52,315 nt of DNA from a virus (lineage: Duplodnaviria; Caudoviricetes). The notes beneath the pieces were generated by a model. It was not told the DNA's origin. It saw only the letters and a program-made list of their open reading frames with translations, and did no database searches. Below are positions 1-52,315 of the stretch, in pieces. The DNA lies in the IMG/VR virus record IMGVR_UViG_3300023435_000020, positions 1 through 52,315 of that record, one strand, 5' to 3'. Within the stretch, counting starts at the first letter, position 1. Every line of letters starts with the position of its first letter. The position numbers were made by a program, and so were the translations under genes.

Positions 1-221
1 TCAAGTTGACCGACTACGCTCACACCGCACTTTCGGACAACCGGCTTCGCATCGGGTTCACGAACCCAAAGGCCAAGAGGGCCGGACACGTGTGGCTCAT
101 CTTCAACAGGGCGAGCATCGAATGCTATGGCGGGCGTGGGGCGGGTCGCCGAGCCTGGGACACTTCGGTCTTGGCGGACAGGGCGGACTTCTGCTTTGTT
201 CTGACCGAGCCGATTCAGTAA
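1..221 (+). CDS. 3' end of a gene entering the window, unknown function
   Basis: Frame is open from the window edge to TAA at 219-221 and converges with the next minus-strand gene. The GHVW segment is loosely peptidase-like but not diagnostic. Confidence 0.4.
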   Translation, partial: KLTDYAHTALSDNRLRIGFTNPKAKRAGHVWLIFNRASIECYGGRGAGRRAWDTSVLADRADFCFVLTEPIQ

Positions 222-409
222 GACGGCGGCGGGGCACTGACGATTAGGTTGGCGACACATAGCAACGTGACACCGATCCCAGCAAGGGCGAGCAGAGTCA
301 ACACAACGGTTTCCGCCCAGTGCATCTTGGTGCGGCCGCATTCCATGATCCGTTCGACGTATCGAAAGATGGTGTAGCAGGCTATGATGATCCCAATACT
401 GGCGAGCAT
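215..409 (-). CDS. Small membrane protein with 2 TM segments (64 aa)
   Basis: ATG at 409 follows AAGGAG. Hydrophobic stretches LASIGIIIACYTIF and VVLTLLALAGIGVTLLCVANLIV. Confidence 0.65.
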   Translation of the reverse strand: MLASIGIIIACYTIFRYVERIMECGRTKMHWAETVVLTLLALAGIGVTLLCVANLIVSAPPPSY

Positions 410-984
410 GACGATTCTTCTCCTTGCTTCCGTGTATTGTCTGCCGCTGCAAGCGGGTCGTGCGCATCCATCACGGCGTGCACGACCCGCTTGTCCGCCT
501 GGACATACATTCGTGTAGTTTCGAGACATTCGTGGCCCGCCTGCGCTTGGGCAGCAAACACGTTGAATCGGGCCATTTCTGTAATACAATACCTGCGCCC
601 GGAGTGGGATGTCAATTTGATTCCGACGTTGCTGGCCGCGCGTTGTAGAGATCGTGCGAGGGTTGTGCTCGTGTAGGGCGTGCCATTCCGGGAGACAAAC
701 AGGTTGTCGTTTGGCACGTCCATTGCTTCGCGCGCCGCAAGGTATTGGATCAACACCGTTGCGACCGTCTCCGGAAACGCGACAACACGCGGCTTGTGTG
801 TCTTGGACGTTCGCACCGTGATCTCTTTGCAGTCCAGGTCAATGTCGGCTATGCGCAGTCCGCTCGCTTCGGAGATTCGGAGTCCAACACCGAACAGCAA
901 TGCAGCCACGGTCCAATCGCGCAGGGGGCGATAGCGCGTCGTGCTCTTCTGCTCGCTCTGGATGTGGGCGAATAGCCGCCCCAC
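382..984 (-). pseudogene. Tyrosine recombinase catalytic domain only (no N-terminal core-binding domain)
   Basis: GLRISE, SKT, HSGRR, AGH and RMY give the full R-K-H-R-H-Y set. An in-frame TGA at 997-999 lies just upstream and there is no well-spaced SD. Confidence 0.75.
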
Positions 985-1243
985 ATGCGGTCTGGATCAG
1001 GTCCTCGCTTGCGACAACTTCGTCATTCACATTACCGGCCAGTTGAAATAGCCGCTGGGTTTGATCTGGTGACAGATCGAAACCACGGGCGAACCTCGCG
1101 TTGATCTTGGACGACGGAACATGCCCCTGTAGCATCCGGCTGATATACGCCTCGGAAATGCCCGTCTGAGATGCCGCCTGTGCCAACCCTACCGGCCTGG
1201 TAACGTCGCGGATGAATTGCGCGTATTCCTCTGAGATTGCCAC
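839..1243 (-). CDS. XRE-family HTH repressor-like protein
   Basis: GTG at 1243 after AAGGAGG. LAQAASQTGISEAYISRMLQG helix-turn-helix. Divergent from a cro-like gene. The C-terminal third overlaps the recombinase frame. Confidence 0.7.
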   Translation of the reverse strand: MAISEEYAQFIRDVTRPVGLAQAASQTGISEAYISRMLQGHVPSSKINARFARGFDLSPDQTQRLFQLAGNVNDEVVASEDLIQTACGAAIRPHPERAEEHDALSPPARLDRGCIAVRCWTPNLRSERTAHSRH

Positions 1244-1283
1244 GATTATCTTCCCACCTCCTTTCCCTGTCAGCATTCTAGTT

Positions 1284-1408
1284 ACCTCTGTTGCCCTCTG
1301 TTGTCGCTCTAAACCACACTATTATACCCCCCTGACAAAAGTTTACCACTGGTACAATTACCTGTTTTGAAAAAACCTGTTGACAGCGAACCTCGGCTGT
1401 GGTATATT
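1284..1408. promoter_or_regulatory. Divergent promoter region of the repressor/cro switch
   Basis: Plus strand: TTGACA (1380-1385), 17 bp, TATATT (1403-1408) with extended TG. Minus strand: TATAAT at 1321-1326. CCTCTGTTG x2 and ACCTGTT x2 are possible operators. Confidence 0.75.
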
Positions 1409-1454
1409 TTCACCAACATGGGCCCCGCTGCAACGTGCTACACGGAGGTAACCC

Positions 1455-1682
1455 TTGACTGAACGGAGTCGCAAGCGTCCCCTCGATACAGTGATAAAGC
1501 TGATTACCGGCACGGAGGCCGATGCCTACCTCCACACCCAGATTCAAGCAGGCAGATCCTCACGGGAAATCGCCCAACAACTCGACAACAACTGCACGTA
1601 CGCGGCAATACTGCATCGCATCAAGGGGTTGGGATATACCTGGGATGGCGAGCGGTGGATTCAGGCAAAGGTCGCCGCATAG
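1455..1682 (+). CDS. Cro-like small HTH protein
   Basis: TTG after GGAGG. GRSSREIAQQL...AAILHRIK HTH pattern. First gene downstream of the consensus promoter. Confidence 0.65.
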   Translation: MTERSRKRPLDTVIKLITGTEADAYLHTQIQAGRSSREIAQQLDNNCTYAAILHRIKGLGYTWDGERWIQAKVAA

Positions 1683-1694
1683 AAAGGAGTCCTT

Positions 1695-1805
1695 GTGCAC
1701 ACTAGGGTCGTGAGCAGAATCGGGTTCGTCGCTGGTGTCGTTGTGGGAGTAACGGCACTGTGGGTGGGCATCTACGCGATCGTCGCCCACGCGTTCGCAC
1801 ACTAA
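1695..1805 (+). CDS. Small single-TM peptide (36 aa)
   Basis: AAAGGAG then GTG. Hydrophobic IGFVAGVVVGVTALWVGIYAIV. Read by hand; below the ORF-track cutoff. Confidence 0.5.
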   Translation: MHTRVVSRIGFVAGVVVGVTALWVGIYAIVAHAFAH

Positions 1806-1825
1806 CACACAAACGGGAGAATCAC

Positions 1826-2281
1826 ATGGCTACTACCGCAATAGTTGATGGGAGGATCGTCCGCAGAACCAAACGAATGCCGCGCCGTCGGGCCGATTCG
1901 TTTGCCCGGATGCTCCAACACAACAGCCGCCTGCCCTTGACCGGCATCGAGGTTGTGATCGAGGGTGACTACGGCACGGTCGAGTTCTGTCCGACCGGGA
2001 ACCTGCAAAAGCGGCTCATCGATGAACAGCAGCAACGGCGGCTCGCCAAGGTGCCCGACGTCAAGAGATACAAATGGCGACGCATCGGCACCCGCGCCTG
2101 GCATTGCACGAGCTCCGAGGACAACCACTACAGCATCTTTCTGGACGCGCCCAAGTGCACGTGTCCGGACTGGTCGAGAATGCACGCTCTGGACAAGAAG
2201 TGCAAACACTTCCTCGCGGCCGAGCTCGGCGAAGCGAACTGGCAGAGAGATCACACAGGTGAATCGAATGGCGCTCGGTAG
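1826..2281 (+). CDS. SWIM zinc-finger protein
   Basis: YSIFLDAPKCTCPDW...KCKHFLA (CxC...CxH). ATG at 1826 preceded by ACACACAAACGGGAG. Confidence 0.75.
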   Translation: MATTAIVDGRIVRRTKRMPRRRADSFARMLQHNSRLPLTGIEVVIEGDYGTVEFCPTGNLQKRLIDEQQQRRLAKVPDVKRYKWRRIGTRAWHCTSSEDNHYSIFLDAPKCTCPDWSRMHALDKKCKHFLAAELGEANWQRDHTGESNGAR

Positions 2282-2525
2282 ATGCATCGCATGGGACTAT
2301 GCGCGGGACTATTTGATCATCGTCGGGTGTGTGGTTGTCGGTATGTATATCACATTCTTCGCGGCCCCGGCAGTATGGAGAGCGATCGCAAACTGGTTCG
2401 AGGCACGGCGGATGAACCCATTTCTCAAACGGATACGGCAGCAACCGGACATCATCGGTTGGCTGATGGATAACAAAACGCCAAGGAGGGAACGATGGGG
2501 CAACACATTTCGCACTCGCAGATAG
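2268..2525 (+). CDS. Hypothetical membrane protein
   Basis: ATG at 2268, one TM segment (YLIIVGCVVVGMYITFFAAPAVW), overlaps both neighbours as in an operon. Confidence 0.5.
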   Translation: MALGRCIAWDYARDYLIIVGCVVVGMYITFFAAPAVWRAIANWFEARRMNPFLKRIRQQPDIIGWLMDNKTPRRERWGNTFRTRR

Positions 2526-3256
2526 GTAAGATGCTATCGTGCGCGCGGCAATACCAATACTCGTATATCGACAAACTCGATTCACTGTGGGGATATCCGT
2601 TCCTGCTGGGGCAATCCTACCACGCCGCGATCGAGCGGAACTTCCGCGCCAAACTCAACACTGGAGAGGATCTGGCTGTTGAGGATTGTGTTGCGGCGTT
2701 CGAATCGTACTGGAACTCCGAACTTGGTAGCCGGGAGTGGAACTGGAAAGACCAGAAGCCCGGAGATATCTACGATCACGGCGTCGGGCTTGTCAGGCTC
2801 TACCTCGCAACGACGGCGCCGTTTGTGATGCCTGCGCAGGTCGAAGTTCCGTTCAACATCCCGTTCCCCGAACTGACAGGCCGCACACTCAAGGGCCGGA
2901 TCGACCTGATAACCGACAAGGGCGTGGTTGTCGACCACAAGACCTCGACCAAGGCAAAAAGCGAGAAGATGATCCACAAGGAGATCCAGTTCTCCGCCTA
3001 CGCCGCAGTGGTACTCGCGGACCCCGCGCTGGACGTGGTTCCGTGTGCGTGGCACACCGCGATCTATAAAAGCAAGCCCGAGATACAGGAACTCGGGACG
3101 GAGCGAAACCGCGCTGATGTTGCGTGGTATCTGGCGCTGTGCGAGCAGGTGATACGGCAGATCGATTCGGGCATCTTCCCGCCGAACCCCACGTCGATGT
3201 TCTGCTCCCCGGACAACTGCGGGTTCTGGGATAGATGCAAGGCAGGTGCGCGCTGA
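2495..3256 (+). CDS. RecB-family PD-(D/E)xK exonuclease (Cas4-like, 4 Cys)
   Basis: ISHSQI...C, G..YHAAIE, LKGRIDLI, VVDHKTS, Q..AY and C-terminal C..C..C. Adjacent to a RecT/Bet gene. Confidence 0.85.
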   Translation: MGQHISHSQIGKMLSCARQYQYSYIDKLDSLWGYPFLLGQSYHAAIERNFRAKLNTGEDLAVEDCVAAFESYWNSELGSREWNWKDQKPGDIYDHGVGLVRLYLATTAPFVMPAQVEVPFNIPFPELTGRTLKGRIDLITDKGVVVDHKTSTKAKSEKMIHKEIQFSAYAAVVLADPALDVVPCAWHTAIYKSKPEIQELGTERNRADVAWYLALCEQVIRQIDSGIFPPNPTSMFCSPDNCGFWDRCKAGAR

Positions 3257-4443
3257 TGGCCTACACCAAAGATCAGCAGGCACTCCTCGATAGGTGGAAG
3301 AAGCACGCGAACATCGCCCTGCGTCAGAAGACCAGAGATGGGTGGGTAATGCCGTCGAAAGCAGAGCAGGATTACCTCTTCGACATGGCGCTCGACTACG
3401 GCCTCGATCCACTAAAGAAAGAGATTTGCCTGGTGTTCGGCAATATCTACTTCACCGTCGGCGGGCTCTACCGAATCGCCAACCGGGACGACATACTGAA
3501 CGGGGTGGAAACGACTGACGCGCAGTATGTCAATCCGATCGACCCGGAAGTCGAGACATCGCGCAGGTGGATCATCACGGTGCGGATGTGGAAAAAAGGC
3601 GCAGAGCATCCATTCGAAGGGGTTGTCGACGAACTCGAGTACCGCAACAGCAAGAGTGATATCTGGCAGAAGTGCCCGCGCCGAATGACTACCAAGTGTG
3701 GCGAAGCACTCGTGCTGCGAATGATGCTCAATGTCGGCATTCCTACGATCGAGGAAATGGGATACGACGAAGCGACGGGAACAACGGCCGAAGAAGCGAT
3801 CGTGGAAACCCGCGCCGTCGAGCAGGTCGAGAAAGCAACGGACAACGCAGAAGCGGCCAAAGAGAAGAAAGAGGCCGCAACAACAGAGAAGAAAGAGGCC
3901 AAGGCCGAGAAGAGCACCAAGACGCAGCTTGAGATGATCGGGTCGCTCTACAAACGAATGGGGCTCAAGCGCGCGGGCGACGACGGCAGCGAGGCACTGT
4001 TCAAGAAGCAGTTCCCCGAGCTTGACCGCGAACAGTATCTCACCAAAGACCCGGCCGACACCTACATCCGGTTCCTCTACGGAAGACTATTGGCGTTCAC
4101 GATCAAGCAATCGGGTCTGCCAAAGGAACTTATTGAGAAAACCATCGGCGACACGATCAAGGATACCAAGAACCTTACGCCGGAAGAGGCGGACGCGTGT
4201 ATCCTCGCTCTGAAACACCACGTGATCGACCAGTTCTACACCAAGCTCGGTTGGAGTGAGGACGAGCGCACGAAGCACTGGGGCGTGCACAGTCCGGACA
4301 TCGCGTCAGTCTCCGATGCGAGTGTCGATCAACTCGAGGGCTACATTGCCGAACTCGAAGCGGCGCTGGAGGAATCTCAGAAGTCCCCTGCCACGGATGG
4401 CAAGCCCACGGATGGCGCGGGACAGGGCAGCCTAGTCGAATAG
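3256..4443 (+). CDS. bet: RecT/Bet-family single-strand annealing protein
   Basis: GLDPLKKEICLV, VGGLYRIANR, W..PRRMTTKCGEALVLR. TGATG coupling to the exonuclease. Confidence 0.8.
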   Translation: MAYTKDQQALLDRWKKHANIALRQKTRDGWVMPSKAEQDYLFDMALDYGLDPLKKEICLVFGNIYFTVGGLYRIANRDDILNGVETTDAQYVNPIDPEVETSRRWIITVRMWKKGAEHPFEGVVDELEYRNSKSDIWQKCPRRMTTKCGEALVLRMMLNVGIPTIEEMGYDEATGTTAEEAIVETRAVEQVEKATDNAEAAKEKKEAATTEKKEAKAEKSTKTQLEMIGSLYKRMGLKRAGDDGSEALFKKQFPELDREQYLTKDPADTYIRFLYGRLLAFTIKQSGLPKELIEKTIGDTIKDTKNLTPEEADACILALKHHVIDQFYTKLGWSEDERTKHWGVHSPDIASVSDASVDQLEGYIAELEAALEESQKSPATDGKPTDGAGQGSLVE

Positions 4444-4511
4444 GCGACTCGCAAGGGGTGCGGGACAGGACGTTTCGCGCCCCTTGAACTTCACACAAGC
4501 GGGAGCAGATT

Positions 4512-5108
4512 ATGGAAATCCATAAGACGGAAGTAGACCAAGGCGACTCAAAGTCGAGCGTAACGATAATCAGAATCAAGCCGGACTGCGAAAGGGGCAA
4601 CCTAGCTGCATTCCGGAACGCAGTGGCCATTGCGCTTACTCAACGTGGCTGGGAGACTGATTCCGACTGTAAGTTCTTCCGGCTCAAGATTGCTGGCTTC
4701 CCCCCTCACGTTCGTCATGAATGGAATGCGCGGTGGGAAGAGGGAGCGTTTAGGATCGATGGGTGCGCGCTTACGCGGACCCACCCGCAGGCCATGAGTA
4801 AGGCGATGCGCGAGGTCGAGGAAGTCTGCAAGGCGGCCGAAAGAGTGTTGCCGATCTGCGCGCTTATCGCCGCGGAACACGAAGCCGCGGTGATCGAGGT
4901 AGCTGAAGGGGTGCTGAATCAGGCCAATGGCCTACAGAGGCAGATATCCTCGAACACTGGCTGCATCGGTGCGATCGAGTCCGAACTCACTGACCACATC
5001 CAGGAGATGCACCGACCGTGGTGGCAGAAGGCATGGGAAGCGTGGGCAAGCATCTGGAACCCGCCCGCGCCGCCGCGTGAAACAGACGACCTCGGGGACA
5101 TCGCGTAA
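4512..5108 (+). CDS. Hypothetical protein with C-terminal coiled coil and RPWW motif
   Basis: 198-aa ORF preceded by a hairpin (4452-4486) and CACACAAGCGGGAG. Confidence 0.65.
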   Translation: MEIHKTEVDQGDSKSSVTIIRIKPDCERGNLAAFRNAVAIALTQRGWETDSDCKFFRLKIAGFPPHVRHEWNARWEEGAFRIDGCALTRTHPQAMSKAMREVEEVCKAAERVLPICALIAAEHEAAVIEVAEGVLNQANGLQRQISSNTGCIGAIESELTDHIQEMHRPWWQKAWEAWASIWNPPAPPRETDDLGDIA

Positions 5109-5200
5109 ACTTTCGCCGCCCCGTTCCTGCTTGAATCTATTACATCAGGTGGATCTACTGTCACACCAGCGGGGCGGCGATTCGATTCAAGGAGAAAAGC

Positions 5201-5404
5201 ATGGACGACGCGACCATCATGGTTTTTCACTGCGACCGCGCCCAATCCGACTACGAATTACCGCTCGATGAATGGCGGAGCGTGTCGGATCGGAACGCGA
5301 CGTGTCCGGGTTGCGGGCAGCGGATCTGGCTCACATCGTATCCGGGCGAACGAGTGACCGATCGTGCGAAGGCACCCAAACACTACAGAGTCGAGGCGAA
5401 GTGA
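5201..5404 (+). CDS. Small zinc-ribbon-like protein
   Basis: AAGGAG SD and CPGC motif. Confidence 0.6.
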   Translation: MDDATIMVFHCDRAQSDYELPLDEWRSVSDRNATCPGCGQRIWLTSYPGERVTDRAKAPKHYRVEAK

Positions 5405-5631
5405 TGGCTTTCATATCTCGGATCTCATACAACCGCGTTGTCTCCGACGGCAACTTCGGCAACGACTCGATCCGGGCGGAAATGGAGTTGAGCGAGACAG
5501 ACGACCCTTGCGTTGCGGCTCAGGAGTTGCGGCACTTTGTGAACGAGCAGATATACAACGCGCGGTGCGATCGGCTGAACGGAACCGAGGTGGACTCAGA
5601 CTACGATGATCCGTTCACTGAAGAGGGATAG
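5404..5631 (+). CDS. Hypothetical protein with acidic DDPF tail
   Basis: TGATG coupling. MAFISRISYNR...GNFGND. Confidence 0.6.
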   Translation: MAFISRISYNRVVSDGNFGNDSIRAEMELSETDDPCVAAQELRHFVNEQIYNARCDRLNGTEVDSDYDDPFTEEG

Positions 5632-5651
5632 GGCATAACAAGGGGGCGAAC

Positions 5652-7658
5652 ATGGTTGACCTGGAGGGACTGAACACACAGCAGTTGGAGGCCGTGAATC
5701 ACGGGCGCGGGCCGTGCCTCGTGTTGGCAACCGCGGGTTCGGGCAAGACTCGTGTTTTGACACTACGCGCGGGGCGGCTGATCGAGGATGGTTATGTAGA
5801 TCCCACGCGATTGCTGCTCGCGACATTCACGCGCAAAGCCGCCGACGAGATGCGGTCGCGACTCAAGACGTTCATCGGCGAGGAGGCGGACCGGGCGTGG
5901 ATCGGCACGTTTCACTCGCACTGCCTGCGCATACTCAAGATCACGTATCACGAGCTCGGATACCCGACGTTCGAAACGCTGGCGCCCGGACAGGCGATAC
6001 GGCTGGCGCGGGACATTCTCGGGCCGCGCGATGCAAAACACACCTACGCGATGGAATGGGATACCGACCCGAAGGCCGTGCTGTCGACGATATCCCGCGC
6101 GAAAGCAGATCTGGTCGATGTCGATATTTGCGAGCCCTACTTCGAACGGCTCGGGCTATTGCCGATTGTCGATCGCACAATTGATTTCTGGCACAGGTAC
6201 GAAGACCAGAAGCGGCAACGCCGATTGCTCGACTTCGACGACTTTCTGCTTCGAACGCATCAACTGATGGCAAAGCAGCCGGAGGTCTTGGATCGATGGC
6301 AATCGTCGTTCGACTTCATCCTCGAGGACGAGGTGCAGGACACGATGATAGCCCAACATGCCATAGTCACGGCGCTCGCGGCCGGGCACCGGAACTACTT
6401 TGCCGTCGGGGATGCAAATCAGTCGATCTACGGGTTCCGCGGGTCGGCGCCGGATCTGACTGTGCTGTCGTTCCAGAAGCAGTATCCGGACGGCGTGATT
6501 ATCAAGTTGCCGAAGAACTATCGGTCGCAAGCGGAGATCGTCGACGCGGGCGCCAGTCTGATCCAGTGCAATCCGATGTCGGCAAACTACAGCCTGGAGC
6601 CCAACGCCCATCGACCCGCCGGCGACGACCCCGTGGTGATCGAATCGGTCGACGAGGACGAAGAGGCCGAGCACGCCGCCGACATAATACGGCATCATCG
6701 GTCTATCGGGGTGAAGTATGGAGACATCGCTATACTCTACCGCACGAACGCGCAGTCGCGGGCTCTCGAGGACGCGATGGTCAGACACGACATCCCCTAC
6801 ATCGTCTACGGCAGTTGTGGGTTCTACTCGCGCCGAGAGATCATGGATCTGCTTGCGTATCTCCAGCTTGCACACGATGCGAATTGCCCGGTCGGTGATG
6901 ACGCCCTGAAGCGGGTTATCAATGTTGCGTCGATCTGGTTCGGCACTCGCAACGGCATGCCTAAGACCACGCACTTTCTCGGGCGGGCTTTCCTGGATGA
7001 ACTGAAGCGCACCGCGAAAGCGTCCGGTTGTTCGATGTCCCAAGCGCTCAGTGCCGGCATGTGGAAGCCCTGGCAATCGGATGGGGTAGATGATTGTCTT
7101 GATATCGTCAGCAGCGTTCGACACGCCGGGCCGAGGCCGGTGCAGATGATACAGAAGGCGCGGGGGATTGCCTACGATGCGTATTTGGCGCGCGAAGAGG
7201 GCGCCGCGGACAACGACAACGAGGGCACCCGATCCGACAACCTCGACGAACTGGAGCGCGCCGCGGACGGATTCAGCAATGTTGCGGCGTTCCTAGCGTT
7301 CGTCGAGAAACAGCAGTCCAAGGCGAAGAAGCCGAAGAAAGATGAGGATTGCGTGCAACTGCTCACGCTGCACCGCGCAAAGGGTCTTGAGTGGCCGATA
7401 GTCTTCCTTTCCGGTGTCGCGCACGGCTTATTGCCTCACAAACGCTCTCTGCGCTATCTGGACGCGCTCAAGCGCATTGTGGACCCGGCGTCGATCGAGG
7501 AAGAGCGGCGGCTTTGTTACGTCGGCATCACTCGCGCGATGGACAACCTGTATGTGTCGCGACTGCTCACCCGGAACGGGCAGGAGATGCCGCTATCGAC
7601 GTTTCTTGTCGAAGCCGGCGTGGTCGATGAAAAGGAACTCTTGCAGGAGGTTAGTTGA
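5652..7658 (+). CDS. uvrD: UvrD/PcrA-family SF1 helicase
   Basis: LNTQQ, ATAGSGKT, TFTRKAA, TFHS, DEVQD, VGDANQSIYGFRG, NYRS, LYRTNAQSR, TLHRAKGLEW, EERRLCYVGITRA. Confidence 0.95.
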   Translation: MVDLEGLNTQQLEAVNHGRGPCLVLATAGSGKTRVLTLRAGRLIEDGYVDPTRLLLATFTRKAADEMRSRLKTFIGEEADRAWIGTFHSHCLRILKITYHELGYPTFETLAPGQAIRLARDILGPRDAKHTYAMEWDTDPKAVLSTISRAKADLVDVDICEPYFERLGLLPIVDRTIDFWHRYEDQKRQRRLLDFDDFLLRTHQLMAKQPEVLDRWQSSFDFILEDEVQDTMIAQHAIVTALAAGHRNYFAVGDANQSIYGFRGSAPDLTVLSFQKQYPDGVIIKLPKNYRSQAEIVDAGASLIQCNPMSANYSLEPNAHRPAGDDPVVIESVDEDEEAEHAADIIRHHRSIGVKYGDIAILYRTNAQSRALEDAMVRHDIPYIVYGSCGFYSRREIMDLLAYLQLAHDANCPVGDDALKRVINVASIWFGTRNGMPKTTHFLGRAFLDELKRTAKASGCSMSQALSAGMWKPWQSDGVDDCLDIVSSVRHAGPRPVQMIQKARGIAYDAYLAREEGAADNDNEGTRSDNLDELERAADGFSNVAAFLAFVEKQQSKAKKPKKDEDCVQLLTLHRAKGLEWPIVFLSGVAHGLLPHKRSLRYLDALKRIVDPASIEEERRLCYVGITRAMDNLYVSRLLTRNGQEMPLSTFLVEAGVVDEKELLQEVS

Positions 7659-8569
7659 TGGCCAGGATACGCACGATCCACCCATCGGTGTGGGACGATG
7701 AGGATGTCGGCTCGTTTTCGGATGGCGCTTTCCGCGCACTCATCGTGCTTATCTCAAACGCCGACGACGAAGGCCGGGTGCAAGCGTCGGCTCGATATGT
7801 GCGGGGTATCGCGTGGAGATATCAGGAAAATTACTTGATAGCGACGGTGCAAGCACACATCGAAGAGGTAGATAAGGGAATGCGGAGTTTCGTCCGGTAC
7901 GTCGTGGACGGCCGTGAATACGCGGTGTTCTTGAAGTATCGTGACTGGCAGACACCAAAGAAACCCCAGCCCTCCAAGCTGCCTCCCCCTCCTGCCGCCG
8001 CAATAGAATCTAAGCGGGAACTAGTGAAGAACCGGTGTGGTACCAGTGGGTTACCAGTGGCGGACGACGGCGGAACCGTTGTGTTACCAGTTCCCCCAGG
8101 GTTACCCATTGGTGTGGAAAAGGTAACCACAAGTAGAAGTAAAGTAAAGCATGTAGAAGATATAGAAGGGAAGGGTGTGGGAAGGGATTCGGAGGAACTG
8201 TTCCCTCTTGCATGCACCATTAACGCAAGTATACGTCAGTGTTTCGAGGTTCTATCCGACATCAAGGGTTATCCCTACGACGCGCAGAAGGACGGAGATC
8301 ACATCGGAAAGCTCATGGCTGAGTTCCCGAATGCAGATCCCGTCAAGGTCTGTCGCGACTTCGCAACTTACGTGCTCGACAAACCCTTGAAGAAAAAAGC
8401 GAACCCACGCCTGCAACTACGGCGCTTCTTTAGCAACGCGAACGATTGGCATGTCCGGGACAATGGCAGTGGAACTCCCGTCGCATCAGCAGGTGCGGAT
8501 GAACCTCGCTACACCGATAGCGAGGATATGATAGCAGCCATAAGGGGGGCCACCGATGCCGACGAGTGA
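7658..8569 (+). CDS. Phage replication initiator (replisome-organiser type)
   Basis: MARIRTIHPSVW...LISNADDEGR N-terminus, low-complexity linker, position directly upstream of DnaB. Confidence 0.8.
   Translation: MARIRTIHPSVWDDEDVGSFSDGAFRALIVLISNADDEGRVQASARYVRGIAWRYQENYLIATVQAHIEEVDKGMRSFVRYVVDGREYAVFLKYRDWQTPKKPQPSKLPPPPAAAIESKRELVKNRCGTSGLPVADDGGTVVLPVPPGLPIGVEKVTTSRSKVKHVEDIEGKGVGRDSEELFPLACTINASIRQCFEVLSDIKGYPYDAQKDGDHIGKLMAEFPNADPVKVCRDFATYVLDKPLKKKANPRLQLRRFFSNANDWHVRDNGSGTPVASAGADEPRYTDSEDMIAAIRGATDADE
8036..8175. other. Putative replication origin inside the initiator gene
   Basis: TACCAGT x3 plus GGTTACC/GGTAACC, followed by a purine-rich tract (AAGTAGAAGTAAAGTAAAG...GAAGGGAAGGG), as in lambdoid origins. 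Confidence 0.55.
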
Positions 8570-9884
8570 GAGTGACACCATCACCCGGGTTCCTCCACAA
8601 AGCCTCGAGGCGGAGCAGGCAGTGTTGGGCTCGATGATGATAGATAAAGATGCATGCGATATTGGCCTTGAAATGCTGCATCCGGATGACTTCTATCGCC
8701 CGGCGCATCAAGAGGTTTTTCGGGCGCTCGGGGCGACGATCGCACGAAACGAGCCCAACGACCTGATTGCGATACAGGAGGAGTTACGCGATCGAGATCA
8801 ACTCGCAAACTGCGGTGGAACGGAATATCTGATGGCGCTGATAGACACGGTGCCGACTGCCGCGAACATCCAATACTACTCCAACATCGTGCGGCAGAAG
8901 GGCTTGCTTCGCTCATTGATCCACGCCGGCACACGGATTGTGGAGATTGTGCACAAAGAAGAGGGCAACCGTGAAGCCGAAGAGATACTGGCGGCGGCGG
9001 AGAACCTGATTCTACGGATCGGGGAACGTAAGAGCGGCGACGACATCGCGGAACTCGATGATGTCTACGACGAGATATACGCCAAGCTGCCGACGATGAA
9101 GACGAACTACGGAGCGCCAATCTGCCTGCCGAAGCTCGCGGACGCCTGTATCAGCATGGCCTACGGCGAACACATCGTGATAGGCGCCCGGCCGATGGTC
9201 GGAAAGAGCGCGTTTGTGTGGCAACTGCTAACCCACGCCGTGCGAAAAGATTGCCCGGCGGCGATATTCTCGCTTGAGATGTCCAAGGAGCAATTTGTGC
9301 TGCGCGACCTCGCGGGCGAGTCGGGGATACACCTGTGGCGGATGCTGTCGGAAGAGATGGACGACAACGAATACGCGCGAGTAGGATCGGCTGCTAACCG
9401 GGCTAAGGGGAACCGACCAATCATCGTGAATGCCGCGGGCTGGACGACGGCGGAGATAGCGGCATGCGCCCGGCGGCTTGTGCGGAAGGGCGTGAAGATC
9501 ATTGCGGTCGATCACATCCAGTTGGTGAGTAGTTCGGCGTCGAGTGAGCACGAGCAGATCAAGCAGATATCTCGAGATCTGCAAACCCTGGCTGCCCGCC
9601 TGAATATCAGCGTTATCAGTCTGTCTCAGTTCAACCGCAACATCGAACGCCGCGGGCCGGACGCCCGTCCGCGCCTCAGCGACTTGATGGGCTCTGGTGC
9701 GATCGAGGCCAACGCCGATATCATCTGGATGCTCTGGCGCAAACTCAACCCCGAGGAGCAATCGTCGATGGGTGTAACCGAGGCAGAGATCATCGTCGCC
9801 AAGAACAGGATGCTACCGTCCGCAGTCGTGAAATGCGGGTTCCTCGGGCGCAAGTTCCGGTTCGTAGAAAGGGCGGCGGCATGA
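8556..9884 (+). CDS. dnaB: Replicative DNA helicase
   Basis: PPQSLEAEQAVLG, GARPMVGKS, FSLEM, VDHIQL, LSQFNR, PRLSDL..SGAIEANAD, IVAKNR. Confidence 0.95.
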   Translation: MPTSESDTITRVPPQSLEAEQAVLGSMMIDKDACDIGLEMLHPDDFYRPAHQEVFRALGATIARNEPNDLIAIQEELRDRDQLANCGGTEYLMALIDTVPTAANIQYYSNIVRQKGLLRSLIHAGTRIVEIVHKEEGNREAEEILAAAENLILRIGERKSGDDIAELDDVYDEIYAKLPTMKTNYGAPICLPKLADACISMAYGEHIVIGARPMVGKSAFVWQLLTHAVRKDCPAAIFSLEMSKEQFVLRDLAGESGIHLWRMLSEEMDDNEYARVGSAANRAKGNRPIIVNAAGWTTAEIAACARRLVRKGVKIIAVDHIQLVSSSASSEHEQIKQISRDLQTLAARLNISVISLSQFNRNIERRGPDARPRLSDLMGSGAIEANADIIWMLWRKLNPEEQSSMGVTEAEIIVAKNRMLPSAVVKCGFLGRKFRFVERAAA

Positions 9885-10255
9885 TCAGAGTCAAACTCAA
9901 GGCGTTGTCGCTTAAGCAGCCGTGGGCGTGGGCGATTTTCCACGGCAAGGACGTCGAGAACCGAACGTGGTCGACCCCGTATAGTGGAAAGCTGCTGATC
10001 CACGCGTCCAAGACCGTCGATGAGGCGGGCTATCTGTTTCTCGCAAGCAGAGGCATAGTCCCGCCCCCGAACCTTCCCCGCGGGCAGTTCGTTGGCGAGG
10101 TCAACATGGTGGACTGTCGCAGCGTTGATACCGTGGTGTCGATGTGGGCGTTCGGTCCATACTGCTGGATCTTCGCGAACGCAAAAGAATACGAAAAACC
10201 CTTTATCGGACGTGGGAAACTTGGTATCTTTGAAGTAGTGGTTGACAATGAGTGA
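9881..10255 (+). CDS. ASCH domain protein
   Basis: KALSLKQPWAWAIFHGKDVENRTW...LLIHAS. Confidence 0.9.
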   Translation: MIRVKLKALSLKQPWAWAIFHGKDVENRTWSTPYSGKLLIHASKTVDEAGYLFLASRGIVPPPNLPRGQFVGEVNMVDCRSVDTVVSMWAFGPYCWIFANAKEYEKPFIGRGKLGIFEVVVDNE

Positions 10256-10622
10256 CGCCCCTCCGTTGACTATAAGTGAGGCCGCTTTTCAGCAGCAGTT
10301 CATCGACCTGGCGCACTGGCTGGGCTGGCTGGTCGCACACTTCAGGCCCGCGCGAACTGCAAAGGGGTGGCGCACCCCAGTTGCGGCTGATGGCAAGGGG
10401 TTTCCCGATAATGTGCTCTGTCGCGAGCGAACGATCTACGTCGAACTCAAATGCGGCAGTGGCCGGCCGTCCCCGGAACAGAAAGAATGGATAGCCGGCC
10501 TGAAAGCGGCCGGGGAAGAGGTCTACGTTTGGCGCCCATCCGACTGGGATCTGATGGTTTCTGTTCTGACCAGGAAAGAGGCAGAAAATGACACGAATAC
10601 CGTTTCCACCGTTGGTCGCTGA
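10248..10622 (+). CDS. VRR-NUC domain nuclease
   Basis: SEAAFQ, GFPD, YVELK, SPEQKEW, VWRP. Confidence 0.85.
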   Translation: MSDAPPLTISEAAFQQQFIDLAHWLGWLVAHFRPARTAKGWRTPVAADGKGFPDNVLCRERTIYVELKCGSGRPSPEQKEWIAGLKAAGEEVYVWRPSDWDLMVSVLTRKEAENDTNTVSTVGR

Positions 10623-11079
10623 TGGTGTTTCCGCCGCGGGTGCGCTCGCCACGGAAAGCCGACCTCGGGGTTACGCCATGTCTGCGAGCATCAAGCTCAG
10701 CCACGATGCAGCAGTTGAGAAAGGCATTACTCTCGATGAAGCGGATTGGGCGACAGGTGGATTCGACGATGGCGCGTTAGCCACTGACCAGAAGCTGCTC
10801 TTCGGCATCAAGGCCGAGCTGATCGAGATTGAAGTGTCTCTCGGTGGCGGAACCGCGCCGACGATCACGTTCGGCGAAGACGCGGACAGCGACGCAAACG
10901 CTGACGCGATCACCTTCGCGGACACGTCTGTTGGTCAGCTTATCGTCGTTCGGAGACACATGGACAGCGACGAGCTGAGCTATCCGAACTGCGCGTTTGT
11001 AAGCTGGGCAGACGATGCAATGAATATAGCCGCGACGGCGACGATCCGCATCTACGGTAATTCAGTGGTGGAGGCGTAG
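10588..11079 (+). CDS. Hypothetical acidic beta-rich protein
   Basis: Open frame between VRR-NUC and the phosphoesterase. The start could instead be ATG 10678. Confidence 0.6.
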   Translation: MTRIPFPPLVADGVSAAGALATESRPRGYAMSASIKLSHDAAVEKGITLDEADWATGGFDDGALATDQKLLFGIKAELIEIEVSLGGGTAPTITFGEDADSDANADAITFADTSVGQLIVVRRHMDSDELSYPNCAFVSWADDAMNIAATATIRIYGNSVVEA

Positions 11080-11081
11080 CT

Positions 11082-12992
11082 GTGAGACTGATAAAAGAAG
11101 TCTTTCCCGACAAGTCGCTTCAACCGCCTGGATGCACGTTCGATGCCTATGACTACGCAACATTCGGCAAGGATGTGTCGGATCAGGATGAGGTCGAAGG
11201 CGCGACGTGTCTCAACATTGCGCCGACCGTCGATGGGCGCACAGGCTACGTGAAGCGCTTTTTCTTGCCAACACAAACATTGATGTTCGAGAAAGTGATC
11301 AGGTTTGCTTCGCTTGCGCATGCTGACTCGCCCACTAGCTCAGAGACGTTCCTTGCGTTTTCGTGCCCATACAACGGCGGGCAGACGACTGGATACAAGG
11401 GCATTCTGTTACAGCATGTCGTATCCAGTGACCCGGCGACGTTCAGGCTTCGTTGGGTGCAAAACAACGACAGCGCCTACGTAACGGCGATTACGCACGC
11501 TACTGTATGCGATCTCGATGCCTGGTATCGCGTTCGTGTTTTCGTGGACGTGGCTGCGGCCACATGCAAGCTCCAGGTCGCTGAATGGACTGAAGGCGCG
11601 TGGGTAGACGGCACAGCGGTCACTCACACAGGCACTCCAGGGGATTATGGCGTGCAGCCGTTCAGTGCTGTGTCGTGGATGGCGAAATACGACTCTACTC
11701 AATGCGACGTGGACTTCGCCGATTGCGAAATACGCAGTGATGCGGCCTACGATACCGACCTTCCCGGTGTCTGGAACGTCGAGCCTTACGATCCCGACAC
11801 GTTGAAGGGCACGGGCAAGGTGCTGGTGGTCACTGACCGAGACGACTGCGATGTGACCGTTGAGTATTGCGTCGAGGCCGATACGCCCGCGTGGGATAAG
11901 ACAGCGACCCTGCTATTGAGCGAACTGTCAGACCGAGCGCATCGATTCCAGTTTACGGATCTGGTTCCGGGCGAGAGCTACCTCTATCGAGTCAAGATAG
12001 ACGACGGGGTTCTCGCCGAGACGACGGTTGGGGACGCATCGAACAAGTGGTGTGGCAACGATGCGTGGGGGTTCACGTTCCCAAGCAGCGCCGACGTTCT
12101 CCACATCGGCGGCGCGGCGGACACCCAAGGACTAGCCTATCTGGGCGGGAACGTTGTTGCTGCTCAGGCAAAAGACCTCTACTCTAACAGCCGGATCGGC
12201 AGACCAAGCGTGTTCCTTCACGGCGGCGACAATCATGAGAACATATCAGGCGGGCGCGCTCCGAACACGGCGTATTTGCCGGATTGGTGTGTGCCCGACT
12301 GGGTTGCGGAGATGGAGATCACGCCGTATTCGTGGAAGTTCGTGTGGACTGGTAATCACGATGATGCGGACGGGTCGAGCCACATATATGCCGCCCTGTC
12401 CAGTGCCGACCCAACGGCGAGCGGCTACAAGCGCAACCGGATAGGGCATACAGAGTTGTTCGCGCTGAACTATCCGGGAAGCGGCGCGATACCAGCGGCA
12501 CAACTTGCTTGGCTAGAAGCTGCCCTGGCGGACAGCACGGCCACAACGAAGCTCGTAGGCAACCACGTTCAGTTGTTGGGCACGCCGGCGGACCCGGCGA
12601 CACCGAACAACGAGCCTCCGTCCAATGCATCCGACCTGTTCGACATCTGTATTGCCGCAGGGGTAAAGCTGGTCGTTTGGGCTCATACGCATCGAATCGG
12701 ACTGCACTATTACGAGGGCACGGGTGGAGGTATATGGTGTCTCAACTTGCCGCGACTCGACTTCGGGACGGACGCCAACGCATGGGAAGGATACACCGTC
12801 GAGGACGCGGAGGTTATCGGACAAGAGTTTACTCGGTCGAGCCTTAGTAGTGGCAGCGCGCTCGCTGCCCGTGGTTATGCGAGCATTATGATAAGCCCCA
12901 AAGGAGGGCTGCTCGTGCGAGTATGGCTGATCGATGACCCCGGATCGGCGTATACGCGTCGGCTTGCGGCGCAGGCGTCGATAGGGGCTTAG
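11082..12992 (+). CDS. Purple-acid-phosphatase-like metallophosphoesterase with N-terminal lectin-like and FN3-like regions
   Basis: AADTQ, GGDN, GNHD, GNH and AHTH metal motifs; HRFQFTDLVPGESYLYRV FN3-like strand; LDAWYRVRVFVD ConA/LamG-like strand. Confidence 0.75.
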   Translation: MRLIKEVFPDKSLQPPGCTFDAYDYATFGKDVSDQDEVEGATCLNIAPTVDGRTGYVKRFFLPTQTLMFEKVIRFASLAHADSPTSSETFLAFSCPYNGGQTTGYKGILLQHVVSSDPATFRLRWVQNNDSAYVTAITHATVCDLDAWYRVRVFVDVAAATCKLQVAEWTEGAWVDGTAVTHTGTPGDYGVQPFSAVSWMAKYDSTQCDVDFADCEIRSDAAYDTDLPGVWNVEPYDPDTLKGTGKVLVVTDRDDCDVTVEYCVEADTPAWDKTATLLLSELSDRAHRFQFTDLVPGESYLYRVKIDDGVLAETTVGDASNKWCGNDAWGFTFPSSADVLHIGGAADTQGLAYLGGNVVAAQAKDLYSNSRIGRPSVFLHGGDNHENISGGRAPNTAYLPDWCVPDWVAEMEITPYSWKFVWTGNHDDADGSSHIYAALSSADPTASGYKRNRIGHTELFALNYPGSGAIPAAQLAWLEAALADSTATTKLVGNHVQLLGTPADPATPNNEPPSNASDLFDICIAAGVKLVVWAHTHRIGLHYYEGTGGGIWCLNLPRLDFGTDANAWEGYTVEDAEVIGQEFTRSSLSSGSALAARGYASIMISPKGGLLVRVWLIDDPGSAYTRRLAAQASIGA

Positions 12993-13041
12993 ATCGCGCG
13001 TGAACTACACGGTGAGGGCGCAATAAGGGGGGCAACCACGG

Positions 13042-13686
13042 ATGGGGCGAACAATTCAGGATGCCGAACGGATCAACGAGAAAGTGCGAGCACTGGCCAG
13101 GCGGGTCGTGGAACATCCCGACGACCCGGAAATCGAGCAAGAGTTGTCCGAACTGTGCACGATGCACGGCAGTTGGATTCGCGATCAATTCATCGACTAC
13201 CTGACCGCCGACGACCCCACGTCTTACCCCCAATCCCTACAGGATAAACTCAGGTCTTCGAACCGAACTGTGAGCCCCGAACTGGCGGGGATCTCGGGGC
13301 GCAACCGGATACCCATCCTCAGCCTCGATGCGATCGACGGCGGCAATCAGTATGTCGTGTCGGACGTGTTGGGCACGATCATCCAGTTGGTGCTGGCCGA
13401 CTACCATAGACTGCGCGCCGAAGCGCGATTGAGCGGCATCGAGTGGGATGTATGGTACTACTGGCTCAGGGGCTACCAGGTCGCAAAGATGGCCACCTGG
13501 CTCTGTAAACCCGATGGCCAACTCTACAGGCCCAATAGTGTGCGAAAGATACTGTATCGAGTGTGGGACAAGGTTCAGAAGACACCGTATCTTGCGATCG
13601 TGACCTGCCGCGCGGAGGATCAGACCCGCGGCAAGCATGCCAACCCACCCACGTATGTATCATGGAGCGAGATCACTGACTTGTAG
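13042..13686 (+). CDS. Putative transcription regulator with sigma-region-4/LuxR-like C-terminal HTH
   Basis: LSGIEWDVW...GYQVAKMATWL...SVRKILYR. Last gene of the rightward block. Confidence 0.5.
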   Translation: MGRTIQDAERINEKVRALARRVVEHPDDPEIEQELSELCTMHGSWIRDQFIDYLTADDPTSYPQSLQDKLRSSNRTVSPELAGISGRNRIPILSLDAIDGGNQYVVSDVLGTIIQLVLADYHRLRAEARLSGIEWDVWYYWLRGYQVAKMATWLCKPDGQLYRPNSVRKILYRVWDKVQKTPYLAIVTCRAEDQTRGKHANPPTYVSWSEITDL

Positions 13687-14158
13687 GTTCTTCGACGGTC
13701 GCGTGTGTCTCGATCGTCGCGATGATCTCTTCGACCTGCCCGTCCGTCCAGGTTTCCGGCAGTTCCCCCTCCGGATACGGGACTAACCCCAAGCTCTTGA
13801 TGTAGTCCCAGCGGCCGCGATCGATTGTGATACCTGTCCGACGCTTTATCTCATCCATCACCTCGCTTCGGCGCCATAGTCCGGGTCGGCGCCACCGGAT
13901 CTTTCCGTTCCGCGGCGGCTTTATCTGCTGCGCAATACGTGCCATAATCATTTCCACCTCATCTAACGATAGCCGTGCCTCATACCGGTCTTTCCAACCG
14001 GGCTCGGGTTCGGGCACGATGCCGAGTTGCTGCAAATACCGATATCGGCGCGGCGTGCAATCCCAGCCGAACCGCCGGGTAATTTCCTCCCGGATGTCTC
14101 GCACTCGCCAATAGAGACGCACCCCGAACTGGTTTACCCGCTCGTGAGCTTCAATCAT
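13673..14158 (-). CDS. Protein with two tandem MerR-like winged-HTH repeats
   Basis: YWRVRDIREEITRRFG...YRYLQQLGIVPEPE and LWRRSEVMDEIKRRTG...WDYIKSLGLVPYPE. ATG lies 1 nt after the recombinase stop. Confidence 0.6.
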   Translation of the reverse strand: MIEAHERVNQFGVRLYWRVRDIREEITRRFGWDCTPRRYRYLQQLGIVPEPEPGWKDRYEARLSLDEVEMIMARIAQQIKPPRNGKIRWRRPGLWRRSEVMDEIKRRTGITIDRGRWDYIKSLGLVPYPEGELPETWTDGQVEEIIATIETHATVEEPTSQ

Positions 14159-14159
14159 G

Positions 14160-15062
14160 TCAGAACTCCACGTAGTTGGCCGCGGAACTGTCGAGATCTT
14201 CGCGCGCCCGGTTGTAGCGCTCGGTCGTGCGCGGGTCGGCATGCCCGAGCCAACGCTGAACTGTGTAGATATCGCACCCGCGGCGCAAAAGCTCGGTCGC
14301 GTTGAAATGCCTCAAACTGTGCGGGCTACAACCCTCGATTCCAACTGCATCGAACCGCTGCGTGACGACGTGGTAGATCCCGCGCGTGCCGATCGCCCGC
14401 CCAGTTAGATGATACCCACCGTTGTGTGTGATGCCCTGGAAAACCGGGCAATCATCGCGGAACTGCGCCGCGGCGATCCACTTGCGAACGGACGCGAGCA
14501 CCTTGCTGGGAATCGGGTTGCGTCGACGCTTCGCGCCCTTGCCGTGGATCGTCAAGACCGTGTAGCCCTGATCCTCTGTTATATCCGACAACCGGACACG
14601 GGCGACCTCCTCACATCGCAAGCCCATTGCGGCCATGAGGTGAATCATCGCCCGGTCGCGCATGTCGGGAAGCGTGTCGCCCGAAAGGGATTCAAGCAGC
14701 GTTCCGAACTGCTGAAAACTCGGGGCTTTCGTCGAACTGCCCGACCCGTCGGACTTATGCCCACGGATACCCTCCGTAGGGTTATGTGATATCACACCGT
14801 GCCGGACCGCTTCGACGAACAATTGCCGAAGCGAACTGAGCTTCCGGTTCACACTGGCAGGCGCAAACTGCTCGACCAGATGGGCGCGAAAGCGGTAGAT
14901 GTCCTCCCGCCGAACCGCGGGAAGATCGTCGGACCCAAGCCAGTCAAGGAACTGCCGGATATCCGACCGGTAGGCGCGGGCGGTGTGGCCGGACAATTGC
15001 CCGGCCAACCAATCCGCGGTGAATGTCACGGGCCGAACGTCGGCCCTGCGTGCAAGCTCCAT
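14160..15062 (-). CDS. XerC/D-like tyrosine recombinase (complete)
   Basis: SGHTARAYRSD, PASVNRKLSSLR, GLRCEE, GKG, PHSLRH, LGH, TTERY. ATG 15062 after GGAGG. Confidence 0.93.
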   Translation of the reverse strand: MELARRADVRPVTFTADWLAGQLSGHTARAYRSDIRQFLDWLGSDDLPAVRREDIYRFRAHLVEQFAPASVNRKLSSLRQLFVEAVRHGVISHNPTEGIRGHKSDGSGSSTKAPSFQQFGTLLESLSGDTLPDMRDRAMIHLMAAMGLRCEEVARVRLSDITEDQGYTVLTIHGKGAKRRRNPIPSKVLASVRKWIAAAQFRDDCPVFQGITHNGGYHLTGRAIGTRGIYHVVTQRFDAVGIEGCSPHSLRHFNATELLRRGCDIYTVQRWLGHADPRTTERYNRAREDLDSSAANYVEF

Positions 15063-15084
15063 GTGTTCCTCCGTTCGTGTGTGA

Positions 15085-15108
15085 GATTGTACCGTCGGCA
15101 GTACAACC
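15085..15108. promoter_or_regulatory. Palindromic site TTGTAC-N8-GTACAA, copy A
   Basis: GATTGTACCGTCGGCAGTACAACC, 23/24 identical to 18914-18937. Contains a minus-strand TACAAT. Confidence 0.6.
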
Positions 15109-15450
15109 TTACCTTCTGCCCGCCAGGGCGATAACTGCCTTGACGATCCCCTCCGCGTCATCCGGCGCGTTGGGTCCGTCCATGACCTCATCAACTGATA
15201 CCGCGGCATCCTTCACGCCGCACCCAAACAGGTTAGCGATACCCTGAACTGCCGTACGGCGTTCGGTCGGGTCTATCGTCGGGGCAAGCTCAACTTCCGG
15301 CCCCTCGATAACCTCGAATACCTCATCGGAGTCGGTTTGCACCCGCGCCATGCGCGCGTTGTATTGCCGACTCATCACTTCCAGGGCGATAGCGGCCAAC
15401 ACGACCACTATCCACCCTGCGCACCCTATCAACGCTGTAAATAATATCAT
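15109..15450 (-). CDS. N-terminally membrane-anchored hypothetical protein
   Basis: GGAGG SD, ATGA overlap with the upstream gene, hydrophobic N-terminus. Confidence 0.65.
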   Translation of the reverse strand: MILFTALIGCAGWIVVVLAAIALEVMSRQYNARMARVQTDSDEVFEVIEGPEVELAPTIDPTERRTAVQGIANLFGCGVKDAAVSVDEVMDGPNAPDDAEGIVKAVIALAGRR

Positions 15451-15929
15451 GCCCCACCTCCCTCCGCACCCTCCGCAGGGCGTTCCTTGTCAGTCGCTAT
15501 CCGGCACCATTTCCGCCGTAGTGCATCACAAAAGGCGTACGCCTCACTGGTAGGCCATTCGTCGTGTTCACAGCTCTGGTATTCGTACTTGCCAATGAGA
15601 TCGAACACCATGCCCGGTGTCAAATCTTGGCGGCTGTCGAACTCGAACCCGTATACAAAGTCCTCGCCAATCGGACCGGGCATATCATCGCGCGTGCAAT
15701 CAGGATAGCGATAGAGCACGCTTTTAATGTTCTCTTCCCGGAGCATTTGTCCGAGAGTGGTCGCGGCCTCCATGTCGCCGTCGTGAAGGCTGTTACTGTC
15801 ATACGTTCCCGCGCCACGGTCGATGTTCCAGAGCCAGCGCAGTGCCGCGCTATACGTCCGGCCAGACGAACTCAAAGCCGCCCTAACCAGTGTGTGAATG
15901 TCCTCGCGGTCTACTACATAAGCACTCAT
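15447..15929 (-). CDS. Hypothetical phage protein
   Basis: MSAYVV..., ENIKSVLYRY, YEYQSCE. ATG 15929 after GGAGGG. Confidence 0.7.
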   Translation of the reverse strand: MSAYVVDREDIHTLVRAALSSSGRTYSAALRWLWNIDRGAGTYDSNSLHDGDMEAATTLGQMLREENIKSVLYRYPDCTRDDMPGPIGEDFVYGFEFDSRQDLTPGMVFDLIGKYEYQSCEHDEWPTSEAYAFCDALRRKWCRIATDKERPAEGAEGGGA

Positions 15930-16075
15930 GTCACCCTCCAATCTCTGACTAAATCTCTGATCGTGTCCGCGGCAACGGACGCACACCATGCGATAACCGC
16001 GACTCCTGCGACTATGCACAGGATATTAGTGTAACACTCGATGCGCAAGAGTTCATTTGCGATATGTAGGCTCAT
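15926..16075 (-). CDS. Small single-TM protein (49 aa)
   Basis: Read by hand: MSLHIANELL...ILCIVAGVAVIAWCASVAA. Fills the gap exactly, with an ATGA overlap. Confidence 0.5.
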   Translation of the reverse strand: MSLHIANELLRIECYTNILCIVAGVAVIAWCASVAADTIRDLVRDWRVT

Positions 16076-16076
16076 C

Positions 16077-17576
16077 TTATCCTGCCTCTTGCATGGGCAT
16101 CACGACCGCGAGGTAACCCGGCGCGGATTCGCACGTGACGCTTGCCTGTGAGTACTTGCCCATGAGGTGTAGGTCGGCGGCCGGTGCGTCCTTGACCGGT
16201 CGAAGCGCATCCAACATATACCGGGCGTTGAATGCCAAACTGTCAATGCCCGAACCGGCAAGCACCTTCACCGGTTGCGTGCTTGCGCCAAGTCTTCCCG
16301 ATTCGGCACTCAAGATAAGCTCATCTTCGCGCCGCGTGTATTTGACGCGCCTGGAATCCTCGCCCGCGACCGTATCGAGGTTTTCGAGTGCGGCAATAAG
16401 TTCCGCGGGCCGGACCCGCCAGCATCCGGCGGCAAGTGCACGGTCTGGTATCACCTTATCCACGTTCGGGAACATGCCGTCGATTATGCGCGTGGTCAAC
16501 TCCATGCCGTGCGCCACGAACGTGATAGTGGTCGGCACATCCGAATCGCTCAGTGATGAGAAGTGGATGCCGACCTCATCGTCTTCCTTGACCGCAAGCG
16601 CCTTTGCCAGTTTCGTGAGCGGGAACCCGGGTACTATCACCTGCAAATCCTTCGGGCAGTCCGGGAATACTATGTCCGCGCCAATCAGATCGCATACATG
16701 CACTCGGTGGGCATCCGTTGTGACAAGCCGCATGCCCGGCATGTCGAAGAATACGCCTGTGAGGATTGGGCGCGATTCATCGGGCGATACGGCGGGTAGG
16801 ACCTGCTTCAAGGCCGCCACAAGGCCCGGGAACCGGCCCGTGTCGCCAACTGCGTGCGGATGCTTTACGAACTCCTCCGCAAGCATACCAAGCAGGGAAT
16901 GACGCGCGCCGCCAACTGATACGGTTACCTCGGGCACGCTTCTATCCGGGTCCTGGTATGACGCGATTGTAACCGTGCCGGACTGCTTCCGAAGGATCTT
17001 CGCTAACTCTTTGGCAGGCACGCACACAGGTTCAAACGAGCTTGCCGCACAGGGTATCCGCACGGTCGCGAACTGCTCTAAATCCGTCCGTGACATAACG
17101 AGTTCATCGCCGTCGACGGACAGGTGCACGCTATCGAGTATCGGCAGGTTTGTGCGACCGGTTGCGACTACGGCGTTAAGGCGTGACATGGCGTCGGCAA
17201 TGGTCTTTGCGTGCACGGATACGCCTACCTCGGGGGCATCCAACTCCGACACGTCAAGCGTCTTGCTGGTAGATCGGCGCGCGGGCTTGTCCGGTTCGGT
17301 CGCCAACTGCCGGACCCGGGGCAGTGCTGAAAGCGGAATCCCCAGCAATTCGGCGGCCATGCGGTCGCGTGTCCGTGTCGGGGCCGTCCTTACGGCGAAT
17401 AGAGCCCGCCGGTAGGTTCGGCACATACTGTGCACGAACAATGCCGCGCAGTATGCCATGCGCTTCGACGCCCGCGCAGGGGCCGCGAGTATCCACGCGT
17501 GGATTGCTAGAATCCACTGATACGAAAGTGCGAACTCACATCTCAAGATTGCTTCCGATTGTCTCAACTGTACCAT
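16077..17576 (-). CDS. dnaN: DNA polymerase III beta-clamp paralog with ~115-aa N-terminal extension
   Basis: NLPILDSVHL, RTDLE, DESRPILTGVFF, VTTDAHR, TRIIDGMFPN..KVIP, AFNARYMLDAL, VVMPM. ATG 17576 follows the conserved leader. Confidence 0.85.
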   Translation of the reverse strand: MVQLRQSEAILRCEFALSYQWILAIHAWILAAPARASKRMAYCAALFVHSMCRTYRRALFAVRTAPTRTRDRMAAELLGIPLSALPRVRQLATEPDKPARRSTSKTLDVSELDAPEVGVSVHAKTIADAMSRLNAVVATGRTNLPILDSVHLSVDGDELVMSRTDLEQFATVRIPCAASSFEPVCVPAKELAKILRKQSGTVTIASYQDPDRSVPEVTVSVGGARHSLLGMLAEEFVKHPHAVGDTGRFPGLVAALKQVLPAVSPDESRPILTGVFFDMPGMRLVTTDAHRVHVCDLIGADIVFPDCPKDLQVIVPGFPLTKLAKALAVKEDDEVGIHFSSLSDSDVPTTITFVAHGMELTTRIIDGMFPNVDKVIPDRALAAGCWRVRPAELIAALENLDTVAGEDSRRVKYTRREDELILSAESGRLGASTQPVKVLAGSGIDSLAFNARYMLDALRPVKDAPAADLHLMGKYSQASVTCESAPGYLAVVMPMQEAG

Positions 17577-17641
17577 TTGAATCCTCCGTTTGTGTGTTTG
17601 GCACGCTTTCAAACGCGGCGCGCGCCGGGCCGAAACCGCTT

Positions 17642-17998
17642 CTAGTAGTGGCCTATAGCGTACCAATCGCCGTCTTCATCTTGGGCCGCGCGCCCTTCCG
17701 CGGCATCCGCTTCAAGTTCGTCGGGGCTTGACCCTTCCATATCATAATCGTGCACCTCCGCGGGTATATCGAAGGGGTTGTCAACGCCCTGGACTACCCC
17801 GCCTTGCACCGTTATGACGACACGCGCGTTATCGACCTCCCCGCCGCCTTTCGCTTCGTTCGCGGCAAGTCGAAGGTCGTTAACTGCCCCAGCGAGATCG
17901 CCGGATTCCCAGTTAAGCAGGACCCCGTCCGCCGCTTCTATCAACGCGGCCAATCGTGCATCGGGGTTGTTGGATACGTTTTGCTGATTCATGCTCAT
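17642..17998 (-). CDS. Hypothetical acidic protein
   Basis: GAAAGGAG then ATG. VVITVQGGVVQ...VHDYD motif. Confidence 0.7.
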   Translation of the reverse strand: MSMNQQNVSNNPDARLAALIEAADGVLLNWESGDLAGAVNDLRLAANEAKGGGEVDNARVVITVQGGVVQGVDNPFDIPAEVHDYDMEGSSPDELEADAAEGRAAQDEDGDWYAIGHY

Positions 17999-18005
17999 GC
18001 TCCTT

Positions 18006-18560
18006 TCAAGCAAACTGAACGGTTCGGTAGTCAATCCCGAACTGATCTTTGACATGTGCGAGTGCGGCGACCTTGATATCGACCATGCAAAGGTCGCGCT
18101 TGTCCGCCGTCTCGAAGAAGTTGTAACGTTCGGCCTGCTCGTGCGCCCAACGGTTTGCTTTGATAGAGTCGAACACGTATTCCGAACTGCAAAGGTATTC
18201 GACCTCGCGCCGAACTGCCTTCTCGAAGCACGCCCAGGCGTTCAACTGTACCCCATCCCAGTCCGACACTTCGGGCAACCCCTCAACAATCAGCCAACCG
18301 TCGGAACTGCCCGCCGAATAGACCTTGCCGTCGGGCAGGTAGTGAGTCGCGGTTTCCTGTATATCGCGCCAGAAGTGCTCACAGGATGCTTCAATCGCAA
18401 GTTCCCCTGCCCGTTCCGCGGCCTTCTCACTACATCCGAACTGCGCCATGATATCCTGCGCGGTCGGGAACCGATTGACCTTGACGTTCACCGCTGGGAA
18501 TGCATGCCCGCCGTATCCGACACGGTGATAATCGACATTCGACTTCGTGTGACCCTTCAT
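18006..18560 (-). CDS. Hypothetical phage protein
   Basis: ATG 18560 after the conserved leader. PAVNVKV and GSSDGWLIVEG. Confidence 0.7.
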   Translation of the reverse strand: MKGHTKSNVDYHRVGYGGHAFPAVNVKVNRFPTAQDIMAQFGCSEKAAERAGELAIEASCEHFWRDIQETATHYLPDGKVYSAGSSDGWLIVEGLPEVSDWDGVQLNAWACFEKAVRREVEYLCSSEYVFDSIKANRWAHEQAERYNFFETADKRDLCMVDIKVAALAHVKDQFGIDYRTVQFA

Positions 18561-18594
18561 ACTGATATCCTCCGTTTGTGTGTGTTCGTACTTA

Positions 18595-18888
18595 CTAAAG
18601 GTCTTTCTTGCGCGCAACGTCCGAAGCGGTCGCGTGATATTCGATGCCGGTCCGGTCGGCCCATTGCCACATTGCCTCATGCCCGCCGTTTGGATACTCT
18701 TCAAGGTCGGCAAGATATCCGTTCGCCAGTAACCATGCAGTTGCACTTTGGACGTATTGGTTATCGTATCCATAGGACATTGGCACAGTGTGCACGAGCT
18801 TGCCGTCGATGAGTATGCCGCACGTATGATAGGTGTTCCCGTATGTCCTATCAAACCACCTCCGACCGATAATCGTGAGTGCTTTCAT
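18595..18888 (-). CDS. Hypothetical phage protein
   Basis: ATG 18888 after a leader variant. RRWFDRTYGNTYH...YGYDNQY. Confidence 0.7.
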   Translation of the reverse strand: MKALTIIGRRWFDRTYGNTYHTCGILIDGKLVHTVPMSYGYDNQYVQSATAWLLANGYLADLEEYPNGGHEAMWQWADRTGIEYHATASDVARKKDL

Positions 18889-18913
18889 CGTTTCAAATCC
18901 TCCGTTTTGTGAT

Positions 18914-18957
18914 GATTGTACCGTTGGCAGTACAACCGGCGTCCTGGTAGCTACCAG
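18914..18957. promoter_or_regulatory. Palindromic site TTGTAC-N8-GTACAA, copy B, plus adjacent 14-bp perfect palindrome
   Basis: GATTGTACCGTTGGCAGTACAACC at 18914-18937 and CTGGTAGCTACCAG at 18944-18957. Confidence 0.6.
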
Positions 18958-19010
18958 CGTGCCATGCCCGTGCACGGTAGCATCCGCCATGCACGGACTC
19001 GCAAGCCGGA

Positions 19011-19400
19011 TTAACTGAAGTACGACTTGCCGCAATCCGCCGAACATACCAGTTGACCGTTGATATCCGGCTTGAATGTCGTACCGCACCATGCACACTC
19101 GCGCGGTTCCCGCCATGCGTTCGGGCATCCTGTTTCGTGACACTTCACACCATTGATGTAAAGCAATTCGCATTGATCGCATGTCCGTTCGGCAAGCAAT
19201 TCTGCGCCGTACGAAGTCAAGCTCATATAGTCGTGTTCGCACCCACACGAGTCACATGCCGGGTAGCAATCGGCTTCTGCCGAAGCGAACACTGATGACA
19301 CTTCTTCTAAATCGACTGTGATACCCTCGGGCAAGCAATCGGCATCCGCACAGTAGATCGCTCCGCCATAAGCTACTGCCTCAAAGTCAAACGCATGCAT
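19011..19400 (-). CDS. Cys-rich multi-zinc-ribbon hypothetical protein
   Basis: CDSC, CDQC...CHETGC, CAWC...CSADC. ATG 19400 after the conserved leader. Confidence 0.7.
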   Translation of the reverse strand: MHAFDFEAVAYGGAIYCADADCLPEGITVDLEEVSSVFASAEADCYPACDSCGCEHDYMSLTSYGAELLAERTCDQCELLYINGVKCHETGCPNAWREPRECAWCGTTFKPDINGQLVCSADCGKSYFS

Positions 19401-19485
19401 TGTCTTGGATCCTCCGTTTGTGTGTATTAGGGCTTGATACCCTACCCTTGCCCGTTCGGGATTCCAAACGGGCAATCGTAGACCA

Positions 19486-19944
19486 TCATGCCTTGAATAT
19501 GCGCGCGCGAAGTTCCGTTGATTGCGGGCACTCATTCCCGATAACAGACGGCGGCAGTGAAAACGCTAGGGCGACGCCGCCCGTATCCGCATCGACTTGC
19601 CCAGGATAGCAAGGGGAACACAACGCGCCTCTAATGCGCCAGTCCGAAGCGGTTACCTGTATGTTGCCCGTGCCGTACGACACAATGGCACTGTATTCAG
19701 CCATGCTATTGTGCTCATACTTCTCGGTTTCTTGACACCACACGTGCCCAATCAGGAAAACAGGCGTATCATCTTCATACGTGCCAGTGTCTTCGATGCC
19801 TGGATTATCCCGCAGGTAATCTTCAAAGTGCATGTCAATCCCCGCGTCACACTCTTCGTGTATCCATGCCGCGTTCTGAATCGCGAATACACCGGTGGTA
19901 GGGATATCCGAATCAAGCGGTATCCCGTAGTGATTGCGTCTCAT
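19486..19944 (-). CDS. Hypothetical phage protein (CSPCYPG motif)
   Basis: ATG 19944 after the conserved leader. Confidence 0.7.
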   Translation of the reverse strand: MRRNHYGIPLDSDIPTTGVFAIQNAAWIHEECDAGIDMHFEDYLRDNPGIEDTGTYEDDTPVFLIGHVWCQETEKYEHNSMAEYSAIVSYGTGNIQVTASDWRIRGALCSPCYPGQVDADTGGVALAFSLPPSVIGNECPQSTELRARIFKA

Positions 19945-20039
19945 TATCGTGAATCCTCCGTTTGTGTGTATTAGGCATAAATGCCTGCCCTTGCCCGCAC
20001 AACCCGCTTCCACGGCATCACACGGGCATTGACAGGGAT

Positions 20040-20189
20040 TCAGAGAGAGAACACAAGGAACCCTTCGCTTGAATTGTGCTTGGTTTCGATAAGCATGCCG
20101 TGCCGTCGATGCCATATCCCGCCAAAGTTCTCATGCCATGCAAGCGTCAAGGTCATACCAAAGGGTAGCGTGATGTATACGGGCATCAT
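20040..20189 (-). CDS. First gene of the leftward operon (49 aa)
   Basis: Read by hand: MMPVYITLPFGMTLTLAWHENFGG...; directly after the conserved leader. Confidence 0.55.
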   Translation of the reverse strand: MMPVYITLPFGMTLTLAWHENFGGIWHRRHGMLIETKHNSSEGFLVFSL

Positions 20190-20264
20190 TCAATCCTCCG
20201 TTTGTGTGTCGATAAGCTCACTTGATGCCTTGCCTGCTGTCAAGTTATGCCATACCGTGACTGA

Positions 20265-20293
20265 ATACTACCATGCTTTTGTGGTGGTGTCAA
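20265..20293 (-). promoter_or_regulatory. Sigma70-type promoter of the leftward operon
   Basis: Minus strand: TTGACA, 17 bp, TAGTAT, with extended TG. Confidence 0.8.
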
Positions 20294-20982
20294 GCGGGTA
20301 GGAGAAGATTCTTGAAAAAGTTTCCCCATGCCCGGCATACCCTATTAGTACGCGACCGATTCCCGCGCGCCTACCCGCACGGCTGTACTGTCACCAAGCC
20401 GGACACGCACGGGATGAGACTGAATGAGGGTAGGGAATGAATCGACGTGAACCAGAGAGTGAGCGTAGTACTGCCGCCAGTGGGCTTGACGGCGCGCCTA
20501 CCCGCCTCTCGTGCACGCGCCAGCCTGCCCGCCGAAGCACTTCTGATAATATCCATTATCGGAAGCCGTGAGCACCCTGGGGCAAATCCCATGCCGAGCA
20601 CGCGTCGGGCACGGGCAGGTCAGCTCACAGTGCACCCTAATTCCGTGTGAAAAAGGGCGGGTTTCCCCCAATGCGGGTGGATTAGGCAGTGAGGTGCTAC
20701 GGTTCGTTACGGTTTTGCGGGGTTAGGCGTGACGGCGGGTGGATTCGGGCCGGATATTGTACTGTTGGCGGTACGTCGGGGGTGATTCCTGTACTGCCAC
20801 CGAGGATCGGGGCTTATTTGCGGCACAGGGGCGGGATTATGGGTGGGTTTCTGTACTGTTGGCGAGGATTCGTCACGGGTTGTAACGGTTCTTGCGGGTT
20901 AGGGGTAGCGGGGGTGTGTACCGGTGGCGAGGCGGGGTTTGGGGCCGTGCTACGGTTTGCTACTTTTTTCTTGGGAAAGGGG

Positions 20983-21012
20983 TTGCGTTGTCGTGGGTGG
21001 TTATGGTATAGT
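20983..21012 (+). promoter_or_regulatory. Probable promoter of the rightward accessory operon
   Basis: TTGCGT, 18 bp, TATAGT, with extended TG. Confidence 0.5.
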
Positions 21013-21059
21013 GTGGTGGTGCGTGTATGGGCAAGCGGGATCGGAACAGGAGGGTCCGG

Positions 21060-21812
21060 ATGAGCGCACAAACGAAGAGGATTAAGAAGATGGAGAAGAC
21101 GGTCAAGGATCACGCCAGGCTACACGAACTGGACAACATCGTGTTTGCGACAATGCAGGAGGAAATCGAGGTTCTGGCGCGGCACATCGGAGGGCTTGCG
21201 GATACGGCCGGCGAGGTTGCTGCCGGACTGAACAAGCGGCTGGTGGACGTCGAAGAGGACGAGAAGATCGGGAAGCAGTGCATCAATCTTCTCGTAGATG
21301 CCATGGAAACGGAACTTGCCTGCAAGGCGTGCCAGGCTCCTCCCGACCCCCCGCGTGATGTGCTGTCGGTATGCAAGTGGAAAGAGACGGCGTGCCCGGA
21401 GTGGCACGATAGCACCGGTTGGGTGCCGAAGAACCTGCGCAAAGGAGATCTCATCGGCCAACATGGAAACTCCTCGGCTTGGCGTGTCATAGCGGCCACC
21501 CGCAAGAGGATATCCTTCCAAGGTGGGCGGAGTGGGGATAGCGACTCGCTGTATACCAACGAACGGAATGAAATGGCGAGCCTCGACCTCTACCTTATCG
21601 CACGCGCGGAACTGCACAGTATCGTGCACATCGGAACGCAACTCAGGGATAGGCATAGCCCTACTGTCACCTGGCATGTTATCGAGATCAACGGCCGCAA
21701 GAATGAGGAGTGCATCGAGGTAAACAACGGGCTGATTACAAAGACTATTCGGCCCGAGGACTACCACCACTGGGAGAGCGTTGGGGACAGAAAGATAAGG
21801 AGCAAGGTATGA
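21060..21812 (+). CDS. Hypothetical protein with N-terminal coiled coil
   Basis: AGGAGG SD before ATG 21060; alternative start 21027. Confidence 0.65.
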   Translation: MSAQTKRIKKMEKTVKDHARLHELDNIVFATMQEEIEVLARHIGGLADTAGEVAAGLNKRLVDVEEDEKIGKQCINLLVDAMETELACKACQAPPDPPRDVLSVCKWKETACPEWHDSTGWVPKNLRKGDLIGQHGNSSAWRVIAATRKRISFQGGRSGDSDSLYTNERNEMASLDLYLIARAELHSIVHIGTQLRDRHSPTVTWHVIEINGRKNEECIEVNNGLITKTIRPEDYHHWESVGDRKIRSKV

Positions 21813-22366
21813 ACACGACGTATGAAGTTGGTTCGTTGATCGTCGAGCAGATAATGGGCACGCGGCCTGTGGCGTGCGAGGGATTGGATGATTTGGCGCA
21901 GGAATGCGGGCTGCCAGAGCAGGCTGTAATCACCACTGCTGGCAAGCGGGTACAGAAGGCGATTGATGCGGGCTATCGCAAGCTGGCGGATATCTACTAC
22001 CTCGATAGGTTCATGTTGACCCAGAGCGACCTAGACGATTTCGTTGCGGGGAAGCTCGCGTTGGAAATGGTCGGGCAGGTCGAGATCTCTAGCGAGTGGC
22101 GTTTCCTGTGGTTCCGCGGCAAGGGGACACGAAAGGAAGCACGCCACTATCTATGTGTCATAGCCACCCGCTACAACCGCAAGCCCATGCCTGCCCACGT
22201 TCTGCTCAGTTACAAACAGGCAAACCAGAGCGGGTTGTTTGACATGATCACGGTCTGGGGGCGGAATGCCGAAACCGACCCGTATGTAGTCGGCATCATA
22301 AAGAGGTGCAAGACGTGGCACTACTTCCTGATCGACCAATGGGATGAGGACGAGGAACTTCAGTAG
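21809..22366 (+). CDS. Hypothetical phage protein
   Basis: ATGA overlap. DPYVVG...YFLIDQWDE C-terminus. Confidence 0.7.
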   Translation: MNTTYEVGSLIVEQIMGTRPVACEGLDDLAQECGLPEQAVITTAGKRVQKAIDAGYRKLADIYYLDRFMLTQSDLDDFVAGKLALEMVGQVEISSEWRFLWFRGKGTRKEARHYLCVIATRYNRKPMPAHVLLSYKQANQSGLFDMITVWGRNAETDPYVVGIIKRCKTWHYFLIDQWDEDEELQ

Positions 22367-22394
22367 ATCCGGTGAGGAGAGGGGTGATATCGAG

Positions 22395-22664
22395 ATGATC
22401 GAGATGGGCGTAAAGGCACGGGATGTGGTGTCGAAGTACACAGGGATAGTGATGGGCCGGACGGAGTATGTGTTCGGGTGCTCCCGTGTTCTGATCCACG
22501 CTGAGGAGACGCGGGACGGGAAGCCGGTAGACGGCTACTGGTTCGATGAGCCGCAGGTAGAGGTCATTGGGCCGAGCGTGCTCGCGTCGCAGACTGCTGT
22601 TCCGCCGGCGCCGCGTGGCGGTCCGGCACCGGACCCGGCGCGACGGGCAGATCCGGCGAGGTAG
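22395..22664 (+). CDS. Hypothetical phage protein
   Basis: GVKARDVVSKYTGIV...YVFGC...WFDE...GGP pattern, GAGG-type SD. Confidence 0.7.
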   Translation: MIEMGVKARDVVSKYTGIVMGRTEYVFGCSRVLIHAEETRDGKPVDGYWFDEPQVEVIGPSVLASQTAVPPAPRGGPAPDPARRADPAR

Positions 22665-22677
22665 GTCTTTCGATTTG

Positions 22678-22896
22678 TCGGGCTTGCGTTGTCTACTGCA
22701 ACAAGCCGATGCTCCTTGGCGCAGGCCCGGCATTCAGTTTCCCGATCCGGCGGGATGTGTCTCGCGGGCGCACGTTAAACTGCCCGCTGTCGGGGGCGAC
22801 CGGATATTGCCCTTGGTGGGATCTTCGGGTTCCACAAGCCGGGGGCTGGCATCTCCCCGCAAGGGTTGAGTGTAAGTCCGGTTTCCCCGCCAAAGG
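22678..22896 (+). ncRNA. Candidate structured intergenic RNA
   Basis: At least 6 hairpins, including C(UUCG)G and GCAA tetraloops; closing stem CCTTGGCG/CGCCAAAGG. Confidence 0.45.
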
Positions 22897-22912
22897 TTGG
22901 AGGAAGTAACGG

Positions 22913-23293
22913 ATGGTCGAGGTTAAGTTTTTCGAGGTTCGGGACAAAGGGACGTTTATCCCTGTGGTGTGTCTCTACGGCAACATGGTAGAGACAGAGG
23001 AACCGGAGCGGTGGCTACTGGCGCGCGCCGGATGGGGCGAGGATCAGACGTTCTGCTACCTGGCTCCGCTTACCGGCCGGAACGAGATACACTACGATCC
23101 CTACAAGTGGCAGGGGTCGCGGACGTTTGCCGTGGCGCATGAGCACATCCGGGAGAACTGGGGTGAACTGGAGAATGGATCGGTGATCGACGTGGAGTTC
23201 ATTCTGGGGCTCACGGATGCCCCGAAAGAAAGCGAGCGGCACACAGATCCGTTGTCATTCATGATAACAACCAGTAGTGAAACGGAGGAGTGA
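22913..23293 (+). CDS. Hypothetical phage protein
   Basis: GGAGG SD. EVRDKGTFIPV...YDPYKW...G.VIDVEFILG. Confidence 0.75.
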   Translation: MVEVKFFEVRDKGTFIPVVCLYGNMVETEEPERWLLARAGWGEDQTFCYLAPLTGRNEIHYDPYKWQGSRTFAVAHEHIRENWGELENGSVIDVEFILGLTDAPKESERHTDPLSFMITTSSETEE

Positions 23294-23667
23294 TGATTAC
23301 TTGGCTGAAGGAATGGTGGGACATCAATGTAGTTGCGCCGCGAGTTGCCCCATTGGCCTATCGGTTGGTCTGTTGCCTTGCCAAACGCGTCCCTCAGCAT
23401 GGGAGGCAGGAGTTGAGATGCGGAGACGATCTGCGCGTTCAGGTTGATGGGAAGTGGTCGTTGAACGAGGTAACGCGCGTTACCTGGGCAGGGCACATCG
23501 TTCTGGAGCAAAAAACAGGTGGGTTGGGCGGGAACTCCATAGTCCGGTTCCACTCAGGAGAATGGATCGGCCAACTGATGCGTTACAAGAAAACCGTCCA
23601 GAAGAATGAACGCACGTTGCGTGCGCCGTGCCTGGCCAAGGGACGGTCGAAAGACGCCTACCAATGA
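23290..23667 (+). CDS. Hypothetical protein
   Basis: GTGA overlap with the upstream gene and GGAG SD. Confidence 0.55.
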   Translation: MMITWLKEWWDINVVAPRVAPLAYRLVCCLAKRVPQHGRQELRCGDDLRVQVDGKWSLNEVTRVTWAGHIVLEQKTGGLGGNSIVRFHSGEWIGQLMRYKKTVQKNERTLRAPCLAKGRSKDAYQ

Positions 23668-23824
23668 GGTTTGTGCCCCTGCGGTGCTGCGATATGAAGC
23701 GCGCCCGGAGGTCTGAGTCGGACGCCGGGGGGATACGGAGCGGGAGTTCTGTGCGACTCGACGGTAAACCGCTCTAAGCCGGGGAGGGGCCGGCCAGGGG
23801 CAGCTGTTTTTTTGGAGACTGACG

Positions 23825-24010
23825 ATGAGCAAAGATGATCCTTATCACGACATAAAGGTCTATCACAAGGCGGCGCAGGTGAACGCAAAGGGCGAGGCGT
23901 CGGCGCTGTGCTTCAAGCGTCCTAGACCAATCAATTTGCGCGTTGCATGTTGGACCAACCGATGGGAGGCAGTAACGTGCCCGAAGTGCTTGAGACTGAA
24001 ACCTGAATAG
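23825..24010 (+). CDS. Small zinc-finger protein
   Basis: H...ALC...VTCPKC pattern, GGAG SD. Confidence 0.6.
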   Translation: MSKDDPYHDIKVYHKAAQVNAKGEASALCFKRPRPINLRVACWTNRWEAVTCPKCLRLKPE

Positions 24011-24143
24011 TAGATGTGGGCGGCGCCCGAGTGAAGGCCCGGCGCCAAGTGCATGCGGTGGCGATACATCACCCGCGGGAACCGTTCCGGGCGTAGTAGG
24101 TTCTCCGCCGCCCACTGGGGTTTGTTGGAGACGGGAGGTTGCG

Positions 24144-24719
24144 ATGACGGTGATTGAGGCGGCAAAGAGATCAGTAGGGCAGGCACGGTCTTTGCGGTTT
24201 TTCCGCGAGGTCGAACTCGGGGAACGCAGTCCGCGCGGGTTTGGACTTGCGTATCGGAAGATCGACAGCCTGAGTGTGATCTGTTGCCCGGTGCCGTTCA
24301 ACTGGATCGTGTGGCTTATCCGGGAGGCGTATTGGCACTTGTGGCGGGGTCCGCGCGGCGGGTTCGCGAGCGAACTTCGCAAACTGGCCACTAAGAAGGC
24401 GGACACTGCATACCGCGAGGGGTATCGTAACGCGATGAAAGAGATGGGCTTGCGAGATCTGACACCTGAGATAGTCGATGTCTGGGATGCGGATACCCGG
24501 ACGAAAGAAGGGCGGGCACACAAGTCAAAACAAGTCACCGCAATAACCGCCAGTCACCCGAACGTGATGAGGTTTGCGCACGAGATGTTGCTGACGAGAC
24601 ACAAGAACGGGTTCGTGCATATCAGGCATGCCGAGGCCGCTGTTGCGGCGGTGATCTATGAACTCGAACGGGCAAACGAGAAGCCGCCATTTGAGATACA
24701 GGAGGAGAATCAGGGATGA
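24144..24719 (+). CDS. Hypothetical protein
   Basis: GGAGG SD; ATGA overlap with the clamp gene. Confidence 0.6.
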   Translation: MTVIEAAKRSVGQARSLRFFREVELGERSPRGFGLAYRKIDSLSVICCPVPFNWIVWLIREAYWHLWRGPRGGFASELRKLATKKADTAYREGYRNAMKEMGLRDLTPEIVDVWDADTRTKEGRAHKSKQVTAITASHPNVMRFAHEMLLTRHKNGFVHIRHAEAAVAAVIYELERANEKPPFEIQEENQG

Positions 24720-25849
24720 GCGTAACACTGAATGCGAGGACTTTGCACCGTTGCCTGAAGCGCGTAAACGTGCTGTTTCCAAGGATGTCCAGTCTGCCGG
24801 TTCTGGACCACGTGCTCTTGAGCACGGAAGGCGACTGCGATTTTGTTATGCGACGCACCGATCTGTCCGCGCAGGTCATGGGGCGGATACCGTGCAATGA
24901 GGTCAGCGGAACACTTGATCCGGTTTGCGTGCCCGCCGATATGCTCCGGCGGGTTATAGCGGGGCATAAGGGAGACGTCGAGATCGGCGCGGACGTGGAC
25001 AATGGCGTGGAACTGAAGATCGGGAGCATGCGGCATGTGTTGTATGGGCGCCCCGTTGATGAGTTTCCGAAATACGTGGATGCCGGGGATATGTCCGTTC
25101 GCTACAAGCACCTGATCCGCACCTTGAGGCCCGTTCTTGTGTCTATGTGCCCGCCCTGTGACAGCCGGGTGCTACTGAACGCAGTGCTGTTCGATTTCAA
25201 CAACGTGCAAGTACTATCGACCGACACACACCGACTGCACATGAACAGTCTCCACCCGAGAGAACAGCCTTCGGAGGCGTGGGGCGGGCGGCACGTCGTG
25301 CCGGGAGATGTGTGCCAGAATCTCGGGAGTGTGCTTGGTGTCAAGGATAACGATCCGGTCTGCATCACCATCGGCGAAAAGAAGCAGTTGGTGTCGTTCA
25401 GCGCGCCGAACTGGGAGGTCCTTACGCGATTGATCGAAGGCACATATCCAAATCCGGGCAAGGTGATCGAGGGCGTGATGCAGACGCCCGGACACTGGAT
25501 TGTCGATCCCTGCGAACTCACAGGTGCCTTGATGGGTCTGTCTGTGATCGCCCGCGGCAACAGCGATGGTGTCGAGTTTGTCGCAAAGGGCCAAAAGCTG
25601 ATACTGACTACGCGCTCACCAGTGTTCGGCGAAAGCGAGTGCGAGGTCGATCTGCTGGAAGCCGGCGGCATCGGCGAGGGCATGCGCACCAAGTTCAGCT
25701 ATAGGTATTTGCGGGATGCCATGCAACCGCTTCTGGGCAGCAAGCAGATCCGGATCTCGCTGAAAGGGAAGCAGGACCAGGCGTTTGTGACCGCGCCCGA
25801 GAACCGGGACTACATGGCGGTCGTGATGCCGATGCAGATAGCGGAGTGA
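24716..25849 (+). CDS. dnaN: Second beta-clamp paralog
   Basis: LPVLDHVLL, RTDL, DEFP, SRVLLNAVLF, STDTHRL, RLIEGTYPN, FSYRYLRDAM, VVMPMQ. Confidence 0.85.
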   Translation: MSVTLNARTLHRCLKRVNVLFPRMSSLPVLDHVLLSTEGDCDFVMRRTDLSAQVMGRIPCNEVSGTLDPVCVPADMLRRVIAGHKGDVEIGADVDNGVELKIGSMRHVLYGRPVDEFPKYVDAGDMSVRYKHLIRTLRPVLVSMCPPCDSRVLLNAVLFDFNNVQVLSTDTHRLHMNSLHPREQPSEAWGGRHVVPGDVCQNLGSVLGVKDNDPVCITIGEKKQLVSFSAPNWEVLTRLIEGTYPNPGKVIEGVMQTPGHWIVDPCELTGALMGLSVIARGNSDGVEFVAKGQKLILTTRSPVFGESECEVDLLEAGGIGEGMRTKFSYRYLRDAMQPLLGSKQIRISLKGKQDQAFVTAPENRDYMAVVMPMQIAE

Positions 25850-25853
25850 TGTA

Positions 25854-26234
25854 ATGAAGAACGAACTTACGGTTGCTAATATTGCCGAAAACATGAGTTG
25901 TGGCCCTGAATCGCCGGTCTATCCGACGCGCAAGGATGCTCTGGACGCATTGGTGTTGTCCGCCTCCTGCAAGCGGATTCCGATCCAGGATATCCCCATT
26001 GTGTCCGGGCCTCCGGCATTGAGGAATGGGGTGTTTCGGAAGCCGGAGTGGTATTGCCTGGAGATCTGGATGCAGGGGAAACGGACACACGTGGTGTCCT
26101 ATGAGATGTACAAGTATTCCAGTCTCAACCCTGCGGTCCTGTTCTATTCCATGCTCAAGCCGCTGATGGATACGCCGAGGAAGGTAGTGTTGGTGGGGCA
26201 GACACTCTACCCATGGACGGGGAGACTCATTTGA
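25854..26234 (+). CDS. Hypothetical protein
   Basis: Fills the gap between the clamp and methyltransferase genes. Confidence 0.55.
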   Translation: MKNELTVANIAENMSCGPESPVYPTRKDALDALVLSASCKRIPIQDIPIVSGPPALRNGVFRKPEWYCLEIWMQGKRTHVVSYEMYKYSSLNPAVLFYSMLKPLMDTPRKVVLVGQTLYPWTGRLI

Positions 26235-27310
26235 ATGGCCTTTCTCTTTGTGCCGGAATTGGCGGGCTCGAACTGGGACTTAGGCTCGCTCTCGGCGCTC
26301 GGTATCGAACTGTGTGCTACGTCGAACGGGAAGTCTCAGCCGCGTGCATGCTCGTGGCGAGGATGGCGGACGCGGCCCTGGATTCGGCTCCTGTATGGGA
26401 CGATCTCACGACATTCGATGGCCGAAGATGGAGTGGAGTCGTGGATATCATCACTGCGGGGTTTCCGTGTCAGCCATGGTCCGTTGCCGGAGAGCGGCGG
26501 GGAACCGAAGATGAGCGGTGGGTCTGGCCGGAGATTGCACGTATCATTCGCGAGGTGGAACCCGGAATCGTCTTCTTGGAAAACGTGCCCGGTCTTGCCA
26601 ATGGCGGGGTTGGACACGTTCTTGGCGACCTGGCCGAAGCGGGGTTCGATGCGGAATGGGATCTCGTTTCGGCTGCCGAATGTGGCGCGCCACACAAACG
26701 GGAACGGCTCTTCATCCTGGCCTACAGTGCGGGCGCACGAGGTCGGGGACTACCAGAAGCAGAGGGACGGAACGACACAGCGGACGTTGACGGGTGTATC
26801 CCGGATGTGGATGACTCCGAATACTCCCAACGGCGGGCGGTCAATGTCTGCGGAGGATGTGGAACGCAAGGGTGCGACATCGGTGGGCAAGCGGCAAGTG
26901 GGCCTCGAATCGCAGACTCGGTTCTGGCCGACGCCGAAGACACCGACGGGCGGACCAGAGGGCCGCGTGTCGCTCGCGACACGCGGGAGCGGCGGAGAGG
27001 ACTTGCAGGCGACGGCGAAGACTTGGGCAACGCCTCTGGGCAGGGACTCGAAGGACGGGAACGGCAATGCGCCGACGAACTCCCACCTTTCCCGCCAGGC
27101 CCCACGGACACCGATGCCTGGGGAGGAGTGCTCGAACTCGACCCGACGCTTGAACCCGCGATTTGTGATGTGGCTGATGGGGTTCCCGCCGGGGTGGACT
27201 TCTCTCGCACCGATCGACTCCGGGCCGGCGGGAACGCAGTCGTTCCAATCGTGGCGGCGAAAGCATTTGTCGCTCTTGCGGAGAGGGCGGGGATAGGTAT
27301 TGATGATTGA
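26213..27310 (+). CDS. C5-cytosine DNA methyltransferase, main chain (motifs I-VIII and X)
   Basis: LSLCAGIGG, AGFPCQPWS, FLENVPG, PHKRERLF, GNAVVP. Confidence 0.9.
   Translation: MDGETHLNGLSLCAGIGGLELGLRLALGARYRTVCYVEREVSAACMLVARMADAALDSAPVWDDLTTFDGRRWSGVVDIITAGFPCQPWSVAGERRGTEDERWVWPEIARIIREVEPGIVFLENVPGLANGGVGHVLGDLAEAGFDAEWDLVSAAECGAPHKRERLFILAYSAGARGRGLPEAEGRNDTADVDGCIPDVDDSEYSQRRAVNVCGGCGTQGCDIGGQAASGPRIADSVLADAEDTDGRTRGPRVARDTRERRRGLAGDGEDLGNASGQGLEGRERQCADELPPFPPGPTDTDAWGGVLELDPTLEPAICDVADGVPAGVDFSRTDRLRAGGNAVVPIVAAKAFVALAERAGIGIDD
26235..27296 (+). CDS. Overlapping +1-frame ORF, probable second subunit of the C5 methyltransferase (motif IX region); true start uncertain
   Basis: 353 codons open within the methyltransferase gene. 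TWPKRG, WPTV/WMTP/WPTP/WATP repeats, LNPRFVMWLMGFPPGWT. Confidence 0.7.
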   Translation: MAFLFVPELAGSNWDLGSLSALGIELCATSNGKSQPRACSWRGWRTRPWIRLLYGTISRHSMAEDGVESWISSLRGFRVSHGPLPESGGEPKMSGGSGRRLHVSFARWNPESSSWKTCPVLPMAGLDTFLATWPKRGSMRNGISFRLPNVARHTNGNGSSSWPTVRAHEVGDYQKQRDGTTQRTLTGVSRMWMTPNTPNGGRSMSAEDVERKGATSVGKRQVGLESQTRFWPTPKTPTGGPEGRVSLATRGSGGEDLQATAKTWATPLGRDSKDGNGNAPTNSHLSRQAPRTPMPGEECSNSTRRLNPRFVMWLMGFPPGWTSLAPIDSGPAGTQSFQSWRRKHLSLLRRGRG

Positions 27311-27533
27311 TTGGTTCGTGGTGGGAGTGGTTGTTGGCATTGTGCTGGTTGTGCTGGTGGGGTCGAAGTGTCGCGCGACAGGGGGCGGCTATGAGGCGAC
27401 TGGCACTGTAGACAGAGATAATCCGCCGACTGGCGGAACGGCCGCGATGGAGCCTCGGTACGGATATCAGCCGCGGGGCAACGGCACTAGCGAGGGGCAG
27501 AATCCGCCGACTGGCGGGTCGAATGTGACATAG
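27300..27533 (+). CDS. Small membrane-anchored protein with duplicated NPPTGG repeat
   Basis: N-terminal TM. AATCCGCCGACTGGCGG occurs at 27420-27436 and 27501-27517. Confidence 0.65.
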   Translation: MMIDWFVVGVVVGIVLVVLVGSKCRATGGGYEATGTVDRDNPPTGGTAAMEPRYGYQPRGNGTSEGQNPPTGGSNVT

Positions 27534-27543
27534 AGGTTTAGTA

Positions 27544-28521
27544 GTGATTATAGTTCAGACCCCATTGCGGATCAGTTTCGCCGGCGGCGGGACGGATTTC
27601 AAGGAGTTCTACCGAGAAACACACGGGATGGTTGTCTCGACGGCGATCGACAAGTATGTCTTCGTGGTTGTCAAGGAACGGTTTGACGACAAGATCCGGG
27701 TGAGCTACACGAAGACCGAGATTGTCGATGAGGTGGACGAGATCCAGCATGATCTCGTGCGCGAGGCTCTTCGATTGGTTGGCGTGGACAAGGGGATCGA
27801 GATTGTAACGCTGGCCGACATCTCGTCGGAGGGCTCCGGACTGGGGTCGTCGAGCGCACTCACGGTCGGGCTCCTGAACGCCCTATACGCACACAGGGGG
27901 ATAAGTGTATCGACCGAGGCGGTTGCGCGGGAAGCGTGTGAGATCGAGATAGAAATCCTCGGGAAGCCGATCGGTAAACAGGATCAGTATATCGCGGCCT
28001 ACGGCGGGTTGAGATCGTTCACGTTTATCGGAAACGGCACGGTAGAGACTGAGCCCATCAAGCTGAACCAAGCGGCACAACAGAATCTATGCGATAGCCT
28101 GATGCTGTTCTATACTGGCGTAACCCGTCAGTCGGCGTCCATACTTGGCGAACAGAGAGCGATGGTCGGCGGGAACATGTCGGCACTCAAGGCGATCCGG
28201 CAACAGGCTCGTGCGGCAGCCTGGGAGCTCGCGACCGGCAGGGTTGAGGATCTGGGTCACATCCTGGCGACGGGGTGGTTGCACAAGAAGACGCTTGCAA
28301 GCGGGATCACAAACCCGCAGATAGACGAGATGTATGATCGTGCAATGTGTGTGGGCGCCGTTGGCGGCAAGATAACAGGGGCGGGCGGTGGCGGATTCTT
28401 TCTTGTGGTCGCCCCGCCGGAGAGACGGGCGGCGGTGCGGGAGGAACTGGCGGAGCTTACGGAGTTGCCGATACGGATCGGATGCGACGGGTCGAAGATC
28501 ATATTCAACGGAAGACGATAG
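27544..28521 (+). CDS. GHMP sugar kinase, HddA-like (D-glycero-alpha-D-manno-heptose-7-phosphate kinase family)
   Basis: TPLRISFAGGGTD, GSGLGSSS, IGKQDQY, GGKITGAGGGGF. Confidence 0.88.
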   Translation: MIIVQTPLRISFAGGGTDFKEFYRETHGMVVSTAIDKYVFVVVKERFDDKIRVSYTKTEIVDEVDEIQHDLVREALRLVGVDKGIEIVTLADISSEGSGLGSSSALTVGLLNALYAHRGISVSTEAVAREACEIEIEILGKPIGKQDQYIAAYGGLRSFTFIGNGTVETEPIKLNQAAQQNLCDSLMLFYTGVTRQSASILGEQRAMVGGNMSALKAIRQQARAAAWELATGRVEDLGHILATGWLHKKTLASGITNPQIDEMYDRAMCVGAVGGKITGAGGGGFFLVVAPPERRAAVREELAELTELPIRIGCDGSKIIFNGRR

Positions 28522-28631
28522 ATAGGTTTGCCGTCCGGGGTTCCCCGTTAATATCCTCCTGATTCCTTTCAAGTCCAGGCAGGACACGGGACTCATCAGG
28601 CTCCGGACGGCACTTCCAAAGCGAGGTGCTT

Positions 28632-28967
28632 ATGAAGCCCAGTAAGATCGGACACCAGACGGACATTGTGAGGCCATATATAGAGGCTGTCACGAGATGT
28701 GGGACCGTAGCGGCCTTGATCGAGGAGATCGAGGCCAATTGGAGTGAGCTGTGCCCCGATGCGCTCGAGCACGCCAAGACGCTGACCGACAAGGATTGGC
28801 AGTATGCGGTGAAGAACAAAGGCCGCAATGCCTCAGCCAAGCGTGTTGTGGATATCGCCGGCAAGGTTCTGATGCCCGAACAACTGCTCAAGGTGGGACT
28901 AATCGCAACTCAGTTCAAGGTGCCAGACGGATGCGCGTATATACGGATTCACGAGTGCGCCGAATGA
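28632..28967 (+). CDS. Hypothetical protein
   Basis: GAGG SD; ATGA overlap with the methyltransferase. Confidence 0.6.
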   Translation: MKPSKIGHQTDIVRPYIEAVTRCGTVAALIEEIEANWSELCPDALEHAKTLTDKDWQYAVKNKGRNASAKRVVDIAGKVLMPEQLLKVGLIATQFKVPDGCAYIRIHECAE

Positions 28968-30358
28968 CGCCTTACTACGAGGGACATGGGGTCACGCTCT
29001 ATCACGGAGATGCGCGGGAGGTGCTTTCGGCGCTGCCGGACGCATGTGCGCACTGCGCGGTGACATCCCCACCCTACTGGGGCTTGAGAGATTATTCGAC
29101 CGACGGTCAACTCGGTTTGGAGAAGACCCCGGATGAGTTTGTCGGCAATCTGGTGGGAGTGTTCGGTGAGTTGCGACGGGTCCTGCGACCCGAAGGCACG
29201 TTCTGGCTGAACCTCGGTGAGACTTATGCAACGGGCGCGGGAAAAGTCGGGGACTGCCCGGGCGGAGGCGAACAGGGCGAGCGCTGGGCTGGATTTCGTG
29301 GGGTCAACGAACCGAGCTCGAAGCGGGTGAAGTATAAGACGGCGGCCGTCGGCCCGACGATGCAGCCGAACCGGATGCCGATCGAGGGATTGAAACCGAA
29401 GGACATGTGCATGATCCCCGCGCGGGTCGCGATTGCCCTTCAGGAAAACGGCTGGTGGGTCCGGAGCGAGATAAGCTGGTGCAAACGCGTGCCGATGTGT
29501 GAATCCGTCGAGGATCGACCAACGAACGCAGTCGAGAAGATCTATCTGTTGGCGCAGTCGAAAGACTACTACTACGACCGCTATGCGGTGATGGAGTCCG
29601 CGCAAGACTGGGGCAAGCGGGACAGATCGGCGTATCGTAACGGCACGCATGATCTCAAACTCAAACAGCACGGGATGAGCAACTGCGACTTCGCGGAAAC
29701 CGGCCGGAACATGCGGAACTACTGGGTTCTGAAGCCGGGATATGAGCAGTATGCGTTCTGTGGGCACTGCCGGAAGCTGTTTGTCGGGCGCGCGTATCAC
29801 AAGATCCCAACGAGGATCATCGACGGCGAAAAGGTGCGGGTCTGCCCATTGTGCGATTCGAACGAGTGGATAGATCACTTCGCGACGTTCCCGCGGGAAG
29901 TGCCGAGGCGGGCGATCCGGGCGGGCACGAGTTGGATGGGATGCTGCTTCGAGTGCGAGTCGCCCCTGGAACGGGTTGTAGAGAAAGGCGGAAAGGTGAT
30001 TGCCTGGGGCAAGGCTTGCGGGGGCGGGAAGACGGCTTCATATCACGGTTCGGGGCGTAAGGACTATGTGGGCGCGAAAGTGCAGAACCCCAGCGATGTG
30101 AAAGCTCGTGTGCTCGAGGGGATGCGGGAAGTCGAGACTGTCGACTGGAAGCGGACGTGCAAGTGCGAGACTGACAAGATCCGATCGTGCGTGGTGATCG
30201 ATCCGTTCCACGGGAGCGGACAAACGATGCTCGTGGCGATCGACGAGGGTCGCAGGTATATCGGGGTCGACATCAACCGGGACTATCTGGATATGAGCAT
30301 CGCGAGGCTGGAAGAGGCCGTTTCGCAGGTGAAGTTGCCAATGGAGGTGGGGGTGTAA
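28964..30358 (+). CDS. N4-cytosine/N6-adenine DNA methyltransferase (beta class) with Cys-rich insertions
   Basis: GDAREVL, VTSPPYWGLRDY, HFATFP, DPFHGSGQT. Confidence 0.9.
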   Translation: MTPYYEGHGVTLYHGDAREVLSALPDACAHCAVTSPPYWGLRDYSTDGQLGLEKTPDEFVGNLVGVFGELRRVLRPEGTFWLNLGETYATGAGKVGDCPGGGEQGERWAGFRGVNEPSSKRVKYKTAAVGPTMQPNRMPIEGLKPKDMCMIPARVAIALQENGWWVRSEISWCKRVPMCESVEDRPTNAVEKIYLLAQSKDYYYDRYAVMESAQDWGKRDRSAYRNGTHDLKLKQHGMSNCDFAETGRNMRNYWVLKPGYEQYAFCGHCRKLFVGRAYHKIPTRIIDGEKVRVCPLCDSNEWIDHFATFPREVPRRAIRAGTSWMGCCFECESPLERVVEKGGKVIAWGKACGGGKTASYHGSGRKDYVGAKVQNPSDVKARVLEGMREVETVDWKRTCKCETDKIRSCVVIDPFHGSGQTMLVAIDEGRRYIGVDINRDYLDMSIARLEEAVSQVKLPMEVGV

Positions 30359-30906
30359 TGGCCGTCGTGCGCAACAAGAGCCAGATGTATGAACTTTTGC
30401 GTGCCGACAAGTTCGGCAACCATTTCCCATGGGTGAGTTACGAAGAGTGGCTACATGAGCTGCATGAGGATGCGGAGTACTCGCTACGTTTCGGACTGCA
30501 ACTGAACGCGCCTTGGGAATACCACCTGTCTTATCACAAGGCTTTGGTTGCCGCGAACTACAACACCTATGGCTGCGCCAAATCGCAGATCAGTGTGGTC
30601 ACGATGCCTATCGGCATACAGCCCGTAATCAACGCGGAGGTGCAGTGGTCTGAAATAGGCGTAGAGCTGCACTACTCGACAGTGCAGGATGTGATGAGAC
30701 GGTCGTTGGCCAGGGGCGGCAGGACTGTTGCCGGCATTGTGTCGGTAGAGATCATGCGGCATTATTGCGACCCGTGCAGCTACGACGACATCCGGGCGTT
30801 ACTGAGTGAATACGACGGATCGGTGATCGAGTTCACCGTGTTCGACCGCGATGTAGGTGTGTTTCCGCATCGCAACACGATTATCTGGGAAGTGCGGAAC
30901 TACTGA
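30358..30906 (+). CDS. Hypothetical phage protein
   Basis: TAATG coupling. C-terminal VIEFTVFD...NTIIWEVRNY. Confidence 0.7.
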   Translation: MAVVRNKSQMYELLRADKFGNHFPWVSYEEWLHELHEDAEYSLRFGLQLNAPWEYHLSYHKALVAANYNTYGCAKSQISVVTMPIGIQPVINAEVQWSEIGVELHYSTVQDVMRRSLARGGRTVAGIVSVEIMRHYCDPCSYDDIRALLSEYDGSVIEFTVFDRDVGVFPHRNTIIWEVRNY

Positions 30907-30919
30907 TGGAGGTGGGGGT

Positions 30920-31399
30920 TTGAGTCGATACGCAGCGGACACGGAAGTGAGCGTCGACAAGTCGCGGGCGGAGATCGAGAGGATATTGCAGAGATACGGA
31001 TCTCCGGAGGATGGGTTTGCCTACAGACGGAAGGGCAATCGCGCTTCGACCGAGTTTGAGTTCCGCGACATCACGTTTCGGCTCGTGCTTCCCCTGCCCG
31101 ACCCCAATGCGGAGAAGTTCCAGTGGACACCATCCAGGCGCAAGAAGCGAACCGACGAGGGCGCTCAAGAGGCGTGGGAGCAAGCGTGTAAGCAATCCTG
31201 GCGGGCGCTCGCGCTCGTGGTCAAGGCGAAGCTGGAAGCTGTTGAGTCGGGCATAGCGACATTCGGCGATGAGTTTCTGGCGTATCGTGTGTTGCCGAAC
31301 GGATTGACGGTCAGCGAGGAGATCGGGCCGAAACTGGATGGGTTACCGTCGGGCGGGACTATGTTGGCACTGTTGCCGAAGTTTGAGGTGAAAACTTGA
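30920..31399 (+). CDS. Conserved hypothetical phage protein
   Basis: YAADTEVSVDKSRAEIE...WRALALVVKAKLEAVESGI..F..EFLA; GGAGG SD. Confidence 0.75.
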   Translation: MSRYAADTEVSVDKSRAEIERILQRYGSPEDGFAYRRKGNRASTEFEFRDITFRLVLPLPDPNAEKFQWTPSRRKKRTDEGAQEAWEQACKQSWRALALVVKAKLEAVESGIATFGDEFLAYRVLPNGLTVSEEIGPKLDGLPSGGTMLALLPKFEVKT

Positions 31400-32490
31400 G
31401 CAAGAGCAAGATCGAGTGGGTATTGAACCCAGACGGAACACTAGGGGTCGGTTGGCCGGTCGTAACGGGCTGCACGAAATGCAGTCCCGGTTGCCAGAGG
31501 TGTTTTGCCGCGAAACTGGCAGCCACGCGGCTCAGGAACCATCCGCACTACGCGGGACTTGCCGTGCGTGACGGCGACACCTACAACTGGACGGGCGAGG
31601 TGCGCTGTAACGAAGACGAGCTGGACAAGCCGCTGCGTTGGCGCAAACCGCGCACGGTGTTTGTCTCCCCGACCGGCGATCTGTTCCACGAGGATGTGCC
31701 GGACGATTTCATTGATAGGGCGTTGGCTATCGCGGCGCTCTGCTCACGACACACATTCCTGCTGCTTACGAAGCGAGCAGAGCGGCAACGCGATCACATG
31801 AAGCGGGTCGGGTATGTCGACGGGCGAGCAAAGCAGATTGCGCGGCAGATGGGCAATCCAATACCGTCAGGCATGGTGCTGCAATGGCCGCTTCCAAACG
31901 TTGTGCCGATGGTCACTGCCTGCAACCAGAAAGAGGTCAACGAAAATGTGCCGATCCTGCTGGATACCCCGGCGGTAACCAGAGGTGTCTCGATAGAGCC
32001 GATGTTGGGGCCGGTTGATTTGACCGAGATTCGCAACCCGAATCATTTCCCCGGCTGCATGTATACCGACGCGTTGCGCGGGCGCGATGTTCACGAGGAT
32101 GATGATTACCTCGCGACTGCCAATGAACGCCTCGACTGGGTGATCTGTGGCGGCGAAACTGGCCCCGGCGCGCGACCTATGCACCCGGACTGGGCGAGGA
32201 GCCTGAGAGATCAGTGCCAAGATGCGTCCGTGCCGTTCTTTTTCAAGCAGTGGGGGGAGTGGATGCCGGTCGCTGGCGGCGGCGTCGGAATGATATCCAA
32301 CAATGGAGGCAGTAAGCAGAGGCACACGTTTACGCGATGGGATGGTTCTGCGTTCGTGGTGAACGACCCCGAGCGTGTCGGCGAGTACCCGCATGACATG
32401 TACCGCGTCGGCAAGAAGCGCGCCGGTCATCTCCTCGACGGGCGCGAGCACAGGGAAAGGCCGGAGGTGGAAACCGATGAGCTGGGGTGA
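31396..32490 (+). CDS. Phage Gp37/Gp68 (DUF5131) radical-SAM-like protein
   Basis: SKIEW, GCTKCSPGCQRCFA, DLFHE, LTKR, SIEPML, WVICGGETG, PFFFKQWG. Confidence 0.9.
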   Translation: MSKSKIEWVLNPDGTLGVGWPVVTGCTKCSPGCQRCFAAKLAATRLRNHPHYAGLAVRDGDTYNWTGEVRCNEDELDKPLRWRKPRTVFVSPTGDLFHEDVPDDFIDRALAIAALCSRHTFLLLTKRAERQRDHMKRVGYVDGRAKQIARQMGNPIPSGMVLQWPLPNVVPMVTACNQKEVNENVPILLDTPAVTRGVSIEPMLGPVDLTEIRNPNHFPGCMYTDALRGRDVHEDDDYLATANERLDWVICGGETGPGARPMHPDWARSLRDQCQDASVPFFFKQWGEWMPVAGGGVGMISNNGGSKQRHTFTRWDGSAFVVNDPERVGEYPHDMYRVGKKRAGHLLDGREHRERPEVETDELG

Positions 32491-32638
32491 GCGGAGCTGC
32501 ACGCACTATGCGGACGATACATACCCGTGCCAACCGGCATTTAACACCTGTAATGTGGACTGCCCGCACTACGAGCCTAACGGGAAGCCGCCGGACTCAC
32601 GATCACTGAAAGAGGCAGAGGAGACACCCGATGAGTGA
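32477..32638 (+). CDS. Small Cys-rich protein
   Basis: GGAGG SD, four Cys, overlaps both neighbours. Confidence 0.5.
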   Translation: MSWGERSCTHYADDTYPCQPAFNTCNVDCPHYEPNGKPPDSRSLKEAEETPDE

Positions 32639-33062
32639 CGAATGTCCGGAAGACACTACCATTCTCATCTCGCGTGGGTGCGTGGAAGTGCATTGGCTGG
32701 ATATTGCTAATGAGATATGCAACCAGGCCCGTGGTCCATCATCACTGATAGGTGGCCCTGAGTTTTGCAGATCGTGTAGGCGCAGTAACGATTGCCCACT
32801 AGCGCGATACCGGGAACTGGTAGAGTACGCACAAGGCAGTCTGCAACGGCAATATAATGATGGTTTTGAAACCCCGCCATCGGCATTAGATCATTTGCAT
32901 AAAGCACTCTATTATGCCTGTGTCGATGCAAAGGAGCAGCACATTCTGATGGCGGTGGCCTCAGAATTGGCGTCCAAGTGGAGAGAATACATAGAACTCG
33001 AGATACTGAACGGATTGCTGGACACTGGATTTCGCAATGAAGCACAAGATCATCTACGCTGA
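32631..33062 (+). CDS. Hypothetical protein
   Basis: GAGGAG SD; C...CxxC...C motif. Confidence 0.6.
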   Translation: MSDECPEDTTILISRGCVEVHWLDIANEICNQARGPSSLIGGPEFCRSCRRSNDCPLARYRELVEYAQGSLQRQYNDGFETPPSALDHLHKALYYACVDAKEQHILMAVASELASKWREYIELEILNGLLDTGFRNEAQDHLR

Positions 33063-33612
33063 TCCGCCGTGGTGGTATAACAACCGCCGGATGTCCGGGA
33101 AACGGACTCGGTTCGGCGGCGGGGCATGCGCGCACTATAAGCTGATGCGCGATAAAGAGATCGTCGGGATGGGAGAGTTTGTGCAGTCGATCGCGGACGA
33201 GAACTGTGCGCTTTTCCTCTGGACGACGTGCCCGCGGCTGGATGTCGGCATACGCGTGATCGAAGCGTGGGGGTTTCGTTACTGCACCGTTGCGTTCCAT
33301 TGGGTGAAGACGCGGCCGAACGGACTGCCGATATTCGGGCCTGGCTACTACACTTCGAGCAACGCCGAACTCTGCCTGCTCGGGGTCAAGGGATCGATGC
33401 CGCCCGAGAACAAGATGGTGCCGTCGCTTGTGATGTATCCGCGATCGCAACACTCGGAGAAGCCGGCGGTCGTGCGGGAGCGAATCGAGAAGATGTATGG
33501 CGATGTGCCGCGGATCGAACTGTTTGCGCGGCACCGGGTCGCCGGCTGGGAAGCCTGGGGAGATCAAGTGGGACAACTACCCGAGACTACGCCAATGCTG
33601 GCGATGCAGTGA
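33037..33612 (+). CDS. MT-A70-family adenine methyltransferase
   Basis: IIYADPPW, LFLW, AWGFRY, HSEKP, RIELFAR, GWEAWG. Confidence 0.9.
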   Translation: MKHKIIYADPPWWYNNRRMSGKRTRFGGGACAHYKLMRDKEIVGMGEFVQSIADENCALFLWTTCPRLDVGIRVIEAWGFRYCTVAFHWVKTRPNGLPIFGPGYYTSSNAELCLLGVKGSMPPENKMVPSLVMYPRSQHSEKPAVVRERIEKMYGDVPRIELFARHRVAGWEAWGDQVGQLPETTPMLAMQ

Positions 33613-33619
33613 GGTTACG

Positions 33620-33811
33620 ATGAACGAGGTTGTGGAGCGCGTGGATGCGCTTGAAACGGATGTAGCGGCGCTGAAGAAGGCGGTCGGCACTCGGACTTGC
33701 CCGGTCTGCGGCCGGGCGGTTTCCGGGCGCGTGGACAAGAAATACTGCGGATCTGGATGTAAGTCGAAGGCTTATAGGAGGAGACACATAGCAGGAGGCG
33801 AGGATGTCTGA
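33620..33811 (+). CDS. Small treble-clef-type zinc-finger protein
   Basis: CPVCG...KKYCGSGCKSKAYR. Confidence 0.65.
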   Translation: MNEVVERVDALETDVAALKKAVGTRTCPVCGRAVSGRVDKKYCGSGCKSKAYRRRHIAGGEDV

Positions 33812-34553
33812 GAATGCGATAGTTGAAAACGAAGAGGCGCAGACCCATGTGCCCGCGAGCACAGGTACCGCATGGAGCAAGATTTCGTGCCGGCGGACCG
33901 GGTTGGTGGTCAAGAAGAAACTCGATTTCGATGAATGGGAGCAGGTCGGGACCTACATGCGTGAGATGAACCGCGCGATCGGGTTTGTGCTTGGTGATTG
34001 GCTGAACTGGGGTGAGGAGACGTATGGAGAGAAGTATTCCCAGGCGTTCGATGGCGACAGCACTGAGTTTGAGTATCAGACGCTACGGAACTACGCCTGG
34101 GTGTGCGCCGCGATCCCGATGAAGAGACGCAGGGAAAGCCTCAGTTTCAGTCATCACATGGAAGTGGCGGCGTGCGAACCCGATCAGCAGGATGCGTTGC
34201 TGACGCAGGCAGAGGAAGAGGGCTGGAACACGAAAGAGCTTCGGCGCGCGGTTTCGGACCTGCGTGTTTCCGAAGGGCAAAAGGCTCTACCCGCGGCGAA
34301 GTTCGATGAGATCAAGCAGGTGTGGGAGAACTACGGTCTGCCGATGCCCAAAGTGCCCAACGATGGTTGCCTGGCGCCCGTCGCGAAGGCGATCCGGAAA
34401 CTGGAGTCCAATGCGATTCCGATCGGGCATGTGCCGATAAGAAATGAGCATATCAGCACACTGATCGAGCGGTGCAAGGAATACCCGTTCTCGGACTGCG
34501 ATGAGTGCGAGCACAAAGCTGAGTGCGAGAGGGCGAATGGCGATGAGGTATAA
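33804..34553 (+). CDS. LmbU-like DNA-binding protein
   Basis: LGDWLNWGE..YGEKY, YQTLRNYAWV, LSFSHH.EVA, WNTKELR. Confidence 0.75.
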   Translation: MSENAIVENEEAQTHVPASTGTAWSKISCRRTGLVVKKKLDFDEWEQVGTYMREMNRAIGFVLGDWLNWGEETYGEKYSQAFDGDSTEFEYQTLRNYAWVCAAIPMKRRRESLSFSHHMEVAACEPDQQDALLTQAEEEGWNTKELRRAVSDLRVSEGQKALPAAKFDEIKQVWENYGLPMPKVPNDGCLAPVAKAIRKLESNAIPIGHVPIRNEHISTLIERCKEYPFSDCDECEHKAECERANGDEV

Positions 34554-35322
34554 GCATCGCCATAGAGTCACAACTGCCGTGGTTCCCGCGGCCGGGCGTG
34601 GAACCAGGTTGGCATCGCTGTTGGAACCGGGCAAGGCCAAGGAAATGCTGCCGTTGGGCGGAAAGCCGGTTATCGAACACGTGATGGAAGAGCTTGCCGC
34701 GTCTGGGATTCATGATGTCCTGTTGGTGCTATCGCGCGACAAGATAGACGGGTTCCGCGAGCGCTTCGGCAGGTCGGTGCTTGGAATGACGGTTGGCTAT
34801 ATTCTTCAGCGGAAGCAGAACGGGCTGGCGGGCGCTATCTACCGCGCGAAGGAGTATGTTGGCAAGGTAGAGCCGTTTGCCGTGGCGCTGGGTGACACGA
34901 TAATCGACACGGGTCGGGACTACGTGCCGTTGCGCCGGATGATAGATGTGTCCGCAAGTGTGTTCGGCATGGTGATGGTCGAAAAGAAGCCGCGCGAGGA
35001 ACTGTTTCGCTATGGCGTCGTGAAGCCGAACTTGGAGACGTTCCCGGTGTTTCGGGCCGAAGCGATTGTCGAGAAGCCAGATCCCGCGAACGCCCCGAGC
35101 GACTTTGCGATCGCCGGACGCTATGTGTTTGACCCATCCGTTTTCGATTATATCGAACGCACCGCGCCCGGGGCAGGCGGCGAGCGCCAGATCACGGATA
35201 CAATCGGCCTGATGCTGCAAGACAAGCGGGATATCTGGTGCCTGCCGATAGACAGAAACGAATCGATGATTGACATCGGGACAGTAGAGGCTTACGAAGA
35301 GGCCAAACGGAGGTTTCCATGA
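34543..35322 (+). CDS. galU: Sugar-1-phosphate nucleotidyltransferase, GalU-like
   Basis: AVVPAAGRGTRL, KEMLP, GLAGAI, LGD, YGVV, IVEKP, GRYV, QITD, DIG. Confidence 0.85.
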   Translation: MRYKHRHRVTTAVVPAAGRGTRLASLLEPGKAKEMLPLGGKPVIEHVMEELAASGIHDVLLVLSRDKIDGFRERFGRSVLGMTVGYILQRKQNGLAGAIYRAKEYVGKVEPFAVALGDTIIDTGRDYVPLRRMIDVSASVFGMVMVEKKPREELFRYGVVKPNLETFPVFRAEAIVEKPDPANAPSDFAIAGRYVFDPSVFDYIERTAPGAGGERQITDTIGLMLQDKRDIWCLPIDRNESMIDIGTVEAYEEAKRRFP

Positions 35323-36089
35323 CCGATCTTGAGAAACGACAGATGATGGTTCCGCTGGGGCCGTGGTTGGAGTTATGCAAGAATGCGGGTATTCCGCATG
35401 TGTCCGCGATGTTCTCGCCCGAGTTTCCGATCGAGCAGATATACATAGCGTTGAATGGCCCGGGTTCCGGTCCTACGCGTCAGTTGGATGCGGCGTTCAG
35501 GTGGTATGAGTCCGAAAAGCTCAAACGACTCAAAGCGGGACACAGGTTCAGCGCGAGATGGGAGTGCTGCTCGAACTCGATGGCGAAGGAAGCAGCGGGG
35601 AATGGCTGGGAGTGGGATTCTGACTACTATGAGCTTACCTGTGATGATTCGCGCGTAATGGATTGTACCGCGGGCAACACTACTACGACGCGGCTTTGCG
35701 TGAGGCCGTGGATGGATACTCCGCGAGCTGACGATTATCCCGTAGAGTGTCGGGTGTTTGTAGACTATAGGTACGGGATCATTGGCATTAGTAACTACTA
35801 CCCGCAACGGCCGCTCACGTTTCAGGATTGCGACGGACAGGTGCTCGCCTGGATGCACCTCGTGTTACAGCGCACGCGGCGGCTCGCGGATGCTGTAAGG
35901 GACAAGCACGGCGAGGGCATGGGTTTCACTGCCGATTGGTTGTTGACCGGCGTTTCCGACTGTGTTTTCCTGGAGGGTGGCCCGCCGCACGAGGAATCAG
36001 GGCACGTATCGGCGCACCCGTGTTGCTTTGCGCCGGGGAAGATCGAAGGGATAGCGCTGGCGCGGAGAGAAGGGGCGTTGGAGTATTGA
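35319..36089 (+). CDS. Hypothetical protein, possibly an ATP-grasp (CDC123/R2K-like) enzyme
   Basis: VRPW...ECRVFV...GISNYY...FTADW...VFLEG spacing resembles the ATP-grasp core. Confidence 0.45.
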   Translation: MTDLEKRQMMVPLGPWLELCKNAGIPHVSAMFSPEFPIEQIYIALNGPGSGPTRQLDAAFRWYESEKLKRLKAGHRFSARWECCSNSMAKEAAGNGWEWDSDYYELTCDDSRVMDCTAGNTTTTRLCVRPWMDTPRADDYPVECRVFVDYRYGIIGISNYYPQRPLTFQDCDGQVLAWMHLVLQRTRRLADAVRDKHGEGMGFTADWLLTGVSDCVFLEGGPPHEESGHVSAHPCCFAPGKIEGIALARREGALEY

Positions 36090-36115
36090 CAAATGACCCG
36101 GATTTGGTGTATGAT
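36086..36115 (+). promoter_or_regulatory. Sigma70-type promoter
   Basis: TTGACA (36086-36091), 18 bp, TATGAT (36110-36115). Confidence 0.75.
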
Positions 36116-36121
36116 ATTGGC

Positions 36122-36210
36122 GGATGAACCCCTCAACTCCGGCGCCTTAGCCGGGAATTGTGTGAGTTCTCCGTTTGTGTGGGGGGCGGCTCGTTACCGC
36201 CCCCATTAGC
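36122..36210 (+). ncRNA. Candidate sRNA antisense to the repeated leader/RBS
   Basis: Follows the promoter: 5' hairpin, then CTCCGTTTGTGTG (36169-36181), then an 8-bp GC hairpin (36182-36204). Confidence 0.55.
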
Positions 36211-36227
36211 TTGTACGGGAGGTAACT

Positions 36228-36404
36228 ATGTCTGCCCCCGGATTCCTTGAACGTCACAACCCCTGCCCACTACACTCCACTGCTCGGAAGCGTAGGACAC
36301 AGATCCTCACCAAGAAGCGGGACGGCAAGCCCGGCACCAAGATCGCCGCCGTGTGCGCGGAATGCGGTCGTCTTCTCGATGTAACCCCCGACAAGACCCG
36401 GTAA
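36228..36404 (+). CDS. Small basic zinc-ribbon protein (58 aa)
   Basis: GGAGG SD. CPLH...CAEC. Read by hand. Confidence 0.55.
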   Translation: MSAPGFLERHNPCPLHSTARKRRTQILTKKRDGKPGTKIAAVCAECGRLLDVTPDKTR

Positions 36405-36523
36405 CTCTTTACCACTATTCCCCACTACTCTATGTTTCTTTTATGACTTTCGTCACCCTGTATCTTCGCTCCACGCTCAAAACCGGCCTCTTTACCGTGT
36501 ATATATAGGAGGCTTTGCGTGTA

Positions 36524-36742
36524 ATGGAGGAAAGATGGGTCGGCGTCGACTGCGAGGGCAACAAACTCCAGGATGGGGACACCGTGGTCGTTACGGCCGG
36601 GCCTCACGAGAGGTTGCAGGGCACATTGCGCGACCATACGTCCGATAGAGCTATTGTCCAGACGGACACACAGCGTGGTCGCGTAGTGGAATATTGCTTT
36701 CTGCGCCTGGTAGAACGCAAAGCCGGGATGATGACTCAATAA
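36524..36742 (+). CDS. KOW-motif protein
   Basis: AGGAGG SD. GDTVVVTAGPHERLQG. TAATG coupling to the small terminase. Confidence 0.6.
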   Translation: MEERWVGVDCEGNKLQDGDTVVVTAGPHERLQGTLRDHTSDRAIVQTDTQRGRVVEYCFLRLVERKAGMMTQ

Positions 36743-37452
36743 TGGATCGGCAACCCTGGGAAAGACTCGACAACGAAACCGACACCGCCTACGAAGCCTT
36801 CAGTCAATACCTCGAACTACCCAAATGCGGCAAGAGCCACGATCACGGCAAACCCGGCGGGCGCAGGTTCAAGTCTGATCTTGCGCGTCTGCGTGGGATC
36901 AAGACCCCGACGATCGAGGGCTGGTATCGCAAGTATAACTGGGTCGGACGTGCCCAAGCCTACGACAAGTTCATGTCCGCCGGCATCCAACCCATCGCCG
37001 AACTCGACGCGCGGAAGGACTTCGTGCGCGAGATCCGAGATGCGGCCAACAAGTTCCGAGTAGCGGCAGCCAAGGCACTTGACGGCGCCAAAGATATCAC
37101 GGTCGACAACGCCATAAAGCTATACAAGCTCGGGATGGACCTTGAGAAGCAGGCCGAAGAGATCGAGGCACCGGCGCTAGAGAGCAAACGTGACGAACTC
37201 AAATCCGGCATTACAAGACTTCTCGGATCTATTACCGCCCAATTGGGAGGAGATGCCCGAGGAAGCGCTCGCGGAACTATACGAGCAACTGAAAAAGAAG
37301 TATGTTTCGACATTCCGCTCGGAAGCGAAGACGGATCAACACAACCCGTTCAGGAAATACCGGAACTGCCCGGAAAAGTTTGCGAGCGAAGTGCTGGGAG
37401 TGACCTGGTGGAGCAAGCAGATCCAGTTGTGCCACCTGATCCGGGACTATGA
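36742..37452 (+). CDS. terS: Probable terminase small subunit
   Basis: PWERLDNETDTAYEAF..Y, HTH, W..RAQAYD; directly upstream of the large terminase. Confidence 0.65.
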   Translation: MDRQPWERLDNETDTAYEAFSQYLELPKCGKSHDHGKPGGRRFKSDLARLRGIKTPTIEGWYRKYNWVGRAQAYDKFMSAGIQPIAELDARKDFVREIRDAANKFRVAAAKALDGAKDITVDNAIKLYKLGMDLEKQAEEIEAPALESKRDELKSGITRLLGSITAQLGGDARGSARGTIRATEKEVCFDIPLGSEDGSTQPVQEIPELPGKVCERSAGSDLVEQADPVVPPDPGL

Positions 37453-38818
37453 TAGAGTTGCCGCAAAAGCAGGGCACTCGGTAGGGAAAACGCACGGTGT
37501 GGCGGGCGCCGTTATATGGTTTCTGCATGCATTTGATCCGGCGATAATCGTTACGACCGCTCCGTCTACCGAGCAGGTCATAAACGAGATCTGGATGGAG
37601 ATCCGCAAGCAGGCGGCGGGCGCCAAGGTGCCCTTGTTCAAGGGTCTGCTTCCGGCGAAACCTTTCTGGCGGGTGTCTCCCCACTGGTATGCGACCGGGT
37701 TTTCAACAGACAAGGGCGACCGGTTTCGTGGCAAGCACGGCCCGAACATGCTCTTCGTTTTCGATGAGGCGACCGGCATTCCTCCCTTTGTGTGGGAGGA
37801 AACCGAGAACATGTGCACCGTGCCGGGCAACAAGATCCTCGCGCTTGGCAACCCGATCAATCCCTCCGGTGACTTCTACGACGCATTCAAGTCCGGTTCC
37901 GGCTGGGCTCAACTGAAGATCAGTTGTCTCGATCACCCGAACGTCGTGCACGGCAAGCAGATATTCCCGGGTGCGGTGTCTCGCCAATGGGTCGAGAAAC
38001 GGATAGCGAAGTATTGCACGCCGATCACGGCGGCTGATGTAGATCCCGCTGTCGATTTCGAGTATCCCAAACAGAGCGGCCAATGGTATCGGCCGTCTGC
38101 TACGTTCATGTGCCGAGTTTTGGGCGAGTTTCCGCAGGAAGGCCCGGACGTCCTCATCACATTCGCGCAGGTTGTCTATGCCCGGACGCGCGCGCCGATA
38201 CCCATCGACGAACTTTCAAGCGTTGATATAGGACTGGACGTTGCCTATCAAGGCGGGGATGCCTGCGTGCTGTTTGCGCGGCGCGGCCCGTGTGTGATCG
38301 CGCGCGAGAAGTGGTATGGGCGCGACACCGAGTTTACGATCAGGCGCACGGCGGCGTTTTGCAGGAAGCTGCACATACAGGGGTATCGGGTCGGCACGGT
38401 CGCGGTCGATGCGATCGGTATTGGATCGGGCGTGGCGGCTGGACTCCAGGGACTACAGAACGACGGCGAACTCTCCGTGGGGCGGGTGCTTGCTATCCAG
38501 GTCAGCGAGAAGGCCGTCAGCGTCGAGAAATACGAGAATCAGCGCGCCGAACTCGCATTCGCTCTAGCGGAACGGTTTGCCCAAGGCAGCATCGACATGA
38601 CGCGACTTGGCGAGGCCGGGGAAGATTTCGAGAACCAGGCGCCGCTTATCAAGTGGGACTACTCCAGAAACGGACGGTATCGCATTGAATCCAAAGACAA
38701 AATCCGCGCCAGGATCGGCTTGTCTCCGGACGACTTCGACGCCATGTGTCTGTGCTTCGTCGACACGGCCGATGCGTTCGCGGAGAACTACGCCGCCGTC
38801 ATGGAGGCCGCTGCCTGA
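37190..38818 (+). CDS. terL: Terminase large subunit
   Basis: AGHSVGKT, FVFDEA, LGNP, VLGEFP, IGLDVA..GGD, VDAIGIG, SPDDFDA. Start uncertain (37190 or 37253). Confidence 0.92.
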   Translation: MTNSNPALQDFSDLLPPNWEEMPEEALAELYEQLKKKYVSTFRSEAKTDQHNPFRKYRNCPEKFASEVLGVTWWSKQIQLCHLIRDYDRVAAKAGHSVGKTHGVAGAVIWFLHAFDPAIIVTTAPSTEQVINEIWMEIRKQAAGAKVPLFKGLLPAKPFWRVSPHWYATGFSTDKGDRFRGKHGPNMLFVFDEATGIPPFVWEETENMCTVPGNKILALGNPINPSGDFYDAFKSGSGWAQLKISCLDHPNVVHGKQIFPGAVSRQWVEKRIAKYCTPITAADVDPAVDFEYPKQSGQWYRPSATFMCRVLGEFPQEGPDVLITFAQVVYARTRAPIPIDELSSVDIGLDVAYQGGDACVLFARRGPCVIAREKWYGRDTEFTIRRTAAFCRKLHIQGYRVGTVAVDAIGIGSGVAAGLQGLQNDGELSVGRVLAIQVSEKAVSVEKYENQRAELAFALAERFAQGSIDMTRLGEAGEDFENQAPLIKWDYSRNGRYRIESKDKIRARIGLSPDDFDAMCLCFVDTADAFAENYAAVMEAAA

Positions 38819-39462
38819 TGCCTGATATCGATTGGGAGAAAGTCTCGACAAATGCCGGCCAACGGGCGCTGTGGATGCGGTATTGGCAACTACGCACGCC
38901 GGAATCACGCGACCTGCTCATTATGAGCTACAAGGGTCTTGTATATAGCCGGTCCCGAAAACTGAGCGATGTGGTAAGGGCGGTTGGGTTGGAGGAGGGA
39001 GACATCACAGGGGCGGCGTGGGCTGCGCTTGTGAGCGCGGTCGATCTCTACGATCCATGCCGAGGCAAATCGTCTTTCGCGACCTACGCATGCACGCGGA
39101 TTGACGGCACAATCAAGAATTACATCCGGGACCACGGAACCCACGGGGGCAGCAACTACAGGCGGTGTCAGCGCGGTGCCGTCGATCCGCCCGAACTTGT
39201 GTCCTTCGACGCGCTACAGTTAGACGACAAACTCAGCGAAACATTCGATGTGGACGCTTGCCTTGACCGCGTTATGGTGAGCGACCTGATTGGAAAGTTG
39301 CCGGAAGACGAGGCGGAGTTGATCGAGCAGCGCTATCGGCGCAGGATGCGGTTTGTTGACATCGGGCGGATGCACAATTACACGGGAGCGTGGGCAGGCC
39401 GACGGCATGAGCAGATCATAGAAAAGATGGCACGTATGGCGGGGTGTGATGAGTCTAGTTAG
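38818..39462 (+). CDS. FliA/WhiG-like alternative sigma factor
   Basis: LWMRY...RDLLIMSYKGLV, YDP....FATYACTRIDGTIKNYIR, region-4 LPEDEAELIEQRY...FVDIG. Confidence 0.85.
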   Translation: MPDIDWEKVSTNAGQRALWMRYWQLRTPESRDLLIMSYKGLVYSRSRKLSDVVRAVGLEEGDITGAAWAALVSAVDLYDPCRGKSSFATYACTRIDGTIKNYIRDHGTHGGSNYRRCQRGAVDPPELVSFDALQLDDKLSETFDVDACLDRVMVSDLIGKLPEDEAELIEQRYRRRMRFVDIGRMHNYTGAWAGRRHEQIIEKMARMAGCDESS

Positions 39463-40942
39463 CCAGGCGCGAACAAGAACGCGGGCGGCAGTCGCGGCAC
39501 TGCTGGGGAGAAACCCCGTACAGACCACCGAGGTCGGGCGGGGCGCAACGGCGGCAACGCTGGAAACCATCCTCGCCAGGCAGTTCCAGGTGTCGTATGC
39601 GCGGACTCAAATACACAAGGATTTGCATCGGATGGATAGGGCGGACGAGATTGTGTCGTTCGCGTTCAACACGATCGCTAATCGTGCTGTGGGGATGGAA
39701 GATCCCACCCTCGATGCGTTTGAGGTGACAGTTCAGGCGGAAGGTGATGCCGGCAAGCGCGCACTCAAGACCGCCCAACGCGAGATCGACGATCTGGTGC
39801 GGCGTCTGAAGCTGCGCGGAGAGGCATGGCAAATAGTCCGGCGGTTCGTCAAATGGGGAAACGAGTTCCGCGAAGTGCTCATCGACTCCAAGACGATGGA
39901 TATCGTGGGCTTGAAAGAGTTGCCCGAGCATACGCTGTGGCCCATGACGGACGACAAGGGAAACAAGCTCCCCGGCTACTTCCAACGGCCCGAGAACACG
40001 CCGGCTGACACGAAAAACCAGATCCAGTTCGCTGAATGGGAGGTATTGCACTTTCCTTTCGGGGAACTCGACGGGTATATCGGGACTCCGCTTCTGGGCT
40101 GTGCGCGGCACAACTGGAAGCGAATCAATATGGCGGAGGACTCGACCGCCGCGGCGCGGATAGTGCGCGCGTTTGCAAAGCTAATCCACAAGGTGCCCAC
40201 GAGATCCGACTGGAATGTCCCTCAGCAGTTGTCCGCGATCAACATGTATAAGGACGCGATGGCAAAGCGCCCTGTGTTTAACCAGGACCTCTCGACCGTT
40301 GACCTGGTGAACGACCCGACGAGCATCAACACGGATTACTACATTCCGGATGATGGTTCCGGGCGGGGCGGCGTGGAAATGATCGACCCCGAAAACGCGC
40401 AACTCCAGAACATCAAGGATATCGAGCATTTCATCGACCGTCTGATAACCGCGACCAGCATCCCGAAGCGGTATTTCCCGTTCGAGGGATCTATCCCGAA
40501 GCTGTCCGAGGGCGGCGGGCAGGCGGAAGACAAGCATTATGCCTGCACGTTGATGTTCTGTCAGCAGATCCTCAAGGAAGGGCTATCGACACTTTTCGAT
40601 CGTCAGCTTGTCCTCAAGGGCATAGACCCCAACTCCGTTCGCTACGTGATTCGGATGGCTGACATCAACACGACCGACGCGCTTCGGGGCGCTCAGACGC
40701 AGATGGCGCTTGCAAAGACAATGGACACGCTTCTTGAGCGCTACCCCGAGATGCGACCGCACCTCGAAGTCGTGTTGCGCGAGTTCACAAGGATGAGCGA
40801 TGCGTCCAAGAATACGCTGATCTCCGGGATTACGATCAGCGAAGAGCAACCGCCGGAGGAACCCGGCAAGAACGGGGACGGGAAGGACGATCGAATCCAA
40901 TTGCCGGGCGCGGGCAATAAAGACGCCCGAGAGAAGGTCTGA
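39449..40942 (+). CDS. Portal protein, T4 gp20-like
   Basis: RRFVKWGNEF, GTPLL..AR..WKRINMAED....RIVRA, DYYIP, NIKDIEHF..RL.....IP correspond to gp20-type motifs; position after the terminase. Confidence 0.85.
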   Translation: MSLVSQARTRTRAAVAALLGRNPVQTTEVGRGATAATLETILARQFQVSYARTQIHKDLHRMDRADEIVSFAFNTIANRAVGMEDPTLDAFEVTVQAEGDAGKRALKTAQREIDDLVRRLKLRGEAWQIVRRFVKWGNEFREVLIDSKTMDIVGLKELPEHTLWPMTDDKGNKLPGYFQRPENTPADTKNQIQFAEWEVLHFPFGELDGYIGTPLLGCARHNWKRINMAEDSTAAARIVRAFAKLIHKVPTRSDWNVPQQLSAINMYKDAMAKRPVFNQDLSTVDLVNDPTSINTDYYIPDDGSGRGGVEMIDPENAQLQNIKDIEHFIDRLITATSIPKRYFPFEGSIPKLSEGGGQAEDKHYACTLMFCQQILKEGLSTLFDRQLVLKGIDPNSVRYVIRMADINTTDALRGAQTQMALAKTMDTLLERYPEMRPHLEVVLREFTRMSDASKNTLISGITISEEQPPEEPGKNGDGKDDRIQLPGAGNKDAREKV

Positions 40943-40955
40943 GGAGGAAAACCAG

Positions 40956-41432
40956 ATGGTTGACGAGCCGGGTCAGGAAGAACTTGTGCAAATCCGCTGC
41001 CTGAAAGGGCCGCAGGTCGTGGGGCATTACACCTACCAGACGCACGAAGTCGCAATGATGCCGAATGGATGCGCGACGTTCCTTGCGGCACGCGGGGTCG
41101 TGGAGATATTGCCGGTGCCGGTTGCACAAATCACGATCATCGACGAGGTGCCCACGGAGACAGATTACGACGAGCCCGAGGCTGCTGACGCCGCGGAAGA
41201 GTCCGCGCCGCCGCCCGTTCCGAGAGGCGTGCCGCTGGTTACTCGCTATGACCCGGACGCGGAAGCCGATGAGCAGATCGATGCGCACATCGAGTCGGTG
41301 ATCGGTGCCGAGTCGGACGACTCCGAATCGGAAGATGCTGAAGTCGAGCCGCCCAAGCCAGAGAAGAAGCCCAAATCCAGAAAGGGACGAAAGCCCGGTC
41401 GCCCGCGCGGAGGCCACAAGCCGCGTGGTTAG
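40956..41432 (+). CDS. Head-region protein with shared ~45-aa tag and acidic/basic tail
   Basis: AGGAGG SD. LVQIRCLKGPQVVGHYTY...CATFLAARGVVEI. Confidence 0.7.
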   Translation: MVDEPGQEELVQIRCLKGPQVVGHYTYQTHEVAMMPNGCATFLAARGVVEILPVPVAQITIIDEVPTETDYDEPEAADAAEESAPPPVPRGVPLVTRYDPDAEADEQIDAHIESVIGAESDDSESEDAEVEPPKPEKKPKSRKGRKPGRPRGGHKPRG

Positions 41433-41931
41433 CAGGGTCTTTCGCCGGGCACACCCCGCTTCGCCCCCGGAACGCAGGGTGCTTGCGAGATCCACATATC
41501 ATCTGATCGAAGTGGTCGGCGAGACTGTTCTGGAGCCGGGCGGGACTGGCTGGATTAGCTGGGGGATGGCCCAACGGCTTCGTGATCTGGGCCGGATTGA
41601 AATACTGGAATACGAACGAACCCTGGTAGACGAGATGTGTTCGAACGCGCGTGTCGAGAACATCCCGGATCTGCCGGGGTTTTTCTGTCAGAAGTGTCTT
41701 GTGCAAGGGGTTGCTAGGGCGTTCCCCACGAAGCTCGCACGGCACGGACACATCATGCACGCGCACGGCAACTACAGGAGGTCAAATGGTGGGACTAGCC
41801 GACAAGAAACGAAAGCAAAAGGAAGAAAAACCCGAGCACGAACCGGTCTTGAAGATGGTTCAAAACGTAACCCGCGTTCCCCAAAGCGTCGGGCGGGGGA
41901 TGCTGCGGCCCGGCGCGTCGGACGTGATTGA
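41425..41931 (+). CDS. Head-region protein with shared tag and C2H2 zinc finger
   Basis: EVVGETVLEPGG...MAQRLRDLGRIEI; FCQKC...F...H...H. Confidence 0.65.
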   Translation: MVSRVFRRAHPASPPERRVLARSTYHLIEVVGETVLEPGGTGWISWGMAQRLRDLGRIEILEYERTLVDEMCSNARVENIPDLPGFFCQKCLVQGVARAFPTKLARHGHIMHAHGNYRRSNGGTSRQETKAKGRKTRARTGLEDGSKRNPRSPKRRAGDAAARRVGRD

Positions 41932-42226
41932 CTGCGCCAAGGGCACACTGGGCGAACGGCTGGTGCAAACGGGCGTGCTTGAAATTGCGAGCGAAACTCC
42001 CGGACTGGACATGCTCGAAGGGCGCGTACCGGCACCGGTACAATACGACTCTTCGCAACCGACGAAGCAATATCAATGCCCGTTCTGCCAGGAGGTATTC
42101 GAACAGGCCGAAGGTCTGGTTCTGCACCTGGCGGACACGCATGTGGCGGCGGTCAACAAGGTCGCAACGGATATGGCGGCCGCAGAAGAAGTGCGCGCGA
42201 TGACAGGTGAAGGAGCTGCACTCTGA
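41786..42226 (+). CDS. Head-region protein with shared tag and C2H2 zinc finger
   Basis: AGGAGG SD. NVTRVPQSVGRGMLRPG...LGERLVQTGVLEI; YQCPFCQEVF....L..HL...H. Confidence 0.75.
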   Translation: MVGLADKKRKQKEEKPEHEPVLKMVQNVTRVPQSVGRGMLRPGASDVIDCAKGTLGERLVQTGVLEIASETPGLDMLEGRVPAPVQYDSSQPTKQYQCPFCQEVFEQAEGLVLHLADTHVAAVNKVATDMAAAEEVRAMTGEGAAL

Positions 42227-42242
42227 TCGACAGGAGGCCGAT

Positions 42243-45083
42243 ATGATTGACCTGCTCAAAGCCCGGATATCCGGGCTTGATTCGTTTCTAGGGCAAACAC
42301 GGGAGATACTGCCGTCCGAACTGGTCGAACCTATCCGCACGACTATGGTTGGGCTCGAAAAACTGGCGCAGGACGACAAGATCGACGAATCCGCCCTGGA
42401 AGAGAGCATGTCGGCACTTCTGCAAGGGGCGGTGATCTCGGGCGAAAGCACGGACGATGCGTATGAGAAGTTGATCCGCCGTCTGAATCGGGCGATTCAA
42501 GCGAACGACTCGATTCCGGGCGAATACAAGTGGACCGTATTCACCATGCCGGAGTCGGTTGTTATCTCAAGCGAGATCCGGAACCAGTCCGGCAAGTGGG
42601 AATCTCGCTACTATCAGGCCGATTGGACTCGCGATGGGGATGCGTTCACGTTCTCCGATGTCCGCGAGGTCGAGATCAAGCAGATCATCACGATCGTTCA
42701 GCAGGCGATCGGCGGGTTGGCGAACGCGGAACATACGCCGCCAGACATTGAACTACAAGAAACCCCGGTCGGGGCGGTGATCGAACAAGGCGGCGAAAAG
42801 CCGCCTTTTTTGATGCAGCAGGTCCGTGCTCCGATACGGCTACTCGATCAAGGCAAAGCACAGAAAGATGGGACTGTGCGCTTTGGCGGCGTGGCCACGG
42901 TCGGTGATGTTGTCAATACGCAAGGACAGGTGTACCCCGCTGAACTGTGGTGCCAACAGGTTGATCTGGCGCAAATCAGCCTTCCCATGGGCAGGGTGAT
43001 CGGCGCATCAGGTCACAAGGCCGACGGACAGGGCTTTCCCCGTCCGCCTGATCCGCATGAAGTATCCCAGAAGTTCACGAAGCTGGAAATGCGAGGCAAC
43101 CAAGTCGCATTTGAAGCTGTCACGACCAAGACGCGAGAGGGCAACGACTTGGCCGCAACGCTGATTGCCGGTATCGGGTTCGACATGAGCACGCTGGTAA
43201 TCGCCACAACGAAGCCGGGAGAGTTCCAGGGACAGAAAGTCGATATTGTGCAGGCGGATGGGTTCCGCCTCATCTCTATCGATGTTGTTCTGAACGGTGC
43301 GAGTCCAGGCTCCGCCGTTGAATACGCCCGGCTCCAGGCCAACAAACATCCGGAGCCGCGAAAGGAGACATCAATGGACCCCGATGAGGTCACAAACAAG
43401 CAGAACGCCGATGTCGATGGCGGCGGCCCGGATGGAACGGCGACGCCACCGCAGGTATTGCCGCAGGCGGCGCCCGTGGCGGCGCCCGCGGGACTGACGG
43501 ACGATGATCGGGCAGTGCTCGATCAGGCCCGTGGAGTAACGGCGCAGGCGCAGGCGATCATCGACAGAGACGCGTCGCGTGAACTGGTTCAGAAGCGCAA
43601 CGCCGCTGTGAGCGCACGGATCGCGCAGATGGTAACGGACAAGGAACTGCCCGAGCAGTTCAGTGACTCCGCTCGGACGATGTTGCAGAACATGTGCGCT
43701 ACGGACGAGGGGATCGAGGCGGTGATGCCGGCGCTGCGGCAGTCGATACAGCCGTTCCTCGATAGTCACGCTCGCCTTGCGAGCAAGGGGATGTATACCC
43801 CGGAGTACAAGGACGACGGTACTTCGGTGGACGCCCCGCAGAGTTACGAAGCGGCCGTCGAGGAATTGATCCAGTCGGCGACCGAACGCGGAATACTGCA
43901 CGAGGGGAATAGCTCGTGGGTGCCCGGCGCTCTTCCCGACTTCTCCGACACGCGTCTGTGCATGCGGATCATGCTCCAGAACTTCGTCAAGGAGAAGCCG
44001 GAACTGGCCGATGCGTGGCTGATGATGCGCAACGGCATGATGAAGAGAGTCGAGGATGCCGAGCAGTTCAGCCGCGACCGGATGTCCGTGCTGCGGCAGG
44101 GCGCGAGGGGACAGGCGATTCCCACCGGCGCCACCACGACCGGCGACGTCGCGGCGGCGATCCCGTATGTGATGCCGCTGATGGTCGACATCTTCCCGCA
44201 GTTGATCGCGACCCAACTCGGAACGCTTCAGCCGTTGAAGCAGTCGACCGGCCGCGTCTACCACTGGAAGATCACCGACGAGGACGACGCCGATATGTCG
44301 GCCGTCGCGAACTTCACTGGCTCGTATGCCAACGACCCGGGTGAGAAGGAAGAGATCAAGCGGCTCAAGGGCAGCTTGACTTCGACCAATGTCACCTGCC
44401 TCATCAAAAAGCTCGGTTACGACCTGTCGGTCGAGGTGATGCGGCACCTGCACTCCGACTTCGGCATCGACGGCACCGGCACGATGATCTCCGCGTGCGC
44501 CGACCAGGTTGCGCGGGAATGGAACTACAACATTCTCGCGGAGATGGTCAGCGGCGCGACCGCCGGCAACGTCAACTACGGCACTCTGCCGCCCGCTACC
44601 GGGAACTACGACGGCGAGCAGTGGCAGAAGCAGATCATCACCCACATCAAGAAAGCCCGCAACCTGATCTACAAGTCGAGGTTCGCGGACACGGTGTGGA
44701 TCATCGGTGACCCGGATTCGATCGATCGCATCGTTTGGCTGGCTCAGGCCGCCGGCGACTACAAGGGCGATGGCCAGGGGCGAGTCGCCGAGGGAATCGA
44801 CATCGCCGGTTCTCTGAGCACTGGCGAGCGGCTGGTCAAGGTCGGCTGGTGGGACAGCCTCCAGACAAACACCTTGCTGGTCGGCGCCAAGGGTAAGCAG
44901 TGGCCGCAGACGGGCTACGTCATTGCGCCGTATCTCGGTCTGTTCGTGACTCCGATCTGGATCGACCCCGGCACACAGGATGTCGAGCAATCCCTCCAGA
45001 GCGAGGTCGCGCATCAGATGCTTGACGGTAAGTATTTCGCGACCGTCACGATGCAGCCTGGTGTGGCCGGCTCAGATCCGTAG
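42243..45083 (+). CDS. Prohead protease-scaffold-major capsid polyprotein (T4 gp21-like plus gp23-like)
   Basis: AGGAGG SD. Protease-like GVATVGDVVNTQGQVYP, GASGH, GNDLAATL, DMSTL, IDVV..GAS; capsid-like PLMVDIFPQLIATQLGTLQPLKQSTG, REWNYNIL, LLVG.KG, GYVIAPY. Confidence 0.85.
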   Translation: MIDLLKARISGLDSFLGQTREILPSELVEPIRTTMVGLEKLAQDDKIDESALEESMSALLQGAVISGESTDDAYEKLIRRLNRAIQANDSIPGEYKWTVFTMPESVVISSEIRNQSGKWESRYYQADWTRDGDAFTFSDVREVEIKQIITIVQQAIGGLANAEHTPPDIELQETPVGAVIEQGGEKPPFLMQQVRAPIRLLDQGKAQKDGTVRFGGVATVGDVVNTQGQVYPAELWCQQVDLAQISLPMGRVIGASGHKADGQGFPRPPDPHEVSQKFTKLEMRGNQVAFEAVTTKTREGNDLAATLIAGIGFDMSTLVIATTKPGEFQGQKVDIVQADGFRLISIDVVLNGASPGSAVEYARLQANKHPEPRKETSMDPDEVTNKQNADVDGGGPDGTATPPQVLPQAAPVAAPAGLTDDDRAVLDQARGVTAQAQAIIDRDASRELVQKRNAAVSARIAQMVTDKELPEQFSDSARTMLQNMCATDEGIEAVMPALRQSIQPFLDSHARLASKGMYTPEYKDDGTSVDAPQSYEAAVEELIQSATERGILHEGNSSWVPGALPDFSDTRLCMRIMLQNFVKEKPELADAWLMMRNGMMKRVEDAEQFSRDRMSVLRQGARGQAIPTGATTTGDVAAAIPYVMPLMVDIFPQLIATQLGTLQPLKQSTGRVYHWKITDEDDADMSAVANFTGSYANDPGEKEEIKRLKGSLTSTNVTCLIKKLGYDLSVEVMRHLHSDFGIDGTGTMISACADQVAREWNYNILAEMVSGATAGNVNYGTLPPATGNYDGEQWQKQIITHIKKARNLIYKSRFADTVWIIGDPDSIDRIVWLAQAAGDYKGDGQGRVAEGIDIAGSLSTGERLVKVGWWDSLQTNTLLVGAKGKQWPQTGYVIAPYLGLFVTPIWIDPGTQDVEQSLQSEVAHQMLDGKYFATVTMQPGVAGSDP

Positions 45084-45114
45084 AACAGACGGATCAACTA
45101 CGATAACTAACACT

Positions 45115-45148
45115 GGCGGAGGGATGGCATCCGAGTCGTTCCTCCGCC
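45115..45148 (+). terminator. GC hairpin after the capsid gene (no U-tract, probably leaky or stabilising)
   Basis: GGCGGAGGGA / TTCCTCCGCC. Confidence 0.45.
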
Positions 45149-45173
45149 GATTGCATGAGGCATACGGGAGCAC

Positions 45174-46484
45174 ATGATACCGGTTTTGAACCTTACTCGT
45201 GTCCCGCAGGTGTTTGGGCATCACTACCTGCGGCCGGGCGAATGGACGGAAGTCCCGCGAGCGTTGGCGCGGCAGTTGGCGACAAATCCCGACTACCGCA
45301 TCGACAGCAACGATCTGGCCGAGGACTTTCTGTTCCTGGAAGACGGCGGACACATATTTCTTGGGTGGAGCAGTCCGTTCCACTACTGTGACGGCTACGG
45401 CAGTGTTGCGCAGGAGATCGCGCGGACTCTGATCGAATCCGGCGTCAATCTCTCGATCTACACGCGAGACTACGACCCCGGCAAGCCGCAGTTCGGCGGG
45501 ATTCCTCTCGACCAATGGAGCGAGAGAGCGTTCGTGCCGAAAGCGATCGTCGAATGCCTGCGCCGACCGCAACAGCCCGAGTGCTGCTACGGAATCAACA
45601 TGACCTGGCCTCGGGACATCCACCATCATCCGTTCCTGCGCGGGATCGGACTGACGATGTTCGAGACTACCACGCCCCCGGCGGCATGGTCGATCGAGAT
45701 GAACAAGTGCCGGCGGATAATCGTGCCGTGTCGCCAGAACAAAGAGGCGTTCGAGAGGCAGGGGGTTACTACCCCAATCGATGTCGTGTGTCTGGGCGTA
45801 GATCCCGACAAGTGGCCGGTTCCGGAACTCAAGCGAACGGAGTATCGGCCATATTTCACGTTCCTGATGGCGGCCGGACTCACGCATCGCAAGAACCCCG
45901 TGGGAGCGGCAAGGGCATTTGTAGCCGCGTTTCCACGTGCGCAGTATCCGGACGTGCGATTCGTGTTGAAGACACGGGGTGAACAGACTTCGGGCGGGTT
46001 CTGGGACTGGAACAAACGCCTGCCGTCCGATGATCGGATTCGATTTGTGGCCGAGGAATCGACGCCCGCGCAGATGGTGCAGTGGATGCACGACGCCGAC
46101 GCGTTCGTGTTCCCCTCGCGCGGCGAGGGGTTCGGACTGACACCGTTGCAGGCAATGTCCACGGGCCTGCCGGTGATCGTGAGCAACAACTCCGGGATGA
46201 GCGAGTATTGCGACCCGCGCTACAACTATCCGGTGTCGTGCTTCGAAACGAAAGTGCCGCACGTTTCCAAAGGCGGCTACCCCCCAGACTGGGGCGATGT
46301 CGGAAACTGGTGGGAGCCCAACTTCGATGAACTGGTTGCCCGCTATCGGCAGGTTTACGAGAAGAGGGAGAGCGCGCGAAAGACTGGGCTTGCCGCGGCG
46401 AAGTGGGTGCGCGAGCAGTGGACAGTCAAACGAACGTGCGAGTCGCTGTTGCGGGTCGTGATGAATGATGCGGGAGGGGCATAG
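45174..46484 (+). CDS. GT4-family glycosyltransferase with N-terminal shared tag
   Basis: GYG..A, TMFETT, RKN, DAFVFPSRGEGFGLTPLQAMSTGLPVI. Confidence 0.9.
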   Translation: MIPVLNLTRVPQVFGHHYLRPGEWTEVPRALARQLATNPDYRIDSNDLAEDFLFLEDGGHIFLGWSSPFHYCDGYGSVAQEIARTLIESGVNLSIYTRDYDPGKPQFGGIPLDQWSERAFVPKAIVECLRRPQQPECCYGINMTWPRDIHHHPFLRGIGLTMFETTTPPAAWSIEMNKCRRIIVPCRQNKEAFERQGVTTPIDVVCLGVDPDKWPVPELKRTEYRPYFTFLMAAGLTHRKNPVGAARAFVAAFPRAQYPDVRFVLKTRGEQTSGGFWDWNKRLPSDDRIRFVAEESTPAQMVQWMHDADAFVFPSRGEGFGLTPLQAMSTGLPVIVSNNSGMSEYCDPRYNYPVSCFETKVPHVSKGGYPPDWGDVGNWWEPNFDELVARYRQVYEKRESARKTGLAAAKWVREQWTVKRTCESLLRVVMNDAGGA

Positions 46485-47465
46485 ATGCGGGTTCTTGTAA
46501 CGGGAGCGACCGGGTTTGTAGGGCAATACCTCATTGACGAACTACTGAACTCCGGCGATTATCAGGTCTGCGCGCTAACGCGGGTGCGGTCGAACGATGC
46601 AGTTGTCGATCGACTGAAGCGCAAGGGCGTCCATTGCATCCCGGGCGATGTGACGGACGTGCTCAGTGTATCGGCGACGATCCTAGAGTCGCAACCGGAT
46701 GCGATCTTCAATCTGGCGGCTCAGTCGTTTGTCCCGGCCAGTTGGCACGAGCCGGAAGCGACACTACGTACTAACCTGAACGGCACACTGAACGTGTTGG
46801 AGATGGCGAAGCGGCACGTGCCCGACTGCGTTGTGCACGTGTGCGGTTCCAGCGAGGAATACGGGCTGGTGCACGAGGCGGAGATCCCGATTACCGAATC
46901 CAACCCGCTTCGACCGAGGTCGCCCTATGGCGTCTCGAAAATCGCGGCGGATCTGTTGGGTTATCAGTATGCGCAGTCGTTCGGCATGAGTGTTGTGCGG
47001 ACGCGAGCGTTTAATCATACGGGCGTGGGTCGTGGGTTGGCTTTCGTCGAAGCGGCAATTGCGCGTCAGACCGCGGAAATAGTGCTCGGGAAGCGAGAGC
47101 AGTATTCCCTTGGCAACACGGGAGCGGTTCGGGATTATACAGATGTCAGGGACACCGTTCGTGCCTACCGACTTCTCGTGGAGGCGCATAACGAGGGCGT
47201 TATCAAGAACGGCGATGTGTTTAACATCTGTAGTGGCAAGGGTTGCCCGATCAGCCGAATCGTGACGATTGCATCAGAGTGCGCTTCGATCCCAGAAGCC
47301 AAGATCAATCGTGACGCGGACAAGATGCGGCCGTCCGATGTCCCCACGCTTATCGGCGATGCCTCGAAACTCCGCATTGCAATCGACTGGGAACCGCGAT
47401 TTAAGATCGAGGACACGATCAAAGAAATGGTCGGCTGGCAGATTACGGAGGTCGATCGAGACTGA
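46485..47465 (+). CDS. GDP-mannose 4,6-dehydratase / Rmd-like NDP-sugar SDR
   Basis: VTGATGFVG, NLAAQSFV, SSEEYG, PYGVSK, RAFNHTG, RDYTDVRD, RPSDV. Confidence 0.9.
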   Translation: MRVLVTGATGFVGQYLIDELLNSGDYQVCALTRVRSNDAVVDRLKRKGVHCIPGDVTDVLSVSATILESQPDAIFNLAAQSFVPASWHEPEATLRTNLNGTLNVLEMAKRHVPDCVVHVCGSSEEYGLVHEAEIPITESNPLRPRSPYGVSKIAADLLGYQYAQSFGMSVVRTRAFNHTGVGRGLAFVEAAIARQTAEIVLGKREQYSLGNTGAVRDYTDVRDTVRAYRLLVEAHNEGVIKNGDVFNICSGKGCPISRIVTIASECASIPEAKINRDADKMRPSDVPTLIGDASKLRIAIDWEPRFKIEDTIKEMVGWQITEVDRD

Positions 47466-48979
47466 TGGTAAACGCGATTCGAAGGCGTAGTAGGATGCGC
47501 AAGGCAAAGCAGCCAACGGCAACCGAGGCAATGGTTCCTGTGTTGAACATGACCGGGCGAACACAGGTGCACGGGGTCTATACGCTGCCGGCCGATCAAT
47601 ACACGCCGATTCCGTCGAGTTTGGCCGAACGGCTGATTGCGGACAATGCCGGCTATCAGACAGGTTGCCAGAGTGACACAGAGGTTCGTTGCGGGGGACT
47701 GGCCTACGGTTATCGCATTCCAGCGCGGAGCGTAGCTTACCGGAATGTGGGCACTTGGCCTTCTGTCGCTGTCGTCGTTCCTGTTTATAACTGCCCGGAT
47801 CTGTTAAGTAGATGTATCGACGGGCTCAGAAAGACATCCTACGCGGGCAACGTCGTCTTCGTGTGGGTGGACAATGGCAGCACCAACGATGCCACACGAG
47901 CCCTCCTGAAAGACGCGCCAGGCAGAGTATTGAGACTGGACAAGCGGATGGGCTTTGCCGCTGCGGTCAACCGGGGGATCGAGTGTGCAGATGCGAGCCA
48001 CTACGTGCTTTTCAATCAAGATTGCGAGGTGTGCGATGCCGGGTGGCTGACGGCGTTGATGAGTTGGATGCAATTACGGCCTCAATGTGGGGTCGCGGGA
48101 GCCAAACTGCTCTACCCGGATGGAAAGATCCAGCACGTAGGGTTGGAGTTCCCGAAGGGTTCCTGTGGGATTCATCGCTACAAGCGTGCTGAACTATCTG
48201 CTGTGGATGCGGGCGATTACGAACTGGTCCCGGCCGTGACGGGCGCGGTGTTTGCGCTTCGTCGTTCCGTGTATGAGGAACTGCGGGGCTTTGATACGGC
48301 ATACGTCTTCGGGAACGAGGACACCGATTTCTGTTTCCGTGCGATGCTGCATGGCTGGGAAGTCTGGTATGTTCCGGGTTGTGTCGTGACGCACATCGAC
48401 AACGGGGTGCGGAAGTCATCTGCGCGCACTGCTGCGTGGGCTCAAACAGAAACGACAAAGGGCGAAGGGGTGTTCCGTGAACGCTGGGGCGACGTCGTTG
48501 ATCGGTGTGCTGAAGAAACCGTCAGGTTCCTATTACCACGCTATGATGATTCCGAGCGATGCAGGCTGGTAATGTTGATCGCCAACCGGCTGGTGTCCTG
48601 CGGCCAGAAGACTACCGTGCACACGTTCGAAGGGCGTACTCCGCCCACGGACGCTCTGTTTGGTTCCGGGCGGATAGACAGATTGCAGAGGGCCGACACC
48701 CTCGTAGCAACCGGATGGGAGACTGTTGGAGTCGCCGGTCCGATACAGGCAAAGCGGGCGTATTATCTGGCTTGCACCGAGGATGACAATGAGGCAGCCT
48801 CGTTCCTTGGACAAGCCGCCGTTCGGCGTCAACGCGCACCCGAAGATTACGAGATCGTGTCTCTGACTGGCTCGCCCGTGACAGTGGTCGGCGATGCGGA
48901 TACGGTCATAGACAAGGCCGAAGCTGTCGTCAGAGGCGCAAGCGAACTTCTGGGGGTGCGTTATCATGTGTCCTCATAA
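47465..48979 (+). CDS. GT2-family glycosyltransferase with N-terminal shared tag and partial WsaF-like C-terminus
   Basis: VVVPVYN, VDNGS, GFAAAVN, LFNQD, VTGA, EDTDFCFR, ADTLVATGWET. Confidence 0.88.
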   Translation: MVNAIRRRSRMRKAKQPTATEAMVPVLNMTGRTQVHGVYTLPADQYTPIPSSLAERLIADNAGYQTGCQSDTEVRCGGLAYGYRIPARSVAYRNVGTWPSVAVVVPVYNCPDLLSRCIDGLRKTSYAGNVVFVWVDNGSTNDATRALLKDAPGRVLRLDKRMGFAAAVNRGIECADASHYVLFNQDCEVCDAGWLTALMSWMQLRPQCGVAGAKLLYPDGKIQHVGLEFPKGSCGIHRYKRAELSAVDAGDYELVPAVTGAVFALRRSVYEELRGFDTAYVFGNEDTDFCFRAMLHGWEVWYVPGCVVTHIDNGVRKSSARTAAWAQTETTKGEGVFRERWGDVVDRCAEETVRFLLPRYDDSERCRLVMLIANRLVSCGQKTTVHTFEGRTPPTDALFGSGRIDRLQRADTLVATGWETVGVAGPIQAKRAYYLACTEDDNEAASFLGQAAVRRQRAPEDYEIVSLTGSPVTVVGDADTVIDKAEAVVRGASELLGVRYHVSS

Positions 48980-50432
48980 CGTCCTTTTGGTCGGCCCCAG
49001 CAAGAAGACAAGTTCGGTTGCGAACTGGAGCGCGCCACACATCGGGTTGCACAGGCTCGCGGCGTGGCTTCGCGCAGAAATACCCGGTATACGAGTAGAC
49101 GTGCACGATCCCTGCAAGGATGGCATGCCGGGCGACGATCTATTCGAACACCGCACGACTATCGGGTTCTCGCCTCTTTCGGAAACACTGGCGTCGGACA
49201 TTGCGCTGATAAACCAGGCCAGCCGCGCCAACCCCGGCGCCGACTTGGTTGTCGGCGGCGTGGAAGCGACCCTGAACTACCAGGAGATCCTTGACAAGTC
49301 ACCAGTGCAGTGGGTCGTGTTGGGGACGGGCGAACGTGCACTTGCCGGCATTGTGCAGGGAGAGGCGCCGGAGGATATACCAGGAATCATCTACCGACGG
49401 TGGAATAACCCGACGCTCAACTCCGATCTTTGGGACTTCTACGAACAACTCGACTTCTCCGTTATGGGCTACGAAGACTACTGGCAACAGACCGCCAGAT
49501 TGTATGCGAAGCCCAACTACCGGGATATACGGACCGTCCGTCTCGTTACGAGCACGCACTGTAACCGCGGATGTGCGTTTTGCAGCGTGACTCAGTGGCA
49601 GCGATTGGCCGTTGGGCGCCTGACGAAGCCTGCGATGCTAAATGCCGAGCAGCTATTGAGTCTGTGTGCACGCGTGAAGCGCGAGGTGCCGGAAACCGAG
49701 ACGATATACTTCTGCGAAGATGATTTCTGCCACTCTCGAGAACGGGTCGAACACTTCTGCGAGAAGTCGGCGTCACTCGGGTTGTCCTACCTCGTGCAGA
49801 CCCATAGTTCAAGGGTTGACTTGGATCTGGTTCGCACGCTGGCCCGGGGCGGCGCAAGGCATCTGACGCTGGGGATCGAGAACGCAAGCAAGAATGTGCT
49901 GGCGAGCTTCAATAAGCCGCAAGACCTGGCGCGCATACCCGATATCATCTGGTGGTGCGAGGACAACAGGATCACGCCATATCTGCTCATCATCCTGTTC
50001 GCACCGAGCGCGACCGTTGCCGACTTGCAGGAAAACGTGAGTGCTGTTCTTGAGTGGGCGCGGATGGGCGCGACTATATCGGTGGAACCCTACACGATGC
50101 CTTACCGCGGCGCTCCTCTCTACGAATCAGCGCACGAGTTCGGCTGGTGCGTGACGGAGATCGAGGGCACAGACCTCAAGATCAAGCAGCCAACCGTCAT
50201 TCTGCCGGACGATCTTCAAGTCCGCGCGATCATGCTGGCATTCAACCGAATGTGGCCGGCATATCGAGACAAGCATGCGCCGTCTCACTCGTTCAAGGGC
50301 ACGACCGGCATACTGATGGTGGGGTTGCTGCAAGAGATCCTGGCAGACCCTCCTCCTGTCGCTGCTGGTTCTGGCGCGGCGACATGGCAGCAGATCACAT
50401 CGGACAGGCAGGCCAAAGAGGTGTCACCGTGA
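48966..50432 (+). CDS. Cobalamin-binding radical SAM enzyme
   Basis: HIGLHRLAAWL, VVGGVEAT, GTGE, CNRGCAFC, FCEDDF, LGIEN. Confidence 0.88.
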   Translation: MCPHNVLLVGPSKKTSSVANWSAPHIGLHRLAAWLRAEIPGIRVDVHDPCKDGMPGDDLFEHRTTIGFSPLSETLASDIALINQASRANPGADLVVGGVEATLNYQEILDKSPVQWVVLGTGERALAGIVQGEAPEDIPGIIYRRWNNPTLNSDLWDFYEQLDFSVMGYEDYWQQTARLYAKPNYRDIRTVRLVTSTHCNRGCAFCSVTQWQRLAVGRLTKPAMLNAEQLLSLCARVKREVPETETIYFCEDDFCHSRERVEHFCEKSASLGLSYLVQTHSSRVDLDLVRTLARGGARHLTLGIENASKNVLASFNKPQDLARIPDIIWWCEDNRITPYLLIILFAPSATVADLQENVSAVLEWARMGATISVEPYTMPYRGAPLYESAHEFGWCVTEIEGTDLKIKQPTVILPDDLQVRAIMLAFNRMWPAYRDKHAPSHSFKGTTGILMVGLLQEILADPPPVAAGSGAATWQQITSDRQAKEVSP

Positions 50433-51742
50433 GGATACTCTGTGTTTACCCCGCATTGATGAGCGGCTGGTCGTCATACAACGAGCACGGCGGCAGTGAT
50501 TCTACTTACATCAATCACGGGTTTGCTATGCTGTCCGCCGTCTTGAAGCGCGCGGGGCATGACCCGTTCTTGGTGGACTTGCGATCGTTCTCCAGTTGGG
50601 ATCAATTCGAGGATGTGGTCAAGAAAGCCGACTACGACTGGAGCATGATGAGTTGGCTTACGTGTGATGATGCTCACGCACGGCGTGCTGCTGAGATCGT
50701 CAAGCGATGCGCGCCGAACAAACCGCTCATTGGTGGCGGCATCCACCTATCGGTGACTCAAGCGCGGGAATACCCGAACATCGACTGCATCGTGTGGGGC
50801 GAGGGCGAGGAGCGGATACTCGATATCGCCAATACCATTGACGCCGGCGGATCTCTGGAAACCGTCTACGAATTGAAAGCCGTGGAAGATCTCGACTCAT
50901 TGCCGTTTGTGGACCGGGGCTTCTTTAATCCACGAATGGAAGAGACGTCCCCTATCCTTCCCCTGCTTCCCGAACCGTTCGTGACTCTGGTGGCAGGCAG
51001 AGGATGCCCGGGGAAGTGCACGTTCTGCGCTCCGAGCAGAGAATTGATCTCTGGGAAGCGTGTGCGGATACGCAGTGCCAAGCACGTCATTGAGGAAATA
51101 TGTCTGCTCAACTCGCGTCCGGGCGGCATCGGCAGCCTGATGATCCACGATGATCTATTCGGGTCGCGGCGCTGGATGCAAGAGTTCGTCGAGTTGTGGA
51201 AAGAACGACTTCCGCGAATACCGTTCTGGTGTCAGTTGCGGGCAGACAACATCCTGCGTCTTGGCGAACTGATCCCCGAGATGGCAGAAATTGGGTTCAC
51301 GTGGGTCAGTCTTGGACTGGAGTCCGGTTCCCAACGAATGCTCGACTTTCTAAAAAAGGGCACAACGGTCGAGCAGAACATCGAAGCGAGCGCTCTCTTG
51401 CACGCAAGCGATGTCAACATTTTCGGCAACTACATCATCGGACTGCCGACCGAGACTACGGCCGATCTGGATGCTACAGAACGAATGCTGGCCGAGATCA
51501 AGCCGGAATACCACGCGCGGTCGGTCTACACCTCGTATCCGGGCGCGCACCTCTATGACTGGGTTCGCGCGAATAACTACTGGGCTACGGATGTCGGCGC
51601 CCCGGATGGTCATTACGGGGTCGGCCCCTATCCTTACGATCGCAAGATCAAGGGCGTGGACTACGAGTATGTATTCAGCCGGGCGGCTGATTGGTGTGCC
51701 AACTACACCTCGCCACTGAGAGAATATAGAGGGAGAGGGTAG
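50429..51742 (+). CDS. Cobalamin-binding radical SAM enzyme
   Basis: HGFAMLSAVLK, GGGIHLS, GEGE, RGCPGKCTFC, HDD, GLESGSQRML. GTGA overlap. Confidence 0.9.
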   Translation: MRILCVYPALMSGWSSYNEHGGSDSTYINHGFAMLSAVLKRAGHDPFLVDLRSFSSWDQFEDVVKKADYDWSMMSWLTCDDAHARRAAEIVKRCAPNKPLIGGGIHLSVTQAREYPNIDCIVWGEGEERILDIANTIDAGGSLETVYELKAVEDLDSLPFVDRGFFNPRMEETSPILPLLPEPFVTLVAGRGCPGKCTFCAPSRELISGKRVRIRSAKHVIEEICLLNSRPGGIGSLMIHDDLFGSRRWMQEFVELWKERLPRIPFWCQLRADNILRLGELIPEMAEIGFTWVSLGLESGSQRMLDFLKKGTTVEQNIEASALLHASDVNIFGNYIIGLPTETTADLDATERMLAEIKPEYHARSVYTSYPGAHLYDWVRANNYWATDVGAPDGHYGVGPYPYDRKIKGVDYEYVFSRAADWCANYTSPLREYRGRG

Positions 51743-51748
51743 GCGCGT

Positions 51749-52315
51749 ATGCCGGAAGAACGACAGTGCTCGGTTTCAATCATAGTTGTCAGTCATAACA
51801 GGCCGAAGTATCTGACCGAAGCGTTGGATTCCATCTTCAAGCAGACTATTGATGACTGGGAAATCATCATTGTCGAGAACAGCGATCCCGACAATGAGGC
51901 CCGAAGAATCTGCCGAGAAGCGGAAAAGGACTCGCGGATTCGGGTCATCTACCACGACCGCAACGTCGACAACATAGCCGCATGTTGGAACGAAGCTCTT
52001 GATGTGATGAACGGGCGCTACTGGGCCACCCTTGATGACGACAACCGCAAGTGCGACACGTTCTGCGAAGAAGCCATCCGTTGTTTTGAGTCTGACTCCG
52101 CGTTGTATGCCGTCGTATCGGGTAGCAGGAACTTTGGCGACCATACCGGGATACACATCCCGAACCCGATCCAGATCCGCACACTGAGAAAGGACAACTT
52201 CATCGACAGTGGCGAGATCGTGTATCGCAGAGAAACGCTTGAGAAGGTCGGTTACTTCGACGAGCGGATGGTCAGCCAGGAAGACTGGGATTACACCGTT
52301 CGATTCTTCGGCATT
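51749..52315 (+). CDS. GT2-family glycosyltransferase, runs off the window end
   Basis: Read by hand: SIIVVSHNRPKYLTEALDSIFKQTIDDWEIIIVEN, TLDDDN, GYFDE...EDWDY. Confidence 0.85.
   Translation, partial: MPEERQCSVSIIVVSHNRPKYLTEALDSIFKQTIDDWEIIIVENSDPDNEARRICREAEKDSRIRVIYHDRNVDNIAACWNEALDVMNGRYWATLDDDNRKCDTFCEEAIRCFESDSALYAVVSGSRNFGDHTGIHIPNPIQIRTLRKDNFIDSGEIVYRRETLEKVGYFDERMVSQEDWDYTVRFFGI

What the first reader, a model, noticed from the sequence alone, without database searches (positions are those of the whole stretch)
36086..36210. Promoter-driven ~85-nt RNA complementary to the shared RBS leader of the leftward operon: candidate multi-target phage sRNA
Seen in sequence: TTGACA-18-TATGAT, a 5' hairpin (CTCCGGC/GCCGGGA), then GTTCTCCGTTTGTGTG (36166-36181), then an 8-bp GC hairpin. 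The core CTCCGTTTGTGTG is a perfect 13-nt complement (16 bp with two G:U pairs) of the leader ACACACAAACGGAGGAT. That leader overlaps the SD of five genes 16-19 kb away, with variants at 18897, 15067, 1805 and 4491. On the minus strand this copy has no ATG/GTG/TTG at SD distance, so it is not simply another RBS. Established analogy: GcvB uses a G/U-rich seed to repress many mRNAs through C/A-rich leader elements. Inference: one RNA made at the head of the packaging/head block silences a whole gene class by occluding a standardised RBS. Alternative: a minus-strand hairpin+motif RNA acts as a decoy for a CsrA-like protein, since the motif contains ANGGA. Caveat: the 3' hairpin lacks a U-tract, so this may be a 5' leader of the downstream operon.
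Basis: partly seen in the sequence, partly recalled or inferred. Interest (0 to 1): 0.85.

Follow-up and report, generated by a model that had tools for sequence, protein, structure and literature searches.

The report
Inverted RBS-leader copy in packaging-operon leader
An uncultured salt-lake phage carries, in the RNA leader of its DNA-packaging operon, a backwards copy of the ribosome-binding leader shared by its early genes; the leader RNA could pair with those messages and mask them, but nothing yet shows that it does.

Summary
The 13-mer CACACAAACGGAG occurs six times, always on the minus strand (0.0015 expected). Five copies are identical 17-nt Shine-Dalgarno leaders of leftward early genes. 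The sixth (36169-36181) has no start codon. It lies 54 nt downstream of TTGACA-18-TATGAT, one of two 11/12 promoter matches in the window.

The plus-strand RNA is predicted to fold as described, leaving GUUUGUGUG unpaired. It can form 16-20 bp duplexes over the SD of nine genes, which rank 1-9 of 70 start regions.

Three points change the reading:
- The GC hairpin has no U-tract, and a real gene (ORF58, homologue in L181) starts 24 nt after it. The element is therefore more likely a 5' UTR than a discrete 85-nt sRNA.
- Similarity to the leaders continues into the spacer and hairpin (18/21), so it is an inverted copy of the phage's own cassette. Complementarity alone needs no selection.
- No relative (TerL 43-54 %) has the element or the leader. 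No RNA data or population variants were available.

Odds: functional anti-RBS antisense 0.45, inert relic 0.35. If functional, it is a new variant of known phage antisense control.

The parts
36086..36115 (+). Sigma-70-type promoter TTGACA-18-TATGAT. The -35 hexamer overlaps the TGA stop of the upstream ATP-grasp gene.
   Evidence: 11/12 matches, one of two such sites in 52 kb (0.2 expected).
36122..36227 (+). Predicted 5' leader RNA (5' UTR) of ORF58. The start site is inferred from the -10 position and was not measured.
   Evidence: Folding z-scores are -2.9 to -3.2. No Rfam family matches; the best sub-threshold hit is rli61, 16.2 bits against a cut-off of 50.
36138..36155 (+). 5' hairpin UCCGGC/GCCGGG, enclosed by a longer stem that pairs 36122-36129 with 36166-36172.
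36162..36182 (-). Orphan inverted copy of the RBS-leader cassette (CCACACAAACGGAGAACTCAC on the minus strand). On the plus-strand RNA it is the anti-leader GUGAGUUCUCCGUUUGUGUG. The exact 13-nt core is 36169-36181, and GUUUGUGUG (36173-36181) is predicted to be unpaired.
   Evidence: (D1: 18/21 to the 19949 copy).
36182..36204 (+). 8-bp all-G-C hairpin with a 7-nt loop and no U-tract. The similarity to the cassette hairpin at 19426-19441 continues into it.
   Evidence: not listed as a terminator; D2.
36228..36404 (+). ORF58, a small Cys-rich (CPxH...CxxCG) protein, with SD GGGAGG at 36217-36222.
   Evidence: BLASTP E = 5e-07 to a 57-aa ORF in relative L181.
36524..36742 (+). Small KOW-like protein, conserved directly upstream of TerS in relatives.
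   Evidence: KOW4_SPT5, below cut-off; E = 6e-05 to L017 7143-7364.
36694..37452 (+). Terminase small subunit ORF. The real start is probably the ATG at 36742.
   Evidence: phrog_6299, 2.9e-12.
37253..38818 (+). Terminase large subunit.
38818..39462 (+). Sigma-70-family factor, the last gene before the portal gene.
20193..20209 (-). Exact 17-nt leader ACACACAAACGGAGGAT before the 49-aa ORF 20040-20189.
19953..19969 (-). Exact leader before the 152-aa ORF 19486-19944. This is the copy closest to the orphan.
19409..19425 (-). Exact leader before the 129-aa ORF 19011-19400.
18567..18583 (-). Exact leader before the 184-aa ORF 18006-18560.
17581..17597 (-). Exact leader before the DnaN-like clamp gene 16077-17576.
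15066..15082 (-). Variant leader ACACACGAACGGAGGAA before the integrase gene 14160-15062.
18898..18910 (-). Variant leader ACAAAACGGAGGA before the 97-aa ORF 18595-18888.
1805..1821 (+). Variant leader ACACACAAACGGGAGAA before ORF 1826-2281.
4492..4505 (+). Variant leader CACACAAGCGGGAG before ORF 4512-5108.
20265..20293 (-). Promoter-like site TTGACA-17-TAGTAT at the head of the leftward operon.
   Evidence: 10/12.

Best explanation
The element is an orphan, inverted copy of the phage's own 'hairpin + RBS leader' intergenic cassette. It sits in the 5' leader of the transcript that starts at the near-consensus promoter 36086-36115 and encodes ORF58, a KOW-like protein, TerS, TerL and a sigma factor.

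Because the copy is inverted, the leader RNA carries the anti-leader 5'-GUGAGUUCUCCGUUUGUGUG-3'. Its 3' nine bases lie exposed between two hairpins. The most likely effect is that this exposed stretch nucleates pairing with the shared leader ACACACAAACGGAGGAU of the early and replication mRNAs. These are five exact and four variant copies, including the clamp and integrase genes. The resulting 16-20 bp duplex would cover the Shine-Dalgarno sequence. That would block ribosome entry and may expose both RNAs to a double-strand RNase.

It probably acts as part of the 5' UTR or a processed fragment of it, not as a separately terminated 85-nt sRNA.

Shown: the sequence features, the common descent with the cassette, and the thermodynamic feasibility.
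Inferred: the transcription start, the lack of termination, and any regulatory effect.
For: 1. Uniqueness. The site pairs 16 of 17 positions with the leader. It is the only site in the window with at least 15/17 apart from the leaders' own opposite strands (shuffle mean 0.1). The 13-mer is expected 0.0015 times and occurs 6 times.
2. It will be in RNA. It lies on the coding strand between co-oriented genes. It starts 54 nt downstream of one of only two 11/12 promoter matches in 52 kb. It lies upstream of ORF58, which has a homologue in L181.
3. Accessibility. GUUUGUGUG has unpaired probabilities of about 0.5-0.9 in five of the six transcript lengths tried, and lower (0.1-0.7) in the 36122-36300 transcript.
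4. Energetics. With opening costs on both RNAs, the nine leader-bearing start regions rank 1-9 of 70. Their net energies are -8.8 to -18.1 kcal/mol, against a median of +7.1. Opening the targets costs only 1.3-8.1 kcal/mol.
5. Substitution pattern. Within the 20-nt match to the 19953 leader, both differences (36166 A>G, 36168 C>U on the RNA strand) turn Watson-Crick pairs into G.U pairs. Under neutral substitution from a perfect complement, this has probability 0.01-0.02. The choice of reference copy and of boundaries was post hoc.
6. Leader conservation. Five leaders are identical over 17 nt while their flanks differ. That is more than an SD requires and fits recognition by a specific partner.
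Against: 1. Similarity to the leaders extends into the spacer (TCAC) and the neighbouring hairpin (D1 and D2). Common descent alone explains the complementarity.
2. There is no U-tract after the hairpin, so no discrete sRNA is predicted.
3. The CUCC part of the seed is paired with the RNA's own 5' end. Opening the whole 21-nt site costs 11.4 kcal/mol, and opening the 13- or 16-nt core costs 3-11 kcal/mol depending on the assumed start site.
4. The promoter is of the same sigma-70 type as the leftward early promoter, so no temporal switch is evident.
5. None of the relatives found has the element. L180 (54 % TerL), L181 (50 %) and L007/L017 (43 %) also lack this leader, so this is uninformative, not negative. 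The relative G001 has a promoter-hairpin-promoter region at the same place. That region shows only chance-level complementarity to its own genome: 12 nt at most, in coding sequence.
6. There are no expression data.
Confidence: 0.45

Rival explanations
1. Inert relic. An inverted leftover of a hairpin + RBS-leader cassette, produced by recombination or template switching at a module junction, happens to lie in the 5' UTR of the packaging operon. It has no selected role, and any pairing with early mRNAs is incidental and weak in vivo.
For: - Homology runs beyond the seed into the spacer and hairpin: 18/21 to the 19949 copy, and 73 % over 30 nt to the 19412 copy.
- The leftward operon is built of such repeated cassettes, comparable to the mobile regulatory cassettes (PeSLs) of T4-type phages (PMC2839356 and PMC4122927; search listing and abstract openings only).
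- The element is absent from all relatives found.
- The SD is degraded (GGAGG to GGAGA) and no ORF follows.
- Few intergenic gaps exist in which a relic could survive.
Against: - The 13-nt core is intact while the flanks have diverged.
- Both internal differences preserve pairing as G.U (p about 0.01-0.02, with caveats).
- A 20-bp potential duplex with an exposed toehold in a strongly promoted leader would be hard to keep neutral if both RNAs are in the cell together.
Confidence: 0.35
2. One reading: a discrete ~85-nt trans-acting sRNA, ending at the GC hairpin, that silences the leader-bearing genes. This is a sub-case of the best explanation.
For: - The architecture is promoter, 5' hairpin, single-stranded seed, then a strong 3' hairpin.
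- Short RNAs made by premature termination just downstream of phage promoters have been documented: 42 terminators lie in 5' UTRs of six Pseudomonas phages, one of them upstream of a major head gene (PMC10914365, section 20 read).
- StxS arises at the always-active late promoter of Stx phages (PMC7547250, abstract opening only).
- The relative G001 has a hairpin between two promoters at the same place.
Against: - There is no U-tract; the tail is AUUAGCUUGU, and the site is not listed by the terminator scan.
- ORF58's SD begins 13 nt after the hairpin, and no other promoter-like site for ORF58 was found between them.
- The gene upstream is an ATP-grasp enzyme, not a Q-like antiterminator.
Confidence: 0.15
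3. A purely cis-acting leader. The structured 5' UTR controls only its own operon. For example, the G-run 36181-36189 could pair alternatively with CCGCCCCC (36197-36204) or with CUGCCCCCG (36232-36240), masking or exposing the ORF58 start. Pairing could also work in the reverse direction, with abundant early mRNAs titrating the leader and changing expression of the packaging operon.
For: - The minimum-energy fold of 36122-36240 pairs the G-run with 36232-36240 and encloses the ORF58 SD and AUG. Shorter and longer transcripts prefer the 8-bp hairpin.
- In all three phages where the region was read (window, G001/L017, L180), a strong GC hairpin stands ahead of the KOW-terS-terL genes.
Against: - The alternative pairing rests on G- and C-runs that pair promiscuously, and no covariation data exist.
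- It does not explain why the linker is an exact complement of the leader.
Confidence: 0.1
4. A minus-strand or DNA-level role. The copy could be a decoy for an RNA-binding protein that recognises the leader (CsrA- or RegA-like). It could also be a DNA site, such as an operator or a packaging signal, just upstream of terS.
For: - The copy is in the same orientation as all the leaders and keeps its adjoining hairpin.
- The region just upstream of terS is a usual place for packaging sites (general knowledge, recalled).
- GGGGCGGC occurs in the hairpins of both the window and G001.
Against: - No convincing minus-strand promoter lies downstream; the best is 9/12 at 36660.
- No CsrA or Hfq homologue is in the window, and both searches had working controls. 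The RegA search found nothing but had no positive control.
- In nine copies the motif holds the SD at a fixed distance from a start codon, which marks it as an RNA-level signal.
- An 8-mer shared by two GC-rich hairpins is weak evidence.
Confidence: 0.05

Closest known systems
P1/P7 c4 and P22 sar antisense RNAs
   Same: Phage-encoded RNAs that pair with the ribosome-binding region of the phage's own mRNA and block translation. Source: review PMC12197685, passages read.
   Different: Those RNAs act on one target operon (ant). In P22 the RNA is transcribed opposite its target. Here the target would be a standardised leader on nine genes 16-34 kb away, and the antisense part sits in an mRNA leader. 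No sequence or Rfam relationship was found.
Promoter-proximal short RNAs of phage late or structural operons (StxS at PR'; 5'UTR-derived ncRNA candidates of Pseudomonas phages)
   Same: A strong promoter at the head of a structural or packaging block is followed within about 100 nt by a stable hairpin, and the short leader RNA is proposed or shown to act in trans. Sources: PMC7547250 (abstract opening) and PMC10914365 (section 20).
   Different: Those RNAs end at real terminators. In Stx phages, read-through depends on Q. Here the hairpin has no U-tract and the upstream gene is an ATP-grasp enzyme. StxS targets host mRNAs, not a class of phage genes.
GcvB-type multi-target sRNAs
   Same: A G/U-rich single-stranded seed pairs with C/A-rich elements in or beside the RBS of many mRNAs.
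   Different: GcvB is a host, Hfq-dependent sRNA with a Rho-independent terminator and short imperfect pairing. Here the pairing is 16-20 bp and nearly perfect, there is no terminator, and no Hfq is in the window. The host is unknown.
T4 RegA and RegB
   Same: Class-wide shut-down of early phage mRNAs through their translation-initiation regions. RegB cuts GGAG in early SDs, and RegA competes with ribosomes on about 30 mRNAs. Source: PMC3014915, passages read.
   Different: Those are proteins. Here the proposed agent is RNA. No RegA family match was found in the window, but that search had no positive control.
PeSL mobile regulatory cassettes of T4-type phages
   Same: Short conserved regulatory modules with a stem-loop, repeated between small early ORFs and implicated in module shuffling. 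Sources: PMC2839356 and PMC4122927, listing and abstract openings only. This is the model for the 'relic' rival.
   Different: PeSLs combine an early promoter with a terminator stem-loop. The cassettes here combine hairpin(s) with an RBS leader. No promoter was looked for inside them, and no closely related genome pair exists to show shuffling.

Membership tests
Trans-acting base-pairing sRNA (Hfq/GcvB type) | Own promoter directly upstream | tested here: met
   TTGACA-18-TATGAT, 11/12, one of two such sites in the window. This is a consensus match only; activity was not measured.
Trans-acting base-pairing sRNA (Hfq/GcvB type) | Rho-independent terminator (GC stem plus U-tail) that defines a short 3' end | tested here: not met
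   The 8-bp GC stem is followed by AUUAGCUUGU and is absent from the terminator scan.
Trans-acting base-pairing sRNA (Hfq/GcvB type) | Single-stranded seed complementary to target start regions | tested here: met
   GUUUGUGUG is unpaired in the predicted folds. The nine leader-bearing start regions rank 1-9 of 70. This is in silico only.
Trans-acting base-pairing sRNA (Hfq/GcvB type) | Seed conserved, or co-varying with its targets, in relatives | tested here: inconclusive
   The relatives found (TerL 54, 50 and 43 %) lack both the element and the leader. Four runs hold only identical sequence.
Trans-acting base-pairing sRNA (Hfq/GcvB type) | Detected transcript of defined size | not testable with these tools
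   No RNA run is listed for this DNA.
Phage antisense translational repressors (P1 c4, P22 sar) | Complementarity that covers the RBS of a phage mRNA | tested here: met
   The 16-20 bp duplex includes GGAGG.
Phage antisense translational repressors (P1 c4, P22 sar) | Sequence or structure homology to c4 or sar (Rfam) | tested here: not met
   No Rfam match at gathering score. The only sub-threshold hit is rli61, 16.2 bits, E = 3.
PR'-type leader RNA with Q antitermination (lambda 6S / StxS) | Intrinsic terminator shortly after a constitutive promoter | tested here: not met
   The hairpin is present but has no U-tract.
PR'-type leader RNA with Q antitermination (lambda 6S / StxS) | Q-like antiterminator gene immediately upstream | tested here: not met
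   The upstream ORF256 has no Pfam or PHROG match. The Atlas features and model place it among ATP-grasp (R2K/D123) proteins. Its only relative with DNA context (L085, 42 %) is not followed by such a leader.
Repeated intergenic regulatory cassette (PeSL-like) | The same short module repeated between small ORFs of one region | tested here: met
   Seven-member 21-nt family D1, plus shared hairpins in D2, D6 and D8. Context is read.
Repeated intergenic regulatory cassette (PeSL-like) | Cassettes flank insertions or deletions between closely related genomes | not testable with these tools
   No close relative was found in viral, metagenome or genome collections.
CsrA/RsmA decoy RNA | Several GGA motifs in hairpin loops, and a CsrA partner | tested here: not met
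   The minus-strand copy has one GGA and it is not in a loop. No CsrA is in the window, and the control genomes rang. Host CsrA is unknown.

The most novel reading that the evidence does not exclude
The leader RNA of the packaging/sigma operon is an RNA counterpart of T4 RegA/RegB. It carries one anti-RBS element, born by inverting the phage's own RBS cassette. Whenever that operon is transcribed, the element masks the standardised 17-nt leader of a whole class of early and replication genes, including the clamp and integrase genes. On this reading, the unusual 17-nt identity of the leaders is maintained because they must remain addressable by this single RNA.
Probability: 0.4. Interest if true: 0.75.

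Novelty: new variant of a known kind. Interest (0 to 1): 0.5.

Why it matters
If the pairing is functional, one short RNA segment would control a class of at least nine phage genes through a standardised ribosome-binding leader. Phages are known to shut off early genes as a class through proteins (T4 RegA and RegB). Their known antisense RNAs (c4, sar, OOP) each act on a single target. I did not find an RNA that addresses a whole gene class through a shared RBS in the review passages I read or in two full-text searches.

It would also show a simple evolutionary route: invert one copy of an RBS cassette inside a transcribed leader and a regulator results. The design is small enough to test in a reporter system and to reuse as a synthetic multi-gene switch.

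If the copy is only a relic, the finding is ordinary. It would be a footprint of cassette shuffling at a module boundary in an uncultured salt-lake phage.

Tried and rejected
Population variation. I laid contigs of four runs (X12, X18, X19, X22) on 17400-37399 at 80 % likeness. Pieces over the leaders and the element were identical. The only differences listed lie at 26384-26464, 27963-27978 and 32159-32228, mostly near contig ends. This gave no information on co-variation. The low word shares reflect partial cover, not divergence.

Expression. No RNA holder is listed; all 24 rows are DNA from salt-lake metagenomes. This says nothing about expression.

Relatives:
- Viral contigs by TerL found 1 locus at 43 %. 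With a two-sequence profile the search found 37 loci, the best at 54, 50 and 43 %.
- Metagenome contigs gave 3 loci, all from one concatemer-like contig of the 43 % relative.
- Genome contigs by TerL profile gave 118 pattern hits and 0 relatives.
- ORF256 in viral contigs gave 1 locus at 42 %, with different downstream genes.

Motif scans:
- The 17-mer in viral contigs gave 9 loci.
- The 16-mer in genome contigs gave 91 stretches, of which 80 were listed.
- The seed-plus-G-run 16-mer in viral contigs gave 65 loci, none similar beyond 17-20 nt by BLASTN.
- Every listed locus had one match only, about the number expected by chance for collections of this size (my estimate).

Relative G001. I looked for an anti-RBS in its promoter-hairpin-promoter region. 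The longest complement is 12 nt, in coding sequence, which is chance level. Its leftward genes share a different RBS context (...GAATCATG).

Q-like antitermination was rejected because the upstream gene looks like an ATP-grasp enzyme.

The phage DNA database gave no match for 35300-38800.

No tRNA gene was found. The host was not identified.

A TTTACCRC motif in the 36405-36520 gap gave 2 matches against 1.8 expected, so I dropped it.

The second leader-like site, inside terL (37779-37795), pairs 14/17, which is chance level.

Unconstrained duplex folding over-extends duplexes and I discarded it in favour.

Supplementary tables of PMC10914365 (the lists of 5'UTR ncRNAs) could not be seen.

Full report
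WHAT THE WINDOW IS

The window is a 52,315-bp IMG/VR viral contig with linear ends and a CheckV completeness estimate of 40 %. The same sequence is held by salt-lake metagenome runs. GC content is 58.3 %.

Gene content:
- 1.4-13.7 kb, plus strand: recombination and replication genes (PD-(D/E)XK nuclease, RecT-like, UvrD and DnaB helicases).
- 13.7-20.3 kb, minus strand: a leftward operon. It begins at a promoter-like site at 20293 with four small ORFs that match no Pfam family (one has a PHROG of unknown function), then a 184-aa ORF. Further on are a DnaN-like clamp gene and a tyrosine integrase.
- 20.7-36.1 kb, plus strand: a second clamp, a GHMP kinase, a DNA methylase, DUF5131, an NTP-transferase and ORF256.
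- From 36.2 kb, plus strand: ORF58, a KOW-like ORF, TerS, TerL, a sigma-70-family factor, a T4-type portal and a Gp23-like capsid protein.

The finding sits exactly at the junction between the last two blocks.

CHECKING THE OBSERVATION

All features are present as described.
- The promoter is TTGACA (36086-36091), 18 nt, TATGAT (36110-36115), 11 of 12 matches. In my scan of the whole window only two sites reach 11/12 (1380+ and 36086+), against 0.2 in shuffles.
- The 13-mer CACACAAACGGAG occurs six times, always on the minus strand, against 0.0015 expected.
- Five copies are an identical 17-mer, ACACACAAACGGAGGAT. Each ends 4-9 nt before an ATG that opens a real-looking ORF.
- Near-copies precede the integrase gene, ORF 18595-18888, ORF 1826-2281 and ORF 4512-5108.
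- The sixth exact 13-mer (minus 36169-36181) has no ATG, GTG or TTG within 14 nt and no ORF behind it.
- With G.U pairs allowed, 36166-36182 pairs 16 of 17 positions with the leader. It is the only such site in the window apart from the leaders' own opposite strands.
- The 8-bp all-G-C hairpin (36182-36189 with 36197-36204) is followed by ATTAGCTTGT and is not listed as terminator-like.
- A contig from a different run covers 36034-36496 without a difference.

ANATOMY OF THE RNA

The start site is taken at about 36122 by inference from the -10 hexamer. The RNA is then predicted to form:
- a 5' domain, a hairpin at 36138-36155 enclosed by a stem between 36122-36129 and 36166-36172;
- an unpaired stretch GUUUGUGUG (36173-36181);
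- the GC hairpin.

Folding z-scores are -2.9 to -3.2 against shuffles. The CUCC part of the anti-leader lies in the 5' stem. Opening the 13- or 16-nt core costs 3-11 kcal/mol depending on the assumed start site, and opening the whole 21-nt site costs 11.4 kcal/mol.

I calculated pairing with opening costs on both partners. The nine leader-bearing start regions take ranks 1-9 of 70, with net energies of -8.8 to -18.1 kcal/mol against a median of +7.1. Their leaders are themselves cheap to open, at 1.3-8.1 kcal/mol. This ranking follows largely from the complementarity. What it adds is that neither partner is buried.

WHY THE ELEMENT IS PROBABLY A 5' UTR, NOT A STAND-ALONE sRNA

- The hairpin has no U-tract.
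- 13 nt after the hairpin comes GGGAGG (36217-36222), and 5 nt later the ATG of ORF58 (36228-36404).
- ORF58 has GC3 of about 0.71 by my hand count. Its CPxH...CxxCG pattern recurs in a 57-aa ORF of relative L181 (BLASTP E = 5e-07).
- No other promoter-like site lies between the hairpin and ORF58.

Any mRNA for ORF58 that starts at P36086 therefore carries the anti-leader.

After a 119-nt lower-GC gap come a KOW-like ORF (conserved in L017), then TerS, TerL and the sigma factor.

Short RNAs made by conditional termination just after phage promoters are documented (PMC10914365, section 20; PMC7547250, abstract opening). A processed or prematurely ended species therefore cannot be excluded, but the sequence does not predict one.

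ORIGIN OF THE ELEMENT

The similarity to the leaders does not stop at the seed.
- The 21-nt family D1 puts 36162-36182 at 18/21 to the copy at 19949-19969. This includes TCAC in the SD-to-start spacer.
- Family D2 carries the similarity on into the neighbouring hairpin (GGCTxGxTACC; 73 % over 30 nt to the copy at 19412-19441).
- The intergenic regions of the leftward operon are built from such 'hairpin(s) + leader' modules, some of which share their hairpins (D6, D8).

The element is therefore a member of this cassette family. It lies in the same orientation as the others but is embedded among rightward genes, with no room for a gene of its own: only about 80 nt separate it from the stop codon of ORF256. 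Its complementarity to the leaders comes from common descent. That fact is neutral between 'regulator born by inversion' and 'relic'.

WHAT BEARS ON FUNCTION

For a function:
- The core is intact while the flanks have diverged.
- Over the 20 nt aligned to the 19953 leader, the only two differences are A>G and C>U on the RNA strand. Each converts a Watson-Crick pair into G.U. Only 10-15 % of random substitutions would do this, so two of two has p about 0.01-0.02.
- I treat that figure as modest evidence. The reference copy and the boundaries were chosen after looking. A leader of the 1826 type (GGGAGAATCAC) could equally be the ancestor.
- Five leaders are identical over 17 nt while their flanks differ, which is more than an SD requires.
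- A 16-20 bp duplex with a free 9-nt toehold in a leader driven by one of the two best promoters would be hard to keep without consequence.

Against a function:
- There is no terminator.
- Part of the seed is sequestered in the 5' stem.
- P36086 is of the same sigma-70 type as the promoters of the early operons, so the timing logic is unclear.
- There is no expression evidence.

RELATIVES

Nothing close exists in the collections searched.
- TerL relatives have 54 % (L180), 50 % (L181) and 43 % identity (L007 = G001, and L017-L019).
- No prophage relative was found.
- None of these relatives has the element, and none uses this leader.
- Motif scans of the viral and genome collections returned one match per listed locus, at about chance numbers.

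What is shared is the architecture. In G001, a TTGCCA-17-TATAAT site is followed by a 17-bp hairpin and then a TTGACA-17-CATAAT site before the KOW gene. In L180, a canonical terminator stands immediately before the RBS of the KOW gene. A strong hairpin in front of KOW-terS-terL thus looks like a lineage trait, while the anti-leader is specific to this phage.

In G001, the RNA between the two promoters shows only chance-level complementarity to its own 37.9-kb record.

Laying four runs on 17400-37399 showed only identical sequence over the relevant parts.

OTHER READINGS TESTED

- A lambda-Q-type arrangement is unlikely. ORF256 has no Pfam or PHROG match. The Atlas places it among ATP-grasp (R2K/D123) proteins by features (0.96) and by structure (TM 0.68). 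Its one relative with context is not followed by such a leader.
- A protein decoy on the minus strand lacks a promoter; the best downstream site is 9/12. It also lacks a partner in the window: no CsrA or Hfq was found with working controls, and no RegA was found but without a control.
- No Rfam family matches.

VERDICT

The element is an inverted orphan copy of the phage's RBS-leader cassette, lying in the 5' leader of the packaging/sigma operon.

My estimates:
- That this leader RNA pairs with the standardised early leaders and down-regulates them: about 0.45. Within this, the discrete sRNA form is about 0.15.
- Inert relic: about 0.35.
- Cis-only or other roles: the remainder.

Closest known systems:
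- phage antisense repressors of translation (c4, sar);
- promoter-proximal leader RNAs (StxS; 5'UTR ncRNAs);
- in logic, T4 RegA and RegB.

A class-wide RNA anti-RBS would be a new variant of these. I did not find one in two full-text searches or in the review passages read. That is a limited search.

The claim can be tested directly with leader-GFP fusions and compensatory mutations.

Noticed in passing
window 16077-17576 (-) and 24716-25849 (+): The phage carries two DnaN-like sliding-clamp genes. The leftward one has about 120 extra N-terminal residues ahead of the clamp domains.
   Followed up: no
window 36524-36742; L017 7143-7364: A ~72-aa KOW-like protein sits directly upstream of TerS in the window and in L017 (pairwise E = 6e-05; Pfam KOW4_SPT5 below cut-off). 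Its role is unknown; it could be part of the small terminase or a NusG-like factor.
   Followed up: partly
window 38818-39462: A sigma-70-family gene lies between terL and the portal gene. The 43 % relative has no match to it in the 17.5 kb examined.
   Followed up: no
window 42243-45083: The Gp23-like major-capsid domain occupies only residues 696-906 of a 946-aa ORF. The long form is shared with the relative at 37 % identity over 956 aligned positions.
   Followed up: no
L017, L018, L019 (one 179,315-nt metagenome contig): TerL occurs three times, 66,516 nt apart, in one contig. This is a concatemer-like assembly and implies a unit genome of about 66.5 kb for the relative. The 52.3-kb window may therefore be about 80 % of its genome, not the 40 % that CheckV estimates.
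   Followed up: partly
L017 6950-7140; L180 470-570: Relatives also have a strong hairpin ahead of KOW-terS-terL. In L017 it lies between two promoter-like sites. In L180 it is a canonical terminator with a T-run immediately before the KOW RBS, which suggests read-through control of the packaging operon in this lineage.
   Followed up: partly
window 27544-28521, 34501-35322, 35319-36089: A GHMP kinase, an NTP-transferase and an ATP-grasp (R2K/D123-like) protein lie in the rightward block. Together they may form a nucleotide-sugar or DNA-modification module.
   Followed up: no
window 20694-20983: Three direct repeats of about 37 nt (GTGCTACGGTTCGTTACGG...) lie in the divergent control region between the leftward and rightward operons (family D5). 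They could be an operator or iteron array.
   Followed up: no
window 15085-15108 and 18914-18937: A 24-nt hairpin, GATTGTACCGTYGGCAGTACAACC (96 % identical between the two copies), precedes exactly the two variant leaders of the integrase gene and ORF 18595-18888 (family D8).
   Followed up: no
window 37779-37795 (-): A second leader-like 17-mer, CCACACAAAGGGAGGAA, lies antisense inside terL. On the plus strand it encodes the peptide IPPFVW. It pairs only 14/17 with the leader, which is chance level.
   Followed up: yes
window 36181-36189, 36197-36204 and 36232-36240: One G-run can pair with either of two C-runs. The second C-run lies just after the ORF58 start codon, and the minimum-energy fold switches between the two with transcript length.
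   Followed up: partly
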